In this document: positions 1 to 64,000 of the stretch, one piece after another
Layout: each line of letters begins with the position of its first letter
How positions within the stretch are numbered: the first letter of the stretch is position 1
Virus record (IMG/VR): IMGVR_UViG_3300045988_106448
Reading direction: 5' to 3' (one strand)
DNA length: 64,000 bases
Source: a virus
Position numbers and translations under genes: made by a program
Notes under the pieces: model-generated
Databases searched by the model: none
What the model saw: only the letters and a program-made list of their open reading frames with translations
What the model was told of the DNA's origin: nothing

Positions 1-57
1 GCCTGTTTATTTGCGCACAGACGCCTGTTTATTTGCGCACAGACGCCTGTTTATTAA
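1..57. repeat. Tandem direct repeat, 22-bp unit 'gcctgtttatttgcgcacagac' x about 2.6 copies, truncated by the window start
   Basis: Units at 1-22 and 23-44 plus a partial copy at 45-57, read directly. Noncoding. Iteron-like. Confidence 0.85.
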
Positions 58-138
58 AATTTTTAAGTTAGTGAAGACACGGATAAAATTAGTATTAAAT
101 CACCCCAAGAAAAATTTCCTATATATAATAGGGTTATA

Positions 139-170
139 TAATAGAAGGGTAATAGAAATAATAGAAGGGT
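139..170. repeat. Short direct repeats 'taatagaagggt' x2 with an intervening degenerate copy 'aatagaaata'
   Basis: Copies at 139-150 and 159-170, read directly. Lies in the same noncoding leader as the 22-bp iterons. Confidence 0.6.
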
Positions 171-183
171 TGCGGGGCAACCC
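167..183 (+). other. Perfect 7-bp stem-loop gggttgc-ggg-gcaaccc
   Basis: Reverse-complementary arms at 167-173 and 177-183. No U-tract follows, so it is not called a terminator. Confidence 0.5.
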
Positions 184-357
184 GGTCTCGCTTTGCTCGA
201 CTTGAAATTTTAGGAGATTAATAACCTTTCCTATTAAGATTGCGTAGTAGTTACCGTTAGCCTCCTATTAGTTTTGAGATAGCCCACGGGCACGATGTAG
301 TTAAATTTGAGGCATGAATATTCTATTTTAATTCCAGAAGTTTTGATTTAGGTTTTT

Positions 358-383
358 CGAGGGGCTTCGGCTCCTCGTTTTTA
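358..383 (+). terminator. Rho-independent terminator-like hairpin followed by TTTTT
   Basis: Arms cgaggggc and gctcctcg around a ttcg tetraloop, with one mismatch, then 'ttttt' at 378-382. Sits just upstream of the first gene. Confidence 0.5.
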
Positions 384-462
384 TCAGACAAGATGTCTTC
401 CCTATTTTAGTTTTGGGAAATTTGTAATTTTACTCCCAGAAAATTAAATTTAATTTTGAATT

Positions 463-1359
463 ATGGAACAAAATAAGAAAATGTTATTGTCGGATTTCGA
501 GGAAACTGCACGTAATCACGGTTACGAGGTTTTCACTCCGGAAGAGATAGCTTCCTACACCAAAGACGGTATAGAGAAAAGTCAACGTAATGAACTGTCT
601 CCGGAAGACAAGGAAGAGTTTGCCGTTGACGTTGCTTATCTGGCGAAAGCCATTTGTGTTGACGCAGACGGCAAAGAAGTAACCCGCTATTACCGGGAGG
701 CTCAAGTTGAATGGGACGAGGGGCAATATTACATCGAGAAAGCCATGCGAACCGGACGATACGCCGATACACGGGAAAACAGACGGTTGGCACGTGTGGG
801 TATGCCGTACAAGAAGAAACCGAAGGAAGAAAAGCCCGAGGAACAAAAACAACATAAAGATTTTGAGGTAAAGGGTGATCTTTCCAAGTACAGTGAATCA
901 CAATTGCGGACGCTCGCTACCAAAGCCGAGAAGTTAGCCGATGCCGCTGAAAAGAAAGGTGATTCCACTAACGCCAAGAAGTTCCGTGCTATCATGGAAA
1001 AGGCTAAAGCCGAATTGTCGAAAAAGAAGAAAGACGACAAGGGTAATTCTGAAAAGAGCGATGACAAGGTGGAGAAGTCAATGGAGTTTACCCCGTGGGA
1101 AAACCTTATCATGAAGTCAGCTAACAAAACCGACTTTACAGAAAAGGAGCGAAAGGGGCTCGCAGAGAAAGGCGAAGCCATGCCTAATGGCAAATATCCG
1201 ATACGGAACGAACAAGACCTGCACGACGCTATTAGACTAGTTGGTGCGTCTTCTATGCCGGAGTCAGAGGTTAAGGCTTGGATTCGCAAACGTGCGAAGG
1301 CTTTAGGCTTGGAAAGCAAGTTACCAGAATCATGGTCAAAGGACGGTAAAGATGAATAG
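463..1359 (+). CDS. Hypothetical K/E-rich protein, 298 aa, carrying an 'RYADTRENRRLARVGMPY' motif
   Basis: Long ORF with an ATG start. Low-complexity charged sequence. Shares a motif with the next gene. Confidence 0.6.
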   Translation: MEQNKKMLLSDFEETARNHGYEVFTPEEIASYTKDGIEKSQRNELSPEDKEEFAVDVAYLAKAICVDADGKEVTRYYREAQVEWDEGQYYIEKAMRTGRYADTRENRRLARVGMPYKKKPKEEKPEEQKQHKDFEVKGDLSKYSESQLRTLATKAEKLADAAEKKGDSTNAKKFRAIMEKAKAELSKKKKDDKGNSEKSDDKVEKSMEFTPWENLIMKSANKTDFTEKERKGLAEKGEAMPNGKYPIRNEQDLHDAIRLVGASSMPESEVKAWIRKRAKALGLESKLPESWSKDGKDE

Positions 1360-2305
1360 CGTAATCGAGAAAGCCCGGTACGGGCGTTACGAGGATACTC
1401 CAGAGAACCGTCGGTTACACCGGGTAGGGTTGGAATACGGACACGCCGCCGCTCAACAGGAGGCGTCTCCTAATCAACCCAAAAAGGAGGAAAATCCACT
1501 TGAACGTGACGCTGCCGCTTTGGAACGTAAGATAGCCGATATCAAAAAGAATAAAAGGATATGGCTTGAATACGAGGACGGGGAATCTCGGTTTAACAAA
1601 GTTACCACTCAATTACAGAAGAAACTGGATGGCATTCGGGAACAGTTAAAGAACGGGGCTTCCGAAAAGAAAGAAGAAACCGTGAAGGAAACCGCTACCG
1701 TTAAGGAAGAGGAAACCACACGTAATGAGGAGAAGCCTGTTAAGGAGGAAGCGAAGGAAACGGCTGAAGTTACCGAAACCAAACAAGACACAGGGGGTGA
1801 GCAACAGGAAGAGTTTTCCTACCGTATTAAGTTTGACGATATGCCAAACTCCGGGCAGGTGAAATTTAAGAAATACCTTTCGAACAAGATTAGAAAGCGC
1901 ATTGATGAATCTTTTAAGAATTTGCAGGGGTTAGATGATAAAACGATTCAGCTTTTACATGATGGCATTGTCAAGGATTTTAACGAAAACTTTGATAACA
2001 TGAAGAAGTCAGAACGTGCCGAAGCCCTGTATAAAGCGATGAAAGTTAAGAACGAATTGGAGAAAAGAAATAAGACGGATAAATCAGAAAGTTTATCTGA
2101 TTCTGACAAGCAACTAAGGGATGAAATAGAAACCGGAAAGGTTGTACCTATTCGTAATAAAAGTTCACAAGGTTTTGTGTCTAAAAGAGGGGATGTCTAT
2201 AAAATGAGTTTGGCAGGTGCGCAGGGTGAAATTTCCTTCACGTACGATTCTATTAAGGAATTGATGGATACGTTGGTTCGTCATGGTTACAATAAAAAGA
2301 ATTAA
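1352..2305 (+). CDS. Hypothetical charged protein, 317 aa, carrying a paralogous 'RYEDTPENRRLHRVGLEY' motif
   Basis: ATG overlaps the upstream stop (ATGAATAG). The N-terminal motif is paralogous to residues about 107-124 of the preceding protein. Confidence 0.6.
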   Translation: MNSVIEKARYGRYEDTPENRRLHRVGLEYGHAAAQQEASPNQPKKEENPLERDAAALERKIADIKKNKRIWLEYEDGESRFNKVTTQLQKKLDGIREQLKNGASEKKEETVKETATVKEEETTRNEEKPVKEEAKETAEVTETKQDTGGEQQEEFSYRIKFDDMPNSGQVKFKKYLSNKIRKRIDESFKNLQGLDDKTIQLLHDGIVKDFNENFDNMKKSERAEALYKAMKVKNELEKRNKTDKSESLSDSDKQLRDEIETGKVVPIRNKSSQGFVSKRGDVYKMSLAGAQGEISFTYDSIKELMDTLVRHGYNKKN

Positions 2306-2316
2306 AATAAGAAATT

Positions 2317-2607
2317 ATGACATTAACAGATTTAACATTTACACAAGAAGAAGGCAGCGGTCTACACGTTTGCGAGTTCGTTGCACAAGGTCCGATGTTT
2401 TTACACGTTGAACGTGTGCAAGAGGCTGAATTTGTTTGTTATCAGTCATTGACTGGAACGGGGTGGGTTCCTTTCTTGACGTTACCGAAAACGGTAAATA
2501 ACCAGAAGAACTTGGACTTTCAGGTTCCTAACACTCCGAGTGGAATGCACATTCGGATAACGAGCGTTTCAGAAGTATTGGTAGCTAAAGTGGGATACGA
2601 ATCATGA
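2317..2607 (+). CDS. Hypothetical protein, 96 aa
   Basis: ORF with ATG start, + strand, tight spacing with neighbours. Confidence 0.45.
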   Translation: MTLTDLTFTQEEGSGLHVCEFVAQGPMFLHVERVQEAEFVCYQSLTGTGWVPFLTLPKTVNNQKNLDFQVPNTPSGMHIRITSVSEVLVAKVGYES

Positions 2608-2801
2608 TAGAATTTCCTCTCATCCAGTATGGCATCAAGAATGTCAAATTGAATATCGGGTTCATACAGACCACGAATATTGATGGTTACGTGTCCCACG
2701 GCGGAGGCGGTAGCACCGAGCAGGCATTGCTTCTGGAGAGTGGTGAGGAAGTATTGTTAGAGAACGGTTCGCCGATTTTACTTGAAATTCAAAACAAATA
2801 A
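2604..2801 (+). CDS. Hypothetical protein, 65 aa, with a Gly-rich patch
   Basis: ATG overlaps the upstream stop (ATGA). Small ORF. Confidence 0.4.
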   Translation: MIEFPLIQYGIKNVKLNIGFIQTTNIDGYVSHGGGGSTEQALLLESGEEVLLENGSPILLEIQNK

Positions 2802-2806
2802 AGAAA

Positions 2807-4537
2807 ATGACAGGAAAGAAAATATCAGAGCTACAGGCTCTAACGGAATTAACCGGGACAGAGATTATCCCAGTGGCCAAGGACGGTCAGAATTACGGGG
2901 TGGAAACGCTTGCCTTGCTGGGAATAAGCGTTTATGATATCCCAGAGCCCCTTGACGACAATTATATATACACGCCCGAACAACTAGCTGAAATAAAAAA
3001 GAGCATCGAGGATGGTAAAATAATTCGATTCGGTGGTTGGTCAATGCCCACTGTTTATTTTTTAGAAGATGATGGTGAGATGGTTTTTGACATTGACAAT
3101 GGTGATTGGAGTAGGGTAATATTCACGATAAAGGCTAACGGGGAGTGGGAAATTAACCCACCGGTTGATTTTTTCAATTATGTCGTGGAAATGCCCAACA
3201 TAGTAGAAGGCGAAGAACTAACGGGCACGCTTCCGGCAGAGACTTTCGGCGATCTTTTAGAAAGGTTAAAAAGATCGGGTAATGTCATGTTTAGATACCC
3301 GCAGGCAGGTGGTTCACACCCGGTAAATCAATATGATATTGGAATTTCGTTCAGCTATTCCCAAACGAACGCCACGATCATTCACGCTAAAGGCACGAGG
3401 GAGTTTTCTATTATTCCGAGCGGGAATTACACGGATAGACCAGTTGTCTCGAAGCAATATCAATTGATTACCACTCGGTTGAATGATTATATCACTGACG
3501 TGAGTAACTTGTTTGGAAAGCTGGCAGTAAGAAGTGATAAATTCACGGATGAGAAAAATACTCAAGGTAATGGTTATTTTAATTCGAATGGAATTTTAGT
3601 ACAAGTATCTGGTGCTGGATTTATATATCAGAAATTAGAAATTGATTCGTCTAAAATTTATCGTATTAGACAAATGGTCGGAAATTACCCAATAGTTTCT
3701 GCGCTAGTATTATTTGATGAACATGATGAAATAATTAGTACCGTACCTTACAACTATCCATCGGCAAGTTCTGATAAATATTTCGTGTTTGCTGGGGTAC
3801 ATAGTATCGGTATTTCTTTTGTTGGAGTAGATAATAATTCCCGGTTAGAATCCTTCGATATTCAGGACCTCACCACCGTTCTCAACACCCAGCAAGGAAA
3901 CCGTGCCTTGTACGTTGCCGCCGGGGCTGTTTATAATCAAAATACAGGCTTCTACGAGCTAAACGGGCTAACGGATATAACGGAGGAGGAGATGAAGGTG
4001 ATTTATGTTCAAACAAATCACATGGACTATATTGAAAATATGAACGATGTCTTTTCAGGCCTTAATTTTAGAACAAATTTAGGGTTTAAACATCTAAGGA
4101 GAACAAATAACCGGATTTTTAATTTAAAAAATGCTTTTAGGGAAAATGTAAATTTGGAAGTATTAAAATTGGGTAATAGTACCAATGATATTTGGGTGAT
4201 GAAATGCTCGGATATGCAAGATTTTGTTACTCATTGTAGGAACCTTAAAAAAATAATAGGATATATAGAATGTCCTGTTGCTGTTAATTTTTTAAGTACT
4301 CCTTTATTAGAAGAAATAAGATTTAAAAATATAGTAAGAAATTTTGGTATCAAGGATTCCCCTCTCATCAGCCTCGAATCATTGCAATACCTGATCACTA
4401 ACGCCGCCAACACCTCCCCGATCACGGTTACAGTTCACGCTGATGTGTACGCCAAGATTCAAGATGAAACGCAAACCGAGTGGCACGCCCTGATAGCGTC
4501 AGCTCAAGAGAAGAACATAACATTCGCAACCGCTTAA
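2807..4537 (+). CDS. Hypothetical large protein, 576 aa, possibly a structural or fibre protein
   Basis: Long ORF with ATG start. No recognisable catalytic motif. Confidence 0.6.
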   Translation: MTGKKISELQALTELTGTEIIPVAKDGQNYGVETLALLGISVYDIPEPLDDNYIYTPEQLAEIKKSIEDGKIIRFGGWSMPTVYFLEDDGEMVFDIDNGDWSRVIFTIKANGEWEINPPVDFFNYVVEMPNIVEGEELTGTLPAETFGDLLERLKRSGNVMFRYPQAGGSHPVNQYDIGISFSYSQTNATIIHAKGTREFSIIPSGNYTDRPVVSKQYQLITTRLNDYITDVSNLFGKLAVRSDKFTDEKNTQGNGYFNSNGILVQVSGAGFIYQKLEIDSSKIYRIRQMVGNYPIVSALVLFDEHDEIISTVPYNYPSASSDKYFVFAGVHSIGISFVGVDNNSRLESFDIQDLTTVLNTQQGNRALYVAAGAVYNQNTGFYELNGLTDITEEEMKVIYVQTNHMDYIENMNDVFSGLNFRTNLGFKHLRRTNNRIFNLKNAFRENVNLEVLKLGNSTNDIWVMKCSDMQDFVTHCRNLKKIIGYIECPVAVNFLSTPLLEEIRFKNIVRNFGIKDSPLISLESLQYLITNAANTSPITVTVHADVYAKIQDETQTEWHALIASAQEKNITFATA

Positions 4538-4548
4538 TAATAGAAATC

Positions 4549-5139
4549 ATGATACAGATACAGAATAACGAGGTTTTCTCTGATCAAAACAAGTACGTTC
4601 ACCGTTTGGGAACCGAGCAGTATTTCAGAAGGTCTTTCACTTTGAGCGGTGATACCGTCGAGAAGTTCGAGGAGGTGGATTCGATCCCGGAAATCGAGGA
4701 GAGCATTATTCCCATACAGGAACAGATGCTGAAAGTTCAGAGATTGACGGTTAAAACGATGACGACCATCGAGAACTCTGTCGCACTTGAGATACCTGAC
4801 TTCTTCCCTAATTTCGTGGATATGATAGGTGAGGCGGTGAAGAAAGGGAATATCCTTAAATACATGGGAAAATTATATCGTGTAAGGCAGGATCACACCG
4901 TTCTGGCCGTTTACACCCCAGGAATAGAAACGGCTTCCCTTTACGAGGTTATAGACAGGGAACATGATGGGACGTTATCTGACCCCATCCCTTACACGCC
5001 CCCGATGGAGATATTCGAGGGCAAATATTACATACAGAGTTCCGTCCTGTACAGGTGCACGAGAGATAGCGGAACAGCCCTGACTCACAACCTGTCAGAG
5101 TTGGTCCGATTGTACGTCGAGGTGGTTGAGGAGTCTTGA
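4549..5139 (+). CDS. Hypothetical protein, 196 aa from the internal ATG
   Basis: The ORF-track start at 4480 overlaps the upstream gene. The first ATG after the upstream stop is at 4549 (MIQIQNNEV...). Confidence 0.5.
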   Translation: MIQIQNNEVFSDQNKYVHRLGTEQYFRRSFTLSGDTVEKFEEVDSIPEIEESIIPIQEQMLKVQRLTVKTMTTIENSVALEIPDFFPNFVDMIGEAVKKGNILKYMGKLYRVRQDHTVLAVYTPGIETASLYEVIDREHDGTLSDPIPYTPPMEIFEGKYYIQSSVLYRCTRDSGTALTHNLSELVRLYVEVVEES

Positions 5140-5167
5140 TGACCTGTTTCCAGTGGATTGGTTAATT

Positions 5168-5180
5168 TTGTATATTTGTA
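5168..5180 (+). promoter_or_regulatory. Bacteroidota-type promoter -7 element, 'ttgTATATTTGt'
   Basis: Matches the TAnnTTTG consensus of Bacteroides sigma-A promoters. Sits 40 nt upstream of the 5218 ATG. The same 12-mer recurs at 17177 and 49183. Confidence 0.4.
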
Positions 5181-5217
5181 GCGCAAAGTTCTGAATAAGA
5201 AAATAAAATTAAAAAGT

Positions 5218-5901
5218 ATGAAGAAATATGTTTTTTCCAGATTGGATGAACGGGTAACAGTTGAAACTGATGGTTTAGGAACTATCAATAATTTCATGAT
5301 TACCGGGTTAATCGGTGACAACTATGGTAACATGGTTCACGATGGATTTAGTTTTGGCATGGGGCAATCTGTCACCATTGCTGAAATGTTGAACATGGCT
5401 AAGACGATCAAGGCTCGTGTTGACTGTTACGAGGGTAACACGTTGATTATTGACGAATCCGCAGATTTTACTGATGGAGAACCCGCATTAGCCGGAGTTG
5501 TGAATGGCTTAGATTTGAAGGTTATCTATGATGAGAAAACTTTCAAGGCTTATATGCCCGCTAGCTATCAAGAACAATACCCGTGGGATGAAAATACGGC
5601 AGCTACCTTCCCGTGGTTGATCGCTACATTTGACCGCACGGGTGGCAAAGACGCCACGATGGACATCACGTTGATGGCTAACGACAATCAATTGTCATTT
5701 ACCGACATTGAAGCATCGGTAGGTACCGTGAGTGAAGATGGCAAAACTTTGACCACTTCCGCTCAGCATTTTGTTTCATTTGAAATTATCAATGAATTGA
5801 ACGTTACCACTCCGGCTGATGTAACGTGGTTCAAAATTAGAGCGTTGTACAGCGGTCGGGCATACGACGCAGCCGTTTATGTGACACCTACAACAATTTA
5901 A
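5218..5901 (+). CDS. Hypothetical protein, 227 aa
   Basis: ORF with ATG start, preceded by a promoter-like motif. Confidence 0.55.
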   Translation: MKKYVFSRLDERVTVETDGLGTINNFMITGLIGDNYGNMVHDGFSFGMGQSVTIAEMLNMAKTIKARVDCYEGNTLIIDESADFTDGEPALAGVVNGLDLKVIYDEKTFKAYMPASYQEQYPWDENTAATFPWLIATFDRTGGKDATMDITLMANDNQLSFTDIEASVGTVSEDGKTLTTSAQHFVSFEIINELNVTTPADVTWFKIRALYSGRAYDAAVYVTPTTI

Positions 5902-5907
5902 TAGGAT

Positions 5908-7647
5908 ATGAGTAGGAAGAAACGACGCATATTAAATCATCAGAATATGGGGGCGCAGAATGCTCCCATACCTGATTTTGATGGGTTGTCTCTTCAAGAA
6001 CTCCAACTGATGGCACAGGCGGCTCCGATGGCGTTGCAAAACAGGTTACAAAAGGCACTCAGTTCGGAGTCATTTGAAGAGGTAATCAAGGCACAGGCAT
6101 TTATTTCTCAACAACAGAAATATGGACGCCGTTTGGCTACCCCCGAAATAAAATCAATCCAATGGAATCCTTCCGAAATTGGTTTTAACGGGAAAGGCTA
6201 CCGAGACCCGAACAACGGTGTTACTTTTAACACCCTGAACCGGATGTCGGAAATTTACATTATTAAGGCGGTTATCAACACCCGTATTGAACAGGTTCAG
6301 AATTTCCTAAAGTATAGCAATGATGATCAGAAACCGGGCTTTAAAATTCGTTACAAGCAAAGCCCCGGTGCGCTCGGCAACGCTGAAAATAAGAAGGAGA
6401 TTTCGAAGGAGGATATGCAGAAGGTGGAGTACATTGTGAAATTTTTGGAAGATGGAGGGGAAAATGAGAAATGGGAAACAGAAGATAACTTCCAAGAGTT
6501 TACCCGTAAAGTGCTTAGAGACTCTCTAGCCCTCGACCAATTAACTTTCGAGGTTGTGCGTAGCCGTAACCTTAACGTTAAGAAGTTCCGGGCTGTAGAC
6601 GCCGCTATGATTCGTCAATTGGACACCAACGACCCCCGGTATATGCAAATGTTCGAGCAATTCCGTTGGCACGGGTATTTGCCCCGATACGCTATGGTAT
6701 GGGATGGACAAATCATACGCCACCCGGTTACGGGCGAGTACGTGGCTTTTTACCCGTGGGAATTGGGATATGGCATTCGCAACAAGTCAACCAACGTGTT
6801 ACGCAATGGCTATGGGTGTAGCGAATTGGAAACGCTGATAGAGATTGTGACGTGGATATTGTGGGGTATGCAGTACAACGGTAATTTCTTTAAACAGGGT
6901 AGTCAGCCGAAAGGTTTCCTAAACGTTAAGAACCAGAATATTGATCAAGGCACGCTGAGCGAGTTTCGTCAGGACTGGAAGCAGACGATGAGTACCGTGT
7001 ACAATTCACATAAGATTCCGGTTATACAGGGGATTGATTTGCAGTGGATAGACTTGCAACAGACAAATAGAGATATGGAGTTTACCGAATGGATCAAGTT
7101 CCTATTTGTTATTGTGTGTGCGGTGTATCGTATGGATCCTAGCGAGTTAGGTTTTCAGTTCCAAGATCAAGCCCGCATTTTTGGGGAAAGAGGTCAGCGT
7201 GAACGTTTGGATCACTCTAAACAAAAAGGCTTAACCCCTCTAATGGTGTTTTATCAAAATATTCTGAATAAGTATATTATCAGTGAAATTGATGAAAGAC
7301 TGGAGTTGGTGTTCACGGGTATTGAAATTGAGGACGAGAACGCACAGGTTGAATTGGATAAGAAGAAACTCGAAGCGGGTATGGTGTCTATGGAAGATAT
7401 GTTTGAAAAATACTCGGGACGGGCGTTTGATCCAGATATGGACACCATTCTTAACCCGGTGTACCAACAAGCCCAACAGGCTAAAATGATGGGTGGCGAT
7501 TATATGAATGAAGTAGCCGAGAACCCTGATTCTGGTAAACCTGATGATCCAGAAATTGAGGAGTTATTGAATAAATCTCAGGCAGGCAACCCGATTTTCG
7601 GTGCAGCCATGGAATTCATTACTAACCAATTAGGAAAGAAAGCGTAA
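5908..7647 (+). CDS. Putative portal protein, 579 aa
   Basis: Size is typical of portals. Sits immediately upstream of a Mu-F-like minor head protein, the protease, the scaffold and the MCP. Assigned by position and size; no motif check was possible. Confidence 0.45.
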   Translation: MSRKKRRILNHQNMGAQNAPIPDFDGLSLQELQLMAQAAPMALQNRLQKALSSESFEEVIKAQAFISQQQKYGRRLATPEIKSIQWNPSEIGFNGKGYRDPNNGVTFNTLNRMSEIYIIKAVINTRIEQVQNFLKYSNDDQKPGFKIRYKQSPGALGNAENKKEISKEDMQKVEYIVKFLEDGGENEKWETEDNFQEFTRKVLRDSLALDQLTFEVVRSRNLNVKKFRAVDAAMIRQLDTNDPRYMQMFEQFRWHGYLPRYAMVWDGQIIRHPVTGEYVAFYPWELGYGIRNKSTNVLRNGYGCSELETLIEIVTWILWGMQYNGNFFKQGSQPKGFLNVKNQNIDQGTLSEFRQDWKQTMSTVYNSHKIPVIQGIDLQWIDLQQTNRDMEFTEWIKFLFVIVCAVYRMDPSELGFQFQDQARIFGERGQRERLDHSKQKGLTPLMVFYQNILNKYIISEIDERLELVFTGIEIEDENAQVELDKKKLEAGMVSMEDMFEKYSGRAFDPDMDTILNPVYQQAQQAKMMGGDYMNEVAENPDSGKPDDPEIEELLNKSQAGNPIFGAAMEFITNQLGKKA

Positions 7648-7648
7648 T

Positions 7649-7813
7649 ATGAAAGTTCCGAAACTCCCAAAGATTCACCACCACGTTGATCCAATGAGGT
7701 TTCCTAACGTGCAAGGGGCTTATGAGGCACAAGCCAAGAAGTCTTTCAAGGGTGGGGAATTATTTGTGAATTTGGTGAAAACGATGGTAGAAATAGTTAA
7801 AGATAAGAAATAA
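7649..7813 (+). CDS. Small hypothetical protein, 54 aa, below the ORF-track size cutoff
   Basis: ATG at 7649 one nt after the portal stop. The in-frame TAA at 7811-7813 overlaps the next ATG. Product reads MKVPKLPKIHHHVDPMRF... Confidence 0.3.
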   Translation: MKVPKLPKIHHHVDPMRFPNVQGAYEAQAKKSFKGGELFVNLVKTMVEIVKDKK

Positions 7814-8760
7814 TGTTATTCACGGCGCAGGACATACAAAAGATTCTTACCGACGTAGATTTTGCGGTGGCTAAGATGGTAGCAGAAACGTTAGGCAAAG
7901 ATTACCTTTCTGCTTATGATATCGCCGTGCTGAAACGTAAAGGGGTGGATTTGCTAAAACTTATTCCTAAGTTTCCTACACATTATCAATCTTTTCTTTT
8001 TGGTCGTGTTTCAGCCGCTCTAGGAGCGACTGCCGCCGCCAAAATAACTTACCCGGAGTTCGTGGCGTTTATGTCTAAGATGGGCGGTTTGACCCCTTCT
8101 TCGTTTGATTTGGCTATGTATAAAGTAGCCGCAAACAAGACGTACACGCATATAAAGAATTTGGGGGAGAGAATTAAAAATGACGTGGGGGCTTCAGTGG
8201 CTTCGGAACAGCTTGTTTTCGTGCAAGCCCAAGAGAGGGCTAAAACGGAAGAGGCAATTCACGATGAGATTCTTGATGGGGTTGTTGAGCAACGTTCCGT
8301 TAAGAAGATCACCGCCAATATAGCTAATCAGATGGAGAATTGGGGGAGAGATTGGGGTAGAATAGTGGAAACTGAACATCAGGATGTGTTTAACGTGGGT
8401 CGAGCCACGTATTTCATGTCAGAAGATGATGATCCTTTGGTTTACTTTGACGTGTTTCCGGGAGCGTGCAAGCATTGTATTAGATTGTTCCTAACGGCAG
8501 GTATTGGAAGCAAACCAAAAGTTTTTAAACTTTCTACCTTGTTAGCCAACGGGACAAATTACGGGGTGAAGGCGCAAAACTGGAAAGCAACGATTCACCC
8601 CGTGCATCCCTTTTGTAGATGTGATTTGCGTTACGTGCCAAAGGGGTATGTATGGGATGATAAGAAAGGGGAATTCGTTCCACCTGAAAATTTCGAAAGA
8701 ACTGTACCTCGAAAGAGTAAGGTTAAGATAACTATCGGTGAAAAAGAATATTTAGTATAA
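7813..8760 (+). CDS. Minor head protein, Phage_Mu_F / SPP1 gp7-like head morphogenesis protein
   Basis: C-terminal 'HPVHPFCRCDL' matches the H-x-x-C-R-C signature of the Mu F family. Position directly after the portal is typical. Confidence 0.55.
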   Translation: MLFTAQDIQKILTDVDFAVAKMVAETLGKDYLSAYDIAVLKRKGVDLLKLIPKFPTHYQSFLFGRVSAALGATAAAKITYPEFVAFMSKMGGLTPSSFDLAMYKVAANKTYTHIKNLGERIKNDVGASVASEQLVFVQAQERAKTEEAIHDEILDGVVEQRSVKKITANIANQMENWGRDWGRIVETEHQDVFNVGRATYFMSEDDDPLVYFDVFPGACKHCIRLFLTAGIGSKPKVFKLSTLLANGTNYGVKAQNWKATIHPVHPFCRCDLRYVPKGYVWDDKKGEFVPPENFERTVPRKSKVKITIGEKEYLV

Positions 8761-10088
8761 TGATTATGAATCTTAGAAAAATTTTAGGTTATCGCACAAC
8801 GGCAGAAAAGTTGGAAGATTACCGGGCTCTTAAAGAGCGTTTAAATGAATTAAGTGTCGTCGGGAAGGGTTTAGCTGATAAGTTTATGTTTCAGAAATCG
8901 ATGGTGGATGGAATTGAACTTATACCCGAAGCAAAGAGGGGGCAAGTGCTTGACAGTTATAAAACCTTCGTCCAAGAGCATTCTAAAGAAGTGGCTAAGG
9001 CAGTTTCTGAAAGGGAACGTATTCTTAAATCTATTGAGAAATACCGTAACGATCCAGAGATAAAAGATGCCTGCCAGAATATAGATACCATTGACACGGC
9101 TACCATTGCGTACCGGGCTGGAAATCTGAAAAAGGATGGGTATTTTACCCTGTTGAAGTCCCTAACGGGTGAACCCACGAAGTACGCTGATGTTATTGCT
9201 TTCAATAGGGATGGCAAAATGCTCGTGTTGCACCGGGTAACTGAATTGATGTGTAACGGTACGGTATGCGTGCCGGGTGGTCACGTTGATCCGGGTGAAG
9301 ATTTTTTGGTGGCGGCTTTACGTGAATTGAAAGAGGAAACTAATCTTGACCCGTTAGATGGTGGTATTGAGGAGTTGGGAGAATACCGTAGCGAGGATGC
9401 CCATATCAAGTATTACAAGATTTATGTTGACGAGTTGCAACCTGTAACTCTTGATGCTACCGAGCATTGTTTCTACGAGTGGATTGACATTGCTGAAATA
9501 CCGTTGAAACCATTCATATTCGATCAAGGGAAAAACATTTTGAAATTGTTAACCCCGGAAGGATTTGAAGAGAAGGTGACCCCATTGTTAAAGGCGTACC
9601 ACGAAGGCAGAATAGAGAAGGCTGCCTTTATACCTGCTTATTCTTTCATGCTTGCTAAAGCGTTAGGGGTTTCTACCGAGACAGAGGGTCGTTTAATGCC
9701 CGAATCTTTAGAGGGAAGCAACGGTAAGCGCAAGCGGGCGATAGTCCCTGTACGAGACCCTAAGAAGAACGTGGAGCGCATTTTAAAGGCAGTAAGCGGC
9801 GAGGCAGAATTGTATCTAAGCAAAAGCCTGAAATTGGAAAAGCCTTTCATTATCCATGAGGTAACGTACAAAAGAACTCCAGAGACCAATTATTTGACAG
9901 AATTGGAACTTGTTTACGAGGGTGATGAAGCCCAAGTGCGACAAGTGCTAAAAGTATTGAAAGATAATTTCTTGCGGGGCGATGGCGTTAAAGTTAAGAC
10001 AAGTCACGAAGAATTTCTGGCAGCTAACGAGCACGGTACAGATTACGTCGGTGATCCCATATTTGTGGAATTAGAAACCGTTGCGTAA
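8760..10088 (+). CDS. Nudix hydrolase domain protein, 442 aa, Nudix box at about residue 170
   Basis: 'GGHVDPGEDFLVAALRELKEETNL' fits the Nudix box G-x5-E-x7-REUxEExGU with G to N at one position. Embedded in the head module. Confidence 0.6.
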   Translation: MIMNLRKILGYRTTAEKLEDYRALKERLNELSVVGKGLADKFMFQKSMVDGIELIPEAKRGQVLDSYKTFVQEHSKEVAKAVSERERILKSIEKYRNDPEIKDACQNIDTIDTATIAYRAGNLKKDGYFTLLKSLTGEPTKYADVIAFNRDGKMLVLHRVTELMCNGTVCVPGGHVDPGEDFLVAALRELKEETNLDPLDGGIEELGEYRSEDAHIKYYKIYVDELQPVTLDATEHCFYEWIDIAEIPLKPFIFDQGKNILKLLTPEGFEEKVTPLLKAYHEGRIEKAAFIPAYSFMLAKALGVSTETEGRLMPESLEGSNGKRKRAIVPVRDPKKNVERILKAVSGEAELYLSKSLKLEKPFIIHEVTYKRTPETNYLTELELVYEGDEAQVRQVLKVLKDNFLRGDGVKVKTSHEEFLAANEHGTDYVGDPIFVELETVA

Positions 10089-10116
10089 TTTTGTGGACAA
10101 TTATAAATAAAAGGAT

Positions 10117-10797
10117 ATGTATAATCAACTCGAGAACGATTTTAATTTCTGGCTACCGATAGATGTTGCGAAATCGGAAGCCGAGGTGGCTACGGAATAC
10201 CCCCGTGGTGATGATCGTCGCTATGAGAATATGGTTTTCGAGGGGATTGCTAGTGATAATAGTAAAGATTTCCAAGGTGATTCAATGGAACCTAACGGGT
10301 TTGAAATTGATTACTTCTTGCGGCATGGGTTATTTAACCTTGACCACCTAACCACCAGAGCGAAAGAATTGAAAAGTAGATGGTGGATTGGTGAGCCAAT
10401 AGACGGTAAGATAGTTGATAACAAGTTTTGGGTACAAGGTAAACTTTGGAAAGATTCCCCAGAAGCTAGAGCGTTTTGGGATAAATGTATTGAGATGCGT
10501 GCGAGTGGGGCAACCCGCCGCCCCGGTATGTCAATAGAAGGTAGGGCACTTGAAAGAGACCCTAAAAATCCCAAGCATATAACCAAAGCGGTGATAAATA
10601 ATATTGCGTTGACAATGACCCCGGTCAATTTCAATTCATATTTAGATTTTGTGAAAGGCGTTCAGGTTCAGGATTTTATTCCTACGGGTGAAATTTTGAA
10701 AAGCCAACTTGAAAATCGGATTATGTACGAAACTGTCGTTGGAAATCGGCGTTTGGTAATTGATGCTGATTTTAACATACGTGAGGAGGCTCTATGA
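10117..10797 (+). CDS. Prohead maturation protease, HK97 / peptidase S78-like
   Basis: 'VFEGIASDNSKDFQGDSMEPNGF...HG..LDH..IGEP' and a later '...ALTMTPVN' resemble S78 family blocks. Sits between the minor head protein and the scaffold. Confidence 0.5.
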   Translation: MYNQLENDFNFWLPIDVAKSEAEVATEYPRGDDRRYENMVFEGIASDNSKDFQGDSMEPNGFEIDYFLRHGLFNLDHLTTRAKELKSRWWIGEPIDGKIVDNKFWVQGKLWKDSPEARAFWDKCIEMRASGATRRPGMSIEGRALERDPKNPKHITKAVINNIALTMTPVNFNSYLDFVKGVQVQDFIPTGEILKSQLENRIMYETVVGNRRLVIDADFNIREEAL

Positions 10798-10856
10798 TAA
10801 TCCGTTTTGATAGAAAGAAATTTTGTAATAATTTTAACCAGAAAAATTGACAAATT

Positions 10857-11708
10857 ATGTTGACGAAAGAACAAAAAGATGATGAGTTAATCAAATCAAT
10901 GCTTGTCAGTGGTTTTGAGGAAAGTCTCATTGAGTCTTGGATTCAGAATGGAACCTTGACCCTTCAGAAGTCTACTCAATATGGTCCGGATGATCATGGC
11001 GAGGGAGACCCCGGTGATACGAAAGAGAAACGTGCTGACAAAGGTACTGAAAAGCGTAAGAAAGAGGACGAAGAAGCTGACGAGGCTAAACGTTCTGAAG
11101 AAAAACGTGAAAAAGAAGCCGATAAGGTAGAAAAGGGCAACGGCGAAGAAGGCGATGGAGAAGGTGAAGACAAGGTTGACAAAGGTTGCGGTATGGGCGA
11201 TGGGAAACCGGGCGATCCGAACCAATTGGCAAAATCTTTAGGTTTTGACACCTTGTTGAAATCTATGGAAGATACGTTGTTGGCTAACCAAGCTAAGTCT
11301 CAAGAAGAGTTTGCTAAGTCTATTCCGGCTATGATTGAAACCGCCATGACTGCAATGTCTGAAAAGATTGAAAAATCTTTGGAAGGTATGCGTAACGCTA
11401 TTACCGTGATTGGTAATGCCGCTCCTAGATTTAAATCTGACATGAGCCAAGCCTTGATCGAAAAGAGCGTTGCTAACGGTGGTGGTGTACAGGACACTGA
11501 AGGAAAGACCGCTTTGAGCATCTCTAAAGACCGTCCGGTTGTGCGTGCGTTAATCATGAAATCCATTGAGGAGGAAGCAGACGAAAGTTTGAAGAAATCT
11601 TTGGAAAGTGATTCCTACGCTTACTTGACTGACCCGCTAGGTGGTGCAGTAGGTGAAAAGGCTGCGAAGTATCTTTACGACAAGAAAAATGTTCGCTTAG
11701 TGCAATAA
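10857..11708 (+). CDS. Putative scaffolding protein, highly charged and predicted helical
   Basis: K/E/D-rich low-complexity sequence located immediately upstream of the major capsid gene. Confidence 0.45.
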   Translation: MLTKEQKDDELIKSMLVSGFEESLIESWIQNGTLTLQKSTQYGPDDHGEGDPGDTKEKRADKGTEKRKKEDEEADEAKRSEEKREKEADKVEKGNGEEGDGEGEDKVDKGCGMGDGKPGDPNQLAKSLGFDTLLKSMEDTLLANQAKSQEEFAKSIPAMIETAMTAMSEKIEKSLEGMRNAITVIGNAAPRFKSDMSQALIEKSVANGGGVQDTEGKTALSISKDRPVVRALIMKSIEEEADESLKKSLESDSYAYLTDPLGGAVGEKAAKYLYDKKNVRLVQ

Positions 11709-11743
11709 ATATTTCGTGATAACAAAATAAAATAAAGAATAAA

Positions 11744-13267
11744 ATGGATTTATTTAACTACAAAGGACAAGAGAATGCTAATCCGTTGGATAGTATGTCG
11801 TCTGAGGACATCTTGAAAGCTATGGAAGCTGGATTGATGACAGGTATGCAGTATGACAATATGTTGAACAATGGTGGAGGTTTGAAACCTGAATCATTGG
11901 ACTACGTGTTGAAAAACTTGGAAAACCGTTTGGATCAGTTGGTATTCTGGAATGAAATGCCTCGTCAGAAAATCGAGAACACTGTTCATCAGTATAACCA
12001 ATTGTTCAAATATGGTCAGGAAGTGGGTATATTCAACCAAGAGGGTGAAACTCCTACTGAAACTGACTCTGTTTACAGACGGAAATCAATCGTTGTTGCT
12101 TTCACGGGTGTAACTGGGCAGGTAACTCATCCGGGTATGATTGTGCGTACCACGGTAGGAAGTTTGTACACGAAAGAGGTTGAGAACAAAACCATTCTGT
12201 TGCAAACTATCCTTGACAAGAAAATTGTTGACGCTAACCGCCAAAAGAATCCGGAAGAGTTTGATGGTGTGTTCGCACAGCATATTGAAGGTATCAACGA
12301 CATCACCGGTGGTTTGTTAGGTAAGACTTCCGAGCAAGTGCTTGACGCTTACTTTGGAGATGTTGCCGTTATCAACGCTAACGGTCACGTGTTGACTGAT
12401 GCTATGGTTGAAGACGCTGCTCAGGCAGTTGTAAACGACCGAAACGGTGTTATCGACCGTATCGTTTCTTCTCCTATCGTGTTCAACAACTACGTGAAAC
12501 TGTTCCACGAATCAAAACGTGTGCTCGTTGGTATGGCAGGAGCCGTAGAAGGGGCAACGATGGGTCAGTCAGTGAACAACATTGTAACACAGTTCGGACG
12601 TGTTGCTATCAAGGCTGACAAATTCTTTGACTTCGCCGCTCCGGTGAAAATAGGTAAAGGTAAGACTTCTGAGAAGGCTCCTAATGCCCCGGTAGCTGAC
12701 CCGTCTACTCCGGTAGCTGTGGCAGTTGACTCTAAGGGTATGTTTGGAACCGAGAACGCAGGTACTTACTTCTACGCTGTTACGGCTAAAAACCGTTACG
12801 GGGAATCAGAACCTGTATTGTTGAACTCTACCGCTCAGGCTGTCGGGGCAACTCAATCTGTAACCCTGAAATTCACGGGTGCAACTTCTTCCGCTTATCC
12901 GGAAACTTGCTACGTGATCTATCGTTCAGAAATGGATCCTGCCGACATCACTACCGCTGACTTGTTCCCGATCTTCGAGGTTAGCAAAACTGAACTCGCA
13001 GCCGGATGGGACGGTGCAGCCGCAGGAACCGTTCATGACCGTAACCGTTGGATCGCTGGAACTAAATCAGCTTTGGTTTACTTCAACGGCTCTGAAATGA
13101 TGGAATACCTTGAATTAGGTGGAACCATGAAATTGGATTACGCTATCGTTGGTCCGAGACGTTCATTCTCTGTATTGAACTACGGTACTCCGGTAGAATA
13201 CCAACCGGGTAAGATCGCTCGTATCATTAACATTGGTAAGAGAGGAATCCCGACTGTAACCGCATAA
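11744..13267 (+). CDS. Putative major capsid protein, 507 aa
   Basis: Follows the protease and scaffold. A strong terminator follows it. Size is consistent with an HK97-fold MCP carrying an insertion domain. Assigned by position. Confidence 0.5.
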   Translation: MDLFNYKGQENANPLDSMSSEDILKAMEAGLMTGMQYDNMLNNGGGLKPESLDYVLKNLENRLDQLVFWNEMPRQKIENTVHQYNQLFKYGQEVGIFNQEGETPTETDSVYRRKSIVVAFTGVTGQVTHPGMIVRTTVGSLYTKEVENKTILLQTILDKKIVDANRQKNPEEFDGVFAQHIEGINDITGGLLGKTSEQVLDAYFGDVAVINANGHVLTDAMVEDAAQAVVNDRNGVIDRIVSSPIVFNNYVKLFHESKRVLVGMAGAVEGATMGQSVNNIVTQFGRVAIKADKFFDFAAPVKIGKGKTSEKAPNAPVADPSTPVAVAVDSKGMFGTENAGTYFYAVTAKNRYGESEPVLLNSTAQAVGATQSVTLKFTGATSSAYPETCYVIYRSEMDPADITTADLFPIFEVSKTELAAGWDGAAAGTVHDRNRWIAGTKSALVYFNGSEMMEYLELGGTMKLDYAIVGPRRSFSVLNYGTPVEYQPGKIARIINIGKRGIPTVTA

Positions 13268-13294
13268 GGTTAATTCTTTCATATAATGTAAGGC

Positions 13295-13334
13295 GAAACG
13301 GGGTGGGGCTTGACCCTGTCCCGTTTCTTTTATT
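13295..13334 (+). terminator. Strong rho-independent terminator after the capsid gene
   Basis: gaaacggg(13295-13302) pairs with cccgtttc(13320-13327). An inner GGGG/CCC extension adds stability. Followed by 'ttttatt'. Confidence 0.7.
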
Positions 13335-13353
13335 AACATCAAATTTTAAGACA

Positions 13354-13959
13354 ATGGATTTATTTTCAAGAAAAGCTGGAAACAGAACTATTAATTTCAA
13401 TGGAAAACCCGTTAAATTCGTGAATTGCGTGGCAACCGTTGACGACGCTTTTGGCGCAGAGATTTTGAAATTGGGTTTTCCGGATTTGTACGAAAAGGGG
13501 AAAGAACCCGCATACCAAACTCCTAAAGAAGTGGCTTTGAAATCTGACTTTAAAGACAGAGAGGCTTTCTATCAAAAAGAACTTGCACGCCTTACTAACG
13601 TGAGCGAGGCACGTGCCAAGAAAGTGAAAGAATTGGAGGCAGAGGTGAAGGCATGGAAAGAAGAGTACGAGAAAGAACACGCTTTGCGTCTCAAAGGTGT
13701 TGAGGCACCCGCAACTCCAGCCCCAGAACCTGTTACCGAAGCCCCGGCTGAACAAGCCCCTACCGATCCGGTAGAGACCGTTGAAGGGGAGGTAGAAGAG
13801 TCTGCAGAAATTGCAGAATTGCGTAAAGAATTAAAAGGCTTAACAAAGAAAGCCGATTTGGTTAAATTCGGTGAAGATGCCGGAATTGACATGACAGCGA
13901 TGAAGGAAGCTAAAATGGCTGACATCATCGAATATATTATTGCGGAAACGAATAAATAA
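13354..13959 (+). CDS. Hypothetical A/P/E-rich protein, 201 aa, possibly a head decoration or accessory protein
   Basis: The ORF-track start (GTG at 13303) lies inside the terminator hairpin. The first ATG is at 13354 (MDLFSRKAG...). Confidence 0.5.
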   Translation: MDLFSRKAGNRTINFNGKPVKFVNCVATVDDAFGAEILKLGFPDLYEKGKEPAYQTPKEVALKSDFKDREAFYQKELARLTNVSEARAKKVKELEAEVKAWKEEYEKEHALRLKGVEAPATPAPEPVTEAPAEQAPTDPVETVEGEVEESAEIAELRKELKGLTKKADLVKFGEDAGIDMTAMKEAKMADIIEYIIAETNK

Positions 13960-13967
13960 TAATCCTT

Positions 13968-14768
13968 ATGGGACAGCTTACATTAACAATGAAATATCGA
14001 AAAAACGAGGGGATGATGTTATCTCCGGCTGAAGTTTTTTCAATATACTTGTATGGTATTAAAATACAGGGCGGCGATGGAACGGCGTTTAGCAATGAGA
14101 GTATGAGATTTTACATACAGGCGGCGCAAAAAGAGATTGAGAATTATTTCAATCTTAAATTGAAGCGCACGTTCATTGATAAGGAAAAGCTGACGTTTTA
14201 CCGTGCGGATTATTGGCAATCGTTTCCAATACTGTTTCCGAGTTACCCCGTCAACGTGCCATTATCGCTGACGGGGCGATTCAATCAGTTGGAACAGATT
14301 TCCTACCCTACCCAATGGCTAACGGTATCTACTAATAGTTACGGTATTTATCGTCGTAGAGTATCTATCGTGCCGACAGGAACCGCAGTGGCAACCGCTA
14401 ATGCGGAAGTTATTTTGAGTGGTCTTACGACGCAATTAGGAAGTCAACACTTTCTAATGATTCCTGACTATTGGGATTTTCAGTATATAACCGGGTTTGA
14501 TTTAGACCATTTACCTATGGACTTGATTAACATCATGGGGATGATGGCGTGTTTCGGACCGTTGGGTATAGCGGGGGATTTAATATTGGGTGCGGGTATT
14601 GCGGCGCAATCGTTAGGAATTGATGGATTGAGCCAAAGTATCAGTTCAACGGCATCCGCCACTAACAGTGGTTACGGTGCTCGTATTATTCAGTATCAGA
14701 AAAATATCGCTGAAACTGTTAAAAAGATAAAGTTGGTTTACGATGAGATAAAATTAGGCGTCCTCTGA
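13968..14768 (+). CDS. Hypothetical structural protein, 266 aa, candidate head-tail connector
   Basis: ORF with ATG start in the structural block between the head and tail genes. Confidence 0.45.
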   Translation: MGQLTLTMKYRKNEGMMLSPAEVFSIYLYGIKIQGGDGTAFSNESMRFYIQAAQKEIENYFNLKLKRTFIDKEKLTFYRADYWQSFPILFPSYPVNVPLSLTGRFNQLEQISYPTQWLTVSTNSYGIYRRRVSIVPTGTAVATANAEVILSGLTTQLGSQHFLMIPDYWDFQYITGFDLDHLPMDLINIMGMMACFGPLGIAGDLILGAGIAAQSLGIDGLSQSISSTASATNSGYGARIIQYQKNIAETVKKIKLVYDEIKLGVL

Positions 14769-14789
14769 AAATCGGTAAATAATATAAAC

Positions 14790-15587
14790 ATGGCAGGAAG
14801 AACAATACATAATTCAGACGCCCCGCAAATGGTAACTCCTCAGGTTTATTTTAAACCTGAAGAATTCAATATTGCGATATGGGAACACGCATACGATATT
14901 ATATGTGAGAAAGCAATACGTTGTCCGTGTCAGGGTGCGAGTGGTTCTCCTATCCCAACGTGTCAGAATTGTCATGGTTCTGGTTACTTCTACGTTAATC
15001 CGGTAATGACGAAAGCTATCGTGCAAGGGCTTAATCGCATCACTCAATACGTGCATTGGGCTCCTGAATTGATGGGAACGGCGGCTATCACGGTTCGGGA
15101 TCAAGACAAGTTATTGATTTCATATCTTGATAGAATTACTCTTAATGACGAGTACTCTGCCTTTTCAGAAATGATTGTAAGCCGGGAAATGACGCCAGAG
15201 CACGTGAGTGTTTTCTTGTCTTACGCTCCTATTGAAATATTTAACGTGTGGCTATATTCAGCGTATAACGAACCTTTAGTTCAGCTTGACCCTTCTTCCT
15301 ATTCTGTTAATGGGGATAACCCTTACTGTATTAATTTTGAAGTGGGGGCAGTACCCGCCGGAGTAGGTGTGTCAGTGTTTTACAAACACCGGGTGCAATA
15401 CCACGTGATTGATATGCCGCATGAAATTCGGGCATCTGAACAACGGAATAAGGTTTCCGGTCAGTTGGAATTGATAAAATTACCGTTGCAGGTGGTTGGA
15501 CGGCGTAGCCATTTGGTTGATATGCAGCGTCCTAATTACGATGGCAGCGGTGTAATATATAACGATTATGCTCCCGATTCACATTGA
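14790..15587 (+). CDS. Hypothetical structural protein, 265 aa, with a CPC...CxxC zinc-ribbon-like motif
   Basis: 'CPCQGASGSPIPTCQNCHGSG' cysteine cluster. Lies in the neck region. Confidence 0.45.
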   Translation: MAGRTIHNSDAPQMVTPQVYFKPEEFNIAIWEHAYDIICEKAIRCPCQGASGSPIPTCQNCHGSGYFYVNPVMTKAIVQGLNRITQYVHWAPELMGTAAITVRDQDKLLISYLDRITLNDEYSAFSEMIVSREMTPEHVSVFLSYAPIEIFNVWLYSAYNEPLVQLDPSSYSVNGDNPYCINFEVGAVPAGVGVSVFYKHRVQYHVIDMPHEIRASEQRNKVSGQLELIKLPLQVVGRRSHLVDMQRPNYDGSGVIYNDYAPDSH

Positions 15588-16338
15588 TTTGACGGAAGTC
15601 ATAGAAGAATTTGCCTTGACGGGTGATCAGGCTAAGCAACTCGGTACAGAAATTATTGACCGAGTTGTTTCCGAATATGCCACGAAGTGGGAGAACCTTG
15701 TGAATAAAGGTTTAAAGAAAACCCGAAGTTTGTACAAACGTGCCATGTACGTTCAACGGGAGAGCGATACTGCCGTGGTATTTGGATTAAAGCCGGGCGA
15801 TAATGGTTTGGCGTTAGCCATTGAAGATGGGAAACCACCTTTTGACGAAAAGACGGGCTTTGCGGCATCTGCGAAACGTAAAATAAAAGTAGGTGGGGGT
15901 TGGTACCTAACGATACCCTTTAGATACGCCTCTGCGGGGGCTCTAGCGGAGTCTACGTTGTTTAGTGGTGTATTACCTAAAGAAGTGTACGAGGCAGCTA
16001 AAAACGCCGCCGGGCGACCCCTAAAGACGTCTCAATTACCCTCCCAATACCAACAGTTAGGTAAACGTAAGGAAATTAAGACGGCTGAGGGTGTGATTCC
16101 GGAGTACGTGCATAAAGCCCCTAAATTTCAAGGTTTGGTTAGAATTGAAGTTGGGGCTACTCAAGAAGAAAAGAGGGGAGGGTATTTCACGTTTAGAAGA
16201 GTGAGTGATAAGAGTGAGCCTTTGAGTTGGATTCACCCCGGCTTCGAGGCACGTAAATTTATGGATAAAGCCTTGGATGAATCACAGGTTGAGAAGGTTG
16301 CTGATATGGCTATTGATGAATTTTTAAAACAAATATAA
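15568..16338 (+). CDS. Hypothetical structural protein, 256 aa
   Basis: ORF with ATG start that overlaps the upstream gene end. Confidence 0.45.
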   Translation: MLPIHIDLTEVIEEFALTGDQAKQLGTEIIDRVVSEYATKWENLVNKGLKKTRSLYKRAMYVQRESDTAVVFGLKPGDNGLALAIEDGKPPFDEKTGFAASAKRKIKVGGGWYLTIPFRYASAGALAESTLFSGVLPKEVYEAAKNAAGRPLKTSQLPSQYQQLGKRKEIKTAEGVIPEYVHKAPKFQGLVRIEVGATQEEKRGGYFTFRRVSDKSEPLSWIHPGFEARKFMDKALDESQVEKVADMAIDEFLKQI

Positions 16339-17168
16339 TGATAACGATAGCAAGGTTTAAACAGATAGTGGAAGGTTTGCTGTATTACGTGGAAGAAGAT
16401 TACCAAACCGTACCTGAAGAACAAACGTTATTGTACCAGATGTTTTACGGGGTTACGGATAGGAATTTTGATTTTTACGAACAGGCTAAAGCCATTTTCA
16501 CTCGTAGGAATACAAGCCCTCGAAAAGTTATAGCCACTATGGAATTCCCTAAAGATAAAACACATTTTCCGTGTATTGTAATTAGAGAGCCGGGCAGAGG
16601 GAAGGGGACGGTTGACCCGTTTGGTGGCTTCGGCGCACCTCCGTTAGACGAGTTTGGAAATGATCCATACAGGCGTGAGGGCTTCGTGAACTCTAATCGT
16701 TCGGATGTACAATTAATGTGCCTTAGCGACAATATGTTAGAGTCCATTTTGATAGGTGAAGTATTGTGGACTTTGCTTATAGGAGCACGTAACACGTTAG
16801 AGCAGGAATTTGTAAGGTTTTCTTTTAACGCTGAGGATTTAATCGCTCAGAATGATTTGTTCCCTCTACCCATTTTAATTAAGACAATTTCAGTTGAAAT
16901 AGAAGATGTAAATAGATACGCCTCTATAATTCGACCTGAATTAATTACGAAATTTGTTATTGAGAAAGCCATTCCGGTTGGATCAGACCCCGGTTGGGTG
17001 CCGCCTATTACGGAGTACGTGGCGTTTGCTCGTCCGTATGTTTGGTTGGAACAAGTTGAGGATATGAAGACTAACGATTTGTTTTCTAACACTAATTGGA
17101 CACTTTCCACGGATTATTTACGTAGTCGAAAGAAGGCGCAAAGTAAGGATTCTGAAGATCAGAATTAA
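16338..17168 (+). CDS. Hypothetical structural protein, 276 aa
   Basis: ATG overlaps the upstream stop (TAATG). Confidence 0.45.
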   Translation: MITIARFKQIVEGLLYYVEEDYQTVPEEQTLLYQMFYGVTDRNFDFYEQAKAIFTRRNTSPRKVIATMEFPKDKTHFPCIVIREPGRGKGTVDPFGGFGAPPLDEFGNDPYRREGFVNSNRSDVQLMCLSDNMLESILIGEVLWTLLIGARNTLEQEFVRFSFNAEDLIAQNDLFPLPILIKTISVEIEDVNRYASIIRPELITKFVIEKAIPVGSDPGWVPPITEYVAFARPYVWLEQVEDMKTNDLFSNTNWTLSTDYLRSRKKAQSKDSEDQN

Positions 17169-17176
17169 TTCAAATT

Positions 17177-17190
17177 ATTGTATATTTGTT
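17177..17190 (+). promoter_or_regulatory. Bacteroidota-type promoter -7 element, 'attgTATATTTGtt'
   Basis: TAnnTTTG match about 40 nt upstream of the 17229 ATG. Same 12-mer as at 5168 and 49183. Confidence 0.4.
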
Positions 17191-17228
17191 CATTCAAATA
17201 ACAATGAGTAACAATTAAATTTATAATT

Positions 17229-17876
17229 ATGGCAAAGGCAGCTTGGTTGACCTTAAACCCCACGTCGGGGGCAGGTAACGCAACAATTCAAAACACGGGT
17301 ACAATCCATACCGGACGTGTACAGCGTGAGACGACGGTCACGAGTGTGGCAACAGGAGTTTCTCCTAATAAGACGTATCAGGTAATTCAGAAGGCAAAGC
17401 CTGAATTTGTTAATTTTACTAATGGTTCAGAAACTTCAGTAGGAAAAGAAGGGGGAACTTTAACCATTACAGGAAAGACCAACTCTTCCAAATTGACGTT
17501 TGCTTTGTTGGATTTGACTGATAGCAGTTCAACAACAGGAATCGTAGAGGGTGGTTTGAAATTGACCTTACCTGCTAATTACGATGCGGGTGGGGCAACG
17601 ACTGCTAACGGTGTTGCAATTGTGGATGACCCCGGTGCTGAATCTGAATTTACTTTCTCTATTGTATTTTCAAACATTCCGGCAAATACCACAATTAATG
17701 AACTGACGGCAGCTTTGAAAGTGACCACGAATGGTGGGCAATCGGCGCAGATTGCTATCAAACAAACGGCAGGTGATCCTACCTTTGCGTTCGGTCAAGC
17801 TACGATTACTTTGGAAGCATCCGGAGCAGCCGTATCTCAGACAATTATTTCTAATACGGAGTGGACTTTGTCTTAA
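17229..17876 (+). CDS. BACON-like / Ig-like domain protein, paralogous to the N-terminus of the 1390-aa repeat protein
   Basis: 'MAKAAWLTLNPTSGAGNATIQNTGTIHTGRVQRETTVTSV' versus 'MAKDSWLTVSPMSGKGNATLRNSGTPHKGRFQRSTVVTAV' at 18956. The W..s..sG.gNat..n.g pattern is BACON-like. Confidence 0.6.
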   Translation: MAKAAWLTLNPTSGAGNATIQNTGTIHTGRVQRETTVTSVATGVSPNKTYQVIQKAKPEFVNFTNGSETSVGKEGGTLTITGKTNSSKLTFALLDLTDSSSTTGIVEGGLKLTLPANYDAGGATTANGVAIVDDPGAESEFTFSIVFSNIPANTTINELTAALKVTTNGGQSAQIAIKQTAGDPTFAFGQATITLEASGAAVSQTIISNTEWTLS

Positions 17877-17877
17877 T

Positions 17878-18126
17878 ATGGCTAAGATACGTAAGGCACA
17901 ACGATCGGTGAGCGAGGGGGTAGTTGCCCCCTTAGCTACTTCCGGCGCAAATACCGGGTTTGATAGGACTATGACTATAACCGGGCGCACGACGGAAGGG
18001 TCAGTGGTTTCGGTAGCATCTTTTCGGGTCGTTCAGCCGGGTTTACGTGAACCGTTTACAGTGTCTAACGGTAATGAGTTCCAAGATGCAAATGGAGAAA
18101 CTTTTGGTGTATTGAAATCTTCATAA
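17878..18126 (+). CDS. Hypothetical small protein, 82 aa
   Basis: The ORF-track entry 17731-18126 overlaps the previous gene. The ATG at 17878, one nt after the upstream TAA, gives MAKIRKAQRS... Confidence 0.4.
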   Translation: MAKIRKAQRSVSEGVVAPLATSGANTGFDRTMTITGRTTEGSVVSVASFRVVQPGLREPFTVSNGNEFQDANGETFGVLKSS

Positions 18127-18137
18127 AATAAAATATT

Positions 18138-18395
18138 ATGGCATATAAATCTAAGTTTACAGGTGCGCAGATAGACGAGTATTTGACTATTGTGCAAAAT
18201 CAACAAACCAACCCCGGCAGCATTCTTGACAATGTTACGGAAGAGCAAATTTTAGCCAAACTGACGGAAACTGGAATTTTGAGCAAGTTGACCGGACAAG
18301 GTATTATCAATAAAATAAATACCGTTACGACGAATATCGTGTTTACTAAATATGTGGACGCTCAAGCCGGAGGCGGTAACTCTAAACAATCTTAA
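18138..18395 (+). CDS. Hypothetical small protein, 85 aa
   Basis: ORF with ATG start ('attATGGCA' context). Confidence 0.4.
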   Translation: MAYKSKFTGAQIDEYLTIVQNQQTNPGSILDNVTEEQILAKLTETGILSKLTGQGIINKINTVTTNIVFTKYVDAQAGGGNSKQS

Positions 18396-18397
18396 TC

Positions 18398-18934
18398 ATG
18401 GCAGACTTCCCATTCGCTCTTTGTAAAGAGGCAGCAACGATAGCGGGTATTACCCCGACGGACATTGGGGTTCCTGCAAATGATTGGGTGACTAAAGAGA
18501 AATTGGTAGCCACCGGGAAATTCGATGCGGCATCATTATCCAAATATGCGGATAATGATTTCGTTTGTTTAAAGGATTTGGCACAAGGTACGTTTACCGT
18601 TAGTCTTTCTTTAAATTCTGACGTGAATACACGTGGTAAGGTATCTATTAACGGTGGTACACCCGCCACGACAGCGAGTGTAGAATTGGCTGCCGGAACT
18701 GATGCCGTTTGCTTGTGTACCATGTTGGAAGGTGACGTGTTCGACGGATGGTACAACGGTTCAACGAAGGTTAGTAGCGCAAACCCGTATAGATTTGCGG
18801 TTGTTGCAGATGCGACACTTGTGGCAAAATTCTTTTACATGGATGCTTCTCCTACTAGTTTGGATTACACGGCAGAAGGAGGAACGAAAACCATTGCAAT
18901 TGAATCAAACGTTCCTACATGGACGGTTAGTTAG
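18398..18934 (+). CDS. Protein with one Listeria-Bacteroides (Flg_new) repeat plus a C-terminal BACON-like segment, paralogous to the C-terminus of the 1390-aa protein
   Basis: 'GDVFDGWYNGSTKVSS...TLVAKFFYMDASPTSLDYTAEGGTKTIAIESNVPTWTVS' versus 'GDVFDGWYEGSTRVST...TLVAKILYIDVTPTSLDYEAGGGTKTITVTSNVGSWTVS'. Confidence 0.6.
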   Translation: MADFPFALCKEAATIAGITPTDIGVPANDWVTKEKLVATGKFDAASLSKYADNDFVCLKDLAQGTFTVSLSLNSDVNTRGKVSINGGTPATTASVELAAGTDAVCLCTMLEGDVFDGWYNGSTKVSSANPYRFAVVADATLVAKFFYMDASPTSLDYTAEGGTKTIAIESNVPTWTVS

Positions 18935-18955
18935 TGACAATTAATTAAAGATATT

Positions 18956-21900
18956 ATGGCAAAGGATTCTTGGTTGACCGTCAGCCCCATGTCTGGCAAA
19001 GGTAACGCCACGTTGCGGAATTCTGGAACGCCCCATAAGGGGCGTTTTCAGCGTTCTACCGTGGTGACTGCCGTTGTGAAAGATATGGCTGAAGGAAAAT
19101 CTTATTCAGTGAATCAAAAGCCGTCAAGCGAATATCTTACTTTAGATAAAACAGAATTTAGTATTGGAGAGGCGGGTGGTAATGTAACCGTTACGGGGAA
19201 AAGTAATTCTGCCCGTCTTACTTTCACGTTAGGTGAATCAAGTGCGATTTCAATCCCTATTCCTACCACGTACACCGTGAACAGTTTTTCAAATTCAACC
19301 TCCGCCGCCATAACGGGTGATCCGGGGGCTAAAGATGAATTCACGTTCAGTATCACTTTTGCCATACCTCGAAATTTAGGGGCTGAGCGAGTGGGGGTGA
19401 TAGTGGTGCAAGGGTCATCTTCCACGGTGTCGGCGATTGCTAATATCACGCAAGCGGTGGCAACGTTTAAGATGACTTACACGAAAGGGGATTACATCAA
19501 CACTATTTCCAAGACTGAAGAGACTGTACAATACGGAGGAACTGCCACGTGTACGGCGACATTACTCGCTAACACGCAGCAATACTCTTACACGTTTGAC
19601 GGTTGGTACGAAGGTTCAACGAAAGTTGGTTCCGCTTTGGCTTTAAGTGTGGCGAATATTTCTAAAGCCCGGAGCTTCATGGCGAAAGGAAAAAGAACTA
19701 CCAATCAATACACGTTATCAACTAAGATTACCCCGGCTGGAGGTGGTACTATTACCGGAGCGGGTAAAGTAGATTGGGGAACTCAACTTTCGGTGACAGC
19801 AACCCCGGCAACAGGGTATAACTTTACTAATTGGGTTTATAGAAGTACTTCTTACACGACTAACCCCTACACGGTAACGGTTACACAGAATGAAACGATA
19901 GAGGCTGTCTTCACTTTGAAGAAGTACAGAATTACCACGAGTGCGGCGTATCGGGTGGCAGAAAGTGGTGATTTCACGGCAGGCACTACCGGGGGAACCG
20001 TGACGGCTTCTGCCGATTATAATCATGGTTCAACTGTTTCTTTGGTTGCTTCACCCGCTACCGGATATAGTTTTGCGGGTTGGTACGATGGGACTACGTT
20101 AGTTTATTCAGGAACCACTTATTCGTTCACGGCAACACAGGCTAGAACGTTAGTTGGTAGGTTCCAACGCAGGTGGTTCACGATCACGTTTACCGCCGGA
20201 ACGGGTGGAAAGGTATCCCCCACGAGTGCTAGAGTGCAATGGGGAGGGTCAGCTTCTTCTACCGCAACCGCAAACACGGGCTACACGTTCAGTGGATGGA
20301 GTGATGGTACTAAGACAGCCACTATTTCTAAGACGAATATTCAGGAGGATGCCTCTTATGCGGCTTCGTTTGGAATTGATACTTACGTGGTTACATACGT
20401 TGCTGACACGGGTATAGCTTCGGTTAATCCCACGAGCCAGAGTGTTGAACATGGAAGTAACGCTTCTGGATCAACCGCCACCGTTGCCACGGGTTATAAT
20501 TTCTCAGGATGGTACGAAGGAAGCACTCGAGTATTCACAACACTTGCTACCGGATCATTTGGACCGATCACGGGGAATAGAACGTTGACGGCAAAGGCAA
20601 CTATTAAGACATTCTCAGTAACGGGTAATCCACAGTTTAAGAATACTGATGGAGGTACTTCTTACACGGATGGTACTGATGGAGGTACGGTAAGTGGATC
20701 GGGTACGTATAACTATGGTTCAACGGCAACGTTGACCGCATCGGCTAAAACAGGATATACATTTGCAGGTTGGTTTGATAGCGATGGAACTAAGGTTTCA
20801 AGTTCAACTTCCCTACAAATTACGAATATTACCGCTTCGGTTACAAGGTACGCTCGTTTCGATAAGATATGGTACACGGTAACTTACACTAAGAACGATA
20901 ATATCGCGAGTGTTACTCCTGCATCTCAAAGAGTTTCTTACGGTAGTTCGGCCGCAAGTACCGCAGCGTTACCCGCTACCACGGCAAAATTCACGTACTC
21001 GTTTGATGGATGGTATGAAGGAACCACGAAAGTGGGTTCAGCCTTAGCGTTGAGCGTTACGAATATCACGAAAGCCAGAACGTTCCAAGCACGTGGAAAC
21101 GCAACCATTAGAAGCTATACTATCACGGCTACTTCCGAGAATACTAATTACGGTACGGTAACGGGAGGAGGTTCGTATGATTACGATTCAACCGTGACGT
21201 TGACGGCTACTCGTAAGACGGGCTATACGTTCAGTGGATGGTACGAAGGTACGACACGAGTGAGCACTTCTGCCACTTATACATTCACGTGTAACGGAGC
21301 AAGAACGTTGGTTGCTAAATGGGCTGTTTATAACTTGACGATAACTGTGACATGGAGTCCGACCGCTTCTAAAGGAACGGTGTCTGGATCGTTAACAGGT
21401 CAAGAAGGCACTAAAACAACGTTAAATTTTACCCCGGCGACTGCTTATAATTTTGACCATTGGGAAAATAATAACGGCACCACTGGAGTTCAGAATGAAA
21501 CGTTTACATTTGGTATTACGACTTCTATTACTGTGTTTTGTACGATGAAAACATATACCGTTTCTTACACGAAAGGTACTGGAATTACGGCAGTAAGTAG
21601 AGCAAGTGAAACAGTTAATTATGGAGCCAACGCAGCGGGATCAACCGCCACCGTTCAAACCGGATATACCTTCGACGGATGGTACAACGGTTCAACGAAG
21701 GCTTCTTCTTCTGTAACGTTTGCACCTACTAACGTGACGGCTACTGTTACCTATGAAGCCCGTGCGACGATTAACAAGTTTACGGTAACGGCTTCCCCGT
21801 ATTTCCGTAATACGGATGGCACTGGAAATTATGCTTCTGGTACAGATGGTGGAACCGTGACGGGTGGTGGTTCCGTAAATTACGGTGGAAGTTCCACGGT

Positions 21901-23128
21901 TACGGCGGCGGCTAAGACCGGATATCAATTTGATGGATGGTACACCGCAGGTGCTACGGGTGGAACTTTGTTAAGTTCTAACGCAGCTTACACCATTACC
22001 AACGTTACGGCAAATCAGACAGTTTACGCTCGTTTTTCACGTATTTATTACACGGTAACTTACACGGTAGGAAATTACGTTTCAAGCGTTAGTAGAACGT
22101 CTGAGAGAGTTGCAAAAGGGGCAAACGCTTTAGGTTCTACCATGACTATTAATGCAACCACGGCTCAGTTCTCTTACGCTGTGGATGGTTGGTATAATGG
22201 TTCGACGAAAGCAAGTTCCTCAGCCACGTTTGCTCCTACCAACGTTCAGGGGGCTATGACGTTGCAAGCACGAGCCACGCAAACGACCCGTAGTTATACC
22301 GTAACTTACGTGAAGGGTGATTATATCAGTGCGGTTAGCCGGGCTAGTGAATCCGTTCTTTATAATGGGAACGCAGCGGGATCAACCGCCACCGTGATGG
22401 CAACTACTGATGAATTTTCGTATTCGTTTGATGGATGGTACAACGGTTCTACCCGTGTTTCAACGGCGTTAACTTACGCTCCAACAGAGGTTAAGTCGGC
22501 GTTAACGTTAACGGCTAAAGGAAAGAGAACCTCACGTACTTACACGGCAACAATTTACGGAGCGTATAGAAATACCAACGGTACCGGAAACTACACGCAA
22601 GGAACAACGGGTGGAGAAGCAGGTCCAAACGTTAGTGGAACGTACAACGCCGAAGTGACAGTTAAGATGTTGAGCATTGCCACGGGGTACAAGTTTGATG
22701 GATGGGCTGAATCGTTGGCGGCTAACGCTACGATTTTGTCAACTTCACAATCTTACACGTTTAAGATAACGAAAAACATCACTTTGTACGGACGCACGAC
22801 CAAACAGTATTTCGCTGTCGCAGTGCAATTGGATTCAACGAGTGCGGGTAGAGGGTCGGTATCAGGAGGCGGCACTGTTGCTTACGGTACTTCAATGACT
22901 GTTACTTGCACGATGAGCAAACCCGGTGACGTGTTCGACGGATGGTATGAAGGAAGCACACGAGTAAGTACTTCTTTATCGTACACGTTCTCTGTTACCA
23001 AGGCTAGAACGTTGGTGGCTAAGATTTTATACATTGATGTCACTCCTACTAGTCTTGATTACGAGGCAGGTGGTGGTACCAAGACAATTACAGTCACTTC
23101 TAATGTTGGAAGTTGGACGGTGAGTTAA
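18956..23128 (+). CDS. Giant repeat protein, 1390 aa. N-terminal BACON-like domain, about 15 tandem Listeria-Bacteroides (Flg_new/InlB B-repeat-like) repeats, and a C-terminal BACON-like domain. Candidate capsid or neck adhesin.
   Basis: About 15 recurrences of the block 'TGYTFxGWYEGSTKV......TLxAKxxxxxYTVTY' (for example 'TGYTFSGWYEGTTRVSTSATYTFTCNGARTLVAKW'). T/S/G-rich. Located between the head and tail-sheath genes. Confidence 0.7.
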   Translation: MAKDSWLTVSPMSGKGNATLRNSGTPHKGRFQRSTVVTAVVKDMAEGKSYSVNQKPSSEYLTLDKTEFSIGEAGGNVTVTGKSNSARLTFTLGESSAISIPIPTTYTVNSFSNSTSAAITGDPGAKDEFTFSITFAIPRNLGAERVGVIVVQGSSSTVSAIANITQAVATFKMTYTKGDYINTISKTEETVQYGGTATCTATLLANTQQYSYTFDGWYEGSTKVGSALALSVANISKARSFMAKGKRTTNQYTLSTKITPAGGGTITGAGKVDWGTQLSVTATPATGYNFTNWVYRSTSYTTNPYTVTVTQNETIEAVFTLKKYRITTSAAYRVAESGDFTAGTTGGTVTASADYNHGSTVSLVASPATGYSFAGWYDGTTLVYSGTTYSFTATQARTLVGRFQRRWFTITFTAGTGGKVSPTSARVQWGGSASSTATANTGYTFSGWSDGTKTATISKTNIQEDASYAASFGIDTYVVTYVADTGIASVNPTSQSVEHGSNASGSTATVATGYNFSGWYEGSTRVFTTLATGSFGPITGNRTLTAKATIKTFSVTGNPQFKNTDGGTSYTDGTDGGTVSGSGTYNYGSTATLTASAKTGYTFAGWFDSDGTKVSSSTSLQITNITASVTRYARFDKIWYTVTYTKNDNIASVTPASQRVSYGSSAASTAALPATTAKFTYSFDGWYEGTTKVGSALALSVTNITKARTFQARGNATIRSYTITATSENTNYGTVTGGGSYDYDSTVTLTATRKTGYTFSGWYEGTTRVSTSATYTFTCNGARTLVAKWAVYNLTITVTWSPTASKGTVSGSLTGQEGTKTTLNFTPATAYNFDHWENNNGTTGVQNETFTFGITTSITVFCTMKTYTVSYTKGTGITAVSRASETVNYGANAAGSTATVQTGYTFDGWYNGSTKASSSVTFAPTNVTATVTYEARATINKFTVTASPYFRNTDGTGNYASGTDGGTVTGGGSVNYGGSSTVTAAAKTGYQFDGWYTAGATGGTLLSSNAAYTITNVTANQTVYARFSRIYYTVTYTVGNYVSSVSRTSERVAKGANALGSTMTINATTAQFSYAVDGWYNGSTKASSSATFAPTNVQGAMTLQARATQTTRSYTVTYVKGDYISAVSRASESVLYNGNAAGSTATVMATTDEFSYSFDGWYNGSTRVSTALTYAPTEVKSALTLTAKGKRTSRTYTATIYGAYRNTNGTGNYTQGTTGGEAGPNVSGTYNAEVTVKMLSIATGYKFDGWAESLAANATILSTSQSYTFKITKNITLYGRTTKQYFAVAVQLDSTSAGRGSVSGGGTVAYGTSMTVTCTMSKPGDVFDGWYEGSTRVSTSLSYTFSVTKARTLVAKILYIDVTPTSLDYEAGGGTKTITVTSNVGSWTVS

Positions 23129-23135
23129 TAAGGGA

Positions 23136-23157
23136 GGAACCGGGTCACCCCGGTTCC
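23136..23157 (+). terminator. Perfect 9-bp hairpin ggaaccggg-tcac-cccggttcc after the giant repeat gene
   Basis: Read directly. No clear U-tract follows, so terminator function is tentative. Confidence 0.4.
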
Positions 23158-23258
23158 ACTTATACATGAAATAGGAAGCATCAGTAAAAAAGATGATAGA
23201 AAATTAGTAATTTTACTTCCTGAAAAAAGTTTGTAAAAATTAATTTAATAACGACAAT

Positions 23259-24929
23259 ATGGCAACGAGTGTCTATTTTAATGGAGCAATGAGAACTCTG
23301 CCCGGTGTATATTCAACGATTACCGCCGGAGAAAGCAGTGCGTCACGTACTCTCGACTTTGGGACAGTCCTGTTAATTGATACGGGCATTATGGGTGCAG
23401 GTTATGGCGGTGGTTCTGGAATCAACGGTCAGAATCTTCAAGGGAAAGATGCCGTGTACGAATTTGAGGATGTAGCTTCTTTTAGAGAGTTTGTTAAAGG
23501 AGGTATGTTTTGGAAATGCGCTGAAGCACTTTTCACTCCAGACCCTCAGAATTCTGACGCGACAGGAATCAGTAAATTGTTGTACGTGCGTGCTTGTACC
23601 ACGGAACCCGCAACAATGACATTTTCACCCACCGGGGGTGGAAGTAATGGTGGAACTCTTTCTATCAAAACTATTGATGAAGGGCTGAACGCAAATGGAG
23701 TTTTGAATCCAGAAGATTCAGAACAACTTCAGAGCGGTTACGCATGGACGGTAGAAAAAGGAACAGAAGACCCCTCAGCATTGGTGATGAAATTCTGGTT
23801 AGGAACTTTCACCGGGATGTACACAGACCCGATTACAGGTGTTGAGTTCCCCTACAATGAAGTAACGGCAGCGCAATCTGATCCTCAGTTAATTTGCGTG
23901 TCACCAGAGGTAAACAATATTTCTCAATTGATTGCATGGATGCAAACTGATGAGAATTTTGGGGCTCGTTTTATTTTGGATATGAGTAATACCACGGTAG
24001 CCGGAACAGGTGAAATTGACGCTGATGACGTTACCGCTAATGCGGGCTGGAAATTGGCTTCTGGCGGTACGGAAGATTATAAATCTACTGACTTGGACGA
24101 TGTTTTGGCTCAGATTACAGATGTTGAATTTAACATTATGTTCTGTGACCAGATTGAAGACAACGCCAAGGGTGCAACGGTACAGAAATTAATCACTCAC
24201 CGGAACACGCAAGCCGTGTTTGACAAATTTGTTTACGTTGGGGCTTACCCTTCTAAAGCTAAATTTGCGGAGTCTCTTGCTCTCGCTAAGCAATTTAATA
24301 GCGCATGGGTAGTAACTGTCTCGGGTGGCATTGGAACGGCTAGTGATTACGTTGCGACCGGAATACGGTGGTGGGGTGTATTCTACAACTTGTGCCAAGT
24401 GATTGGACGTGTAAGTGGAAAACCGCCTTACGTGCCTGTCACGAATAAAACCATTGGAGGTGATAAGTTGCAGCACATTCCGAGTGAAACTGAAAAGAAA
24501 AAGGCTCTTGACGCTGGATTGGTAATCGTGGTTCCTAATCCTTACTTGCGGAGGTTCGTGATTTTGCAGGGTGTTACAACTTTACAAGACAACACGTTGC
24601 TCTTCAATAAGAAGGGGGATTCATTTAGCATTCAATTCATGCGTGTTCTTGCGCAATTGAATAAAGAGTGTGTCGTGAACGCAGAGATTGATCTGTTGGG
24701 TGATGAAAACGGTGTTAATCTGAACACCCTGTCAAAAGGGGCTTTGGAAACATGGACGATCAACTTCCTACAGACTAGAGTGGCTACGGACAATCAAGAC
24801 AACTTGATTATTCGCTTCCAAAACGTGGTAGCAACACGGGTTGAGGACTATTACAAAGTAACCTACGAGGTTGTTGTAAATAGCGAGATAACGAAGATTT
24901 TCTTCACGGGTTATGTATTACGTAAATAA
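23259..24929 (+). CDS. Putative tail sheath protein, 556 aa
   Basis: Large protein directly upstream of a 162-aa tube-sized protein, two small chaperone-like ORFs and a tape measure protein. Assigned by position and size. Confidence 0.45.
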   Translation: MATSVYFNGAMRTLPGVYSTITAGESSASRTLDFGTVLLIDTGIMGAGYGGGSGINGQNLQGKDAVYEFEDVASFREFVKGGMFWKCAEALFTPDPQNSDATGISKLLYVRACTTEPATMTFSPTGGGSNGGTLSIKTIDEGLNANGVLNPEDSEQLQSGYAWTVEKGTEDPSALVMKFWLGTFTGMYTDPITGVEFPYNEVTAAQSDPQLICVSPEVNNISQLIAWMQTDENFGARFILDMSNTTVAGTGEIDADDVTANAGWKLASGGTEDYKSTDLDDVLAQITDVEFNIMFCDQIEDNAKGATVQKLITHRNTQAVFDKFVYVGAYPSKAKFAESLALAKQFNSAWVVTVSGGIGTASDYVATGIRWWGVFYNLCQVIGRVSGKPPYVPVTNKTIGGDKLQHIPSETEKKKALDAGLVIVVPNPYLRRFVILQGVTTLQDNTLLFNKKGDSFSIQFMRVLAQLNKECVVNAEIDLLGDENGVNLNTLSKGALETWTINFLQTRVATDNQDNLIIRFQNVVATRVEDYYKVTYEVVVNSEITKIFFTGYVLRK

Positions 24930-24940
24930 ATTGAATAGCT

Positions 24941-25429
24941 ATGGCAGCACCAAAAGTTTATACAGCCCCGAAAGCGTTTATTAAGATTGATAATGAGGTT
25001 GCGGGGTATTGCCGCAACCTGAATTTTTCGGAAAACGTAACTAGGGCAAACGTGCAAGGTTTGGGGAATCTGACTCTTCAGGAAGCCCCGGCAGTTTCTT
25101 ACTTGTGCCAATGGAGCGTATCTCAATACTTCATTAGTTTTGATACCCCGGTTATGCGCAAGATGTTGAAGAAATTCGGAACCATTGCACAGATAAAGAA
25201 TAGTTTTGTTTTGGGCGATATCGCCTTTGACATTACGATGTACGCTAAGACGGTAGTAAGTGAGGATGCACAGAGCAAACTCGTTACAGAGGTTGATAAC
25301 ACCGGAGAGACAATTGCTCGTTTGCAAGGTTGTTTGCTAAACACCAATTCTTTCCAGTTAGCTGAGGGAGGTCTGGCAGGTACAGATATATCAGGAATTT
25401 ATCTTGAACCTATAACTTTGGCGGGTTAA
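24941..25429 (+). CDS. Putative tail tube protein, 162 aa
   Basis: Size and position between the sheath candidate and the chaperone/tape-measure genes. Confidence 0.45.
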   Translation: MAAPKVYTAPKAFIKIDNEVAGYCRNLNFSENVTRANVQGLGNLTLQEAPAVSYLCQWSVSQYFISFDTPVMRKMLKKFGTIAQIKNSFVLGDIAFDITMYAKTVVSEDAQSKLVTEVDNTGETIARLQGCLLNTNSFQLAEGGLAGTDISGIYLEPITLAG

Positions 25430-25458
25430 CACCCCGCCTTTTTAAAGACTAATACGAC

Positions 25459-25824
25459 ATGATTAACGACGAAGTAACGATTAAGATTAAAGGGGTCGAG
25501 TACCCGGTGAAGTTCCCTAACGTGGGAGAGTTTTACAGAATAGAAGCCATGAAGCAGAGTTTGTCCATGGGTTACTATAATGTAATGTTATCAAGTGCTT
25601 CAAATCAGGCACAGCACGCATTGGACATGATTGACATTCAAGCCACGTTGGTAATCTTGTGTCCTAAACTTATTGAAGATTTGAAAGTGAAAAACTTCAG
25701 CGAGTTGCACATTAAAGATTACGTGGTTATTCGGGATGCCTACTTGAAAACCATTGCGCCGTTCTTTAAAGAGATTGAAGACCTGTTAAGAGGGAAGAAT
25801 GAGGATGACGTAAAGGGGGAGTAA
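25459..25824 (+). CDS. Putative tail assembly chaperone, 121 aa
   Basis: One of two small ORFs between the tube and tape measure genes, the conserved chaperone position. Confidence 0.35.
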   Translation: MINDEVTIKIKGVEYPVKFPNVGEFYRIEAMKQSLSMGYYNVMLSSASNQAQHALDMIDIQATLVILCPKLIEDLKVKNFSELHIKDYVVIRDAYLKTIAPFFKEIEDLLRGKNEDDVKGE

Positions 25825-25825
25825 T

Positions 25826-26125
25826 ATGAAGCGTTCCGAGTTGGTACAGAATGTCATCAACTGGAATAATCGGTTCCCGTTGGACAGGTGGTGGCGAATA
25901 AAGCACAATGTAGCGTTTATGTCACCCGTCCATCGGGAATCTTCTTTTATACATCAGTTAATGGAGTTTGAAGAAGATAAATTATTTATGCCGGATATTT
26001 CAGAAGAGGTTAAATACGTGCCCGGTGTGGGTGACTTCCTAAAGACGAAACAAACTTTAGAAAATTTTGCAGACGAAGCACAGGAAGAAATTAAGAAAAT
26101 GCTAAAGATGGAAGGAAATGGCTGA
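25826..26125 (+). CDS. Putative tail assembly protein, 99 aa
   Basis: Has its own ATG one nt after the upstream stop and overlaps the tape measure start. Confidence 0.35.
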   Translation: MKRSELVQNVINWNNRFPLDRWWRIKHNVAFMSPVHRESSFIHQLMEFEEDKLFMPDISEEVKYVPGVGDFLKTKQTLENFADEAQEEIKKMLKMEGNG

Positions 26126-28163
26126 AGATAAACGAATACGAGTGTCGGCGGATTTAACCCCCTTACAGGAATTGCGGCAGGGGGCGCAAGCCTTGTTAGA
26201 CGACATTAACAATATGGAGGGTCGTTTCAGAGCGTTATCTGGAAAAACCCTTGACACTATTCAGGCGCAAATTGACTTACTGAAGGAGCGAAATAGAGTC
26301 GCAGACGAATTCAATCCCGGTAAACCTATATTATACCCCCTTACCCCCGGTCAGGCTTATAGAACTCCCACAGGAGAGAAACATGGCGATCCGACGGTTT
26401 CAACCCGTCTGTTAGAAGCCGTGAAAAGAATTGGGGATATTTTGGAGGCTCAATTCAGAAACCAACAGAATGGTATTCTACCAGATGATGGTAATCCAGA
26501 TGAGGGGGGAGGTTTGATTCCGCCTACAACACCGTCTCGAGGTGGAGGTGCCTCTAATGTTAGAGGGGGTAACGTGAGATTTCCTACTTCTATGTCGGGG
26601 TTAATGAGTATGATACCCTTAGGAGCGTTGATTATGGGTATCGGAACCATTTTAGGTAAACAAGCCCAATTTGGAGCCACTCAATACGGGGCTGAAAACG
26701 TGTTTCAACGTCAAAATAATATTGGCAACCATTGGTTACTGAATATGCTTACTTTCGGTATATCCGGAGCCGAAGCGAGTAAAAGAGAAGTTGCCCGTAC
26801 TTATGCCTCCCAAAATGATAGAGCGATCAGAGATTACACTTCTCTTCATGCCGTGGATTATAGAGGGGCAATTGGTAGCCAATTAAGAGGGTTTTTTCCG
26901 GAAAGGGGTTCAGATGTAAAAGTTGTAGATATACCGAGAGAAAGACCCTTAGATGAAAAAACTGAAGGAGCCTATTTCGGTGCTAACATTGCTAGAGCGT
27001 TCGGCGTCGATATTGATCCTAAACAAGTTTATACTCCTACCACTTCAACAGCCGAATTGTCTATAAGAACCGGAAATAACGATGAATATAGAAATTGGGC
27101 TACTGATACCTTAGGTTTAAATATTACCGACTATTTACAGCGTGTAGTTGGATTACAGAGAGCCGGGGTAAAAGGATATAATACAAGTCCGGAAGATATT
27201 AATCAGCTTTTAGTGGCTCAACGAATTCGTGGGTTATCTGATGAAGATTTGGCGGGGGTTCAAAGAACCACTCGTTTTGGACGTGGAGGAATGACAGGTG
27301 CAGGCGTTGTGCAGGCGTTTGATACGAATTTGCAAGGTTTCTATCGTGGAATGCCAGATGCAAATCAGAGAATTGCTGCCACGTTAAGCGAGTATCTCGA
27401 TCAATTCAATAGGATGTCTGAGAATTTGTTGTCTAAGACAGGATCAATTGAACCTGAAAATATTGTGCGTTCCATGACTAGCATACAGAATGCCACGGGT
27501 ATGGAAGGACGGCAGTTAAATCGTGTTCAAGAAGCATTAATGGGGCAAAACGTGGCGCAAGATGATGTAACTCAGGCGTTGTTATTACGTACCGCTAGAG
27601 AGATCAAGCCTAATGCTCAATTATCTGATTTACAGGCAATGGTAGAACAGATGCCCGGTGATACTGAATTACAAGAAAAATTCTTTACCTCCTTACAAAG
27701 TATGACGGGCGGTGGTGAAATGATGCGTCAGGTAATGAAGGCGGTTTTTCCTGGATTATCAATGACAGATATTGTTGATCTAGATAATGGAAAAATTAAG
27801 CTAGATGAATTATTTAAAAAGGGTACGACTAAGGGTGGAAAATATAGTGATGCCACAGCCCAAGCAATGGTCGGAGATGCAGAGGCTTCTACTGCCGGAA
27901 CTGATAATCGTAAAATATTGGATGGTATTGCTCAGACTATTAAAGGGGGGCTTCCCGGTTTAAAAGAAGCATTAGAATCTGTTGAAAAGCCGTTACCTGT
28001 TATGATTGTAAAGGCTCCTCCGGGTAGTGCGGGTGAAGATATGATGTTTAACGTCTTTCCTGACCCTAGTCAGTTGTTTAGATTATTAGAGGAAGGAATT
28101 TATGTGTTGCGGGATATTTTGACAGAACAAAAGAAGCCCGTTGAAATCCCTTATAGACCGTAA
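26118..28163 (+). CDS. Putative tape measure protein, 681 aa
   Basis: Position after the chaperone pair. Gly-rich segment 'GGGLIPPTTPSRGGGASNVRGGN' and a hydrophobic patch 'LMSMIPLGALIMGIGTILG' are typical of tape measure proteins. Confidence 0.45.
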   Translation: MAEDKRIRVSADLTPLQELRQGAQALLDDINNMEGRFRALSGKTLDTIQAQIDLLKERNRVADEFNPGKPILYPLTPGQAYRTPTGEKHGDPTVSTRLLEAVKRIGDILEAQFRNQQNGILPDDGNPDEGGGLIPPTTPSRGGGASNVRGGNVRFPTSMSGLMSMIPLGALIMGIGTILGKQAQFGATQYGAENVFQRQNNIGNHWLLNMLTFGISGAEASKREVARTYASQNDRAIRDYTSLHAVDYRGAIGSQLRGFFPERGSDVKVVDIPRERPLDEKTEGAYFGANIARAFGVDIDPKQVYTPTTSTAELSIRTGNNDEYRNWATDTLGLNITDYLQRVVGLQRAGVKGYNTSPEDINQLLVAQRIRGLSDEDLAGVQRTTRFGRGGMTGAGVVQAFDTNLQGFYRGMPDANQRIAATLSEYLDQFNRMSENLLSKTGSIEPENIVRSMTSIQNATGMEGRQLNRVQEALMGQNVAQDDVTQALLLRTAREIKPNAQLSDLQAMVEQMPGDTELQEKFFTSLQSMTGGGEMMRQVMKAVFPGLSMTDIVDLDNGKIKLDELFKKGTTKGGKYSDATAQAMVGDAEASTAGTDNRKILDGIAQTIKGGLPGLKEALESVEKPLPVMIVKAPPGSAGEDMMFNVFPDPSQLFRLLEEGIYVLRDILTEQKKPVEIPYRP

Positions 28164-28167
28164 AGCT

Positions 28168-30363
28168 ATGGCAGAAAAAACAGATAAAGAATTAAAGGAA
28201 GTTCCTAAAATTTCCATGTTTGGATTTGTAGGGATTGATGGAAAGCGTGAGCCCGTCTCAATACCGGATTTCTTAGATTGGGCACAGTCTAAGAAAAAGA
28301 TAGCTTTTGAAATGGTTCCAGAGGCTTTTTACAAGTTTGAAAACGAAGGTATCACAAACGCACAGCGCATTATTGATCAATATAACGATGTTGAAAAAGC
28401 AAAATATAAAGATGAGATAGCCCAAAATCAACCCCCAGTTATTAAACCGGGTACAAATGTTTTCCTCCCTAACATATCTATAAAAATAGATATTCAGGAG
28501 ATATTGGGTTCAGATGTATTTTTGGAACAAGTTGAATTTGATGCCTTTTGGTCAGAAATTCAAGAAGCGTTATTAACCGACCCGGATTATGTACCGTTTG
28601 ATGATATAGAAGGGGAATCCATGTATTTAGAAGATGCCGGGCGTGACGAAGGAGCGGGGATTAAGGCTAAACCTTTAAACGTGCAGGTTTGGATATATAG
28701 CCGGGCAAACAACAAAATTTATGACGTGAGTGCGTTTATTAAGAATGTTATCACTAATAAAGATTTTGGGGCGGGCACGTTTACGTTAGATTTTGTTCCG
28801 GTTTCGCAATTAAATCTTGAAACGTGGGGAGGTGAATTTGCTAATACCCACAGTCTGACGGATAAGAACCAGCGCATCAATGAAGATTGGTTCATGAAGT
28901 ATGTTCAGCACAATGATTTGGTATTTATTCGTTATGAACGTTTAAAGGCAGAAAAATTTGAAGATCAAAACGGGGCTTTAAAACCCGCTGATCAGAATTT
29001 TATTGTAGAATCATCCAAATTAAACGATGATAGGATTTGGGATATGATGGGGCTTGTGGACACCGTTACCATGTCTGTCGATGCTTCGAATAGCGAACAT
29101 TCTATTACCGTAGCCGGGCGAGATTACATGAAATTGTTTATAGAGGATGGTTCCTATTTCATTCCTTTAAAGTTTGTAGAAGGAAGCCCCGATCGTTGGT
29201 TTTACGGGGGTGACCCTGATACGGGGTGGTTTAAGCGTAACATGGTAACGGGTGCGTTCGACTACTACTTTGCGTATTCATTCCAAAAGATTGATTCAGT
29301 TATTTCATTTGTGATAAATCAACTATCTAACATTAAGATAGTGCCTAATGAAGTGTTTGCGGCTAGTGGGGTTCGTAAAGAGAAATACCCTGTGGAAACA
29401 GGTGATGACAAATGGAAGAATCAAAATCAAGTTAATGGGGTATGGCAAATGATTCGTGTGTTTATTGATAAGGCACTTGATGATAGAAGAATTGTTGATC
29501 GTTCGTTGGTAAACCCCGAAGGTTCTCTATTGGATTTCTTTAACAAGGTATGTCAACAACCATTCGTAGAATTCTGGGGTGATACGTGGGGAGGTGAATT
29601 TGATATTATGGTAAGACAACCTCCATTCACGGGTAAGGCGATTAAAAGCGTTTTGAATTCAGAGAGTTTCGTATCAATTATGAATTCTGATGTAATGAAC
29701 TTGGATGTCGCCTACGATGATAGAGTGTATGCGTGGTATAGAATTATGCCACAAAACAGCATGATGGGAAATTCACAATTTTCATCGCTTGCGTTTGTTC
29801 CTATTATATTTTTCAATGAATATTGTGAAATGTATGGAAATAAACGGTGTATAACGAATGACGTGTATTTGTCTGAAAGAAGTCTTAAGGGTTCTGACAT
29901 GGGTAAGAATTTGAATACCCTTTCCCAAGGTTTGCTGAATGATTTGTTGTTCGTTGTAGAAACGAATGCGTACCTCCCATTCACTCGCAAAGGGACTATT
30001 ACCATAAATGGGGATAGGCGTATAAAGGTTGGGACGTTTATTCGTTTAGAAGCTACTAACGAACTGTATTACGTTACAGCAGTGAATAACCGGGCAACAT
30101 TTGATAATAATTCCGTTGACCGAGTAACACAGTTGACAGTCGAGCGAGGGATGTTTATTGATGTAATTAAAGGGCAGAACAATTATTTTAATATCATTGA
30201 TATTGAAGGTATTCGTCAGGAAATTATTCAACGTAATTCAGAAGTGAAAAAAGAGGAAAAGGCGTCTTCTCCTTCTAAATTTGGGGTGAATAAAGCCGTG
30301 TTTGATTACTTTGTAAACAGACAATATTACAAGGATTATGAGAATAAAAATAAAACCATATAA
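28168..30363 (+). CDS. Putative baseplate hub or distal tail protein, 731 aa from ATG
   Basis: The ORF-track start 28141 is a TTG inside the tape-measure gene end. The first ATG is at 28168 (MAEKTDKELKEV...). First large gene after the tape measure gene. Confidence 0.4.
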   Translation: MAEKTDKELKEVPKISMFGFVGIDGKREPVSIPDFLDWAQSKKKIAFEMVPEAFYKFENEGITNAQRIIDQYNDVEKAKYKDEIAQNQPPVIKPGTNVFLPNISIKIDIQEILGSDVFLEQVEFDAFWSEIQEALLTDPDYVPFDDIEGESMYLEDAGRDEGAGIKAKPLNVQVWIYSRANNKIYDVSAFIKNVITNKDFGAGTFTLDFVPVSQLNLETWGGEFANTHSLTDKNQRINEDWFMKYVQHNDLVFIRYERLKAEKFEDQNGALKPADQNFIVESSKLNDDRIWDMMGLVDTVTMSVDASNSEHSITVAGRDYMKLFIEDGSYFIPLKFVEGSPDRWFYGGDPDTGWFKRNMVTGAFDYYFAYSFQKIDSVISFVINQLSNIKIVPNEVFAASGVRKEKYPVETGDDKWKNQNQVNGVWQMIRVFIDKALDDRRIVDRSLVNPEGSLLDFFNKVCQQPFVEFWGDTWGGEFDIMVRQPPFTGKAIKSVLNSESFVSIMNSDVMNLDVAYDDRVYAWYRIMPQNSMMGNSQFSSLAFVPIIFFNEYCEMYGNKRCITNDVYLSERSLKGSDMGKNLNTLSQGLLNDLLFVVETNAYLPFTRKGTITINGDRRIKVGTFIRLEATNELYYVTAVNNRATFDNNSVDRVTQLTVERGMFIDVIKGQNNYFNIIDIEGIRQEIIQRNSEVKKEEKASSPSKFGVNKAVFDYFVNRQYYKDYENKNKTI

Positions 30364-31372
30364 ACAGGGGGTGCGCCCGGTAGATAGCCGTACCACCGTT
30401 CAGCAAACGAGTGGTTTCGGTTACGTGATAATTCCAGAGGGGGTTGATAGAGATCAATTCGTTGAGACTTGTTTTCGTAAAAATAGGATTTCAATTATCG
30501 ATGATGCAAGTGGAAACCTGATTCATGATTGTTACGTGTCAAACGAAGCACTTCAGAATATCAAGTTTCCAAGAGTGGTGGGTGAAAAAGGAATTCCCGT
30601 GGTATGGACTTCCCAACCCACCCAGACAGAACCGATGATTATCGGAACATTCACTCCTACTGAAAATGTTAATATTCGTGACGATGAGGAGATTGATATC
30701 GTGCGAGCGTGGGACGGTGGATTGCTGACAATTAAGGGGAGTGCTAAAGATGGTAGCCTGTTCGTTACCATGCGGGGTCAGGAAAGCGGGTATATTCAGA
30801 TAATGGCTGACGGTGATGAGAATTCTTTACTGGAAGTTAGATCAGCCGGGTCTGTTAAGGTTTCCGCTAATCAGACAGTGGCGGTAGAGGCGTTTACAGA
30901 GTTAACCGCCAAGGTGGTTGACCCCGAAACCGAAAATGAGTCGGGAATTAAGATCAATAAGGACGAATTAACTGTTAGCAGTACTTACGGTGACCCAGAA
31001 CAGCCAAACGTCGTTAAAACGACCGTAACGACCGAAGGTATTGTAACCGATGTCACGTTTAACGGTGGCAACACGTTTAACGCCACGGTTGACCCCTCTA
31101 AAGCGTTGATCCAATACCAAGATTCGCTTGTCCAATTGGAAGACAAAAAGGCAACGTTTCAACAAGGGGAAGCGATGGTGCAATTAGAAAACGGGAAGGT
31201 AGCGTTCATTAACAATGGCACCGGGTTAAACGAGTTGCTCACCAAAATTGTTGACGCGATAGCCACGCTGACGGTTTCTACGGCAGTCGGACCGTCTGGA
31301 ACCCCGTTACCTCCTACTATTCAGAAAACGACAGAATTGACGCAATTATTGAAACAATTTTTTAACAAGTAA
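30338..31372 (+). CDS. Putative baseplate spike or needle protein, 344 aa
   Basis: Position after the hub candidate. The C-terminal half is T/V/N-rich and looks beta-helix-like ('TVTTEGIVTDVTFNGGNTFNATVDPS'). Confidence 0.3.
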   Translation: MRIKIKPYKQGVRPVDSRTTVQQTSGFGYVIIPEGVDRDQFVETCFRKNRISIIDDASGNLIHDCYVSNEALQNIKFPRVVGEKGIPVVWTSQPTQTEPMIIGTFTPTENVNIRDDEEIDIVRAWDGGLLTIKGSAKDGSLFVTMRGQESGYIQIMADGDENSLLEVRSAGSVKVSANQTVAVEAFTELTAKVVDPETENESGIKINKDELTVSSTYGDPEQPNVVKTTVTTEGIVTDVTFNGGNTFNATVDPSKALIQYQDSLVQLEDKKATFQQGEAMVQLENGKVAFINNGTGLNELLTKIVDAIATLTVSTAVGPSGTPLPPTIQKTTELTQLLKQFFNK

Positions 31373-31376
31373 GATT

Positions 31377-31595
31377 ATGTTAGACACGCAAGGACTTTCA
31401 GATGCTATTTATAACTTGATGACACGTATGCGTCAAGAAACAGAAATAAAAGATAGAGATTTTGCTGATGCACTAGCGGCAGCCATTACGACGTTTGTAA
31501 TGACGGGTGAAGTACCCGCAGGAATAGCCGTTGCGACGACGGGTAGTGCCACGGCACAGACGGGAGCAACGACGGCACCGGGTAAAATTGTCTAA
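31377..31595 (+). CDS. Hypothetical small baseplate-region protein, 72 aa
   Basis: ATG-initiated ORF. Ala/Thr-rich C-terminus. Contains no cysteines. Confidence 0.35.
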   Translation: MLDTQGLSDAIYNLMTRMRQETEIKDRDFADALAAAITTFVMTGEVPAGIAVATTGSATAQTGATTAPGKIV

Positions 31596-31632
31596 GAATG
31601 TGCTATATTTGTAACCAAATAATAAACAAAAT

Positions 31633-32403
31633 ATGGCGAGTGCAATTGTAGAACAAGTATGGAGCCTCCAAAAGCAAGTTGGAGCGCAGGCGGTAGCCGC
31701 CATGTATCCGAATGATTTCGAATGGTACATGGTAGCACTTGAATTGACCGATAGCCAAGACAACACGATAGATTACATAGCTTTCCCTATTACACCGGAT
31801 TCTATCACGAAAACGGAACCAACTCGTACCAATGTTAAAAAGTCTTTGTCTGGAATTACCGTTTTAACGAATCCTTCCTTTACCCCGCAAGAGATAAATA
31901 TTAAGGGTTCGTTTGGGCGTAACTTTAAGATATTGCTAAATGTTAGTAACCCCGTAACCACTACGGGGGTAGCGTTTAGCACCGTTTCAGGTAAATACGA
32001 TTTATATTCCATTAAAAAGGGAGCGTCTTTGCTAACCCTTAGGACTTCTCAGTTTAACGTTGGAGTTAAAACCGGGTACGGGGTAACGAAGATTATAAAG
32101 GCGATGCTCTCTAAGAGCGTGGGGTTAGGACAGGATGGTAAGCCGTTGAGGCTATATTTTTACAATATGGCACTCGGGGAAAGTTATTTGGTAGTAGTTC
32201 CTCCTAGTGGTGCTCAATTTTCGCAGGATTTAAGTAAGAATATGATTTGGAATTATAATATTACCATGATTGCGATAGCACCTTTGGAACTTGTTGCCAA
32301 CAAGAAAAATGCCAAGAGTTGGCTGATAAACAGTCTGGCGAATGCGGCTATTCAAACCGGAGTGAATGATTTAGCAACCAAAGTAACACGAGCGATACTA
32401 TGA
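31633..32403 (+). CDS. Putative baseplate protein, 256 aa
   Basis: ORF in the baseplate block. Confidence 0.4.
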   Translation: MASAIVEQVWSLQKQVGAQAVAAMYPNDFEWYMVALELTDSQDNTIDYIAFPITPDSITKTEPTRTNVKKSLSGITVLTNPSFTPQEINIKGSFGRNFKILLNVSNPVTTTGVAFSTVSGKYDLYSIKKGASLLTLRTSQFNVGVKTGYGVTKIIKAMLSKSVGLGQDGKPLRLYFYNMALGESYLVVVPPSGAQFSQDLSKNMIWNYNITMIAIAPLELVANKKNAKSWLINSLANAAIQTGVNDLATKVTRAIL

Positions 32404-33311
32404 AAGCTGCAATGGAAATATTTAAGGACATCACGGGGTATGATATTAAATCGTACTTCGAAGATTTTGTGTTGCTTTGTAACACGTATTACCCGAATAT
32501 AGTGGGTTATTACATGGGGCAAAATATTGATGTCAGGGATTCTTTTGGGCGGCTTGATGCCCTCCTAAAACAGTCAGAAGCGATTGAGCCTTTGTTTTAT
32601 TTGAAAGCAAGCGGGTTCAGCACTCTTGATTCATGGGAATTGCTTGACGTGTTTACGGACTGCCAAACAAAACTGTGGACGATTAATAATTCCTCTCGTT
32701 GGCTTCGCTCAGCCATTTTAGGGCGGTATGGGAATAATGTGGTTCTTGAAAGGGTTTTGAAGACCCGTGAGACCTTTGAAGACGTTGCTTCAGAGTTAGG
32801 GTTGGATGACCCGCAAGATTCGTGGTTCAACATTGCCAAGAACAATTATGTTGAAGAGGAAGATTACACCGCTAATGACGGTGGAGGAATGTTTAAGATA
32901 AACATTAGGCAGTCTGGAAACTTCGATATTCCAAATATTGTTGATAACTTGTCAACGGAAAAGATATTAGGAAAAGACATAAGCGTGGATTTTGGGTTTG
33001 TAAATAATGACCTTTTAACGGTGGAATTTAACGATGCCATACGGCAGACGTTTAACACGATTTTATCATCACTGAAGGGTTCAATTCCAGAGTTTCCAGA
33101 ATATGGTTTTCCTAATGATATGATAGGTTCTTCAATGAATGCTATTCAATATCCGACTATTTTCAAGCATTTGTTGAATATGTTCCAACGAGATGCGAGG
33201 TGGATAGAGGTGAATTTGATAGATTTGTACGCTAAAGATGATAACATATTTGTCAAATTGAGTGCCCGGACGGTAACGAATAATTATCTGGAAACAAATA
33301 TACAATTATGA
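32400..33311 (+). CDS. Putative baseplate protein, 303 aa
   Basis: ATGA overlap with the upstream gene. Confidence 0.4.
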   Translation: MKAAMEIFKDITGYDIKSYFEDFVLLCNTYYPNIVGYYMGQNIDVRDSFGRLDALLKQSEAIEPLFYLKASGFSTLDSWELLDVFTDCQTKLWTINNSSRWLRSAILGRYGNNVVLERVLKTRETFEDVASELGLDDPQDSWFNIAKNNYVEEEDYTANDGGGMFKINIRQSGNFDIPNIVDNLSTEKILGKDISVDFGFVNNDLLTVEFNDAIRQTFNTILSSLKGSIPEFPEYGFPNDMIGSSMNAIQYPTIFKHLLNMFQRDARWIEVNLIDLYAKDDNIFVKLSARTVTNNYLETNIQL

Positions 33312-34480
33312 TAACGAAATTAAACAATACAATCTCCTTCCTAAAGAATTTATGGGTGGAGACATTTCTAAACAAAACGGATAAAGTGTCAGATATCACT
33401 GACAATTCTGTTTTGAATGGAACGGCGTATGCTAACGCCAAGGTAGCGCAAAAGTGTTTGAAGGAGGTTGCCATTGTGGAGGCACAAATATTTCCGGAAG
33501 AGGCTTCGGGGGATTATTTGGATAGAGCGGCGAGTTTGTTTGGCGTACCGCCCCGGCGTGGAGCGTTAGGTTCCTCTACTTATATTAGAGTGTATGCTGA
33601 CCCCGGTACGACTTATACTGCCGGAACGAACGTGTTTGTTAGTTCAAGCGGCGTGCGTTTTCCTATTGAGGAATCTATGACTGTTGGCGATACCGGGTAT
33701 GGCTATGTGAAAGTAAGAAGCGAATCGTTAGGGGCGTTTACCAACGTGGACGCTAATAGTATCGTAACGTTGACCCCGGTACCAAGTGGTCACCATGAAT
33801 GCACTAACGAATATTATGCAATAGGTGGGCGTGATGAGGAAGATGATGAAACGTTCAGAATAAGAATATTGAATCATCAGAATATAAACGCCGAAGGCAC
33901 GTTGGAAAAACTGACGCAAGTGTTTTCCGCAGCTGATGATCGTGTGTTAAAGATTATGTTCGTCGGTGTGATGGAGGATTCTTTCTTGCACGTTCAAATC
34001 GCCACTCAAAACGGGCAGCAGCTTTCTTCACAAGAATTGCAGGTGTTGTTAGATGCAGCCACTCCCTATTTCGGTATCGGAGATATGATAGTGTCAGGGC
34101 GTTTAATGGGTATCAAATTGGAGAATGCCACGTGGTATGAAGTGGGTGGTAGTACCGGAGTAGATTTCCGATGTGAATTGGAAGCCGGGTATGACGTGGC
34201 TACTGTGCGCAAGAATATTCAGGTTGAGTTAACCAAGTATTTGGATTTTCGTTATTGGGAACCGGGTAAGAAAGTTGAATGGGATAACCTGTTAGGTATT
34301 GTTAAACGTACTGAAGGAGTGCGTTACGTGGCTGACGAGTATTTCTTACCACGTACAGATGAGTCCGTACCTGAATGGGAGTTACCCCGTATAAAGAAAT
34401 TTATCATGAGGAATTTAGATGGGGAAGTTCTTTTTGATGAGGAGGATGAGTTTTCTCCGGTGTTTTATCCCAGAAGTTAA
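33308..34480 (+). CDS. Putative baseplate wedge (gpJ/gp6-like) protein, 390 aa
   Basis: Size and position as the last baseplate gene before the lysis cassette. Overlaps the upstream gene. Confidence 0.35.
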   Translation: MITKLNNTISFLKNLWVETFLNKTDKVSDITDNSVLNGTAYANAKVAQKCLKEVAIVEAQIFPEEASGDYLDRAASLFGVPPRRGALGSSTYIRVYADPGTTYTAGTNVFVSSSGVRFPIEESMTVGDTGYGYVKVRSESLGAFTNVDANSIVTLTPVPSGHHECTNEYYAIGGRDEEDDETFRIRILNHQNINAEGTLEKLTQVFSAADDRVLKIMFVGVMEDSFLHVQIATQNGQQLSSQELQVLLDAATPYFGIGDMIVSGRLMGIKLENATWYEVGGSTGVDFRCELEAGYDVATVRKNIQVELTKYLDFRYWEPGKKVEWDNLLGIVKRTEGVRYVADEYFLPRTDESVPEWELPRIKKFIMRNLDGEVLFDEEDEFSPVFYPRS

Positions 34481-34502
34481 TGCCTAATTTTTAGACAAAA
34501 TG

Positions 34503-34550
34503 CCGTATATTTACAATGAAATAAGTTAAAATTGAGTTGCAAATATACGG
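34503..34550 (+). promoter_or_regulatory. 10-bp inverted repeat ccgtatattt...aaatatacgg with a 28-nt spacer, upstream of the lysis cassette
   Basis: Arms at 34503-34512 and 34541-34550 are perfect reverse complements. Contains the TATATTT(a) promoter-like core. Candidate operator or regulatory hairpin. Confidence 0.4.
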
Positions 34551-34559
34551 TTTACGATT

Positions 34560-35033
34560 ATGATTATGGAGGTCAGGAATTTCAATATGCAGTGGTTAGC
34601 CGGGGCGGGAAGCACCTTATTAGGGGCATTCGCACCGATTCAGGATATGTTGATTGGGGTATTCATATTTATTGCCATTGATTTTGTCGTGGGGTGTATA
34701 GCCTCCTATAAACGGGCGAAACGCAGGAAGGTGAAATGGTACTTTGAAAGTGCTAAAGCGTGGAATACTATTTACAAACTAGCGTTTAGTTTAATAGCGG
34801 TTTCGTTGTCTTATTATTTGGATACTAAAATATTTGATTTCGTTGATTTGAAGTTGCCTAACATGGTAGCGGGCTTTGTATGTGGGACAGAATTTTGGTC
34901 GTTCTTGGAAAATGCAGGCGACATCAGCGAACATCCGGTGTTTTTGGCTATACGGAAGATAACAAAACGTAAGATTAACAGAGTAATAGAAGGGGATGAC
35001 CCAGAAATGAATCTTGATAACGATAAAAACTAA
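34560..35033 (+). CDS. Putative holin, phage_holin_4-like, 157 aa
   Basis: Hydrophobic predicted transmembrane segments 'LLGAFAPIQDMLIGVFIFIAIDFVVGCIA' and 'IYKLAFSLIAVSLSYYL' around a charged loop 'YKRAKRRKVKW'. First gene of a three-gene lysis-like cassette. Confidence 0.45.
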   Translation: MIMEVRNFNMQWLAGAGSTLLGAFAPIQDMLIGVFIFIAIDFVVGCIASYKRAKRRKVKWYFESAKAWNTIYKLAFSLIAVSLSYYLDTKIFDFVDLKLPNMVAGFVCGTEFWSFLENAGDISEHPVFLAIRKITKRKINRVIEGDDPEMNLDNDKN

Positions 35034-35038
35034 GAGCC

Positions 35039-35497
35039 ATGGAAATATTAGTTAAAAGAACAGAATTTACCGACACCGCCACGATTGGCACTATGTATAT
35101 TGATTCTGCAAGAATCTGCGATACATTGGAAGACGCTCGTAGGGATTTACCCGCAGAGTGTCCTAATACCCCGAAAGGTGTTGTGTGTAAGTGTAAGGAA
35201 AAAGTTTACGGGAAGACTTGTATTCCGGCGGGGCGATACCGGGTTATTTGGAGGTATTCTCCTAAGTTTAAAAAGGAATACCCGGCTATTGAAAACGTAC
35301 CCCATTTTTTGGGGATATTGATTCACGCCGGGGCAAACGTTGATCATTCTGACGGGTGTATTTTGGTTGGAACCCGCACGCCTCGTCAAGAGAAACTCAG
35401 CCAACAATTCGTGGCTTCCACGAAAGTGAGTAGCATGGTGAAAGCTGCCATTGATGACGGTGAAGAAGTTTGGATTATTATAACAGAAGAAAGATGA
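35039..35497 (+). CDS. Putative cell-wall hydrolase or endolysin candidate, 152 aa, with a YkuD / L,D-transpeptidase-like H...S.GC motif
   Basis: 'ILIHAGANVDHSDGCILVG' resembles the catalytic His-x(n)-Ser-x-Gly-Cys signature of the YkuD fold. Sits between the holin and spanin candidates. Confidence 0.3.
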   Translation: MEILVKRTEFTDTATIGTMYIDSARICDTLEDARRDLPAECPNTPKGVVCKCKEKVYGKTCIPAGRYRVIWRYSPKFKKEYPAIENVPHFLGILIHAGANVDHSDGCILVGTRTPRQEKLSQQFVASTKVSSMVKAAIDDGEEVWIIITEER

Positions 35498-36117
35498 AAG
35501 ATTTTGTATTAAAGCATTGGAAAATTATTCTTATCGTGTTATTAGCCGGGGCACTCTTTATAACGATAAGAACGGCTTCAAAGAATAAAAGCAAGTACCA
35601 GAGGGAACGCAATAATGTGGAAGCCTTGATGACGGAGTTGGAACATGAGAAAACGAAACGAGGCGAAGATGTTACCACAATACAGGAATTGCAATTGACG
35701 GTTTCAGAATTTAAGAAGTTACGTGCCGAAGATGTTAAACTGATAGAAGAATTAAAGATAAAACCACCTCAGATCAAAGAGGTGGTTAAAACTGTGGTAG
35801 AAACTAAGATTGTTTATAGAGATTCTTTAGTACAGGTTTCGCCCGGTAAATATGAATGGAATAAGGATACAAAATGGTGGACGGTAAATCAACAAATTGA
35901 TTTTAACGATAACCCTCCTATAAATAACTTTAAGATGACCACCCGTGACAGCCTCACGCACGTATTATACAAGGTGCCAAAATGTAAATTCCTTGGAATA
36001 CGTTTTGGAACAAAAGGCTACGAAATAAAGGTGATAAATCATAATCCTGACGGCACGATATTATACAATTCATGGATAAACGTGAGTAAGGATAAAACCC
36101 GTAGAAAAAGAGATTAA
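35494..36117 (+). CDS. Putative i-spanin-like protein, 207 aa from ATG: N-terminal transmembrane anchor plus coiled coil
   Basis: The ORF-track start 35470 is a TTG. The ATG at 35494 overlaps the upstream TGA (ATGA). 'WKIILIVLLAGALFITI' transmembrane segment is followed by a charged heptad-like region 'ERNNVEALMTELEHEKTKRGEDVTTIQELQLTVSEFKKLRAEDVKLIEELK'. Confidence 0.4.
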   Translation: MKDFVLKHWKIILIVLLAGALFITIRTASKNKSKYQRERNNVEALMTELEHEKTKRGEDVTTIQELQLTVSEFKKLRAEDVKLIEELKIKPPQIKEVVKTVVETKIVYRDSLVQVSPGKYEWNKDTKWWTVNQQIDFNDNPPINNFKMTTRDSLTHVLYKVPKCKFLGIRFGTKGYEIKVINHNPDGTILYNSWINVSKDKTRRKRD

Positions 36118-36118
36118 T

Positions 36119-38530
36119 ATGTCTACACTAGTATATAGAGATTATCCACGAATAGGTAAGGGATTTCGTATCTCTACCAACATCATTCCGGCGGCGGGCT
36201 TGATTCCGGTGTTACAAGCGGCTCGAGAAGGCAACCGGAATTTATATCGTTATTCGAAAGATGGCGGGCAGACTTTTACGGATTGGGAAATTTTAACAAC
36301 GACGACCCTTGCGGCGATGGGTGGCTTGCACGAGGCGTGCGAGTTGGTGGTGGATTACGTGACTGATCCCTATAAACGGGTGGAGTACCGTAGCCGCATG
36401 GCAACCCCGTTAGCCGATCCGTTATCTACCGTGATTTACGATAAGTCGGTTTTTAAACAGTTTTTTGAAAACAACGACCCTCAGGTGCTTGCGTGGGCTT
36501 TAAACGTGTTAGAGAAGTTATACGAGCCGGGTATCGTTCCGTTGTACATTAAACGGGATAACGAGGCAGACTACACGGCGTATTTCTTTGCTATAACTCA
36601 TTTCTTTGCGTTCATCGTGATTTATGCCCGCAAGTTTCGTTTTATTGAAAACGATGATTTTCTTATGCAGAAATTCATTGAAGGGTGGGGGTTAGTGTAT
36701 GAAAATATTGATACACCAGAGCAGCGCAGCTTCCTATTTAAGAACTGGATTAAGCAGTTTTCTGAAAGAGGAACGTTTCAAATCACTCAAAAACAAGCAG
36801 AAAATGAGGATGGTGAAATTATACGGCTTGACGGTGAGTTAAGAAGATTGGTAGGGTATTCCAAACCCAATGAATTCATATTTGGTGCGCTTGCGCCTCA
36901 GGATACAGGGTGGTGCATGGGATGGTCATCACCCACGTGGGATGGCACCGAAACGGTGAATGCGGTTTCAAAAGGGTATGATTTCGGACCAGATTATTCT
37001 GGGGATGCTTACAGTGATAAGATTACCTTCGGGGAAGAAACCATTACACTTCCTAAAGATGAAACTCCAGTTAATAACACCATTTTAACCGAAGAAGAAT
37101 GGTTACTTTATTTGGAGGGCAACGTGCCCCCCGGTTTGGAATTGTCTAACGTGGTGGGGGTTGGCAAACTTGAGGAATACCCTATCGTGGGTAGCGTGGA
37201 ACGTAAAATGATGGATAATCGTTACGTGCTAGTGCCAACAGGTTCGGGAAGATCGGGGGTTGATAGCCAAGCTGACACCACTAAAGTGATGGAAGTTTAC
37301 CGAGGATTGAATTATGAAATTACCGTTTGGGTGAAAGCGTTGAACGGTGATGAGTATGGAAATTCTTTACCGCAGAATATAGAATTTGGGGTTAACTGTT
37401 ATAACGGAAATATGCAGCTAAGGCAACAAGTTCGTTTGACAGATTTTCAAGCCACGAGTAGTTTCTTTTTAGGAGATCGGTACCAAAGTCCGTGTCTAGT
37501 GGCTAACAAGTGGTACAGGTTGAAGGGAATTATTTACAATATTGTGGAACTGAAAGATGAGGATTTGTATCTGAATTTCTTAAATGGTAGACCGTTGCGG
37601 TTTATAGAAGATATTCGGTACATGGCTCCCTATTTGGTTCAGAATAGAAGTGGAAACGTTTCCGATATCGCGATAGGGGGTATTGTTTTGAAGCCGTTGT
37701 CCTTACCATTCACGCAGGGGTATTTAGGACAAAAGAACGTTATAGCCATGTACGCTGAAATACGTTCAGCCCGTACTAAAGCCGATATAGAATCTTTTAT
37801 AAAAAGATATCTTGTAAGTTACAAGAACGTGGTTTCCGTAACGTGGTTGGATTGGGTGGTTCGGACGTCATGGTTCGCTACCTTCTACGTTTCTAACACG
37901 TATAACGGGGCTATGTTGGAAGGGGCGGAAGTAACTGTGACGGTTCGGGGAGGTGCGCAATTTGTAAACAGCACCGATGAGAATGGTTACGTGCGTTTTG
38001 AAGTGCCCGTTGATAGTATTATAGATTGGACGTGCGAGTACCGGGGTGTCACGAGTACCGGGTTTGAAACGATGAAATCTGATAAAGATGTTTACGTTAG
38101 AATGACGGTACCGTTGAACGTGTCTGTTGAGATCGTAGAGCCGGGCTTTGGTACGGTAGTAGTTACACCTGAGCCTCCACAGCGTTTGCCACGTACAGAG
38201 ATTAATTTGACGGCTACACCCGCACCGGGTTACGCTTTCTTACGTTGGGAAATTGCACCGGAAGGGGCTGTTGACACACGTAACCCCACGGTATATCAAT
38301 TAGGGGACGTTGATATTGACGTTAAAGCGATCTTTGAAGTTTCAGGATCATTATCATTCTCTCCGGCAGAAGTGGTTATACCGCAGGCGGGAGGAAGTAG
38401 CAGGTTGATTGCATCCTCTAATGTGAAATGGGCTATTGATCCGTTACCGGGTACATGGGTTTCCGTAACTCCGAGTAGTGGTGATGGTGGTGATACCCCG
38501 ATAGAAGTAGAAATTATTGAAGAAGGATAA
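36119..38530 (+). CDS. Putative tail fibre protein, 803 aa
   Basis: Large protein after the lysis cassette. The C-terminal 250 aa is beta-rich and Ig-like. Confidence 0.45.
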   Translation: MSTLVYRDYPRIGKGFRISTNIIPAAGLIPVLQAAREGNRNLYRYSKDGGQTFTDWEILTTTTLAAMGGLHEACELVVDYVTDPYKRVEYRSRMATPLADPLSTVIYDKSVFKQFFENNDPQVLAWALNVLEKLYEPGIVPLYIKRDNEADYTAYFFAITHFFAFIVIYARKFRFIENDDFLMQKFIEGWGLVYENIDTPEQRSFLFKNWIKQFSERGTFQITQKQAENEDGEIIRLDGELRRLVGYSKPNEFIFGALAPQDTGWCMGWSSPTWDGTETVNAVSKGYDFGPDYSGDAYSDKITFGEETITLPKDETPVNNTILTEEEWLLYLEGNVPPGLELSNVVGVGKLEEYPIVGSVERKMMDNRYVLVPTGSGRSGVDSQADTTKVMEVYRGLNYEITVWVKALNGDEYGNSLPQNIEFGVNCYNGNMQLRQQVRLTDFQATSSFFLGDRYQSPCLVANKWYRLKGIIYNIVELKDEDLYLNFLNGRPLRFIEDIRYMAPYLVQNRSGNVSDIAIGGIVLKPLSLPFTQGYLGQKNVIAMYAEIRSARTKADIESFIKRYLVSYKNVVSVTWLDWVVRTSWFATFYVSNTYNGAMLEGAEVTVTVRGGAQFVNSTDENGYVRFEVPVDSIIDWTCEYRGVTSTGFETMKSDKDVYVRMTVPLNVSVEIVEPGFGTVVVTPEPPQRLPRTEINLTATPAPGYAFLRWEIAPEGAVDTRNPTVYQLGDVDIDVKAIFEVSGSLSFSPAEVVIPQAGGSSRLIASSNVKWAIDPLPGTWVSVTPSSGDGGDTPIEVEIIEEG

Positions 38531-38542
38531 TAAATAATTATT

Positions 38543-39937
38543 ATGAGTAAATTAAATATTTATCGGAACACATTCTTAGAGAAAGAGGAACTTGATCAGT
38601 TGGTCAAGTTCTCCACTCAGAATACGGCTTTAGAAGCCATTCTGTCGGCTTCTCTATCCTTTGGGCTTGTGTCTCCCGGTTCAAAACCGGGTGTGCCCTT
38701 TAGGGTTACGGTTTCCACTACATTTGGAACCGTGAACATTGCCGGGGGGTACGTGATCGGTCCGAATTACAAACCGTTTTACGTGCCGTCGCAGCAGAAT
38801 TTTGTCATTCCTAATGACAATCAGTACTATTGGATTAAGGTAGCGTATCGGTCAACCAACACGGAACCGGGGTACGCCGCTGTTGATGCCTCTGGTAACT
38901 TATCAGGAACCGTGAATTTTGCGGGCTTAGTTCGAGGTCAAAGTTCTGGTGTTGCCACGTGTATCAAATTTGTTAAATTTGATGAAGAGGGAAATCCAGT
39001 GGCAGTCTTGAATGACAAGGTTTATCAGGTAGTTGATATCGTGAATGACACGAATCTAGTGTTATCAAGCGGATACGCCTTCCAACCGGAACAACAATTG
39101 AAAGTCGTTATTTTGGGAAGTATGCCTATGGGTCGTAGGTTCACTGACGCTCAATTAGCGGGCGGCTTGTATCAATATGATTCTTACAAAATTAGTTTGG
39201 TACTGGAAACCACCACCGGAGTACAACCTCCTAAAGATGAAAACGAGTATTATATTGCTAGGGTACAAAATAACGGAGGATCGATAACGATTTTGGATGA
39301 GCGAGAGGAATTTTGGAATTTAGGTGGAGGAGGGACACCTTCGGAGTTGTTCACGTTAACGATTTTGCCAAACCCTACTGACGCCCGAGTAATCATTGAC
39401 GGAGTGGTTACTAACACCGTGACAGGTGTGAACGGGCGAACGGTTTCTTATTCCGTTTCAAAATCTGGTTATGTTACTAAAACGGGCACATACACGTTTC
39501 ACGGTACAGATGAAACTCTGACCGTGACGCTTGTGGAAGACCCAAATCCTCCCGTGGAGATTCAGGTGACTTGTCGTACTGAAACAGGTGACACCTCACA
39601 AGGTTCTATTCAGTTGAATAGTGGGAACAAGGTGGCTTCTGACACGCAATCAGCTATTGCGGGGATACCCCAGACGATAGAGGCATATCCGGCAGAAGGA
39701 TACGCTTTTGCCGCATGGTATCGTAACGGTGTGCAATGGAGTACAAACGTGCAGGAAAATCCAGTGTTAACGTCTGATACTACATTTGTAGCTTATTTTG
39801 TGCCTTCGGTTGGACATTATTGGGATTTTGAAGTGAAACTTCAGACACCCGTTGGAGGACAAACTCATGAATTATTAACTGTGCCTTCTGCTTCAGGAAC
39901 AGGAGAAGACGAAGGCGTGATGGTAAAAATAAACTAA
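38543..39937 (+). CDS. Putative tail fibre / receptor-binding protein, 464 aa, with a carboxypeptidase-regulatory-like beta-sandwich segment
   Basis: 'LTILPNPTDARVIIDGVVTNTVTGVNGRTVSYSVSKSGYVTKTGTYTF' resembles CarbopepD_reg-like domains, which are common in Bacteroidota surface proteins. Confidence 0.4.
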   Translation: MSKLNIYRNTFLEKEELDQLVKFSTQNTALEAILSASLSFGLVSPGSKPGVPFRVTVSTTFGTVNIAGGYVIGPNYKPFYVPSQQNFVIPNDNQYYWIKVAYRSTNTEPGYAAVDASGNLSGTVNFAGLVRGQSSGVATCIKFVKFDEEGNPVAVLNDKVYQVVDIVNDTNLVLSSGYAFQPEQQLKVVILGSMPMGRRFTDAQLAGGLYQYDSYKISLVLETTTGVQPPKDENEYYIARVQNNGGSITILDEREEFWNLGGGGTPSELFTLTILPNPTDARVIIDGVVTNTVTGVNGRTVSYSVSKSGYVTKTGTYTFHGTDETLTVTLVEDPNPPVEIQVTCRTETGDTSQGSIQLNSGNKVASDTQSAIAGIPQTIEAYPAEGYAFAAWYRNGVQWSTNVQENPVLTSDTTFVAYFVPSVGHYWDFEVKLQTPVGGQTHELLTVPSASGTGEDEGVMVKIN

Positions 39938-39938
39938 G

Positions 39939-40508
39939 ATGCAATTATTCTACACAACGACAGCAGGTTACGATCAGCCCCAACCGAACCCCGGAGTTTC
40001 TTTGGGAGGTTATAAGTCTTCTACTCTAGTAGGAAATGATGACTTTGGAAATATTTTTGATGATATTTCTGTGATGGCGATTAAAAACGGCAGAGATGAA
40101 TACCGGGCTATTATCTTGCGTAACAGTTATAATCAAGAAGTAACAGATGTGACGATAAAGATGGTGGTTCCAGAGGATGCGATTTGCACCTTTAAAATGG
40201 CGACAACCGTATTAAATGGTAAGGACAAGTATAACAAACCGTTTATGGAGAATGTGATGTCTCCTACCAATAAACCATTTAACGCACAGTTTGTGGAAAT
40301 GGTAGACGGTGCGGAATTACTGATTCCTTCCATGCAACCCGGTGAGGAAGTAGGTATTTGGATTGGCAGGCATATTGATGTTGAAAAAGCCCGGTTACAA
40401 TATGAAACGGTGGCTGAAAAAGATCCAGATGACCCGACAGGTAGAAGATATCGACCTGTAACATTCCCTACCGTTGAAAGTGTTGACGTGGAAATAGGGT
40501 GGAACTAA
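39939..40508 (+). CDS. Hypothetical tail-associated protein, 189 aa
   Basis: ORF with ATG start. A terminator-like hairpin follows. Confidence 0.4.
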   Translation: MQLFYTTTAGYDQPQPNPGVSLGGYKSSTLVGNDDFGNIFDDISVMAIKNGRDEYRAIILRNSYNQEVTDVTIKMVVPEDAICTFKMATTVLNGKDKYNKPFMENVMSPTNKPFNAQFVEMVDGAELLIPSMQPGEEVGIWIGRHIDVEKARLQYETVAEKDPDDPTGRRYRPVTFPTVESVDVEIGWN

Positions 40509-40514
40509 AGGTAT

Positions 40515-40535
40515 GGCGGGGCGACCCGCCTTCCT
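40515..40535 (+). terminator. Hairpin ggcggg-gcga-cccgcc followed by an A/T-rich tract
   Basis: Perfect 6-bp GC stem at 40515-40530, just downstream of the 40508 stop and upstream of the likely true start of the next gene at 40547. Confidence 0.4.
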
Positions 40536-40546
40536 TAAAATTAAAA

Positions 40547-41188
40547 ATGATTATGTTATATGATGAAGAAACTACTATAAAGATTGTTCTTCGATGTTAT
40601 GAATATCTCCAGATTAGAATGCGGGTACAACCTCGTTCTATAAACATGAAGACTCAGCAGCATCAAAAGTGGGTGAAGAAGTTTATCGCTAAACTGCCAC
40701 CTTCTGCCGGGGCTGATTTTATTTGGGACTTTTTATTGTTTCAGTTTTATATGTACGCCCGGCAAACACATAAGCAACCCCCTCTATGCTCGTGGTTTTT
40801 AATGCAGGAAGCGTGGAGAAGATATGAAGAGTATGAAGAAGGAGCGTTTTATTATTCTCGACTGTGGGGGTCAGAACAGAAATTCAGTTGCCCCGTTAAG
40901 AGCCACACGTATACCCCGGTAAAGCAAGAAGTTTTAGATAAGGAAAGACTGAGAATGTCAAGAATTTCTGGACCGAATTTTTGTGTTGCCAAGTATGGGG
41001 AAAAGGCATACGTTGAAGGTAGTGAAATGTGTGATAAATGTCCTTTTGAAAAGACGTGTTACACGTTGTTTTGCAACGAGGGTAATTTGTATCACAAATT
41101 AGAACAACTTCCTAATGATGTTTCTGGGAACGTGAAGTTGAGACCCGTTAATTCAAGCATAGCAGATTATGGAGAAGAAGATTTGTAG
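40547..41188 (+). CDS. Hypothetical Cys-rich protein, 213 aa from the ATG at 40547
   Basis: The ORF-track start at 40499 would place the terminator hairpin inside the coding region. The ATG at 40547 gives MIMLYDEETT... Cysteine cluster 'CDKCPFEKTCYTLFC'. Confidence 0.4.
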   Translation: MIMLYDEETTIKIVLRCYEYLQIRMRVQPRSINMKTQQHQKWVKKFIAKLPPSAGADFIWDFLLFQFYMYARQTHKQPPLCSWFLMQEAWRRYEEYEEGAFYYSRLWGSEQKFSCPVKSHTYTPVKQEVLDKERLRMSRISGPNFCVAKYGEKAYVEGSEMCDKCPFEKTCYTLFCNEGNLYHKLEQLPNDVSGNVKLRPVNSSIADYGEEDL

Positions 41189-41555
41189 CAAATGCGGACG
41201 TGAAAAGTACATCGTAAATAAAACGAAGTGCTTGTGCGATGAATGTAATTACAAGCGTTTGCACAATGGTTTGACACGATTTGAGATTGCCCGGCTACGG
41301 CAACAAGCCAAACCACCCAAGAAAAAGAAACCCACGGGTGAATTAGATCTCTTTAAAGAGATTTGGGCGGAACGCCCGCATATTTGTACCAAATGTGGGA
41401 AGCCTCTCGGTGCGACGTTAAAACCGATCTTTTTTAGTCACATAAAATCGAAAGGGGCTTACCCCGAATTGCGGTTAATGAAAACAAATATAGAACTCGT
41501 GTGTGCTGAATGTCATCAGATTTATGAATTTGGCTCACGGAAAAACTTACAATAA
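41169..41555 (+). CDS. HNH endonuclease, 128 aa
   Basis: Zinc-finger cysteines 'CSKCG...CLCDEC' and 'ICTKCGKP', plus 'FSHIKSKGAYPELRLMKTNIELVCAECHQ', an H-N-H core. Confidence 0.55.
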   Translation: MEKKICSKCGREKYIVNKTKCLCDECNYKRLHNGLTRFEIARLRQQAKPPKKKKPTGELDLFKEIWAERPHICTKCGKPLGATLKPIFFSHIKSKGAYPELRLMKTNIELVCAECHQIYEFGSRKNLQ

Positions 41556-41567
41556 AAGATTACGTAT

Positions 41568-41963
41568 ATGGCATTATTAGATGATAATTTTAGCGCAGAC
41601 GTGTTAATGAGAATTTGTCGAATTTTAGGTGCACCTAAAGTGGCAGATTTAATAGACTTTCGGGAAGATGTACCTGAAGCACGTTTGAAGAAAGCGATTA
41701 ACGGGTTTACTGATAGACTGGAACAAAAGTTTAAATCTAAATTGTTCACGTTTAGGGATAGGGAAAAACAAAGCGTTATTCGCTATTTTATTGTTAGCTT
41801 TAAAGAAGGGGAATCAATAGAGGGGGAACCGATGATAATCATTAACGATTTCAAGGAGGGCATTAAGGCTGATAAGAATCCTGTGTTAGATTTACAGCTA
41901 GTTTATGACGATATAGAAGATCGTGATAAAGATATTGAGGATTTAAAATTTTTACTAAAATAA
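41568..41963 (+). CDS. Hypothetical protein, 131 aa
   Basis: ORF with ATG start. Confidence 0.4.
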   Translation: MALLDDNFSADVLMRICRILGAPKVADLIDFREDVPEARLKKAINGFTDRLEQKFKSKLFTFRDREKQSVIRYFIVSFKEGESIEGEPMIIINDFKEGIKADKNPVLDLQLVYDDIEDRDKDIEDLKFLLK

Positions 41964-41970
41964 TTTTGTT

Positions 41971-42624
41971 ATGGACACAACAGTAAAGTACATTATTTGT
42001 GCCGATGTAGAGTCTGGTGGGCTCCCGAATAAGAACAAAAAGGCTTTTGACGATGTAGCACTCGCCGAGGTGGCTATGGTGGTAGTAGATTGTATTAATT
42101 TGGAAATTGTTACCGAATACAATGCGATTATCGCTCCTTATAAAGATGGGCTTGAATACTCTCCACAGGCTGAGGAAGTGCATGGATTGTCAGTTCAGCA
42201 CCTAACTGAAAATGGGGAAGACATCAAAACCGTGTACAAGGAAACGAAAGCCCTTCTCAAGAAATACGCCAATAAGAGAATAGGTGCTATTCTAGCCGGG
42301 CATAATTTTCAACTCTTTGATATTCCATTTTTTGAAGGTATGTTTGCCTTTAATAATGATGATTTGTGGGAATACGTGAAGTTTGTTGAAGATACCATGA
42401 AATTGAGTTGGTACCGGGGTTTGGAACAAGAGAATTACAAATTGGGAACGTGCTGTCGCAAAGAGGGTGTTGAATTGGTAAACGCTCACCGGGCGTTAGC
42501 CGATACCCGTGCGAATGCCGAATTACTTATCAAATATTTACAAATTTTCAGAGGGGACGGCGTGGCTAATACCGCCCCGGTTGAAGTGAAATCAAGGTTT
42601 AGAGAAACTTTTCAAATTGTGTAA
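41971..42624 (+). CDS. DnaQ-like 3'-5' exonuclease, DEDDh family
   Basis: Exo I 'IICADVESGG' (DxE), Exo II 'ILAGHNFQLFDIPFF', Exo III 'HRALADTRANAEL'. Confidence 0.7.
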   Translation: MDTTVKYIICADVESGGLPNKNKKAFDDVALAEVAMVVVDCINLEIVTEYNAIIAPYKDGLEYSPQAEEVHGLSVQHLTENGEDIKTVYKETKALLKKYANKRIGAILAGHNFQLFDIPFFEGMFAFNNDDLWEYVKFVEDTMKLSWYRGLEQENYKLGTCCRKEGVELVNAHRALADTRANAELLIKYLQIFRGDGVANTAPVEVKSRFRETFQIV

Positions 42625-42627
42625 GAG

Positions 42628-44727
42628 ATGATAAGATTTAATGAGGATGGGAAGCTGTCGCATAAGCAGCTTGACGCCGTTTTCAACACCACATTCAACG
42701 TCCTGGAGGCTCTCCCTACCAAGGCGTTGAATCAACTGTTGGACGGGTATGGCGGTGATGTCGATGAAATGATGAACGAGATATTTAAGCAAACGAATCA
42801 GGTGCTTAATTTAAACCATACCTTAGAAACCGAACGTCTTCAGTACGTTGATTGTCTTACGGAATCAATGGATGAAACGTTAAAGGTGAAATCTTACAAT
42901 TATTTCAAGACGACCATGCTGCCTTCCTTTAGACAAGGGTGGAGAAATTTAGAGTGGGGTAATATGGTGCAGTTATATCCTAGTAGTGCGTACCTTGCCG
43001 CTCGTTCACATGGAAAGTGTTTTATTGCGGGCACTCCAATTTTAATGGCAGATTTCACGGTTAAGAACGTGGAGGACATTTACCCCGGCATGGAAGTAAT
43101 GGGGATAGATTACACGCCTCGTAAAGTGCTTACCCGACATATAGGTGAGGGGCAAATGTTTAGGGTAGAACAAGAGAATGGCATCCCCTACGTGGTGAAT
43201 TTCTGGCACGTGATGTGTTTGTATGACACCAAGAAGAAAGCGTATGTGGAAATGCCGATGAACGAGTTTTATAAATACCCGGTAAAGAAGCAGCGTCGTT
43301 TTCAGGGGTATCGGGTATTTAGTCCGGACACACCAATCTTTGAAAAGAGTGATATTAGAGTGACTTGCATTGGTAGGGATTCTTATTACGGTTTCATGAC
43401 AGATGGTGATCATTTGTTCCAATTAGAAGATGGAACAGTGGTGCATAATTCTTACGAGTTTTGTTACGCCTTTCCATTGTGGAGGCTGTACACCTACAAA
43501 CGCCCCACGTTCATGAGGGCGGACACTCCCGATAATAAGAATCGTCAAGAAACTTGTATTATTACTAATACGGAAAAGTTGGGTAAGGAGCATATTGATA
43601 AAATTGCGGAGGAAATTAAAATTAATGATGCTCTAGGCTATCGTATTAACCCGAACGGAAAGGCGTCACTTGCTGCCACGGGTATAGAGGGGGAGAACGG
43701 TACGAAATTGCACTTGCGTGGAAAGGATGGGTTTATTCGTGGTTTGCACGTGGGGGCGGCGGTGAGCGATGACTTACCTGACGAATCCAGTATATACAGT
43801 TTGGAACAGCGTGAGAAATTGATTGATTTGTTCAACGGTACGATTTCACCTATTGTTGAGCCATACGGGTATAATCTTGTGGATGGAACCCCGTATCAAG
43901 AGAATGACCTTTACGCTAAGCTGAAAGAAGACCCCAAGTTTAAAGTATTCGAATACCCGGCAGTCTTTCCTGATGGACGTTTGCTCGCTCCCGACCGTTT
44001 CACGTTTAAGAAATTGATGGAGGAAAAACAATCATTGGGAACTATGGTGTTTAGCCGTGAGTATTTGGTTGTGCCAATCAGTGACGATAGTACGATATTC
44101 CCGTGGGAAATTCTTATGCGTAGCACGTATGGAATGGAAAAGTATATGTTAGTGAATAACATAGAATCTTTTCCTATTAAACTAGCCAAAGTAGTGATTG
44201 GGTGCGACTTTGCTGTTTCCGGTAACGTGGGGGCGGATTACACTTGTTATTCCGTTTGGGGTAAAGATTTGCTAGGGAATTATTATCTCCTATATATTTA
44301 TCGTGAAAAGGGGCTTTCTCATAACGAACAGTTGAATAAAATAATGCAGCTAGACCGTAGCTTTAAACCAAGCGAAATCGTAGTAGAAAATAACGGTTTC
44401 CAAAGCATACTTGCGGATATGGCACGTCAACAGGGTATTAGAAATATTACACCATTTACCACCACAGCCGGAAATAAGAAAGACTTACGTACTGGGTGGG
44501 TGTCGTTGGCAGCGTTGTTCGAGCGTGGGGCGATAAAATGCCCGTGGCATACCGATAGCCGTAAACAGGTCGAGCAAATGTTCGGGGAATTCAATAGTAT
44601 TGCATTTCGTCCGGACAAGGGAACGCTAGAAAGTATTAGCGGGCATGATGATACTGTGTCATCGGCGTTTATGGCTATTAACAAGTTGAGAGAGGGAACT
44701 ATTAGAGTAGTAGTAGATTCAATTTAA
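42628..44727 (+). CDS. terL: Terminase large subunit, ATPase plus RNaseH-like nuclease, interrupted by an in-frame mini-intein
   Basis: The P-loop 'AARSHGK[intein]SYEF' is reconstituted after intein removal. The C-terminal nuclease motifs 'VIGCDFAVSGN' and 'SGHDDTVSSAFMA' are typical of terminase nuclease domains. Confidence 0.75.
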   Translation: MIRFNEDGKLSHKQLDAVFNTTFNVLEALPTKALNQLLDGYGGDVDEMMNEIFKQTNQVLNLNHTLETERLQYVDCLTESMDETLKVKSYNYFKTTMLPSFRQGWRNLEWGNMVQLYPSSAYLAARSHGKCFIAGTPILMADFTVKNVEDIYPGMEVMGIDYTPRKVLTRHIGEGQMFRVEQENGIPYVVNFWHVMCLYDTKKKAYVEMPMNEFYKYPVKKQRRFQGYRVFSPDTPIFEKSDIRVTCIGRDSYYGFMTDGDHLFQLEDGTVVHNSYEFCYAFPLWRLYTYKRPTFMRADTPDNKNRQETCIITNTEKLGKEHIDKIAEEIKINDALGYRINPNGKASLAATGIEGENGTKLHLRGKDGFIRGLHVGAAVSDDLPDESSIYSLEQREKLIDLFNGTISPIVEPYGYNLVDGTPYQENDLYAKLKEDPKFKVFEYPAVFPDGRLLAPDRFTFKKLMEEKQSLGTMVFSREYLVVPISDDSTIFPWEILMRSTYGMEKYMLVNNIESFPIKLAKVVIGCDFAVSGNVGADYTCYSVWGKDLLGNYYLLYIYREKGLSHNEQLNKIMQLDRSFKPSEIVVENNGFQSILADMARQQGIRNITPFTTTAGNKKDLRTGWVSLAALFERGAIKCPWHTDSRKQVEQMFGEFNSIAFRPDKGTLESISGHDDTVSSAFMAINKLREGTIRVVVDSI
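43018..43449 (+). mobile_element. Mini-intein (Hint domain, 144 aa, no endonuclease domain) inserted in the terminase P-loop
   Basis: Begins 'CFIAGTPILMADF' (block A, Cys1) and ends 'DGTVVHN' followed by Ser+1 ('SYEF'). Excision rejoins GK-S of the Walker A motif. Confidence 0.75.
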
Positions 44728-44733
44728 AAGATT

Positions 44734-46314
44734 ATGAGTAAGAAAGTTGATGCCATTCTAAGCCCCACATTTGTCGAAGAAATGATGCGATTAGCATTCG
44801 CGAATAGAGAGTTCGCTAGGCTTGTCACGTCAAATATTGATTTAAGCAATTTCCCTAGGGAGTTAGGTGGCTGTAAAGCCATGTTAAAAGTATTGAATGA
44901 CAATATGAAGAACGGTCGCCATGCGACGTTCGGCATGGTTGAGATGGCTTATAGCAATAAAGAGGATGTCCTCAAAAAGATAAAGGATGTACAGGCGTTA
45001 CCCGTGCCAGAGGTAGAACCGATGGTGGATCAACTTGAAACCTTCCTAAAACGTCAGACGTTTGTTGCCACGCAACATGAAATTTCTGATATGTATAACG
45101 AAGGTAAACAAGAAGAAGCGATGGCGTTATTGGAGAAACGAATGATAGAAATCAATAGTTTCTCCCTAACTAAAGACAACGGGCAGTTTAGGCGTGTGTA
45201 CAGGGATTTTGATAAGAATATTAATACCATAGCCGCAAAAGCGGAAGACGAAACTCGTCGTTCGAAAATGCCTATCGGTATTACAACTATTGATGAGATT
45301 ACCGATGGGGGTATCCCCCGTCAGGACACGGTGTTAATGATCATGCGATCCGGTGTTGGTAAATCAACGGCGTTGAAATACATAGCGTGGTATAACACGG
45401 CGATAGCCCATAACCACGTTCTTCACGTGCAGTTAGAGGGTGGAGCGGATGAAGCGGTGGTAAAGTTTGACCAGATGATTGCCCATACCACCTATTCCAA
45501 AATTATGCGTGGTGATTTAACTGAGGAAACCCGGCTACGGGTGAAAGGGTTGATTAACCGGGCAAACCTTGTGAATAGTGATATTGACGTTTACGCCACG
45601 GAAGAGTTACTAGACCTCACGATTGGTGATCTAGTGCAGGTTATAGAGGATTACAAAAAGGAATACGGGTTTTACCCTGACCTCCTAACGTTGGATTCTA
45701 TAGACTTGTTATTGACGGGTGAAAGCCGCAAAATAGACTACGATCCCAACTTTATAAAATACCGCTTGCAAAAGTGTGCCCAACGGTTAAAAGATATTGC
45801 TAAGAAGTACGACATGGTTGTCGTGACAGCAACCCAAACCGGAGACGTGCCGTTTGAAGTATGGAACGATCCTAACCGGGTTATTACCCGTGCCAATACC
45901 GAAGGCGACCGTACATTGGTTAAGCCATTTTCATTCGTGTTAACGGGTAACGTTACGCTAGAGGAAGGAAAGAATAACATGATGCGGTTGTATTTTGATA
46001 AAATGCGTAATTACAAGAACAACGGTATTATAGTTAGAATTCCAACGAATTACGAGAATGGTTTCTTCTATGATATGGCACGTTCTTCTACATTGGAAAC
46101 CGTGTTGGACGTTTCAGCGTTAGAGAAACTAGAACGCCGGGGTAAAAATAAGGAAAGAGGGGTCAAAGAGGAGCGAGTAGAGATTCAACCGGGAGTGTAT
46201 GGCAGTAAGGTTGCCGACGGTGCGCCCGTGTCTAAAAGAGACTCTAGCGACGTTGTAGACGAACGTACCATGAAGGAATCATTTAAGGATTGGAATAAAC
46301 GCAATAGAAAATGA
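44734..46314 (+). CDS. DnaB-like replicative helicase, 526 aa
   Basis: Walker A 'MRSGVGKSTALKY'. Walker B-like 'LLTLDSIDLL' (compare DnaB 'LVVIDYLQL'). Has an N-terminal domain of about 180 aa. Confidence 0.55.
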   Translation: MSKKVDAILSPTFVEEMMRLAFANREFARLVTSNIDLSNFPRELGGCKAMLKVLNDNMKNGRHATFGMVEMAYSNKEDVLKKIKDVQALPVPEVEPMVDQLETFLKRQTFVATQHEISDMYNEGKQEEAMALLEKRMIEINSFSLTKDNGQFRRVYRDFDKNINTIAAKAEDETRRSKMPIGITTIDEITDGGIPRQDTVLMIMRSGVGKSTALKYIAWYNTAIAHNHVLHVQLEGGADEAVVKFDQMIAHTTYSKIMRGDLTEETRLRVKGLINRANLVNSDIDVYATEELLDLTIGDLVQVIEDYKKEYGFYPDLLTLDSIDLLLTGESRKIDYDPNFIKYRLQKCAQRLKDIAKKYDMVVVTATQTGDVPFEVWNDPNRVITRANTEGDRTLVKPFSFVLTGNVTLEEGKNNMMRLYFDKMRNYKNNGIIVRIPTNYENGFFYDMARSSTLETVLDVSALEKLERRGKNKERGVKEERVEIQPGVYGSKVADGAPVSKRDSSDVVDERTMKESFKDWNKRNRK

Positions 46315-47357
46315 AATACGATAAGGATGCCATAATTGCTGAATTTAACCTTGTTAAGTTCGGAACCCAAGGTTGGTTGACCAACCGGAATATGGAATGT
46401 CCTTTTTGTGGAAGAACGGGTAAGTGGGGGATTATTTTTAACGAGAGCGGTATTGCAACGTTTCACTGTTGGAAATGCCCCCGCAAAACCTCCCTATACG
46501 AATTTCTAAAAAAGCTAAATAAAACCTCCCTAGCTAAAAAGACGTTTGTTCCAAACACGGCTAAGGACTTGGACAAGTGCCCTCGGCTTGATGCGGAAAT
46601 TCAAATGGATAAGGCAAATTGGATGGAAGAGGAAGAATCGGAAGAATTTAAAATTACCCCGGTTTCGTTGCCATTGAGGCTAAAACCTTTAGTTCACGAT
46701 GCTTATTTGGACGGTCGTGGTTTTAAGGAATGCCATTATAAAGAATTTGAACCCTCCTATACAGATTCACCGTTAAACCCCAAGTTGCAGAATTACATTA
46801 TCTTTAAGATAAAGATAGATGGCATTCCAGTGGCATGGTGGGCGAGAAGTAGAAATAGTAAGGAATGGCACAAGGCTAATCTGGAAGCGTATAAACGGGG
46901 AGAAGCTGATTTGGTTTTACGGTATAGAAACTCGGAAACGAATTTTCAGGACTTACTAGGCGGGTATGATGATATTATTGAAGGTAAAACGGAAACGGTT
47001 ATTATAGTGGAAGGTATCTTTGATAAGATAAATATTGATAACCTGTTAGGTCTTTCCGAGGTCGATGATATCAAATGTTGTTTCACGTTCGGTAATAATA
47101 TAGGGCGGGGGCAAATAGAGGCGATGCGCCGTAAGAAAGTTAAGACGGTTATTCTCTTATATGATTACGGCACGATAAACGAAAGTAAGGAAACGGCGTT
47201 TAGAATGAGAGATGTATTTGAGCAAGTGTACGTGACCGCTATACGGCAGGAGGGAGTTGATCCGGGTAATATTACGTTGGAATATTTAGAAGAAGTTTTA
47301 ACCCAAGCGACAGACCCTATAAACTTTTATGCGAATAAAGTGGAAGTAAAATTTTAA
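46311..47357 (+). CDS. DNA primase, zinc ribbon plus TOPRIM, DnaG/gp61-like
   Basis: 'CPFCGRTGKWGIIFNESGIATFHCWKCPRK' (CxxC-x17-CxxC). 'ETVIIVEGIFDKINID' is a TOPRIM glutamate motif. Adjacent to the helicase. Confidence 0.5.
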   Translation: MKYDKDAIIAEFNLVKFGTQGWLTNRNMECPFCGRTGKWGIIFNESGIATFHCWKCPRKTSLYEFLKKLNKTSLAKKTFVPNTAKDLDKCPRLDAEIQMDKANWMEEEESEEFKITPVSLPLRLKPLVHDAYLDGRGFKECHYKEFEPSYTDSPLNPKLQNYIIFKIKIDGIPVAWWARSRNSKEWHKANLEAYKRGEADLVLRYRNSETNFQDLLGGYDDIIEGKTETVIIVEGIFDKINIDNLLGLSEVDDIKCCFTFGNNIGRGQIEAMRRKKVKTVILLYDYGTINESKETAFRMRDVFEQVYVTAIRQEGVDPGNITLEYLEEVLTQATDPINFYANKVEVKF

Positions 47358-47360
47358 GGT

Positions 47361-47831
47361 ATGGAAAACGAATATCGTATTAGTCACGAACAGTTCCTAA
47401 TTAATCTTCAGTTAGAGTACCTAACTCATAGATTAAGATCATTGATTTACCGAACAGCGTCTTACGCTCAGGTGGCGGCAGATATAGCATCTAAGAAAAG
47501 ATCGAAGATAGAGGATTTGGGAAAGAAATTTGGGATACGGACAATCTTTAGTCCGGGCTTTGACGTATTAGGGTTTGTAAACTTATATTTCTGGTCGGGG
47601 CGGGGTTTACCGCACTTCCAATATAAGGATGAGGAACAAAGAAGAGTACAAGGTAATTATGACAAATGGTATATTTTGTTTCGTGGAACACGAGTGAAAT
47701 ATAAAGGCAGGAGAACCGAAGTTGTTTCGAATAATCCTGTCCGGAAAGAGGTAATCGTCAAGACTCTTTCTGGCAATCAATTGGCGAAATATAGTGAATT
47801 AACAATTAAAAAAGATTTCGAATGGATTTGA
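47361..47831 (+). CDS. Hypothetical protein, 156 aa
   Basis: ORF with ATG start. Confidence 0.4.
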   Translation: MENEYRISHEQFLINLQLEYLTHRLRSLIYRTASYAQVAADIASKKRSKIEDLGKKFGIRTIFSPGFDVLGFVNLYFWSGRGLPHFQYKDEEQRRVQGNYDKWYILFRGTRVKYKGRRTEVVSNNPVRKEVIVKTLSGNQLAKYSELTIKKDFEWI

Positions 47832-48076
47832 AAATTGTAAACCACAGTACACATGAATTGCCCGTGTACAAGACAAAAGATTCGGCAGGAGCCGATTTAA
47901 GAGCGTTCTTACCTGAAGAGAAAGTTATTTACCTGCAACCGGGGGAACGTCGATTAATCCCTACTGGATTACACATGGCTATTCCGGAGGGGATGGTAGG
48001 ATTTATTTGCCCTCGTAGCGGTATGGCGGTAAAACAAGGTTTGACCGTTATTAACGCTCCGGGAGTAATAGACGCT
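47822..48076 (+). CDS. dut: dUTPase exon 1 (motifs 1-2 and the first half of motif 3, ending ...GVIDA)
   Basis: 'SAGADLRA' (motif 1), 'CPRSGMAVKQGL' (motif 2), 'GVIDA' (start of motif 3). The reading frame then hits a stop 7 codons into the insertion. Confidence 0.75.
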
Positions 48077-48946
48077 AAACTTTTAATGACTGCCTAAGAT
48101 GTATCAAAGGTTCTTTATATTAATTTTGGTAACTTTGCATTCAAATAATAATGCTATGGGGAAATTTGATAGAGAACCAAATTGTCAATGTCCAATTTGT
48201 GGAATTAAAATGTGGGTTAAACCTTCTTCTTTAAGAAAGGCGAAACATGGGGTTTGTTGTTCTATGGAATGTTCTAGGAAATTACGTTCAAATTTTATGA
48301 CAGGTGTAGGGAATCATCAGTTTGGGTTGACAGGAAATTTGAATAGTTCCTTTAAACATAATGAGAAAATAAATTCGGCAGGTTATGTTATGGAAAATGT
48401 TCCTGGACACCCTAAAGGTGGAAAAATTCGAGAAAGGTCTAAAACAACTTATATTTTGAAACATAGATTAATTATTGAAAGAAATTGTGAAAAGTTTCCT
48501 CAAGAATTATTTGAAAATATAGGGGGTTGGATAGTTTTAAAAGATTGTTATGATGTTCACCATATAAATGAAGACAGAACTGACAATCGGTTAGAAAATC
48601 TTGAAATTTTAACTCGAGGTAAACATACTGCAATCCACAATTTAGAAAAGACAATTATAAGAGATGATACTACGGGTAGAATAATTGGTGTCTTTAAACG
48701 AGGTGAATTGCTGGGAAGTCCAGAGGTGGATAATCAGCAGCCAAGCATTAGTAGTAATACTTTTGAAGGTTCAACGACTAACAGCCGAATCCAAACAGAT
48801 AATGCTGAGGATAGTAATGCTGACACGAGTGCCTCGCCCCTATTTATAGGGTGAAGATATAGTCTGAACTTTGCAAATAACCTAAAAGTAAAGCAAAGAA
48901 ATAATAGGATAAAGAGCCTATTAGTGTAACAACTCCACATAAATTG
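48077..48946 (+). mobile_element. Group I intron-like intervening sequence of 870 nt carrying an HNH homing endonuclease ORF
   Basis: The 5' exon ends in U (gacgcT) and the insertion ends in G (aaattG). Precise joining recreates GVIDA|DYRGDV, dUTPase motif 3. The downstream exon has no ATG. Confidence 0.65.
48099..48854 (+). CDS. Intron-encoded HNH homing endonuclease (HNH_3-like), 251 aa. The true start is possibly the M at 48156.
   Basis: 'CQCPICG...CCSMEC' zinc finger and 'YDVHHINEDRTDNRLENLEILTRGKHTAIHN' HNH core. The C-terminal 70 aa may be read-through of the intron core. Confidence 0.65.
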   Translation: MYQRFFILILVTLHSNNNAMGKFDREPNCQCPICGIKMWVKPSSLRKAKHGVCCSMECSRKLRSNFMTGVGNHQFGLTGNLNSSFKHNEKINSAGYVMENVPGHPKGGKIRERSKTTYILKHRLIIERNCEKFPQELFENIGGWIVLKDCYDVHHINEDRTDNRLENLEILTRGKHTAIHNLEKTIIRDDTTGRIIGVFKRGELLGSPEVDNQQPSISSNTFEGSTTNSRIQTDNAEDSNADTSASPLFIG

Positions 48947-49141
48947 GATTACCGTGGAGACGTGGGTGTGCCTCTAATTAATTTGGGACAGGACGTTGAG
49001 AAAATTGAAGATGGCGACCGTGTGGCACAAATTGTTTTCGTGCCATTCGTGCAGGCGAATTTTCAGGTGGTAGCAACCGAAGCTGATCTTGGAGAAACTG
49101 AACGTGGTCAAGGAGGATTTGGACATACCGGGAAGAATTGA
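48947..49141 (+). CDS. dut: dUTPase exon 2 (second half of motif 3, motifs 4-5)
   Basis: 'DYRGDVGV' completes motif 3. 'RVAQIVF' is motif 4. 'RGQGGFGHTG' is motif 5. In frame with exon 1 after removal of 48077-48946. Confidence 0.75.
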   Translation, partial: DYRGDVGVPLINLGQDVEKIEDGDRVAQIVFVPFVQANFQVVATEADLGETERGQGGFGHTGKN

Positions 49142-49182
49142 TAAAGATTTTGTCCAAGATATTAAACTTTTAAGACAAAAGT

Positions 49183-49196
49183 AAGTATATTTGTAT
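49183..49196 (+). promoter_or_regulatory. Bacteroidota-type promoter -7 element, 'aagTATATTTGtat'
   Basis: TAnnTTTG match 46 nt upstream of the 49239 ATG. Third copy of the gTATATTTGt motif. Confidence 0.4.
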
Positions 49197-49238
49197 ATCG
49201 AAACATGAATTACAGTTTTAAATAAATTAAAGAAGATT

Positions 49239-49943
49239 ATGGCAAACGCATTAGCAACTAGAGTAAAATTCCGTAAGTATTCGGCAGAGCAACTTCAGAA
49301 CGTTATCAACAATGAGGAATCAAACGAAGTAGAAATTCAGGTAGCGACAGAGTTATTGGAAAAGATGGGTGGAGCACCCGCACCCAAAGAAGCCCCGGTA
49401 GCCCCCGCAAAGAAAGAGGCTCCGAAGGTAAAGAAAGCCCCGGCTCCTAAAAAGGAAGAACCGAAAGCTGAGAAAGAAGACAAGGCTGAAAAGGAGTTAC
49501 CCGCTGACAAGTCACCGGAAGCGGCTGCAAAACGTCAGAACAAAAAGACAACGGAATACGTTTCGGATGAACAATTGACTCCGGCAGAACAAGCCCGCTT
49601 AGACAAGGCTGAAAAGGAGTTTGATGAACGCCAGAAAAACCGGAAAACCCCTTCCAAGTCTGACAAAACGATGAAGGAGAAGGCTCCTAAGACTGAAAGA
49701 GCAACCAAGCGTGAAAATCTTGAGGAATCAAACGAAGTACCGGGCTTGAAGGTTGGTAGCCAAGTAACCTTGAAAGAAGGTTCCGAGGTAGGTACGATTA
49801 CCCGTGTATATCTATCTTCGGATGGTAAAGAGAAATGTATGGTGAAGTTTGGTGATGCCAAACCAATCAAGAAGCGTGTGACGGCTGTGGAACTCGCAGA
49901 AGAAGCTAAACCGAAAGCCGCCCCGAAAAAAGCTAAGAAATAG
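49239..49943 (+). CDS. Histone H1-like low-complexity K/A/P/E-rich protein, 234 aa
   Basis: 'APAPKEAPVAPAKKEAPKVKKAPAPKKEEPKAEKEDKAEKE' and a C-terminal 'KPKAAPKKAKK'. Promoter-like motif upstream. Confidence 0.5.
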   Translation: MANALATRVKFRKYSAEQLQNVINNEESNEVEIQVATELLEKMGGAPAPKEAPVAPAKKEAPKVKKAPAPKKEEPKAEKEDKAEKELPADKSPEAAAKRQNKKTTEYVSDEQLTPAEQARLDKAEKEFDERQKNRKTPSKSDKTMKEKAPKTERATKRENLEESNEVPGLKVGSQVTLKEGSEVGTITRVYLSSDGKEKCMVKFGDAKPIKKRVTAVELAEEAKPKAAPKKAKK

Positions 49944-50674
49944 TGAGCCCCACTATATATCTAGTCAAAGGTATTTCAGGAAGTGGCAAATCAACAAGGG
50001 TTTACCTATTCTTGGAATACCTTGAATCATTAGGGCTAGAATTGACACCCTTTAAATTTAAAACACTTGACGGAAAAGAAAAGGAAGTAGGAGTTTATTG
50101 TGAGGATTTGGATTTGATTTTCGTTGGGAAGTGGTACGAAAATGGCGGTGTACGCCGTTGGCAGGGGCACGACAGTATGACGGGGCGGTTATGTCATTCT
50201 GAAGGGCTTAGCTACTTCCTAAAGAGTGTTGCACAAAAGGGTCACAGTGTTGTTTTGGATGGTGCGGGTACGACGGCAACATGGCGGCTTAGACCCAAAT
50301 TCCTATTTGAGGACAACGGGTTTAAGAGTATTGTTCATATACGGTATGATTACAAGCCGGAGCAGTTGCAAGAATATTATGACCGGATCGAATACCGTTC
50401 TGGCGAGCCTCCCAAGGGGGATAGTATGTGGCGTAAAAGTAAAACCTTCCTACATGACTATCAAAAGGCTGTAGAAGAGGCTAAGATGGTTGTATCGGCA
50501 GGTTGCCACGTGTCTTTACATGATGAACCATACGATACCCCGGTTTACGATTTGGGTGTTAGAATTTTGGAGCACGTGGGTTTGGAAGACGTGCAAGATG
50601 AGTTCATCGCTTATTGTCAAAATTCAGATTATCTAATTAAAAACTCCTTTAATGAATTCCAGAAAATAAAATGA
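49943..50674 (+). CDS. P-loop nucleotide or nucleic-acid kinase, 243 aa. Candidates are a dNMP kinase or a 5-hmdU DNA kinase-like enzyme.
   Basis: Walker A 'VKGISGSGKSTRV' at residues 8-20. Apparent GTG start overlapping the upstream TAG (no in-frame ATG before the P-loop). Size matches T4 gp1-type dNMP kinases. Confidence 0.5.
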   Translation: MSPTIYLVKGISGSGKSTRVYLFLEYLESLGLELTPFKFKTLDGKEKEVGVYCEDLDLIFVGKWYENGGVRRWQGHDSMTGRLCHSEGLSYFLKSVAQKGHSVVLDGAGTTATWRLRPKFLFEDNGFKSIVHIRYDYKPEQLQEYYDRIEYRSGEPPKGDSMWRKSKTFLHDYQKAVEEAKMVVSAGCHVSLHDEPYDTPVYDLGVRILEHVGLEDVQDEFIAYCQNSDYLIKNSFNEFQKIK

Positions 50675-51459
50675 AATTTCGAGGGCGTATATATTGTATA
50701 GAATGTACTGTAAATCATAAGTGGTATATTGGTCAAACTTCTAGAAGTTTACAAGTTCGGATGAATGGGCATATCAAGTTAGCTCTGAGGGGAGGGGAAT
50801 TTGCTTTAAGTCGTGCTATACGAAAATACGGCGTTGAAAACTTTGTAATCGAGGAAATCATGTGGGTTGAGGCTCCTAATAAACATTCTCTAAAACAGAA
50901 ACTCGATTTTCTGGAACGCCATTTTATAGCCCGTTACGACACGAAACATACGGGCTATAATATGACGGAAGGAGGAGAAGGTGTATTAGGAATTCAATTT
51001 GATGAAGAGTCTAGAATAAAAATGTCTGAATCTGCTAAAAATAGATGCGATGAAAATTTTAGAAGAAGACAATCTATTGTTGCTAAACGTTTATGGCAAA
51101 AGGAATCTTTTCAAAAGTTAAGGTCAGAAGCCGCCCATTTGAATTTATTAAATAAAGAAGTTCAGAAAAAGATGGGTTTGGCTCGCCGAGGATTAAAGTT
51201 TACTGAAGAGCATAAGAAGAAAATAGGTTTAGCCGTAAGCGGGGAAAGGAATGGTATGTATGGGAAAAGCCACCCAAAAGAATTTATTGAAAAATTTACT
51301 AAGAAAGTTTATCAATATACTCCAGAGGGGGTTTTAGTGAAAGAATGGTTTTCTATTATTGATATTAAAAGAGAATTGAAAATAGGCAGAAAATGTTTAA
51401 AGAAAGCTATTGCAAATCAATTTATTTATCATGGTTATATTTGGAAATTTAAAAGATGA
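50671..51459 (+). CDS. GIY-YIG homing endonuclease, free-standing, with NUMOD-like C-terminal DNA-binding repeats
   Basis: 'GRIYCIECTVNHKWYIGQTSRSLQVRMNGH' (GIY...YIG...R...H) and 'GYNMTEGGEG'. C-terminal 'KMSESAKNR', 'KIGLAVSGERNGMYGKSH'. ATGA overlap with the upstream gene. Confidence 0.7.
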   Translation: MKFRGRIYCIECTVNHKWYIGQTSRSLQVRMNGHIKLALRGGEFALSRAIRKYGVENFVIEEIMWVEAPNKHSLKQKLDFLERHFIARYDTKHTGYNMTEGGEGVLGIQFDEESRIKMSESAKNRCDENFRRRQSIVAKRLWQKESFQKLRSEAAHLNLLNKEVQKKMGLARRGLKFTEEHKKKIGLAVSGERNGMYGKSHPKEFIEKFTKKVYQYTPEGVLVKEWFSIIDIKRELKIGRKCLKKAIANQFIYHGYIWKFKR

Positions 51460-52454
51460 AAAAGAATAAAATTATTCCAGTCCCTAACGAAAATTTTCAA
51501 TATTATTTGTATTGGATTACTAAAAGAATGGAAATTTTTTGGAACAAATACGAGGGTAAACCCGCCCCATGGACGGACGATCCTATATTACAAAAATATA
51601 AATTTTGTAATACGTACAGGTGCCTCGACAGAGTTAGTCAGTACCTGTTGAGCCACGTGATTTACAACGGTAAGGATTACGAACCGGAAGATATGTTTTA
51701 CCGCATATTGTTGTTCAAACATTTTAACAAGATAGAAACATGGGAAGCGATTGAAAAAGAATTAGGGGATATTACCCTTAATGTGGAATTAGAAGACATT
51801 GCCAAATGTCTTGATGATATGGTAAAACGAGGCATTACCATTTATGGAAGTGCTTATATTATTAATTGTTGTTTCTACCAATTACCGGAGTATTCCTACA
51901 TGAAGGGGATGTCTAAACACCGGGCACACTTTAGCGTGTTTCAACGTGAAATTTTTGACAACGGGCATATTTATGACTTCCTAGACGCACAGTCATTAGA
52001 GGAGTTGTTTTGGGTATTCCGTAAGATGAAAATATACGGGGACTTTACGGCACAACAATACGCCATTGACATGAATTACAGCCCTCTGTTTGACTTTAAC
52101 GAAAATGATTTTGTTATAACCGGACCGGGTTCAATTCGAGGAATTGAGAGGACTTTTCAGAATGCCCGTGGGTGTGATTACGTGGGTGTGATGAAATGGG
52201 TTCTTGCCCATTTTACGGAGTTGATGTATGAACAAGAAAAGGAGAAAGGTTTCACATTTCGTCCACTTCCTAATCGTATGCCCACGTTGATAGACTTGCA
52301 AAATTGCTTCTGTGAAACGGATAAATATTTGCGGGGTGCCGGGGTTGAAACAGAAGGATTAAAAGTGAAAGGCGAGCGGATTAAACACACTTACGAGGCG
52401 AACCGTAATAAAATTAAATACACGTTGCCACCTAAGTGGAATGTGAAACTTTAA
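51456..52454 (+). CDS. Hypothetical protein, 332 aa, inside the nucleotide-metabolism cluster and a candidate base-modification enzyme
   Basis: No recognisable motif. Flanked by a P-loop kinase and a GIY-YIG endonuclease upstream and a ThyA-family enzyme downstream. Confidence 0.45.
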   Translation: MKKNKIIPVPNENFQYYLYWITKRMEIFWNKYEGKPAPWTDDPILQKYKFCNTYRCLDRVSQYLLSHVIYNGKDYEPEDMFYRILLFKHFNKIETWEAIEKELGDITLNVELEDIAKCLDDMVKRGITIYGSAYIINCCFYQLPEYSYMKGMSKHRAHFSVFQREIFDNGHIYDFLDAQSLEELFWVFRKMKIYGDFTAQQYAIDMNYSPLFDFNENDFVITGPGSIRGIERTFQNARGCDYVGVMKWVLAHFTELMYEQEKEKGFTFRPLPNRMPTLIDLQNCFCETDKYLRGAGVETEGLKVKGERIKHTYEANRNKIKYTLPPKWNVKL

Positions 52455-52465
52455 TTTCAAGAACC

Positions 52466-53521
52466 ATGTTTTTACAAGCTGAAAATTTAAACGAGGCATT
52501 TATTTGCCTTTGTCAAGAACTATTTTATCACGGCGAAGACGTGACCCGGCGTGGCTTTAAATGCCGGGAAATTCCTCGAGCGGTGTTAGTGGAAATTACC
52601 AATCCAGTAGACCGTTATGTGCGTGTGCCAGAGCGCAAATGGAATAAGGTGTTGGGGTGGGTTGAATCCCTATGGATCGCTCGTGGGGATAATGCTTTAG
52701 AAATGCCTGCTGCCTATGTTAAGAACCTGAAGAATTTCAGTGATGACGGCATACACATGAGAGCCGGGTACGGTCCGAGATTCAGACATTATGGGGATAA
52801 CGGGGAATTTAAACCATTGTTTAATCTTCCTATTTCAACAGGATTTCCCGTTGACCAACTTAGATTTGTCATTGAAAAATTTAAGGAGGACATTGACACA
52901 CGGGAAGCGGTGGTTACTATTCATGACCCTGTAATGGACGATTTCGGTCCCGTAGATAACAGTGGGGTGGCTCCTGTTTTACGAACAAAGGACACTCCAT
53001 GCACCCGGTCAATTCATTTCATGATTGTGAACGGTGCGATGAATTGCTACGTTGACATTCGGAGTAATGATGTTGTATGGGGCTTTAGTGCCGTGAACGT
53101 GTTTAACTTTACGTTAATGCAGGAATACGTCGCCGCTCTGGTAGGCGTGCCCGTGGGTAAGTATTACCACAAGGCTGATAACTTGCACGTGTATGAAAAC
53201 TTCTTACCGTTGGTGGAGGAGATTGCCAAGAAGTACACGGGTAACGAATACCCTTCTGGAACCCGGTTCGCTTACAAACCCTCCTACAAAACTCTTCAAG
53301 AGTTTGATGCTTACATAGGTAAACTCAGCACCTTCGAAGAATTGTGTAGAGGGAAGAAAGTTCCGGCAGAAGAATTGGAAGTGATACTTAGAACCTTTAC
53401 CGATGACTTATTTAACGATTGGGCTAAAGTGTTCTTCACCTACTGGACTAAACACCCGGTAGAGTTTACCAATCCGTTGTTAAACGAAATATTTTGTTTT
53501 GATGAATTACGAGAAAATTGA
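52466..53521 (+). CDS. Thymidylate synthase-family enzyme, either ThyA or a dUMP hydroxymethylase-type pyrimidine C5-transferase
   Basis: 'PCTRSIHFMIVNGAMNCYVDIRSNDVVWGFSAVNVFNF' aligns to ThyA 'PCHAFFQFYV...[23 protein letters not shown]', with the catalytic Cys in PC(T/H) and the uracil-specifying Asn conserved. Longer and more divergent than canonical ThyA. The ORF-track start is a GTG; the ATG is at 52466. Confidence 0.6.
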   Translation: MFLQAENLNEAFICLCQELFYHGEDVTRRGFKCREIPRAVLVEITNPVDRYVRVPERKWNKVLGWVESLWIARGDNALEMPAAYVKNLKNFSDDGIHMRAGYGPRFRHYGDNGEFKPLFNLPISTGFPVDQLRFVIEKFKEDIDTREAVVTIHDPVMDDFGPVDNSGVAPVLRTKDTPCTRSIHFMIVNGAMNCYVDIRSNDVVWGFSAVNVFNFTLMQEYVAALVGVPVGKYYHKADNLHVYENFLPLVEEIAKKYTGNEYPSGTRFAYKPSYKTLQEFDAYIGKLSTFEELCRGKKVPAEELEVILRTFTDDLFNDWAKVFFTYWTKHPVEFTNPLLNEIFCFDELREN

Positions 53522-54041
53522 CATCCTATTAGGGATGAAGGATATCCAAAGGCTACCAAATACCCCCCACCACCGGGGGTATAACCTTTTGGAACATGGT
53601 TTGGTAGTTGGAATGTTATTCCGGTGGTTCGCTTCAGAAGAGAACGTGGCGTACGACATTAACGTGTTTGACAAGGTTCTCCTACATGATTTCGTTGAAA
53701 GCGTCACGGGGGATTTAAACGCTTGTGTTAAGAAGTTTAACGATAAGACAGCCAAGGCGTGGGACATTATTGAATTTGAAATATGCCACGGCAACCCGGT
53801 ACTCGCCCCCTATTCTGATCAGGAAATAAAGAAAGCCATGACGGATCAGCAATATCGTCTATTTAAAATGTGCGATTATCTTGATTTGTGGATTTTCTGC
53901 CGGAACGAAATGGCGTTGGGAAACCGAGCGCAAAAGTTGGTTAAATGTTTGTCTAACTGCGAAAAGCTATTGGCTCACTATTCTCATGAATGGGCTGAGT
54001 TTAAAAGCATCGCTAAATTCATGAAACAATATGAAGGGTAA
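53502..54041 (+). CDS. HD-domain phosphohydrolase, YfbR-like 5'-deoxynucleotidase family
   Basis: 'HHRGYNLLEHGLVVG' plus 'LLHDFVESVTGDLN' gives the H..H...HD...E..GD metal-binding signature. The ATG at 53502 overlaps the upstream gene end. Confidence 0.55.
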   Translation: MNYEKIDILLGMKDIQRLPNTPHHRGYNLLEHGLVVGMLFRWFASEENVAYDINVFDKVLLHDFVESVTGDLNACVKKFNDKTAKAWDIIEFEICHGNPVLAPYSDQEIKKAMTDQQYRLFKMCDYLDLWIFCRNEMALGNRAQKLVKCLSNCEKLLAHYSHEWAEFKSIAKFMKQYEG

Positions 54042-54711
54042 AGTTATTGGGTTGGTAGGTGTAATTGGTAGTGGAAAAAGCTATACTTTAAAACGTCTTA
54101 AAGAGGAGGCTTCCAACACCTCCAGATTATTTATAGAAGGTGACTTTAGTGAAGGTATTCGTCAATTTATCATGAACATTTACGTGGGTAATGACGTGCC
54201 GATAGATGTGAATGGTGGAGCGTATGCCAAATGGAAGGCACATCCTAATGAAATTGCGTTACCCGTGTTTAGAGATGATGCCGGGAATTTATCATGCGGT
54301 ACGATTACCGGGCGCAAACTACTTCAACGGGTTGGAGAGTACATGAAGGCGATGGCAGGTAATGACGTTTGGGCTAAGTGGACGAAGACAGACGTTATGC
54401 GGGCATATAACAAGGCTTGTCTGATTTACCCCACGGCTAAGATTGAAGAAATGACAATTACTTTCGGGTCGGTGCGTTTCTTATGTGAAGCCCAAGTGGT
54501 TTTTGACGTGGCAACCCTTACCGATAAAGAACCCGTGATTATCTTTTGCAACCACAAGTCAGATTCCTACGAGTTGAATGATCACGTTAGTGAAGCATTT
54601 GCTCGGCACTTTGTTGATTTGGGTTACAAGGACGGTCAAGACATTACCGCCGAGGTACGTAGATTATTATTAAATTCAGAAAAGGATGAAAGATTTTCTA
54701 GCATATCTTGA
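54031..54711 (+). CDS. Second P-loop kinase, 226 aa, dNMP-kinase or DNA-kinase-like
   Basis: Walker A 'LVGVIGSGKSYTLKRL' at the N-terminus. Overlaps the HD gene end and the polymerase gene start. Confidence 0.5.
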   Translation: MKGKVIGLVGVIGSGKSYTLKRLKEEASNTSRLFIEGDFSEGIRQFIMNIYVGNDVPIDVNGGAYAKWKAHPNEIALPVFRDDAGNLSCGTITGRKLLQRVGEYMKAMAGNDVWAKWTKTDVMRAYNKACLIYPTAKIEEMTITFGSVRFLCEAQVVFDVATLTDKEPVIIFCNHKSDSYELNDHVSEAFARHFVDLGYKDGQDITAEVRRLLLNSEKDERFSSIS

Positions 54712-57700
54712 GAGAAATTTAATGGATTATACCCTGATATCAGATTACGTTGTTGATATCGGGGGTAAGACATTCGAGTTATACAAGCCCGCTCATGATG
54801 GAGCGTTATTCGATGACGACTTTAATTTCGTGGGGATTCCCGCTAATCCTGACCGGGCTTCGGTAGAGGAATCGTCTACGGAAACTGAATGTGATTTTTA
54901 CGCTTACCGTTTCGGTGGGGTGTGGTATATGCTACCACGAGGAAAAGAGAACGAGGTAAAATTGATTCGGTTAAAATACGTGGGTGCGGCACTTCAGGAA
55001 GTTCCTACACGGGTATTTCTGGGGGTGCATGGTCAGTACGAAATGATGTCCGGGTCAGGCACGTATAAAGAATGGTGCCAGAAGGCGAAGTTTTTAGGGG
55101 TTCACACGTTAGGTATCTGTGAGAAAAACAGTTTAGCCGGGGCGTTAAAATTCCAAACGGAATGTATCGCTGCCGGGTTAAAGAGCGTGATTGGAATGGA
55201 GTGCAGCGTGTATGATGAACCAAACGATTATGCTTTCACGGCTAAGGTGTACGCTCGCAATGAAAAGGGATGGAAGGACTTGTTGACAATAAACAAGTTT
55301 ATAAATTGTGACAATCCTAAATATATAGGAGTTGCCGACTTTCGGAATATTACTCGTGGCAATAATGATCTTGTGGTATTTTTAGACCCCAAGGCGTTGG
55401 ACTATGACAAGATTGGAATGTTGGGTATTGCGGGGATTACCAATTTATACCAATTAGACCCGGCTATATACACCGCCGAAAAGCGTGACGAGTGGTACTT
55501 GAAGAATCTTAAAAAGTTCTTTCATGACAAGTCGCTGACAGCCGTGGCGGCTATTGATGCGTGGTATTTGGATGAAGAATACAGTTGTATTCGACCTCGG
55601 TTACACAGCATGGGGAACACGATAGCCTATGCAAGTGAGAATCAGTATTTCAAATCAAACGATGAATACTTGTTAGAATTGTCAGAGTTATTCCCTAAAA
55701 CTGATGAAGGGTTCGAAATGGCGTATAACAAATTCATGGATGCGATAGACGTGTTGGAAAACGTTGCCGAGGCGATTACCTTTACCATAGACGTCAAGAA
55801 ACGCCACTTACCCCACTACAAAATGACAAAGGAGGAGGCGGCAGAGTTTGACAACAATGAGGATCTCTTTTGGTCTCTTATAGACAAGGGGCTTGAGGCT
55901 CATCCTGACTTAATTGAGGATTGGGGTGAAGAGGTTATTATGGAGCGTATTGAGAGGGAAGTGGGGGTTATAAAGCTAGGTGAAGCGATTGATTACTTTT
56001 TAATCACGTGGGACATTATCAATTGGTGCCACCGTAACGGTATCATGACGGGGATTAGTCGTGGGAGTGCCGGAGGTTGTTTGGTATCATATCTGTTGGG
56101 TATTACCAAACTTGATCCCATGCGGTATGACTTACTGTTCGAGCGTTTCTTGAATGCGGGTCGTGTGAAGGTTTCCCTACCTGATATTGACTGTGATTAC
56201 CCCGGTGAAGACCGTCCTCGTGTAAAGAAGTACATGGAGGAACGTTACGGGTGGAAACAGGTGTGTTCGGTAGGAACGTACAGTGCTCTACAATTACGTG
56301 CGGCTCTTAAAGCCTTGTCACGGGTGTACGGTTTGCAATTCAAGGACGTTAACGACATGATGAAGTTGTTTGACGTGAAAGACCGTAAGCCGGAAGACCT
56401 GTTTAAGATAGCGTGTGCCCACCCCGTTGTTAAACACTTTGTCAAGGAACACCCGGATTTGATTAACGAAGCGATGCTCGTGATGCCCGCACCGTTGGCG
56501 CAGTCTATTCATGCTTGCGCCATGATGGTATTCCCAGATGAAAACGATATGTTTAGATGGGTGCCTATTCGTAAACAGGGGGACGAGTACGTTACCGAAT
56601 GGGAAGGTGGTGAGATGGATGCAGCCGGGTTCTTGAAAGAAGACGTGCTAGGGGTGAAACAGTTTGACAAGTTTCAGGACATGGTACGTTTGATTAAAGA
56701 ACATGAAGGTGTAGACCTTGATATTTTTAGCGTGCCGTTGGATGACCCTGAAGTGTACGCCTATTTCCAAAATGGGTGGAATGAAGATAACTTCCACTTC
56801 GGCAGTAACGGGCTAACCGGGTATTGCAAGCAAATGAAGCCTGAAAATATAGAGGACTTGATTGCGGCTATATCCCTGTACCGCCCCGGTGCGATGGAGA
56901 ACAACTTCCATAATGAATACGTGTTGCGTAAGGAGGGCACTAACAAGGTAGAGTATTTCGTTGGTACGAAAGATATTCTTAAGAATACGTATGGAGTGTT
57001 CGCTTATCAGGAACAGATCATGCAGTTATGCCGAGAGTTAGGAGGGTTGTCATTGGTGGAAGCAGATGACGTGCGTAAAGCGATGGTGAAGAAGAAGTAC
57101 GAGGCGTTACAGCAATACAAGGAAAGATTTATTCCCTATTACCGGGATAACTACGGCGTTAGCCAAGAATACAGCGAGAAGGTGTGGGATGCCATTGACA
57201 AGGCTTCAACGTACTTGTTTAACCGTAGCCACGCCGCCGCCTATGCCATTACCGGATACATTTCCCAATGGATTAAGGTGCATTATCCGATAGAGTATTG
57301 GTCGGTAGCGTTTAAATACGCCCAAGACTTTGATTACCCCCGGTACATTGCGGAAATTAATAAGACGGGGGTCTGCACGGTGCGTCCTGTGGATATTAAC
57401 TTGTCGGCGTTGGATGTTACCATTAACTTTAAAGAAAAGGCTCTGTATTGGTCTATAACCGGAATAAAACAAGTAGCGGAAAAAGCCGCAACCCAAATTT
57501 TAAAAGAGCGTGAAGAGAATGGTGATTACTATTCGTTGGATGATTTCGTGGTTCGGCATAAATGGAAGGGTTCGGCGGTTAATAGCCGTATCATACGAAA
57601 CCTAATTTTAGCGGGGGCGTTTGACAAGTTGGAAAACGTGCAGGAACCTTCAGATCGTATTGATTTGTTGATTAATTTCTTAGGTTCTACTAATACCGAA

Positions 57701-58171
57701 ATTAAAGATGATGACCCGGTACTTGAAGGGGCTGACAAGCACATGGGAGATGCGTGGTGGTGGGCACTCATGCAAAAGAAAGTGTCCGGGTTGGCATTCT
57801 TTGATTATCGTGGCATTTACGAACGATACGGTGGGGGACAATTCCCGCCCGAGTACGTGTATTCTGAAATAGAGGAGTGTCAAGGTGAAACCCTTCCTAA
57901 CGGTAATCAGGTTATTGTAGCCGGGTTCGTTACGGAGTTTGAACTTAAGAAGACACGTAAGGGCGAAATGATGTGTAAAATACTGTTGGAAAATAATTAT
58001 GACTTCCTAGAAGTTATGGTATTCCAATCAGAGTTTGAAACATTAAGGGACTACCTGACCGGGCGTGGGGACATCATCATGCTGAATGGCTCGATAGCGT
58101 ATGATAAACGCAAGGAAGTAAACATTTTAAGGGCGAATTTCGAAACGAATATCGTCACTTTAACGTTATAA
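54686..58171 (+). CDS. dnaE: DNA polymerase III alpha-type (DnaE-like) replicative polymerase with an N-terminal PHP domain, 1161 aa
   Basis: PHP region 'VFLGVHGQYEMMSGSGTYKEWCQKAKFLGVHTLGICEKNSLAG'. Palm motif 'GISRGSAGGCLVSYLLGITKLDP' (compare DnaE 'GPGRGSAAGSLVAY.LGIT.IDP'). 'FDKLENV' clamp-binding-like C-terminal region. Confidence 0.8.
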   Translation: MKDFLAYLERNLMDYTLISDYVVDIGGKTFELYKPAHDGALFDDDFNFVGIPANPDRASVEESSTETECDFYAYRFGGVWYMLPRGKENEVKLIRLKYVGAALQEVPTRVFLGVHGQYEMMSGSGTYKEWCQKAKFLGVHTLGICEKNSLAGALKFQTECIAAGLKSVIGMECSVYDEPNDYAFTAKVYARNEKGWKDLLTINKFINCDNPKYIGVADFRNITRGNNDLVVFLDPKALDYDKIGMLGIAGITNLYQLDPAIYTAEKRDEWYLKNLKKFFHDKSLTAVAAIDAWYLDEEYSCIRPRLHSMGNTIAYASENQYFKSNDEYLLELSELFPKTDEGFEMAYNKFMDAIDVLENVAEAITFTIDVKKRHLPHYKMTKEEAAEFDNNEDLFWSLIDKGLEAHPDLIEDWGEEVIMERIEREVGVIKLGEAIDYFLITWDIINWCHRNGIMTGISRGSAGGCLVSYLLGITKLDPMRYDLLFERFLNAGRVKVSLPDIDCDYPGEDRPRVKKYMEERYGWKQVCSVGTYSALQLRAALKALSRVYGLQFKDVNDMMKLFDVKDRKPEDLFKIACAHPVVKHFVKEHPDLINEAMLVMPAPLAQSIHACAMMVFPDENDMFRWVPIRKQGDEYVTEWEGGEMDAAGFLKEDVLGVKQFDKFQDMVRLIKEHEGVDLDIFSVPLDDPEVYAYFQNGWNEDNFHFGSNGLTGYCKQMKPENIEDLIAAISLYRPGAMENNFHNEYVLRKEGTNKVEYFVGTKDILKNTYGVFAYQEQIMQLCRELGGLSLVEADDVRKAMVKKKYEALQQYKERFIPYYRDNYGVSQEYSEKVWDAIDKASTYLFNRSHAAAYAITGYISQWIKVHYPIEYWSVAFKYAQDFDYPRYIAEINKTGVCTVRPVDINLSALDVTINFKEKALYWSITGIKQVAEKAATQILKEREENGDYYSLDDFVVRHKWKGSAVNSRIIRNLILAGAFDKLENVQEPSDRIDLLINFLGSTNTEIKDDDPVLEGADKHMGDAWWWALMQKKVSGLAFFDYRGIYERYGGGQFPPEYVYSEIEECQGETLPNGNQVIVAGFVTEFELKKTRKGEMMCKILLENNYDFLEVMVFQSEFETLRDYLTGRGDIIMLNGSIAYDKRKEVNILRANFETNIVTLTL

Positions 58172-58187
58172 ACGTAAATAAAAGATT

Positions 58188-58724
58188 ATGGAAATACTCG
58201 TGCATTTTAACGGAGTACCCGTTACGTTACAAACAAACGGTTTCGAAGACCGTATAGACATTGACCGTTTAACTTCAATTGATTATGGTAATCTTTACGG
58301 AGAAGCCGTGACAGTTAGTGCCCTCTTGAATAAAGTGGGTATGTTACGGGCAGAAGCCGAAAAGACCATGAACGAAAAGAAGTTGGAGAAGGAGATTTAC
58401 GAAGCTGACTTGCGCCGTATGTGGCGGCGTGAAGCCAACCGTAACCAAGGGCGGTTTACGATAGAAGGGGAGGAAATTAAATTGTCTGAGAAGGCGTTGG
58501 ACGAAGCGGTAATCCTCGATGAGGAATATCAGAAGATAGCCCTAGAGCATATTGAAGCCCAAAAGAATTTTAATATGCTTGATGCGTTATTGTGGGCGGT
58601 TCAGGACAAGTCTAGAAAATTGAATAATGTTTTAAAACCTGTAACTCCTACGGAATTTCTTAACGAGTTAGTGGAGGGAGCCGTAAATAGTTTTACAATA
58701 ACTAGGAAAGGTTTTAACCGTTAA
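58188..58724 (+). CDS. Hypothetical protein, 178 aa, in the replication/recombination region
   Basis: ORF with ATG start. Charged and predicted helical. Confidence 0.4.
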   Translation: MEILVHFNGVPVTLQTNGFEDRIDIDRLTSIDYGNLYGEAVTVSALLNKVGMLRAEAEKTMNEKKLEKEIYEADLRRMWRREANRNQGRFTIEGEEIKLSEKALDEAVILDEEYQKIALEHIEAQKNFNMLDALLWAVQDKSRKLNNVLKPVTPTEFLNELVEGAVNSFTITRKGFNR

Positions 58725-58735
58725 CAAAAAGAATT

Positions 58736-59041
58736 ATGGCAACAGTACATGAAATTAATTTTGACGAATACATTCAGCTAGACGATGTCTATTTTGTGAA
58801 GCCTTGCGAAAATGCAAGAGAGAGATTTGATTTATTTGAATTGAAGGAGGCTTCTAATGCAAAGCGTTACCCGGATGGTAAGATGGATGATGTAGCCTAC
58901 GGCTTGACATTAGAAGGTTGTATTGAGCGGGTATGTCACATAAGAGCACAGGAAGACAATACGGAATTGGAAGGTTATTTAAACAAGTTGCGAGAAGTAA
59001 ATAAGGAAATTAGAGAAACATTGATTGATTATTGTAAATAG
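58736..59041 (+). CDS. Hypothetical protein, 101 aa
   Basis: ORF with 'attATGGCA' start context. Confidence 0.4.
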   Translation: MATVHEINFDEYIQLDDVYFVKPCENARERFDLFELKEASNAKRYPDGKMDDVAYGLTLEGCIERVCHIRAQEDNTELEGYLNKLREVNKEIRETLIDYCK

Positions 59042-59048
59042 AAAAATT

Positions 59049-60473
59049 ATGGCATTTGACAGAAACCAATGGAAGGCAGCTTCACTTGATACGGTGAAGA
59101 AAACTGTAAAAGAAGGTAAACAACATGACACGTTCTTCGGGAACCGCAGTGGCAACCGTGCGAACTTTTACAAGAATGAAGATGGCGTGGTAGTGAAACG
59201 TGTACTCCCACCGCACAAACCGGGGGATTCCCCATACGTTCCCTCTATGACCGCTCAGTTGGAGTGTGAAGTGGAAAAGTATGACAAGGAAGGTAAAGTT
59301 ACCGGAAAGGAAGTCGCTAACAAGAAAATTTTCATCGCTACTCTTCATGGTGGTTACGAGAAAGACCCGATTGAAGAATACATTCGCCGAGTGTACATGA
59401 AGGCAGATGAGAACTACCAAGACAAGGAGGAAAAGGCAAAATTCTTAGCCCCTGTTACCGGGTACAGAATTAAAAGTTCTGGGAAGTGGGTATGGGGTAT
59501 TAAACCTCGGTTGGAGTACGTTTGTTATATGTACATCAACAAAGAGATATACCGGGATACTTTTGACCCGAAACTGATGGAAGCACTGAACCGTGAATCT
59601 GAGAAATTGTGCGCCCAAAACGAGGACGAAACGGCAATTGATATGTTCAGTGATCCGACCACGGGTTTCCCTATTCAATGGGATCAATTCAAGGATGACA
59701 AGGGTAAACGGCAGGTAGATATCAAACCGTTACCGTTGAAACGTAACGAAACGTGGGACGAGTATTTCGAGAAACATCAGGTGCCGGATGCAGTTCTTGA
59801 TAAGTTGATGGAAATGAAGAGCCTGAAAGAATTGTACGTGAATTGCTACCGCAAACGTGACTTTGAATTGGCTTTGGACGGTTTGAAACGTTTTGACGAC
59901 AAGAACGGGTACGGTATATTTGCAGACGATGAATTCCTTGATTTCATCGAGGACATGGCTGCACAGGTAGAGGCAAACGAAGGAACTCAACCTGAGGAGG
60001 GTGCTGCCGATGATCTACCGTTTGAGGAAGTGCCTGAAAAAGAGGAAAAGAAGAGTGCCCCGGTTGCTAAAGTCCCTGCAAAGAAAGCCCCGACGCCTGC
60101 CAAGAAGAAAGCAGAACCTACCGATGAGGAAAAGTTGGCTATCGTGAATGTGGAATTCGTGCGGCAGTACGGTGATGACTACGCTGAATTAGAATTAGAG
60201 GGTGAAGAACTTGAGGAGGCGTATCAATTGGCTATCAAACACGAAGACCTCGGTTATGACATTGACCATGTACCGGGTTGGGATCAACCGGAGGAAGAGC
60301 CAGAACCTGAAGAGGAGCCCGCTCCAGAACCTCCTAAAAAGACACCGGGTAAGAAAACCACGGCAGCAGCCGCCCCGGTTACACCCCCGGCAAACGCTAA
60401 CAGTAGCGATGGCAAACGGGCAGCAGATAAGATACGTGAGATGCGTGAAAGACGTAAACAACAACAGCAGTAA
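59049..60473 (+). CDS. Possible gp32-like ssDNA-binding protein with a long acidic low-complexity C-terminal tail, 474 aa
   Basis: The ORF-track start is a TTG; the ATG is at 59049. 'GVVVKRVLPPHKPGD' resembles the gp32 'QAVIRFLPSKNDE' core region. C-terminal 'PEEEPEPEEEPAPEPP' acidic tail. Located between the polymerase and the recombination genes. Confidence 0.3.
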   Translation: MAFDRNQWKAASLDTVKKTVKEGKQHDTFFGNRSGNRANFYKNEDGVVVKRVLPPHKPGDSPYVPSMTAQLECEVEKYDKEGKVTGKEVANKKIFIATLHGGYEKDPIEEYIRRVYMKADENYQDKEEKAKFLAPVTGYRIKSSGKWVWGIKPRLEYVCYMYINKEIYRDTFDPKLMEALNRESEKLCAQNEDETAIDMFSDPTTGFPIQWDQFKDDKGKRQVDIKPLPLKRNETWDEYFEKHQVPDAVLDKLMEMKSLKELYVNCYRKRDFELALDGLKRFDDKNGYGIFADDEFLDFIEDMAAQVEANEGTQPEEGAADDLPFEEVPEKEEKKSAPVAKVPAKKAPTPAKKKAEPTDEEKLAIVNVEFVRQYGDDYAELELEGEELEEAYQLAIKHEDLGYDIDHVPGWDQPEEEPEPEEEPAPEPPKKTPGKKTTAAAAPVTPPANANSSDGKRAADKIREMRERRKQQQQ

Positions 60474-60483
60474 GAACGCAGGG

Positions 60484-60510
60484 AGCCCGTCTAACAAACG
60501 GGCTTCTTTA
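60484..60510 (+). terminator. Hairpin agcccgt-ctaacaa-acgggct followed by 'tcttta'
   Basis: 7-bp perfect stem at 60484-60504 in the 48-nt gap between the 60473 stop and the 60522 ATG. Confidence 0.4.
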
Positions 60511-60521
60511 ACTTCCTTAAT

Positions 60522-61556
60522 ATGGGTAAACAAGCGATAGCGATAATAAGTACCGATAAACACCTGAACGAAAACAACGCATTAGAACTTCTTGATCTTG
60601 CGGATCAGGAAATAAATCTGGCGCATGAATTAGGTGTTAATACGGTGATATGGCTAGGGGATATCTTTGATTCCCGTATTAGCCAACGACAAGAATTGCT
60701 CACGTGCCTTGACCAGATGTTGGATATGTATGCGGATGCTGATCTTTCATTGATTTGCATACCCGGCAACCATGACAAAACGGATTACGAGGCGGATGAA
60801 AGTTTCCTAACTCCGTACCGTCACCACCCTAATTTTGATTTAATAGAAACCCCGCAGGCACGGGTAATTGAAGGTATTGATTTTGATTTCGTGCCCTTTT
60901 ACAGTCAGGACGTGTGGTTAAAGAAGTTTGCCACGTTGACACCCCCGGCGGGTAAGAAATCCGTACTGTGTAGTCACACGGCGGTTCAGGGTTCTATTAA
61001 TAATGACGGGCGTGAAGTGAGTAGTAAGATTAAATTGAAACTCCTGACCAAGTACGGCAAAGTGTTTTTAGGGCATTACCACAACGCACAACAACCGGGA
61101 GCCACGGTGTTTCACCTACCGAGTACTCGACAAAATAATTTCGGTGAAGATGACGAAAAGGGTTTTACCGTGCTGTACAGTGACCTCTCAACAACGTTGG
61201 TAAAGGGTCAATTTAAGCCGTACAAGACGATAGCGTTGGAAGCCTCTACCGTTACCCCCAAACAGTTAAAAGAACTGTCTGAGACCGATACAGAGGAGTG
61301 TAACGTGCGGGTAGTTTTAACGGGTACACGAGAGGATGTGAAATCTATCAACAAGAAAATGTTAGAGCAGAAAGGTATCGTTATAAAAACCAAGTATGAT
61401 GACATAGAAGTTGTGGAAACCGAAGAGGTTGAAGTGCTGCAAGAACTTTCTGGAAGCGATTTAAAGGAGAAATTTAAAACCTTTTGCGAAGAGAAAGGGT
61501 ACGAGTATGAAGAAGGCTTTAAACTATTAAAAGAAGTAATGAAATGGCAGGAATAG
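60522..61556 (+). CDS. sbcD: Mre11/SbcD-like metallophosphoesterase nuclease, gp47-like
   Basis: Calcineurin-like motifs: 'ISTDKHL' (D-x-H), 'IWLGDIFD' (GD), 'GNHDK' (GNHD), 'GHYH' (GH-H). Confidence 0.7.
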   Translation: MGKQAIAIISTDKHLNENNALELLDLADQEINLAHELGVNTVIWLGDIFDSRISQRQELLTCLDQMLDMYADADLSLICIPGNHDKTDYEADESFLTPYRHHPNFDLIETPQARVIEGIDFDFVPFYSQDVWLKKFATLTPPAGKKSVLCSHTAVQGSINNDGREVSSKIKLKLLTKYGKVFLGHYHNAQQPGATVFHLPSTRQNNFGEDDEKGFTVLYSDLSTTLVKGQFKPYKTIALEASTVTPKQLKELSETDTEECNVRVVLTGTREDVKSINKKMLEQKGIVIKTKYDDIEVVETEEVEVLQELSGSDLKEKFKTFCEEKGYEYEEGFKLLKEVMKWQE

Positions 61557-62503
61557 AAGATTTAGTAAATAATTTACAAAAGAAGTTCGGTAAAGAAACC
61601 GTGGTAACTGAACCCGCTGACGTGGACTTTTGTTCATCCGGTTCTATGGGATTGGATTTGGCGTTGGGCGGTGGCTACGCTTTCGGGCGTATTATAGAGT
61701 TACGTGGGTTTGAATCTTCCGGCAAAACTACTCTAGCGCTGCACGCCATACGAGAAGCACAAAAGGCAACCGGAAAGGCGGTTGTTTACGTTGACCGTGA
61801 GAACGCTTTGGATTTAAATTACGCTTCCTCTATCGGGGTAGACGTAGACCCGTCCAAATTCATCTTATGTCAACCCGACACGGCTGAGGAATGTCTCGAG
61901 GTGGTGCGGGAAGTAATTAAATCGAAAGACATTTGTGCGGTCGTGGTGGATAGCGTGGCAGCCATGTTTCCTAAATGCTATTTGGACGCTGACGTGGGTG
62001 ACGCCAAGATGGGGGTTCTCGCTCGTTTGATGTCCGCATGGTTACCGGGTTTCGTTGGGGATATGAAATCCAATAATATATTAGGGATATTCATTAACCA
62101 ATACCGTGAGAAGATTGGCGTCTTTTACGGTGATCCTACCACCACCCCCGGCGGTAAATCTTTGGGTTATTACGCCTCTCAGATTATTACCATAGCCAAG
62201 TCTGGAACGGTGGGTGATAAGGGTGAGGAAACTGCCATACACGTGAAATTGAAGGTGGCTAAGAACAAGGTTGCTCCTCCCCTACGGACGACTGAATTTG
62301 ATATTCGCTTTGGAGAGGGTATTGACAAGCTGTCGGAACTCATAACGTTGGGAACTGAAAAGGAAGTTATCACTCGTGCGGGGGCTTTCTACCGTTTTGG
62401 TAATACCACGTTGGGTCAAGGGGCTGAACGTGCCCGGCAGTATTTGAAAGAACACCCTGACACGGCAAAGAAAATAGAGGAAGCAATTCTTAAAACGATT
62501 TAG
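61544..62503 (+). CDS. recA: RecA/UvsX-family recombinase
   Basis: '[34 protein letters not shown]' closely parallels the RecA Walker A region '[25 protein letters not shown]'. Confidence 0.8.
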   Translation: [319 protein letters not shown]

Positions 62504-62504
62504 T

Positions 62505-64000
62505 ATGAATTTGGTTTATTTACGTTTAGAGAATTTCCTGTCATTTAAAGAACTGTACCATGAATTTATTTCTGGTGCGGTTCTGGTACAGGGTAAGAAT
62601 CTCACCGAAATAGAAAGCAAGGAAACGAACGGGGCGGGTAAGAGTAGCATGGGCGCAGCCATAGCCAAAGCCGTTCTTGATAACGCCTTGCGTAAACAAG
62701 TCGTCGATGCCGATCTCATAACGTGGGGCGAAGAGGAGGCGCACATTTGGCTCGCCATGTACTGCCCGATCCGTAAGCAGACGTTAGAGATACATAGAAC
62801 GCTCCGTGTCAAGGGTGGGGCATCGTTGGAGTTAAAAGTAAATGAAGCCCGTGTTCAGGTGGCGACCCTTAAAGACGGCAACAATTACATTCTAAATTGG
62901 ATAGGGATAACTTCTGAGGATTTACGGAATTATTACTTTATCAATAAGGAGAATTTCAAGTCATTTGTTTCTTCATCGAACACCGATAAACTTTCCCTAA
63001 TAAGTAGGTTTATCAAAGCAGATGCCCTTGACGAAGTTGATGATATCGTGAAAGCCAAGAACGCCCCCATTAATGAACAAATAGAGGCGGCGTTGGTAGA
63101 GGTCAACACGGTACAGGGTGAATTAAACGCTTACACCACCCAATTAGAGAATGAGAAAGGGCGTGATCTCGAGGCAGAGCGTGACCAACAAATGCAGTCT
63201 TACATAGATAGAGTGGAAGATATCGCTACCGAGTTGGAACGCCACCAGAAGGACATTGAAAATTGTAACTTAGCGATAGAGGAATCTAACAAAACGATTG
63301 CCAAAGCCCAAGAAACTATTGACGTTACAAACAAGAAATTATCCAAGTTAGAATCTATTTCTTTTGAAGAGAAATACAGTGCCATTGATAAAGAACGTGC
63401 CACGGCAGATAAGGCTCTTGCGGAAGCCCGGCAGGAAATCAACGAGGTTAAGAATTTAGGGTTGGAATGTGAAGCGGAGATTAAACAACTTGAAACCTTC
63501 CTAAAAGGTGCTATCACGTGTCCTAAATGCGGGCATCATTTCGTACCAGATTCGGACGTGGAACTTACGGTGGAAGAGGCACAAGCTAAGATACGTGAAA
63601 ACAGGGAAGCCCAAACCCTAGCCGAAGTTGACATGGAAGAACTCAACGATCAGTTCAAAAAGTTGGCTGATCGGGTGGCAGAATTTGATAAGAAGTTTGT
63701 CAAGGTGCGCTCCGAAGAGCAAGAGAATGTTTCGGCGATGCGTGAAGTTCAGAAGTTGATAAGCCAATTAAAAGGTGATGTTGACCGTAGCAACGCCCGC
63801 ATAAAGATGTATCGTGCGCAAATTGCTGATAATGAAAAGAAGATTAGCAGGTGCGCCGAGGAGGCAGATTACATTGAAGCGCAGGCTAACAAGTTGGAAA
63901 GCCAACCCCTAATCAATCCTCGTGTTGATGAACTGGAAGAACAAATTGCGCTCGCCAACGTAAAACTAAAGAAGCGTGAGAAAACGGTGGACGCTTACCG
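62505..64000 (+). CDS. sbcC: Rad50/SbcC-like ATPase, gp46-like, 3'-truncated by the window end
   Basis: N-terminal 'LENFLSFKELYHEFISGAVLVQGKNLTEIESKETNGAGKSSM' (Walker A). Long coiled coil. CxxC zinc hook 'ITCPKCGHHF' at about 63520. No stop codon before 64000. Confidence 0.75.
   Translation, partial: MNLVYLRLENFLSFKELYHEFISGAVLVQGKNLTEIESKETNGAGKSSMGAAIAKAVLDNALRKQVVDADLITWGEEEAHIWLAMYCPIRKQTLEIHRTLRVKGGASLELKVNEARVQVATLKDGNNYILNWIGITSEDLRNYYFINKENFKSFVSSSNTDKLSLISRFIKADALDEVDDIVKAKNAPINEQIEAALVEVNTVQGELNAYTTQLENEKGRDLEAERDQQMQSYIDRVEDIATELERHQKDIENCNLAIEESNKTIAKAQETIDVTNKKLSKLESISFEEKYSAIDKERATADKALAEARQEINEVKNLGLECEAEIKQLETFLKGAITCPKCGHHFVPDSDVELTVEEAQAKIRENREAQTLAEVDMEELNDQFKKLADRVAEFDKKFVKVRSEEQENVSAMREVQKLISQLKGDVDRSNARIKMYRAQIADNEKKISRCAEEADYIEAQANKLESQPLINPRVDELEEQIALANVKLKKREKTVDAY

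Follow-up and report, generated by a model that had tools for sequence, protein, structure and literature searches.

The window analysed here, a stretch of 64,000 nucleotides, comes from an uncultured phage that has a genome of about 113 kb and a T7-like large terminase subunit (TerL). The TerL gene is read as one long open reading frame, in which the first half of the Walker A motif and its last serine are separated by a 144-residue insert. The frame was delineated from the list of open reading frames and from matches to Terminase_6C, PHROG 38 and Hom_end_hint. The features of the locus are as follows.

42628-44727, + strand: TerL precursor open reading frame, 699 residues plus the stop codon, with N-extein, mini-intein and C-extein in a single frame
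42628-43017, + strand: N-extein, residues 1-130, its C-terminal end being the first portion of Walker A
42997-43017, + strand: first part of Walker A, A124-A-R-S-H-G-K130, aligned to AFRGIGK of T7 gp19 (4bij, E 3.4e-8)
43018-43449, + strand: mini-intein, assigned to class 1, 144 residues (TerL residues 131-274), 16.9 kDa, without a homing endonuclease domain
43018-43056, + strand: block A, CFIAGTPILMADF, beginning with the nucleophile Cys1 (TerL C131)
43198-43209, + strand: block B, N61-F-W-H64 (TerL residues 191-194), the Asn variant of TxxH
43384-43449, + strand: blocks F and G, YYGFMTDGDHLFQLEDGTVVHN, with D131-H132, the penultimate His143 and the terminal Asn144 (TerL N274)
43450-43452, + strand: Ser+1 (TerL S275), which is both the C-extein nucleophile and the Ser of the Walker A GK-S
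43450-44724, + strand: C-extein, residues 275-699, the remaining part of the ATPase and the nuclease domain
43756-43788, + strand: Walker B, ending in VSDD, in the C-extein, placed by alignment with T7 gp19
43879-43896, + strand: C-motif VDGTPY, in the C-extein, placed by alignment with T7 gp19
43887-43888, + strand: second intein site ('site b') within the C-motif, between VDG and TPY, unoccupied in the window
44197-44685, + strand: RNase H-like nuclease domain, residues 524-686, in the C-extein, from the Terminase_6C match

The identity of the host protein, which the first-pass annotation had given as TerL, is supported by matches to Pfam Terminase_6C (43 bits, cut-off 22.6) and to PHROG 38, 'terminase large subunit' (E 3e-46). 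The nuclease domain also matches the phage terminase large-subunit chains 5tge and 5m1f. Terminase_6N itself reaches no better than E 0.097 on the spliced sequence. The protein thus has the ASCE ATPase motifs and the C-terminal RNase H-like nuclease of a T7-like, Terminase_6 TerL, and no second TerL was found within the window, which covers about 64 kb of the genome. An identical 699-residue protein (P0001) is present on public contigs of up to 113.8 kb, where it is called 'phage terminase large subunit-like protein', 'hypothetical protein' or nothing at all. A megablast search of the phage collection with the TerL gene gave no match; the informative search there was the one at the protein level. 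The phage probably infects Bacteroidota in the gut, to judge from its distant similarity to Bacteroides phages and from the human-gut sources.

Translation of 43018-43449 gives exactly the insert that had been described, from CFIAGTPILMADF to LEDGTVVHN, in frame within the 699-residue protein, preceded by AYLAARSHGK and followed by SYEFCYAFPLW. Cys131, Asn274 and Ser275 are all at the positions assigned to them. The sizes proposed earlier (699 and 555 residues, and about 16 kDa for the insert) correspond to computed masses of 80.2 kDa for the precursor, 63.3 kDa for the spliced protein of 555 residues and 16.9 kDa for the intein. The C-extein tryptic peptide computed from Ser275, which follows Lys130 directly once the exteins are ligated, is SYEFCYAFPLWR.

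The insertion point is defined by a profile built from spliced and empty-site exteins. This profile aligns AAR-x-x-GKS-F to AFRGIGKSF of T7 gp19 (4bij) with an E value of 3.4e-8, and the Walker B DD and the GTP of the C-motif are in register with T7 gp19 in the same alignment. The insert therefore lies in the Walker A P-loop, between Lys and Ser, as had been claimed. The rejoined motif is not 'deviant', however, because A-ARSH-GK-S conforms to the canonical [AG]x4GK[ST]. The TerL of the cultured relative, Bacteroides phage DAC19, is annotated as 'hypothetical protein' and has 555 residues. Its sequence AARGHSK-SFCFSYAYPLW is colinear with K-SYEFCYAFPLW of the window across the junction, so that the segment absent from DAC19 consists of exactly these 144 residues. 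A search of IMG/VR with an extended degenerate DNA pattern found 22 more loci with an empty site. All 23 intein-free proteins have an uninterrupted K-S-[FY]-x-[FW], followed further on by PLW, which agrees with the excision product predicted in the first-pass annotation, and they align to the spliced extein in single segments that span the junction, with identities of 30-57%. The element is thus in frame, sits at a conserved host site and has uninterrupted homologs, as a class 1 intein does.

The insert matches Pfam Hom_end_hint (PF05203) with an E value of 3.8e-13 and 50.4 bits, well above the gathering score of 32.1 bits. This is the outcome of the Hint-profile search that had been proposed as a check. 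The NCBIfam search gave sub-threshold matches and nothing more. In the Protein Data Bank the intein sequence finds PI-SceI, at E 1e-6 with the single sequence and at 5e-18 with the family profile, and the profile matches exclusively VMA1 and Prp8 inteins (E 5e-18 to 3.5e-15), to which it aligns in each of blocks A, B, F and G. An AlphaFold model calculated from one sequence alone was dropped (pLDDT 31.8). The AF2 model built on an alignment of 23 sequences has a pLDDT of 96.2 and a pTM of 0.88 and shows the horseshoe-shaped Hint fold. Its best structural matches in a Foldseek search of the Protein Data Bank are the Prp8 inteins (top E 1e-13; TMq 0.84-0.88, TMt 0.85-0.90), led by 6mwy (TMq 0.88, TMt 0.90, rmsd 2.4 Å), and domain I of PI-SceI (VMA1). 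Every one of the 50 matches listed is an intein or another Hint domain.

Between blocks B and F the model contains just a helical linker of about 30 residues (helices 81-86 and 89-92), without a LAGLIDADG, HNH or other endonuclease, and the Pfam search of the 144-residue insert found no endonuclease family at E<=1. The earlier statement that the element is too short to carry an endonuclease is borne out. A word-indexed homolog search with the 144-residue intein alone gave a single match, which reflects the low sensitivity of such a search and not the rarity of the element; an index-free profile search gave 8,056 representatives. A second related intein elsewhere in the window was considered and ruled out. 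No Hint domain was found in the ten largest other proteins.

The residues required for splicing are strongly conserved. Block A, CFIAGTPILMADF, aligns to CFAKGTNVLMADG of PI-SceI, and Cys1 is invariant in all 83 distinct mini-intein alleles. So are Asn61 and His64 of block B, which align to N-A-T-H of PI-SceI. Here Asn takes the place of the Thr of T-x-x-H, as it does in the VMA1 intein, which has N76 where Thr is usual and is active in splicing (PMC6805012). L002 has Ser at this Asn position. Blocks F and G, YYGFMTDGDHLFQLEDGTVVHN, align to YYGITLSDDSDHQFLLANQVVVHN of PI-SceI, and G125, F126, D129, D131, H132, H143 and N144 are invariant across the 83 alleles. The junction consists of the penultimate His, the terminal Asn and a +1 nucleophile, H273-N274 followed by S275; HN is followed by Ser in every one of the 119 alleles parsed, and Ser+1 is invariant alongside Cys1 and H-N in the 83 mini-inteins, whereas the linker is variable. 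The block A cysteine and the block G VVHN with its serine, both noted at the first reading, are therefore present and constant among alleles. Two further cysteines are common in the family: Cys67 (intein numbering) is conserved in at least 90% of the 83 alleles, and position 128 is Cys in 72 of them and Thr in the allele of the window.

Class 3 inteins have no nucleophile at position 1, and the block F Cys of a W-C-T triplet starts splicing. Assignment to this class was rejected because Cys1 is present and invariant and block F, YYGF..DGDH, lacks a conserved Cys (position 128 is Thr).

The original observation of a 144-residue mini-intein in the P-loop of TerL is correct and well supported. 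It is very probable that the element is a class 1 mini-intein of the Hom_end_hint subfamily, to which VMA1 and Prp8 belong, inserted between Lys130 and Ser of Walker A, that its excision restores a TerL of 555 residues, and that it has lost its endonuclease. From its conserved residues it is predicted, almost certainly correctly, to be splicing-competent. Indirect evidence of splicing comes from the ratio of 16 synonymous changes to 1 non-synonymous change in the intein and from its fixation in many genomes at a site that the enzyme needs. With 144 residues between GK and S, the 80-kDa precursor is unable to form a P-loop, and we infer that the ATPase depends on splicing. The reaction would start with an N-S acyl shift at Cys1, helped by Asn61 and His64 of block B. 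Trans-esterification onto the hydroxyl of Ser+1 would follow, then cyclisation of Asn144 with the help of His143, and finally an O-N shift. The products would be the 16.9-kDa intein and a 63-kDa TerL of 555 residues with a rebuilt Walker A motif. With the LAGLIDADG endonuclease gone, the intein would no longer be homing and would be kept through vertical descent, remaining splicing-competent because TerL is essential.

Inteins at this position of TerL have been described before, as the first-pass annotation noted in calling the terminase P-loop a recurrent target. The TerL1-a inteins of mycobacteriophages follow the invariant Lys of Walker A and precede a Thr or Ser nucleophile, a 'classic' P-loop insertion, and include K/T junctions; it was argued that neither the pentamer nor the active site can be built without splicing (Kelley et al. 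2016, mBio; PMC5050341), and other TerL inteins were shown by experiment to splice (PMC5050341). The element described here is likewise inserted after the Walker A Lys and before the nucleophile. However, TerL1-a resides in Terminase_1 proteins of Actinobacteria phages, whereas the present host is a T7-like Terminase_6C protein of a probable Bacteroidota gut phage, and the present intein is of the endonuclease-free, VMA1/Prp8-like Hom_end_hint type; the likeness of the two is one of insertion point and proposed role. TerL is the phage protein most often invaded, with 293 inteins, and class 1 mini-inteins are found in TerL of actinobacteriophages, e.g. one of 134 residues in phage C3PO (bioRxiv 10.1101/2025.01.02.630785). 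The C3PO intein, from another phage group, is similar in being very small, of class 1 and in TerL, a likeness that concerns these properties.

In crAss-like phages of the Delta group, which are gut phages of Bacteroidota, TerL 'typically contains an intein', at times two of the 'Hint-Hop type', and the genomes also have group I introns (Yutin et al. 2021; PMC7886860). Here, too, there are TerL alleles with one and with two inteins, as well as an intron, a likeness of organization. Unlike the crAss-like inteins, that of the window has no 'Hop' endonuclease, and the gene content of the phage (Pol III alpha and an SU10-type MCP, with Baseplate_J on the related contig L025) is not that of a crAss-like phage.

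The closest sequence match of known structure is the Saccharomyces cerevisiae VMA1 intein (PI-SceI; 1gpp, 1dfa and 1vde; E 5e-18 with the family profile). The two share CF-x-GT-x-(I/V)-LMAD in block A, N-x-x-H in block B and YYG...D-H-x-F-x-L...VVHN in blocks F and G. PI-SceI differs in having 454 residues, which include a LAGLIDADG endonuclease and a DNA-recognition region, compared to the 144-residue splicing domain alone, and in being a eukaryotic, nuclear element whose host is a V-ATPase subunit and not a terminase. The mini-inteins of Cryptococcus Prp8 (6mx6, 6mwy; PMC6805012) are the best structural matches, at 26% identity. Like the intein of the window they lack an endonuclease and retain a remnant linker between blocks B and F, but their block B is T-x-x-H and their host is the fungal spliceosomal protein Prp8.

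The mini-intein is present in all of the best 120 of about 950 TerL homologs, down to 55% identity over the whole protein, and the exteins of intein-bearing homologs are as little as about 59% identical to that of the window. Intein identity co-varies with extein identity (r = 0.91), which speaks for vertical descent. L025 and L026 are two phage contigs nearly identical to the window; relative to them, 16 codon changes in the intein are synonymous and 1 is non-synonymous, and the counts for the C-extein are 26-30 and 1, respectively. Judged by these changes, purifying selection on the intein is strong. Along the composition profile, GC content and skew are unremarkable across the intein; there is thus no base-composition sign of a recent horizontal arrival, and composition is uninformative beyond that.

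A sister lineage (P0106) has an intein of 349 residues with LAGLIDADG/Hom_end at the same site of TerL, from which it follows that the mini form arose through loss of the endonuclease. The exteins of P0106 are 100% identical to those of P0105, which has an intein of 138 residues, and the splicing blocks of the two match. The P0106 intein has about 211 extra residues, some 192 of which form one gap opposite intein residues ~107-108 in the pairwise alignment. A TerL with an empty site (L010/L023) is nested among intein-bearing lineages, indicating that the intein is dispensable. L025 and L026, whose flanks are about 97% identical to the window, carry a LAGLIDADG intein of 1,263 nt (421 codons), cleanly inserted exactly between 43887 and 43888. 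This is site b, 145 codons downstream of the first site in the spliced TerL and presumably still mobile at present.

Several other readings of the element were weighed. It might be a domesticated conditional switch, whose splicing is gated, e.g. by redox state, metals or DNA, and times the activation of the packaging ATPase. Such a role is compatible with the main explanation, to which it adds a function. It would fit the wide occurrence of the mini-intein among the best TerL homologs, the purifying selection, and the conserved Cys67 and Cys128, which could in principle trap Cys1 as a disulfide; DnaB P-loop inteins and Prp8 inteins are documented cases of conditional splicing (PMC6805012). However, wherever an intein occupies an active site that is essential, its splicing residues should come under purifying selection, which is no indication of an added function, the allele of the window has Thr at position 128, and the L010/L023 empty-site lineage does without the intein. 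This reading is unlikely. Somewhat less likely still is the proposal that a whole clade of gut phages has retained the intein, devoid of an endonuclease, because it gates the packaging motor after translation. A redox- or metal-sensitive trap involving Cys1 and Cys67 or Cys128 might hold TerL in an inactive state until the anaerobic host offers suitable conditions; another possibility is that the precursor would mask the ATPase fold of TerL from host sensors that recognise terminases. Nothing in the data requires such a gate.

A degenerate Hint-derived insertion that no longer splices, retained as an accessory domain of the mature terminase, is very unlikely: apart from the missing endonuclease nothing specific speaks for it, a position between the Walker A Lys and Ser is incompatible with nucleotide binding, the catalytic residues are all invariant in the 83 alleles, and homologs work without the insert. 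Hint domains of the BIL and Hedgehog types cleave or transfer, and are typically found outside conserved host motifs and without an HN-plus-nucleophile junction. BIL2 (E 2.7e-7) and Hedgehog (E 2.9e-6) domains are among the weaker Foldseek matches, which would suit an autoprotease that cuts TerL in two without ligation. The true inteins are better by 6-7 orders of magnitude, though, and the element has the complete set of Cys1, H-N and +1 Ser, in frame within a motif whose halves need joining and which is continuous in the empty alleles. Membership of the BIL or Hedgehog group fails on the invariant HN-S junction and the location within Walker A, and a purely autoproteolytic role is extremely improbable. 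The normal terminase insertion domain that the first-pass annotation had named as its alternative found no support and is hardly conceivable: it is refuted by the Hint fold and the Pfam intein family, by homologs of up to 57% identity that lack precisely these residues, and by the invariance of Cys1 and the HN-S junction wherever the insert occurs.

The class 1 mini-intein of the window is an ordinary fresh example of a well-documented phenomenon, since P-loop inteins of TerL are already described, and it leaves what is known of inteins and terminases unchanged. With its 144 residues, Ser+1 and VMA1/Prp8-like character it is a possible minor scaffold for protein engineering. In many genomes the intein is fixed at an active site that is essential, and this TerL family provides, at one site, a compact series of stages in the life cycle of an intein: empty, endonuclease-bearing, freshly endonuclease-deleted and long-fixed mini. 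Together with the presumably mobile second site, the series is handy for studying how inteins persist. Phylogeny and taxonomy based on TerL in this abundant uncultured group of gut phages stand to gain from the true 555-residue sequence, which recognition of the intein provides.

The TerL open reading frame (42628-44727, plus strand) encodes a precursor of 699 residues. The first-pass annotation had described a mini-intein in the Walker A P-loop of the large terminase, and translation of the reading frame matches its 144 residues at 43018-43449 to the base. The insert, CFIAGTPILMADF...LEDGTVVHN, is flanked by ...AYLAARSHGK on the N-terminal side and by SYEFCYAFPLW on the C-terminal side, and Cys131, Asn274 and Ser275 occupy the positions assigned to them. 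The computed masses are 16.9 kDa for the insert, 80.2 kDa for the precursor and 63.3 kDa for the 555-residue spliced product. The mini-intein observation is real and its interpretation was correct.

The C-terminal part of the host protein belongs to Pfam Terminase_6C (43 bits versus a cut-off of 22.6), and TerL matches PHROG 38 'terminase large subunit' with an E-value of 3e-46. A profile that combines the spliced form of the window protein with a second spliced extein and five homologs naturally free of an intein finds the T7 large terminase gp19 (PDB 4bij, E 3.4e-8), and the nuclease domain matches further terminase large-subunit structures in the PDB. The family motif AAR-x-H-GKS-F lies opposite AFRGIGKSF of T7, the Walker B DD opposite DD and the C-motif GTP opposite GTP. 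The insertion therefore separates the Lys of Walker A from its Ser, in agreement with the earlier assignment of both the host protein and the site. The label 'deviant', which had been given to this Walker A motif, is not needed because A-ARSH-GK-S fits the canonical [AG]x4GK[ST].

Taken alone, the insert is recognized as Pfam Hom_end_hint (PF05203; E 3.8e-13, 50.4 bits versus a cut-off of 32.1 bits). It had been considered too short for a homing endonuclease domain, and no endonuclease family was found in its 144 residues in Pfam, even at E<=1. Its sequence matches in the PDB are confined to the VMA1 intein of yeast (PI-SceI) and the Prp8 inteins of Cryptococcus, with E-values of about 1e-6 for the single sequence and 5e-18 to 3.5e-15 for the family profile. 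The N-terminal end, CFIAGTPILMADF, pairs with PI-SceI CFAKGTNVLMADG, and the C-terminal end, YYGF..DGDHLFQLEDGTVVHN, pairs with PI-SceI YYGITLSDDSDHQFLLANQVVVHN. Block B of the window intein, N-F-W-H, lies opposite N-A-T-H of PI-SceI; Asn in place of Thr in TxxH is a known VMA1 variant, N76 (PMC6805012). An AlphaFold model calculated from an alignment of 23 family inteins has a pLDDT of 96.2 and a pTM of 0.88 (a single-sequence run gave a pLDDT of 32). Among the 50 Foldseek matches listed from the PDB there are only inteins and other Hint domains. The Prp8 inteins 6mwy (TMq 0.88, TMt 0.90, rmsd 2.4 Å) and 6mx6 (E 1e-13) are at the top, followed by domain I of PI-SceI, and the BIL and Hedgehog domains are 6-7 orders of magnitude weaker than the best matches.

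Splicing would follow the standard class 1 pathway. An N-S acyl shift at Cys1, assisted by Asn61 and His64 of block B, would be followed by trans-esterification onto the Ser+1 hydroxyl, by cyclization of Asn144 with the help of His143, and by an O-N shift. The Ser+1 nucleophile and the Walker A Ser are one residue in the window TerL, and it is because of this identity that K/S or K/T is the 'classic' P-loop intein site (PMC5050341). Because 144 residues part GK from S before splicing, the ATPase of the unspliced protein should be inactive. Kelley et al. (PMC5050341) concluded this for the TerL of mycobacteriophages as well and demonstrated splicing experimentally for five other TerL inteins.

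Hom_end_hint is present in all of the best 120 matches to the window TerL in a collection of 5.8 billion proteins. These homologs are mostly 697-705 residues long and have whole-protein identities as low as 55%. Cys1, the terminal HN and Ser+1 are found in 119 of the 119 alleles parsed. Ten residues (C1, N61, H64, G125, F126, D129, D131, H132, H143 and N144) are invariant in the 83 distinct mini-inteins, in contrast to the linker joining block B to block F, which is free to vary. The identity of the intein tracks that of the extein (r = 0.91) but runs lower (on average 66% and 75%, respectively), which indicates vertical co-descent with a somewhat weaker constraint on the intein. Compared with two ~97%-identical contigs, L025 and L026, there are 16 synonymous and one non-synonymous codon changes in the intein, and 26-30 synonymous and one non-synonymous in the C-extein. 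The composition profile has no base-composition anomaly over the intein, and neither another TerL nor another related intein was found within the window.

Two homologs, P0106 (903 residues) and P0107 (901 residues), carry a much longer intein with LAGLIDADG_3 and Hom_end domains at the same K/S site. The P0106 intein is 349 residues long and that of another homolog, P0105 (692 residues), only 138, although the exteins of these two proteins are 100% identical (554/554) and their splicing blocks match. P0105 is, judging from this comparison, a very recent endonuclease deletion relative to P0106. In the pairwise alignment, most of the P0106 endonuclease region corresponds to a single gap facing residues ~107-108 in the window intein, close to loop 102-106 of the model. 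The window intein is thus likewise an endonuclease-less descendant, an old one that has lost the ability to home.

The closest cultured relatives are Bacteroides phages DAC19, DAC20, DAC22 and others, whose TerLs match the window TerL in two segments that together span 79% of the query. The DAC19 protein (gp237, 555 residues, 37% identity) reads AARGHSK/SFCFSYAYPLW, colinear with K/SYEFCYAFPLW of the window. When IMG/VR was searched with a degenerate DNA pattern encoding AR-x3-K-S-[FY]-x-[FW]-x-[FY]-x-[FY]-P-L-W, 22 empty-site loci were retrieved, all 22 encoding TerL homologs. Each of these gives one HSP against the spliced extein, with 30-57% identity, and the junction is spanned gap-free in 20. 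The exteins of intein-bearing L002 share 73.8% identity with the empty-site TerL of loci L010 and L023, but only 68.9% with the exteins of P0108 and 57.5% with those of the window. Even inside the intein-bearing group, the distribution of the intein is therefore patchy, which implies precise loss or repeated gain.

In the window, a second TerL site, VDG/TPY in the C-motif (nt 43887/43888), contains no intein. The site is filled in both L025 and L026, and their exteins match those of the window TerL at ~100% identity in protein and 97% in DNA. Among 116 homologs with the mini-intein that were compared, 15 have an intein of 363-427 residues there. This suggests that homing at the second site is ongoing in this phage population.

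Mobile elements and genes near TerL (window coordinates unless a contig is named)
L025 11261-12523: LAGLIDADG intein at the second TerL site, 1,263 nt / 421 codons (CVAPDT...VSHN); also in L026
41169-41555: HNH-like ORF, 128 aa, ~1 kb upstream of TerL (Pfam HNH 20.4 bits, slightly under the 21.4 cut-off)
41971-42624: RNase_T-type 3'-5' exonuclease gene, ending 4 nt ahead of the TerL start codon
48077-48946: dUTPase intron, 870 nt, splitting GVIDA/DYRGD (exons 47822-48076, 48947-49141)
48647-48888, plus strand: group I intron RF00028 (Rfam; 58.7 bits, gathering score 50)
48099-48854: intron ORF, 251 aa, HNH-like motif
50671-51459 (L025 18437-19225): free-standing GIY-YIG/NUMOD3 endonuclease gene between HMUD2 and HMUDK
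L026 10264-11082: GIY-YIG gene, after HMUDK instead
L002 (MT835760.1) 8089-10614: DnaB-like ATPase adjoining TerL, 841 aa

The window is a single co-oriented phage gene array that includes portal, SU10-type MCP, List-Bact-repeat fibres, DnaB-like ATPase and Pol III alpha. HNH proteins adjoining terminases are packaging cofactors in some phages. The ~97-98%-identical L025 and L026 lack precisely the dUTPase intron, and a dUTPase of 149 residues with GVIDA/DYRGD is recovered once the exons are joined. In L002, a contig from a related gut phage, the DnaB-like ATPase carries a ~315-residue LAGLIDADG_3 + Hom_end insert at its own P-loop (GTGK/ALTLDSKILTP...FIVTHN/T), whereas GVGKST is unbroken in its window homolog (44734-46314, 526 residues). 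Since this insert starts with Ala rather than Cys or Ser, its sequence suggests a non-class-1 (Ala1) intein. By the annotation of the syntenic, near-identical L025 and L026, the ~47.8-53.5 kb region holds genes of thymidine hypermodification and nucleotide metabolism (dUTPase/DCD, HMUD2, HMUDK_hel, a thymidylate-synthase-like protein and a YfbR-like HD phosphohydrolase). This suggests that the phage DNA contains modified thymidine. The GIY-YIG gene is positioned differently in the window and L025 than in L026, so homing endonuclease genes hold alternative places in this cluster.

Terminase P-loops had been named a recurrent intein target, and this is supported by the K/T P-loop inteins (TerL1-a) described in mycobacteriophages, where C-motif inteins of Terminase_6-type TerL (TerL6-f) are also known (PMC5050341). 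In actinobacteriophages 293 TerL inteins have been catalogued, one of 134 residues (bioRxiv 10.1101/2025.01.02.630785), and the TerL of crAss-like gut phages 'typically' has an intein, sometimes two of 'Hint-Hop type' (PMC7886860). A search of a 1.84-billion-protein library (cluster representatives at 50% identity) with a profile of the family inteins gave 8,056 representatives of the VMA1/Prp8-like (Hom_end_hint) subfamily, 6,391 of them at E<=1e-10. The subfamily is thus very large in the sequence library, whereas its PDB sequence matches are only the fungal VMA1 and Prp8 inteins. Hom_end_hint is present in each of the top ten representatives, several of which contain two or more inteins or endonuclease domains; their recognizable exteins (an RNA polymerase Rpb1-like subunit, a DnaB-like helicase, AAA_25 and ResIII) are unrelated to terminase. 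The most specific name that public sources give the window TerL is 'phage terminase large subunit-like protein'. Only the host lineage, an uncultured ~113-kb phage, is new, and the several intein states at one site make it a convenient combination.

Follow-up and report, generated by a model that had tools for sequence, protein, structure and literature searches.

A probable mobile group I intron of IA-like type, carrying an HNH endonuclease gene, in a phage dUTPase gene

The dUTPase gene (dut) of the phage studied here closes its reading frame inside a catalytic motif and resumes 870 nt downstream, which raises the question of whether the enzyme is disrupted, is made as two polypeptides or is restored by the removal of the intervening sequence from the RNA. 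The locus was analysed within the window, which is the whole 64-kb stretch of DNA, and by comparison with related phages. The gene consists of the following parts:

47822–48076, + strand: dut exon 1; 85 codons with dUTPase motifs 1 and 2 and the first half of motif 3 (...GVIDA), in the register of the intron-less relatives L003 and L004
48077–48946, + strand: predicted group I intron; 870 nt, supported by Rfam RF00028, covariation and absence from L003 and L004
48946–48946, + strand: terminal guanosine (omega-G), the final intron base, as read from the sequence
48947–49141, + strand: dut exon 2; DYRGDVGV...GFGHTGKN with motifs 3b to 5, stop at 49139–49141

The interrupted dUTPase gene

The ORF at 47822–48097 reads ...PGVIDA and then runs into the insertion for six codons (KLLMTA) before it meets UAA at 48095–48097 (+ strand), and a stop 0–6 codons past the 5' splice site was found in all five dUTPase introns examined. 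A second ORF, opened by TTG 48944, reads (M)DYRGDVGV...RGQGGFGHTGKN and ends at the stop at 49139–49141. Deletion of 48077–48946 restores the dUTPase motif 3 sequence G-V-I-D-A-D-Y-R-G-D and places the insertion point between the codons for Ala85 and Asp86 of this catalytic motif (G-V-I-D-A^D-Y-R-G, the caret marking the junction), with a predicted spliced junction of ...GUAAUAGACGCU^GAUUACCGUGG (in its 24-mer form GTAATAGACGCTGATTACCGTGGA). The joined exons encode a 149-aa dUTPase that matches the Pfam trimeric dUTPase family (PF00692) with an E value of 5.8e-28 over profile positions 4–129 of 129 and aligns to solved dUTPases without a gap over the junction (3mbq, E 5e-39). Syntenic contigs L003 and L004 possess contiguous, intron-less 149-aa dUTPases (97% and 88% identical), and their DNA reads GATGCC^GATTACCG and GACGCT^GATTACCG at this point (GAYGCY^GATTACCG). 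The gene adjoins a 5-hmdU DNA kinase and thymidylate-synthase-like module, for which the dUTPase is probably the source of dUMP.

The earlier note on this DNA had described a dut gene split after motifs 1, 2 and 'GVIDA' with the rest of the enzyme downstream in frame, had placed the exact limits at 48077–48946 (870 nt), with a 5' junction after U and an insertion ending in G, and had called for a contiguous dUTPase to be sought in intron-less relatives. The split is borne out by the ORFs and the joined translation, the limits by intron-less relatives that read across the predicted junction, and the splice-site bases by T at 48076 and G at 48946; the contiguous proteins are those of L003 and L004. 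Boundaries moved by 1–3 nt, which keep D-x-D-Y, were rejected since any such shift costs the 5' U or the 3' G as well as the P1 register common to all seven homologs.

It is exceedingly improbable that the insertion never splices and leaves the dUTPase as two polypeptides, with exon 2 translated from TTG 48944, or as a disrupted pseudogene. The in-frame TTG could start exon 2, but the triplet preceding exon 2 is not kept as a start codon among homologous introns (AAG in cr50_1 and CTG in L015), the interruption lies within catalytic motif 3, and both exons are conserved, being 97% identical to a contiguous gene. The ribozyme is also intact, with an Rfam score over the threshold and with compensatory changes, as described below.

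Identity and folding of the intron

The insertion in dut is very probably a mobile group I intron of IA-like type (P7.1/P7.1a, no P2), a reading that draws on a covariance-model match, helix covariation, P1 and P10 pairing and intron-less relatives, and the proposal of a group I intron in the earlier note holds on all of these grounds. The Rfam covariance-model search that it had suggested gave RF00028 at 48647–48888 with 58.7 bits (gathering score 50 bits) over the full model (1–253), with E values of 2.6e-12 for the whole window and 6.4e-14 for the region, and this was the sole Rfam match within the 64-kb window. The intron-final G is present in seven of seven dUTPase introns. Among other kinds of insertion, an intein was rejected since UAA closes the exon frame after six codons of inserted sequence and the only Pfam domain of the insert ORF is HNH_3; a group II intron was rejected since Rfam, run on the region with a permissive limit (E up to 10), returned RF00028 alone and the ORF again carries HNH_3 only. 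A free-standing endonuclease insertion was likewise rejected. The elements of the predicted ribozyme are as follows:

48070–48076, + strand: P1 5' strand (exon AGACGCU), 7/7 pairs with 48687–48693; its last base, U48076, supplies the U of the splice-site U·G pair
48112–48125, + strand: P1-extension stem, 5' strand; long-range, partner 48653–48664, closing the ORF-containing loop, as seen when a mini-intron without the ORF is folded by MFE
48653–48664, + strand: P1-extension stem, 3' strand; within the HNH codons for TIIRD (MFE fold)
48680–48693, + strand: internal guide sequence (IGS); 48680–48686 (AAUAAUU) for P10 and 48687–48693 (GGUGUCU) for P1
48699–48836, + strand: P3 (48699–48705/48830–48836), enclosing P4, P5, P6, P6a, the P7 5' strand, P7.1 and P7.1a
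48709–48714/48734–48739, + strand: P4, inside P3
48719–48722/48727–48730, + strand: P5, inside P3
48740–48742/48768–48770, + strand: P6, inside P3
48745–48760, + strand: P6a, inside P3
48776–48780, + strand: P7 5' strand, inside P3
48782–48785/48819–48822, + strand: P7.1, inside P3
48789–48792/48809–48812, + strand: P7.1a, inside P3
48838–48851, + strand: P8 hairpin (CCCUA UUUA UAGGG), directly followed by the HNH stop UGA at 48852–48854
48860–48864, + strand: P7 3' strand (UAGUC), partner 48776–48780; invariant in 9/9 sequences
48869–48921, + strand: P9 (48869–48874/48893–48898) and P9.1 (48904–48908/48917–48921), with a conserved GAUAAAGAG loop

A search by eye of the first 80 intron nucleotides, the usual location of the guide sequence, found only 3-bp matches; the actual IGS lies 610 nt downstream, immediately upstream of P3, and 12 nt upstream of J3/4 in all five dUTPase introns compared. 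P1 comprises seven of seven pairs with the U·G in seven dUTPase introns (that of the window and six others), with compensatory changes between exon and IGS (GCU/GGU, GCU/GGC, UAU/GUA, UCU/GGA, CCU/GGG and UGU/GCA). P10 pairs exon 2 GAUUA (48947–48951) with 48680–48686 through 5 bp in the window and reaches 6 bp in L012, being weaker (2–4 bp) in crAssphage, L015 and L017. A stem equivalent to the P1 extension, of 10–15 bp, was recognised by eye, with no tool, in crAssphage (L001) and L012, and in the same manner a plain hairpin was seen at its place in L017 and L015, which lack the ORF.

The consensus of the core, P3 to P8 with the P3/P7 pseudoknot, and the pair counts were obtained with RNAalifold from nine family members, the coordinates being those of the MFE fold; with the ORF deleted, the intron folds by MFE into P1, the P1 extension and P3 to P9.1. 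In the nine-member alignment 98.5% of the cells are paired, and both sides have changed in 19 of the 45 pairs; none of 500 shuffles reaches the observed value, and slid controls are 29–44% paired. The double changes are located in P3, P5, P6a, P7.1a, P9 (3/4 pairs) and P9.1 (2/4 pairs); P4, P6, P7 and P7.1 are invariant and thus give no covariation evidence either way. Mismatches are found in P6a of the window intron (one C·A) and in P3 of the L005 intron (A·A), and P8 is a hairpin in every relative, with sequence and length varying each time (by eye). Regarding the subgroup, IA introns are marked by extra P7.1/P7.1a (or P7.2) helices; here P7.1 (CAGC/GCUG) and P7.1a (AUCC/GGAU) lie between P7 and P3', and P7.1a shows covariation. 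The IA-like assignment is based on the presence of these two helices.

P7 is the G-binding helix of group I introns generally. In the dut pre-mRNA, exon bases 48070–48076 would pair with the guide at 48687–48693 to form P1 with the U·G at the splice site, and free guanosine held at P7 would attack 3' of U48076. G48946 would next occupy the guanosine site while P10 (48680–48686/48947–48951) positions exon 2, and ligation would yield an mRNA for the normal 149-aa dUTPase.

The endonuclease gene and its overlap with the core

Two features lie in the loop of P1, upstream of the guide sequence:

48130–48137, + strand: TAACTTTG, which fits the Bacteroidota -7 promoter box TAnnTTTG, 18 nt upstream of the HNH ATG; a speculative promoter candidate
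48156–48854, + strand: HNH_3 homing endonuclease ORF; 232 aa and UGA, assigned by Pfam HNH_3 (PF13392) and PHROG HNH families

The start of the endonuclease is most likely ATG 48156 (MGKFDREPNC..., conserved in L012), for which ATG 48099 was set aside. The protein matches Pfam HNH_3 with 31.6 bits (cut-off 24.8) and combines an N-terminal zinc finger (C12/C15/C35/C39) with a C-terminal HNH motif (H135-H136...N148...H157...H161, about nt 48558–48638), and these five HNH residues and the zinc cysteines are unchanged across 54 homologs; the HNH_3-type enzyme with a zinc finger noticed earlier from the letters alone is thus confirmed. Searched by sequence, the PDB yielded no meaningful match to the protein, and the best Foldseek match of its AF2 model was I-HmuI (1u3e), a weak match that is not significant (E 0.13, 21% identity). 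The model is folded over residues 1–181, and the tail (192–232) has a pLDDT below 50. As for TAACTTTG, its role as an internal promoter is speculative: a TAnnTTTG box occurs 18–25 nt upstream in the window, L012 and crAssphage and is absent from cr50_1 and cr1_1, with a chance expectation of about 6% per leader as estimated from box density.

The running of the ORF into the ribozyme core, also pointed out before, extends over nearly the entire core: the overlap amounts to about 170 nt and takes in the IGS, P3, P4, P5, P6, P7, P7.1, P3' and P8 before the ORF, which has no stop ahead of the core, ends at the UGA beginning at 48852. Since the ORF reads through the core, one RNA molecule would not be able to fold as the ribozyme while it is being translated into the endonuclease, and an overlap of this unusual length could in principle harm splicing or endonuclease function. 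Endonuclease ORFs that invade the ribozyme have been described as 'core creep' (Edgell, Chalamcharla and Belfort 2011), with a Synechocystis tRNA-fMet intron whose ORF lies in P1 and overlaps by 61 nt and an overlap of 81 nt between ORF and core in the Synechococcus lividus LSU intron (PMC3073962). The dut intron is similar in that its endonuclease ORF lies in P1 and continues through core helices until the next in-frame stop; it differs in the length of the overlap, about twice the largest in Table 1 of that paper and well suited to a test of core creep, and in the recurrence of the overlap throughout its intron family with different endonuclease types. The ribozyme-encoded tail of the HNH protein is most likely a product of core creep that adds a disordered stretch.

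It is unlikely that the roughly 50-residue tail is instead a selected functional module, such as one that binds DNA or RNA or couples translation to splicing, and not accidental read-through. All endonuclease-bearing members examined share one frame of entry into the core, although their endonucleases appear from sequence motifs to be of different types, and the tail motifs are present in 109 of the 120 closest HNH homologs; but disorder is predicted for the tail (AF2), its conserved residues fall on conserved RNA positions and the variable helices give unrelated peptides. The frame stays open in three of four ORF-less members of the close subfamily, and it is shifted or meets an early stop in L009, L010 and L014. 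The P5-region lengths of 29, 32, 38 and 44 nt are spaced in multiples of three, but a mod-3 test of variable-loop lengths, in which four of six P5 length classes agree, is not significant (p about 0.2, an estimate). With the 53-aa tail as sole query, a protein-database search returned 21 short ORFs, leading to the ORF-less dUTPase introns L015–L017, and no long endonucleases, and is of no use for counting endonuclease families. A broader proposal, distinctly unlikely on these sequences, is that the core is dual-coding, with P3–P8 (150–170 nt) also specifying a selected C-terminal module common to endonucleases of at least three apparent families (HNH, GIY-YIG-like and LAGLIDADG-like, types assigned from sequence motifs and not from Pfam scans). 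If true, such a module would be a built-in switch between translation and splicing or a common docking peptide, and new endonuclease genes would be captured through in-frame fusion to it.

Distribution, homing and known systems

Among near-identical phages the intron is present in the window and L005, whereas L003 and L004 lack it. The stretch that bears on its transfer is:

47969–48981, + strand: block common to the window and L005, made up of the intron with 108 nt of exon 1 before it and 35 nt of exon 2 after it

Within this block the introns of the window and L005 show three differences in 870 nt and the adjoining exon tract (-107 to +35) is identical, whereas the two phages are about 20% divergent outside it; the differences of the window from its intron-less siblings L003 and L004 concentrate at the junction. 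Because a near-identical intron and an identical flanking exon tract stand in backgrounds about 20% divergent, the block is probably a co-conversion tract and bears the signature of recent homing. The HNH_3 product (48156–48854) would nick or cut the conserved motif-3 sequence in the intron-less dut of relatives infecting the same cell, and repair templated by the intron-bearing copy would transfer the intron with flanking exon sequence.

A spliced but immobile fossil, with an inactive HNH gene and vertical inheritance only, is a very unlikely reading. Homing endonuclease genes often decay once fixed, ORF-less versions of the intron exist (L015 and L017) and P3 of L005 carries its A·A mismatch; against this, the ORF is intact with every catalytic residue and zinc ligand, the intron is polymorphic in near-identical phages, almost the same intron and a common exon tract occur in the two divergent backgrounds, and the same dUTPase site is occupied in phages of unrelated families.

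The mobile intron proposed here can be set beside the group IA introns in td, nrdB and nrdD (sunY) of phage T4, which encode I-TevI, I-TevII and I-TevIII from ORFs in P6a or P9 loops. As in T4, a gene of phage nucleotide metabolism is interrupted in a conserved catalytic sequence by an intron with a homing endonuclease aboard; the T4 introns also home with co-conversion of flanking markers and have stop codons just within the intron. The dut intron differs in its host gene, in the position of its ORF in the P1 loop and in its overlap of about 170 nt, the I-TevI ORF overlapping the core by only 20 nt (PMC3073962). The DNA polymerase group I intron of Bacillus phage SPO1 likewise carries an HNH enzyme, the nicking endonuclease I-HmuI, whose ORF occupies P8 and overlaps by 9 nt (Table 1, PMC3073962), whereas the ORF of the window lies in the P1 loop and encodes an N-terminal zinc finger and a C-terminal HNH, the structural match being weak.

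The closest parallel is found in crAssphage, and here the earlier note missed that the same-site arrangement is already public in BK010471, MT774375 and MT774380. In p-crAssphage (Carjivirus communis, BK010471.1) the gp34 dUTPase is annotated as 'contains intron insertion' and gp35 as 'putative intron-encoded HNH endonuclease'; the dUTPases of cr50_1 (MT774375) and cr1_1 (MT774380) are likewise annotated as split by an intron-encoded HNH endonuclease at the homologous site, and the crAssphage arrangement is mentioned in PMC7551546. The two introns share the insertion site in dUTPase motif 3 (D-x^[D/G]-Y-R/K-G), a homologous core (85% identity over 181 nt by megablast, 72–80% over most of 267 nt) and an ORF in the P1 loop that runs into the core alike, and gp35 is 45% identical to the HNH protein of the window (E 4e-52). 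Judged by these sequences, an intron with an HNH gene in dut is of a kind already known from crAssphage, and the copy in the window is a further example. The phage itself is not crAss-like (its Pol III alpha-type polymerase is nearest to those of Cellulophaga, Tenacibaculum and Chryseobacterium phages), its dUTPase is a conventional 149 aa whereas that of crAssphage is very divergent, and the IGS is fitted to the local exon in each. Rfam gives no group I match on the crAssphage locus, although alignment and covariation clearly show its homology; used on its own, Rfam under-detects this family. In the literature searched, no splicing or endonuclease activity is reported for the crAssphage dUTPase intron.

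The dut intron leaves the existing picture of group I intron mechanism unchanged. To gene callers the dUTPase appears as two fragments and an endonuclease gene, and recognition of the intron gives back a normal enzyme. The locus would represent a natural case of homing that took place recently across a divergence of about 20% between phages, with the co-conversion tracts mapped, and points to a single intron lineage spread over unrelated families of Bacteroidota phages, crAss-like and other.

The interrupted dUTPase gene and its intron-less alleles

The open reading frame at 47822-48097 encodes dUTPase motifs 1 and 2 as far as ...PGVIDA and then continues for six codons (KLLMTA) to a UAA at 48095-48097. 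The remainder of the protein (DYRGDVGV...RGQGGFGHTGKN) resumes in frame at 48947, where the TTG at 48944 is the only possible opening. Removal of the 870 nt at 48077-48946 yields a 149-aa protein that matches the Pfam dUTPase model end to end (E 5.8e-28) and aligns to dUTPases of known structure (3mbq, E 5e-39) with no gap where the exons meet. The insertion follows a U (48076) and ends in a G (48946). The earlier note had read from the sequence a dUTPase gene split with these motifs, boundaries and terminal bases by a group I intron carrying an HNH endonuclease; its observation and its interpretation are both correct.

A contiguous dUTPase in intron-less relatives, which that note had proposed to look for, turned up when the protein encoded by the joined exons was used as a query: two 149-aa proteins are 97% (P0001) and 88% (P0002) identical, and a third match (P0102) is the exon-1 fragment of a second intron-bearing relative. 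The contigs of these relatives share their gene order with the window (helicase, primase-like gene, 156-aa gene, dut, 234-aa gene and 5-hmdU kinase). The intron-less loci read GATGCC (L003) or GACGCT (L004) before the junction and GATTACCGTGG after it, which is exactly the predicted exon junction. Related contigs bearing a dUTPase measure about 102-110 kb.

Group I ribozyme core and predicted splice sites

The covariance-model search suggested in the earlier note supports its group I reading, with a match to the Rfam group I intron family RF00028 at 48647-48888 (58.7 bits; gathering score 50), the sole Rfam family in the 64-kb window. A 19-nt core word used as a query of IMG/VR retrieved nine related introns, and five of these likewise score above the Rfam threshold. 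The RNAalifold consensus of a nine-member alignment comprises P3, P4, P5, P6, P6a, P7.1, P7.1a, P9 and P9.1. With P7 put in by hand before counting, 98.5% of the cells are paired and both sides have changed in 19 of 45 pairs, values reached by none of 500 shuffles, and slid controls gave 29-44% paired cells; P4, P6, P7 and P7.1 are invariant and therefore uninformative on covariation. The P7.1/P7.1a helix pair, which lies between P7 and P3', suggests subgroup IA, and P2 is absent. When the ORF interior is deleted, the MFE fold of the intron contains P1 and P3-P9.1, and also a long-range stem that lengthens P1 (48112-48125 paired with 48653-48664).

RF00028 was not reported for the p-crAssphage copy (L001/L002), whether the limit was E 1 or the gathering score; this copy is nonetheless homologous and keeps all helices, and the intron family is under-counted by covariance-model screens. 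In the intron-bearing relative L005, two changes in the 3' strand of P3 (3729-3735, equivalent to window 48830-48836; GCCUCG to ACCACG) give rise to an A·A mismatch and bring the Rfam score down to 52.3, which may reflect a sequencing error or early decay.

The internal guide sequence (GGUGUCU, 48687-48693) lies 12 nt upstream of J3/4 and 610 nt downstream, away from the intron 5' end. It pairs at 7/7 positions with the exon end AGACGCU, the U·G pair included, and 48680-48686 form P10 with the five bases that open exon 2. The P1 register is common to the window and six other dUTPase introns, the guide varying along with the exon, and therefore the predicted 5' splice site is fixed after U48076; this register and the terminal G likewise fix the predicted 3' splice site after G48946.

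Exon ends and guide sequences of seven dUTPase introns (covarying bases in brackets)
Window: exon end AGAC[GC]U, guide G[GU]GUCU
L012: exon end AGAC[GC]U, guide G[GC]GUCU
crAssphage: exon end AGAC[UA]U, guide G[UA]GUCU
L015: exon end UGAC[UC]U, guide G[GA]GUCG
L017: exon end AGAC[CC]U, guide G[GG]GUCU
cr50_1: exon end AGAC[UG]U, guide G[CA]GUCU
cr1_1: exon end AGAC[UC]U, guide G[GA]GUCU

The HNH endonuclease and its overlap with the core

The insertion ORF matches Pfam HNH_3 above the cut-off, as well as several PHROG HNH families, in keeping with the HNH_3-type endonuclease first noticed. Its conserved start is the ATG at 48156 (MGKFDREPNC), shared with L012, and the zinc cysteines C12, C15, C35 and C39 and residues H135, H136, N148, H157 and H161 are invariant in 54 homologs. 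In an AlphaFold model built on the 54-homolog alignment, residues 1-181 are predicted with confidence; the top PDB match of the model is the intron HNH nickase I-HmuI (weak, E 0.13). Residues 192-232 are predicted to be disordered. The sequence at 48130-48137, TAACTTTG, is a candidate Bacteroidota -7 promoter box (TAnnTTTG) 18 nt upstream of the ATG; similar boxes lie 20-25 nt upstream of the ATG in L012 and crAssphage, and none precedes the ATG in cr50_1 or cr1_1. TAnnTTTG occurs 51 times on the + strand of the window and 16 times on the - strand.

The ORF sits in the P1 loop and, as had been suspected, runs into the ribozyme core: with no stop ahead of it, it crosses the guide (codons G178-V179), P3, P4, P5, P6, P7, P7.1, P3' and P8 to a UGA at 48852-48854. 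The overlap is about 170 nt; those in the table of Edgell et al. (PMC3073962) are at most 81 nt. The same layout, in the same frame, is found in all endonuclease-bearing family members examined. Related introns occur in other host genes (L007, L008, L009, L010, L011 and L014, IMG/VR), and further ones are L045, L052, L054, L070-L072, L113, L125 and L134; their ORFs, classed by sequence motif only as GIY-YIG-like, LAGLIDADG-like or other HNH, all lie upstream of P3 and enter the core (mostly 47-76 codons). Three introns at the same dUTPase site have a simple hairpin in place of the endonuclease gene:

L015, 2990-3323: ORF-less intron, 334 nt
L017, 809-1113: ORF-less intron, 305 nt
L016: ORF-less intron

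The tail frame is likewise open in L015 and L017, and gene callers report the open core frame of ORF-less introns as a 77-79-aa 'protein'; in other family members the tail frame is shifted or stopped early. Tail motifs are present in 109 of the 120 closest HNH homologs. Because of the overlap, the disorder, the open frame in ORF-less introns and the shifts and early stops elsewhere, the tail is read here as an instance of the 'core creep' that Edgell et al. describe (PMC3073962); a functional dual-coding tail is a less likely alternative.

Genomic setting, relatives and mobility

Immediately after dut come genes (49943-54041) of the kind that typify thymidine hypermodification, listed here with an endonuclease gene that lies among them; the phage probably replaces or modifies thymidine:

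49943-50674: 5-hmdU DNA kinase 2 (HMUD2)
50671-51459: GIY-YIG/NUMOD3 homing-endonuclease gene, flanked by the two 5-hmdU kinase genes, its start and stop codons overlapping theirs
51456-52454: 5-hmdU kinase helical domain
52436-53521: thymidylate-synthase-like gene
53499-54041: YfbR-like HD deoxynucleotidase

In the 97%-related L003 the two kinase genes are adjacent and a GIY-YIG gene follows both; the GIY-YIG gene is thus a second, free-standing mobile endonuclease of variable position. The terminase large subunit gene (42628-44727) immediately precedes the genes for helicase and primase. The + strand carries 52 of the 53 window ORFs of at least 150 aa, the lone exception (729-1319, TTG start) lying inside a + strand ORF, and the 64-kb window has no tRNA genes.

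Compared by megablast with 50,697 phage records, the region matched only the intron core of p-crAssphage, whose record BK010471.1 labels gp34 'putative Dut dUTPase, contains intron insertion' and gp35 'putative intron-encoded HNH endonuclease'. At higher sensitivity, cr50_1 and cr1_1 (family Suoliviridae), annotated alike, were matched as well. The splitting of the crAssphage dUTPase by an intron-encoded HNH endonuclease is mentioned in PMC7551546, and PMC7886860 describes other crAss-like genes as densely populated with group I introns; no report of experimental splicing of any dUTPase intron was found in the literature searched. The insertion site is homologous in crAssphage, cr50_1, cr1_1 and the window (D-x before the junction, [D/G]-Y-R/K-G after it), and the window and crAssphage HNH proteins are 45% identical. 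The window phage, by contrast, is not crAss-like: phages of Cellulophaga, Tenacibaculum and Chryseobacterium have the polymerases closest (about 39%) to its own, which is of Pol III alpha type. One intron lineage therefore sits at the same dUTPase site in Bacteroidota phages of unrelated families.

With the intron removed, the window differs from the intron-less L003 at 33 of 1850 positions, 16 of them within -57 to +42 of the junction, and the 61 differences between the intron-bearing L005 and the intron-less L004 cluster at -143 to +107. The window and L005 are about 20% divergent elsewhere, yet show no difference between -107 and +35, and 3 of the 870 intron bases distinguish them. Recent homing, with co-conversion of flanking exon sequence, would be expected to leave such a pattern, which argues that the HNH endonuclease is active in nature. 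The element is a well-formed and evidently mobile group I intron that carries a putative homing endonuclease of the HNH type. Since its kind is already annotated in crAssphage, it is not new in kind; its remaining interest lies in the unusually long ORF/ribozyme overlap, the P1-loop location of the ORF and the clear natural co-conversion tracts.

Follow-up and report, generated by a model that had tools for sequence, protein, structure and literature searches.

Gene content and order of the locus

The window analysed here, a 64,000-nucleotide stretch of viral DNA (IMG/VR record IMGVR_UViG_3300045988_106448), carries on its + strand a run of genes that begins with a dUTPase and ends with a replicative polymerase. 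The phage is presumed to be a myophage, with a presumed host among the Bacteroidota. The dUTPase is split: exon 1 (47822..48076, 85 codons; Pfam dUTPase, E 7e-10) and exon 2 (48947..49141; Pfam dUTPase, E 6e-12, and alignment) flank a group I intron of 870 nt (48077..48946; Rfam RF00028 at 48647-48888, 58.7 bits, E 3e-13), inside which lies an HNH homing-endonuclease ORF (48099-48854; HNH_3, E 1e-7). The HNH region shares 85% nucleotide identity with the HNH region of the dUTPase intron of Carjivirus communis (crAssphage). The dUTPase gene of the related phage L012 is intronless and encodes an uninterrupted protein of 149 aa; exon 1 aligns with it base for base up to 48076, and the two exons together encode a product of the same 149 aa. 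The original prediction correctly placed a dUTPase beside the module, but the intron dividing it had been missed.

Downstream of the dUTPase lies an ORF of 234 aa (49239..49943), passed over without comment in the original prediction, encoding a conserved protein that is rich in Lys, Ala, Glu and Pro and has a small domain at its C terminus. Family searches with this protein gave no match. Homologues occur at the same position in the relatives L077 (4e-77), L078 (5e-35) and L076 (2e-5), and in this lineage the ORF is always found between the dUTPase and a P-loop kinase (49943..50674). The kinase is followed by a gene encoding a free-standing GIY-YIG/NUMOD3 homing endonuclease of 262 aa (50671..51459; Pfam GIY-YIG and NUMOD3; phrog_314, E 5e-26), a protein of 332 aa (51456..52454), a thymidylate synthase (TS)-family enzyme (52466..53521), an HD-domain protein (53499..54041) and a second P-loop protein (54031..54711). 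The genes originally listed are all present, each on the + strand and with the coordinates originally given; the list had omitted the homing endonuclease, which is a mobile element outside the pathway. It interrupts the junction between the kinase and the 332-aa protein, and it is missing in L013, L077 and L078, where these two genes overlap directly.

The order dUTPase, 234-aa-type ORF, kinase, 332-aa protein, TS, HD protein, second kinase and DnaE is also found in L077 and L078 and, since their 332-aa proteins are only 51-62% identical to that of the window, the clustering is not attributable to chance. The order of the kinase, 332-aa protein, TS, HD protein and polymerase also corresponds to that of M6 gp54, gp55, gp58, gp59 and gp62. 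All assignments within the module rest on identities of 24-34%.

Enzymes predicted to act before replication

The TS-family enzyme (351 aa; Pfam Thymidylat_synt, E 1.4e-17) is, as originally described, divergent while retaining the catalytic Cys (Cys179, in a PC motif), the R-S-x-D motif and the uracil-specifying Asn (Asn211). Its best matches in phages are the hydroxymethylases of SPO1 (gp29), SP10 and the ViI-like and M6-like phages; with SPO1 gp29, tblastn gave an E-value of 7e-34 at 34% identity (30% in the multiple alignment). Identity to the SPO1, SP10, M6 and Montesquieu enzymes is 30-32%, against 24% to E. coli ThyA, and the best match in the PDB is the CMP hydroxymethylase MilA (3.5e-20; ThyA, 5e-8). 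These features point to a dUMP hydroxymethylase of the SPO1 gp29 type as the predicted product of 52466-53521, though formation of hmdUMP as opposed to dTMP is not readable from sequence. A divergent but genuine thymidylate synthase acting with dNMP kinases in ordinary salvage, leaving the DNA canonical, would account for the conserved catalytic motifs and the Pfam match, but it is highly improbable. The enzyme falls far below the cut-off of all seven NCBIfam ThyA models, scoring 34-66 bits where 108-427 are required (66 where one model asks for 174.6, for instance, and 48 where another asks for 427), it lacks Trp80, Trp83, His147, Gln165 and the C-terminal lid of E. coli ThyA, and it carries a C-terminal extension of ~90 aa resembling those of phage hydroxymethylases. 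Moreover, the first kinase belongs to a family of base-directed DNA kinases and not of dNMP kinases, and ordinary salvage has no place for the PF18723 family to which the 332-aa protein belongs. The reservation that the enzyme could be a plain ThyA is hence not borne out by its sequence, which groups with the hydroxymethylases.

The HD-domain protein, which metagenome gene calls start at the ATG at 53502 for a length of 179 aa, is a YfbR-like 5'-deoxynucleotidase and a predicted dTMPase. The earlier assignment to this family was confirmed by matches to PF12917 (E 7e-15; 55.5 bits, cut-off 25.9) and to the structure of E. coli YfbR (2paq; E 6e-8), an alignment that takes in the HD...E..GDL motif. 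It is considered a member of the family and not an orthologue, because it scores 35 against a cut-off of 122 with the NCBIfam equivalog model. In M6, gp59 is its homologue (2.5e-11) and occupies the syntenic position. The second P-loop protein (226 aa) is a candidate dNMP kinase of the T4 Dnk (gp1) type and a predicted 5-hmdUMP kinase; as anticipated, both proteins fit the steps that precede replication in pathways of the SPO1 type. The DnaE-type replicative polymerase (54686..58171; 1161 aa) contains PHP, DNA_pol3_alpha, finger and HHH_6 domains, and is 39% identical to its counterparts in Tenacibaculum and Cellulophaga phages.

The predicted DNA kinase, the clade-1 protein and their variable junction

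The first P-loop kinase (243 aa; Walker A, VKGISGSGKST) is a member of PF18747 (E 1.9e-24; 86.8 bits, cut-off 25), a family that ViI gp243 itself matches with an E-value of 5.6e-169. It aligns with ViI gp243 over residues 5-228 (BLASTP, E 6e-21), with GISGSGKST opposite GTSGTGKGT. Both ViI gp243 and SP10 gp186 are proven 5-hmdU DNA kinases (5-HMUDK) that phosphorylate 5-hmdU in DNA (PMC8989533). The kinase thus lies outside the thymidylate and dNMP kinase families, in accord with the original proposal and, by family membership, full-length similarity and an intact Walker A, its predicted identity is that of a 5-hmdU DNA kinase of the HMUD2 type.

The 332-aa protein had been described as lacking recognisable motifs. 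It is in fact a member of PF18723, aGPT-Pplase clade 1 (E 1.2e-79; 268 bits, cut-off 25; profile positions 3-275 of 281), and a candidate 5-PmdU-processing enzyme. It matches SP10 gp186C, M6 gp55 (2.7e-16) and the 'clade 1' protein of Montesquieu, and has full-length homologues in ViI-like phages of the Ackermannviridae; a single cluster of clade-1 proteins comprises about 3,800 sequences. The guess of an aGPT-Pplase-type protein, made from the position of the gene, was right. It belongs to clade 1 and not to clade 2, that of the proven amino-acid:DNA transferases. In SP10, the PF18723 domain is fused to the kinase, and the SP10 kinase domain is active without it. The fold of the 332-aa protein, which is of the helix-hairpin-helix glycosylase-like type, is common to the solved clade-2 enzyme (the 5-PmdU glycinyltransferase fold); a Foldseek search with the protein gave no PDB match. 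A Cys286-Glu287 pair is invariant across 31 clade-1 homologues, as are about 30 residues in all, and C286-E287(-T288) is situated on a C-terminal helix (278-295). The catalytic residues of clade 2, with PaMx11 as reference, are on a C-terminal helix (E243 and T244, the metal-binding Glu-Thr, and the Cys, C247), but C286 is placed opposite the clade-2 catalytic Cys solely in a non-significant hhalign alignment of the two clades (probability 0.4%).

Attachment of the final chemical group is proven for no enzyme but that of clade 2 (PF18724; M6 gp51, ViI gp247 and PaMx11 gp46). No match to PF18724 was found in the 332-aa protein or in any ORF of at least 90 aa in the window, and neither a clade-2 transferase nor the PLP enzyme was detected in the window or in the loci that tile a closely related genome of ~113 kb, reconstructed around the window, using local HMMs that matched controls only. 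Radical-SAM and FAD tailoring enzymes are also absent in the phage. The full pathway of the ViI/M6/PaMx11/PhiW-14 type is therefore incomplete: the predicted hydroxymethylase and 5-HMUDK are present, but the clade-2 transferase is missing. In L076, L080 and L081, the same locus encodes a PLP decarboxylase resembling gp226 (9e-84), a clade-2 transferase (1.4e-44) or both, which identifies it as a hypermodification locus, and in some relatives a DNA-acting transferase is inserted between the kinase and clade 1. The slot between these two genes is either empty or, in more distant relatives, filled by a PLP decarboxylase and transferase or by a glycosyltransferase set, and this variation shows that the pathway has evolved in modules inside a single phage lineage. 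The minimal form, with kinase and clade 1 overlapping, is retained in L013, L077 and L078 at clade-1 identities down to 51%.

The role of the clade-1 protein and a proposed pathway

The idea of a thymine-replacement or hypermodification module holds, and nothing in the families of the kinases, the assignment of the 332-aa protein or the nature of the TS-family enzyme contradicts it. Judged from sequence, the module probably encodes a two-stage system in which thymidine is replaced and the replacement base is then processed, a stripped-down version of the ViI/M6/SP10 pathway. The steps before replication, which in known systems involve a hydroxymethylase, dTMPase, dTTPase and dNMP kinase (PMC8989533), are all drawn here from homology and synteny. 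The dUTPase, its intron spliced out, would supply dUMP, to which the TS-family enzyme would add the methylene group of CH2-THF at C5, hydrating it to yield 5-hmdUMP and not dTMP. The HD nucleotidase would drain dTMP, the Dnk-like kinase would convert 5-hmdUMP to 5-hmdUDP and a host NDP kinase the latter to 5-hmdUTP, and incorporation by DnaE would give DNA with 5-hmdU replacing T. In this DNA, the gp243-type kinase would phosphorylate the 5-hydroxymethyl groups to form 5-PmdU.

What follows would depend on clade 1. One alternative is an end point of the SPO1 type, with 5-hmdU DNA, perhaps partly carrying 5-PmdU, being packaged and clade 1 assisting the kinase by binding DNA, without catalysis of its own. 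The absence of transferase and tailoring enzymes would favor this, as would the fusion in SP10 and the current Pfam name of PF18723, 'HMUDK_hel', for a 'helical domain' of the kinase; in lysate reconstitutions, too, mixtures without M6 gp55 still gave the glycinylated intermediate (PMC8989533). Such an end point is nevertheless unlikely given the invariant Cys-Glu pair and other conserved residues, a fold that is that of a 5-PmdU-processing enzyme, and the independence of the SP10 kinase domain from its clade-1 partner. Bacterial genomes, too, point to clade 1 having its own activity: the nearest homologues of the 332-aa and TS-family proteins occur together there in cassettes of TIR, Nmad2, clade 1 and TS that are free of kinase. 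As these cassettes lack the kinase, clade 1 may instead be linked in its action to the TS-like enzyme, or have free nucleotides as its substrate in place of 5-PmdU in DNA. Extended to the phage, the two proteins would be paired on free nucleotides, as the bacterial ones may be, for instance to produce or break down a modified nucleotide or to counteract a host defence of that kind; the DNA polymer would be left unmodified by the pair. This is a still more doubtful reading of the window, where the pair is embedded between a predicted 5-hmdU DNA kinase and replication genes; in relatives, the gene of a transferase acting on DNA separates those of the kinase and clade 1, and the characterized phages with PF18723 all make 5-hmdU-derived DNA (PMC5889632).

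In the favored reading, processing takes place in the polymer. The clade-1 protein may flip the base out, attack C6 and expel the phosphate to generate an exocyclic methylene, as suggested by its 5-PmdU glycinyltransferase fold and invariant Cys286-Glu287; a Cys-dependent mechanism through such a methylene is known, and its trapping with borohydride yields thymidine (PMC8989533, PMC11472151). Capture of the methylene by hydride would regenerate thymine at the polymer level, and capture by another nucleophile would give a new adduct. As clade-2 transferase, PLP, radical-SAM and FAD enzymes are all missing, the virion DNA should lack the bases of ViI, M6 and PaMx11. Tentatively, and as one possibility that we do not hold to be probable, the gp243-type kinase and clade 1 would be the sole enzymes acting on 5-hmdU in DNA, with clade 1, an enzyme in its own right, converting 5-PmdU to thymine at the polymer level, in which case it could also be the undiscovered agent of that step in SP10, PhiW-14, ViI and M6, or installing an undescribed base; paired with a hydroxymethylase-like TS, it would also underlie the widespread bacterial TIR/Nmad2/clade 1/TS cassette.

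The question addressed is the role of the universally co-occurring clade-1 paralogue and the route from 5-hmdU back to thymine; in the window phage, clade 1 is unmasked by any clade-2 transferase, offering a directly testable context for that role. Thymidine hypermodification guards the DNA of phages against nucleases, restriction enzymes among them, and hinders its amplification and sequencing (PMC12686479). The window phage turns up in many metagenome assemblies, its exact RecA sequence being indexed in 258 blocks of the collection; if so common a phage carries non-canonical T, this would matter for viral metagenomics and the biology of host defence.

Among known systems, Bacillus phage SP10, which makes alpha-glutamylthymidine, likewise has its kinase before the clade-1 module and its hydroxymethylase after it (gp186, the 5-HMUDK/clade-1 fusion, and gp188, the dUMP hydroxymethylase), and no clade-2 transferase was detected in it; SP10 gp218 is listed beside ViI gp243 as 'Kinase2' (PMC5889632 Table 3). 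The window differs in encoding kinase and clade 1 in two separate but overlapping genes, in having an HMUD2 kinase in place of an HMUD1 one and a DnaE polymerase, and in its predicted host, which belongs to the Bacteroidota and not to Bacillus. The radical-SAM neighbour gp185 of SP10 (PMC5889632 Table 3) is missing; gp185 itself gave no match in a Pfam search. Salmonella phage ViI (5-NeOmdU) encodes the kinases gp67 and gp243, the latter homologous to that of the window, the serine:DNA transferase gp247, the PLP decarboxylase gp226 and gp160, listed as its clade-1 paralogue in PMC5889632 Table 3. Genes like gp247 and gp226 are lacking in the window, whereas the distant relatives L076 and L080 have homologues of these at the same locus, and the ViI genes are scattered where those of the window are clustered. 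Pseudomonas phage M6 (5-NedU, gp51 to gp62) shares the order of kinase, clade 1, hydroxymethylase, HD hydrolase and polymerase, but it alone has the upstream glycine transferase gp51, PLP enzyme gp52 and radical-SAM enzyme gp53, and its kinase is HMUD1 and its polymerase of family A. With Bacillus phage SPO1, in which 5-hmdU fully replaces T, the window shares a TS homologue of the proven dUMP hydroxymethylase gp29 and the same logic before replication; however, 5-hmdU is the final base of SPO1, which has no aG/PT-PPlase genes and is not among the phages given with a 5-hmdU DNA kinase (PMC5889632).

Phage genome and mobile elements

Outside the module, the window encodes a portal, capsid, baseplate J, intein-bearing terminase, DnaB-like helicase and primase, together with an Mre11-like phosphoesterase, RecA and an SbcC-like protein, and is therefore a phage genome; all of its genes lie on the + strand, and no tRNA genes were found in the window. 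Its host is likely a member of the gut Bacteroidota, given a DnaE polymerase that is 36-39% identical to those of Tenacibaculum, Cellulophaga and Chryseobacterium phages (~30% to those of Bacteroides phages), Listeria-Bacteroides repeats in the tail proteins and a crAssphage-like intron in the dUTPase gene. At least eight of these repeat units (Listeria-Bacteroides/InlB B-repeat; Flg_new, Flg_new_2) occur in a 1390-aa protein (18956-23128), and the repeat was also found in 36119-38530 and 38543-39937; the three proteins are likely host-binding fibres. Within the structural block, just past the portal region, a 442-aa protein (8760-10088) with a NUDIX domain in its middle could be a candidate for acting on nucleotide pools. 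Beyond the window, genes of the closely related genome specify a DUF2400/TIGR02757 protein, a GroEL-type chaperonin, a ferritin, an ECF-type sigma factor, a PNK3P-like phosphatase and a class II ribonucleotide reductase that probably carries an insertion (fetched loci L068 5767-6552; L018 5750-11663; L020 14204-14809; L009 3463-4437), and one variant (L009) encodes a C5 DNA methylase.

The module opens with a dUTPase gene (47822-48076 + 48947-49141) split by a group I intron (48077-48946) that holds an HNH ORF (48099-48854). There follow genes for a 234-aa Lys/Ala/Glu-rich protein (49239-49943), a 243-aa P-loop kinase (kinase 1; 49943-50674), a 262-aa GIY-YIG/NUMOD3 homing endonuclease (50671-51459), a 332-aa protein (51456-52454), a 351-aa thymidylate synthase (TS) homologue (52466-53521), an HD protein (53499/53502-54041), a 226-aa P-loop protein (kinase 2; 54031-54711) and DnaE (54686-58171). 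On re-examination, the ORF coordinates and motifs of the original prediction proved correct and the genes it listed stood, but it had overlooked the GIY-YIG endonuclease and the intron.

The intron was recognized by Rfam at 48647-48888 (58.7 bits, E 3e-13). The last base is T in exon 1 and G in the intron, and splicing regains exactly 149 codons; the uninterrupted dUTPase of the relative L012 has 149 aa. Presence of the intron with its HNH ORF varies between near-identical relatives, the HNH region shares 85% DNA identity with the dUTPase-intron region of crAssphage, and the sequences suggest that introns have been exchanged between unrelated phages. The GIY-YIG endonuclease sits precisely at the junction of kinase 1 and the 332-aa protein, with a few end codons of both genes replaced; L013 has this junction undisturbed, with another GIY-YIG gene (5171-5989) following that of the 332-aa homologue. 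The notion that the endonuclease split a fused gene, in the style of gp186 of phage SP10, was rejected since endonuclease-free variants have separate, overlapping ORFs. GIY-YIG genes occupy different module junctions in different relatives, and the lineage is rich in mobile elements: a 262-aa ORF interrupts the DnaE gene of L005, L007 and L013, inteins are found in the DnaE of L007 and in the UvrD helicase of L004 and L005, and the large terminase of the window (42628-44727) bears a Hint/intein insertion (Hom_end_hint, residues 131-200) before its RNaseH-like nuclease domain.

Enzymes of the module

The original prediction of a system that replaces or modifies thymidine through 5-hmdU is supported by the family assignments of the gene products. 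Kinase 1 falls in PF18747 ('5-hmdU DNA kinase 2'; E 1.9e-24), and it aligns across almost its whole length (E 6e-21) with the archetype of that family, ViI gp243, which has been demonstrated to phosphorylate 5-hmdU in DNA (PMC8989533, where the nucleotide bearing the added phosphate has a mass of 418 u). The 332-aa protein matches the clade 1 model PF18723 (E 1.2e-79). Its homologue in Glutamicibacter phage Montesquieu is annotated 'alpha-glutamyl/putrescinyl thymine pyrophosphorylase clade 1' in one GenBank record, and M6 gp55 aligns with it, as does SP10 gp186 through its C-terminal half (E 5e-20); among the GenBank phages searched, no clade 1 homologue exceeds 33% identity to the window protein. 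Searches of PDB sequences returned no match for kinase 1, kinase 2 or the 332-aa protein, and tblastn of kinase 2 gave none among GenBank phages.

An AlphaFold model of the 332-aa protein built from 31 homologues was confident (pLDDT 91.7) and places the invariant residues C286, E287 and K290 on the final long helix. In a clade 2 enzyme (an amino-acid:DNA transferase), the nucleophile is a Cys on the corresponding helix, and the metal is bound by a Glu-Thr pair (PMC11472151). The clade 1 profile gave no significant match to either ViI gp247 or the clade 2 alignment, and hence the equivalence of C286 with the clade 2 catalytic Cys is only suggestive. No resemblance emerged when clade 1 was compared to the DUF2400 protein encoded by the same genome.

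The TS homologue retains the catalytic Cys, the Arg-Ser-x-Asp motif and the uracil-specifying Asn. It was predicted to be far from canonical ThyA, and indeed it scores well below every NCBIfam ThyA cut-off; its top phage matches are the hydroxymethylases of SPO1 (gp29), SP10, ViI-like and M6-like phages, and it has the ESLW, FSDDG, TKDxPC and RSND..WG motifs in common with phage hydroxymethylases. Among solved structures, the CMP hydroxymethylase MilA is closest (3.5e-20, versus 5e-8 for ThyA). Other residues stand at the positions of Trp80, Trp83, His147 and Gln165 of E. coli ThyA, and an extension of ~90 aa stands in place of the ThyA C-terminal end. The HD protein is YfbR-like, as had been proposed, and has a syntenic homologue in M6 gp59.

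A conserved core with a variable tailoring slot

Clade 2 proteins (PF18724) are the only enzymes proven to turn 5-PmdU, the phosphorylated form of 5-hmdU in DNA, into a hypermodified base (PMC8989533). None of the ORFs of 90 aa or more in the window matched PF18724 or the clade 3 model. Use of Pfam alone as a test of absence was abandoned, since PF18724 misses the clade 2 transferases of two relatives (L076 8857-10038 and L080 3394-4587), which match the clade 2 protein of Montesquieu (5e-55) and ViI gp247 (~1e-23 to 1e-26); a transferase of this lineage will thus escape routine annotation. Local HMMs that include these transferases therefore provided a valid test. They were run, as was an HMM of the ViI gp226-type PLP decarboxylase, against all six frames of the window, of the genome of a close relative (~113 kb, IMG/VR contig 3300045988_093070) tiled with fetched loci, and of added metagenome contigs in which window proteins recur as exact copies; ViI, M6 and Montesquieu, included as positive controls, were the only sequences to score. 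A tblastn search with ViI gp247 misses M6-like phages and is too insensitive to count cultured phages having clade 1 without clade 2.

In the minimal gene order of relatives, the kinase and clade 1 genes share a few codons of overlap and precede TS, HD, kinase 2 and DnaE. This arrangement is kept in L077 and L078, whose clade 1 proteins are 62% and 51% identical to that of the window (3,796 sequences belong to the L077 cluster), and it is therefore maintained rather than a recent loss. In relatives at ~44-48% identity, other genes occupy the kinase/clade 1 junction. Those of L076 (7785-10038) and L080 (2376-6004) encode a gp226-like PLP decarboxylase (9e-84) and a clade 2 transferase (1.4e-44), joined in L080 by a 251-aa protein in which a methyltransferase-like glycine motif was read by eye; in L081 the transferase is immediately upstream of clade 1. 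L079 is without the P-loop DNA kinase, and its slot (3046-5992), between dUTPase and clade 1, encodes a cytidylyltransferase-like protein, a glycosyltransferase and a protein with a weak APH phosphotransferase-family match in its C-terminal part and a DxDxT motif, also read by eye, in its N-terminal part. The locus thus combines a conserved core of hydroxymethylase, HD protein, dNMP kinase, DNA kinase and clade 1 with a tailoring slot that varies between relatives and is empty in the window phage. Relatives with differing slot contents are expected to produce different final bases; for the L076 cluster, homology to ViI gp247 and gp226 points to a base derived from serine, such as 5-NeOmdU.

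Bacterial cassettes, proposed pathway and known systems

When 185,579 species genomes were scanned, clade 1 homologues (35-47% identity) turned up at 220 loci, many in Bacteroidota chromosomes. Neighbours were counted in the best 80 of these: an Nmad2 gene is found in 51, a ThsB-like TIR gene in 50 and an adjoining TS-family gene in 42, with a radical-SAM gene replacing the latter in 12. The cassette, conserved and frequent in Bacteroidota, comprises ThsB-like TIR, Nmad2, clade 1 and TS or, in its alternative form, radical SAM/SPASM and a 494-aa protein (L082-L160, L074). The cassette TS genes are 34-45% identical to the window TS, share PCTR and MRSND..SAVN motifs with it, retain the Asn and are nearer to it than is SPO1 gp29 or any other characterized phage hydroxymethylase. 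A DNA kinase occurs in only one of the 80 loci, the phage-like L081. One cassette (L074 8878-13458) lies among abortive-infection and TIR genes in a defence-island-like context, and a recent study includes related sets of domains in its defence systems, whether validated or predicted (PMC13092281). Judged from gene content, clade 1 can function in the absence of a DNA kinase, and the TS-like enzyme is its most constant partner.

By homology, dUTPase, hydroxymethylase, dTMP nucleotidase and hmdUMP kinase would exchange dTTP for 5-hmdUTP prior to replication, a scheme described for hmU phages (PMC8989533), and DnaE would build 5-hmdUTP into DNA. After replication, the gp243-type kinase, as a homologue of a proven enzyme, would convert 5-hmdU in DNA to 5-PmdU, on which the clade 1 protein may act, as its fold, invariant residues and gene order suggest; the kinase-free cassettes, with TS as the steadiest partner, lower confidence in this last step. 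SP10, PhiW-14, ViI and M6 all return unmodified 5-hmdU to thymine by an activity that remains unidentified (PMC8989533), and each carries a clade 1 gene (PMC5889632 Table 3). Moreover, chemical reduction of the clade 2 methylene intermediate is published to give thymidine, and PMC8989533 describes trapping of the methylene by borohydride or beta-mercaptoethanol. Together, these observations would make thymine formation at the polymer level the leading candidate outcome, with a new adduct as the alternative.

On sequence grounds, the module is one of the thymidine modification systems based on 5-hmdU, a known family. It is carried by a new, abundant phage lineage, and its minimal composition is unusual; no description of it in Bacteroidota or gut phages was found in the literature. 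A published metavirome survey used HMUD1-type 5-hmdU DNA kinases as queries and may have overlooked this lineage, which has only the HMUD2 type. Compared with the characterized phages, SPO1 provides one of the best phage matches of the TS homologue, its gp29 hydroxymethylase, and M6 provides counterparts of the 332-aa and HD proteins in gp55 and gp59. The window phage has a homologue of ViI gp243, and a gp226-type PLP decarboxylase was not detected in it. SP10 fuses in gp186 the kinase and clade 1 that the window lineage encodes as two separate genes, overlapping in the endonuclease-free variants.
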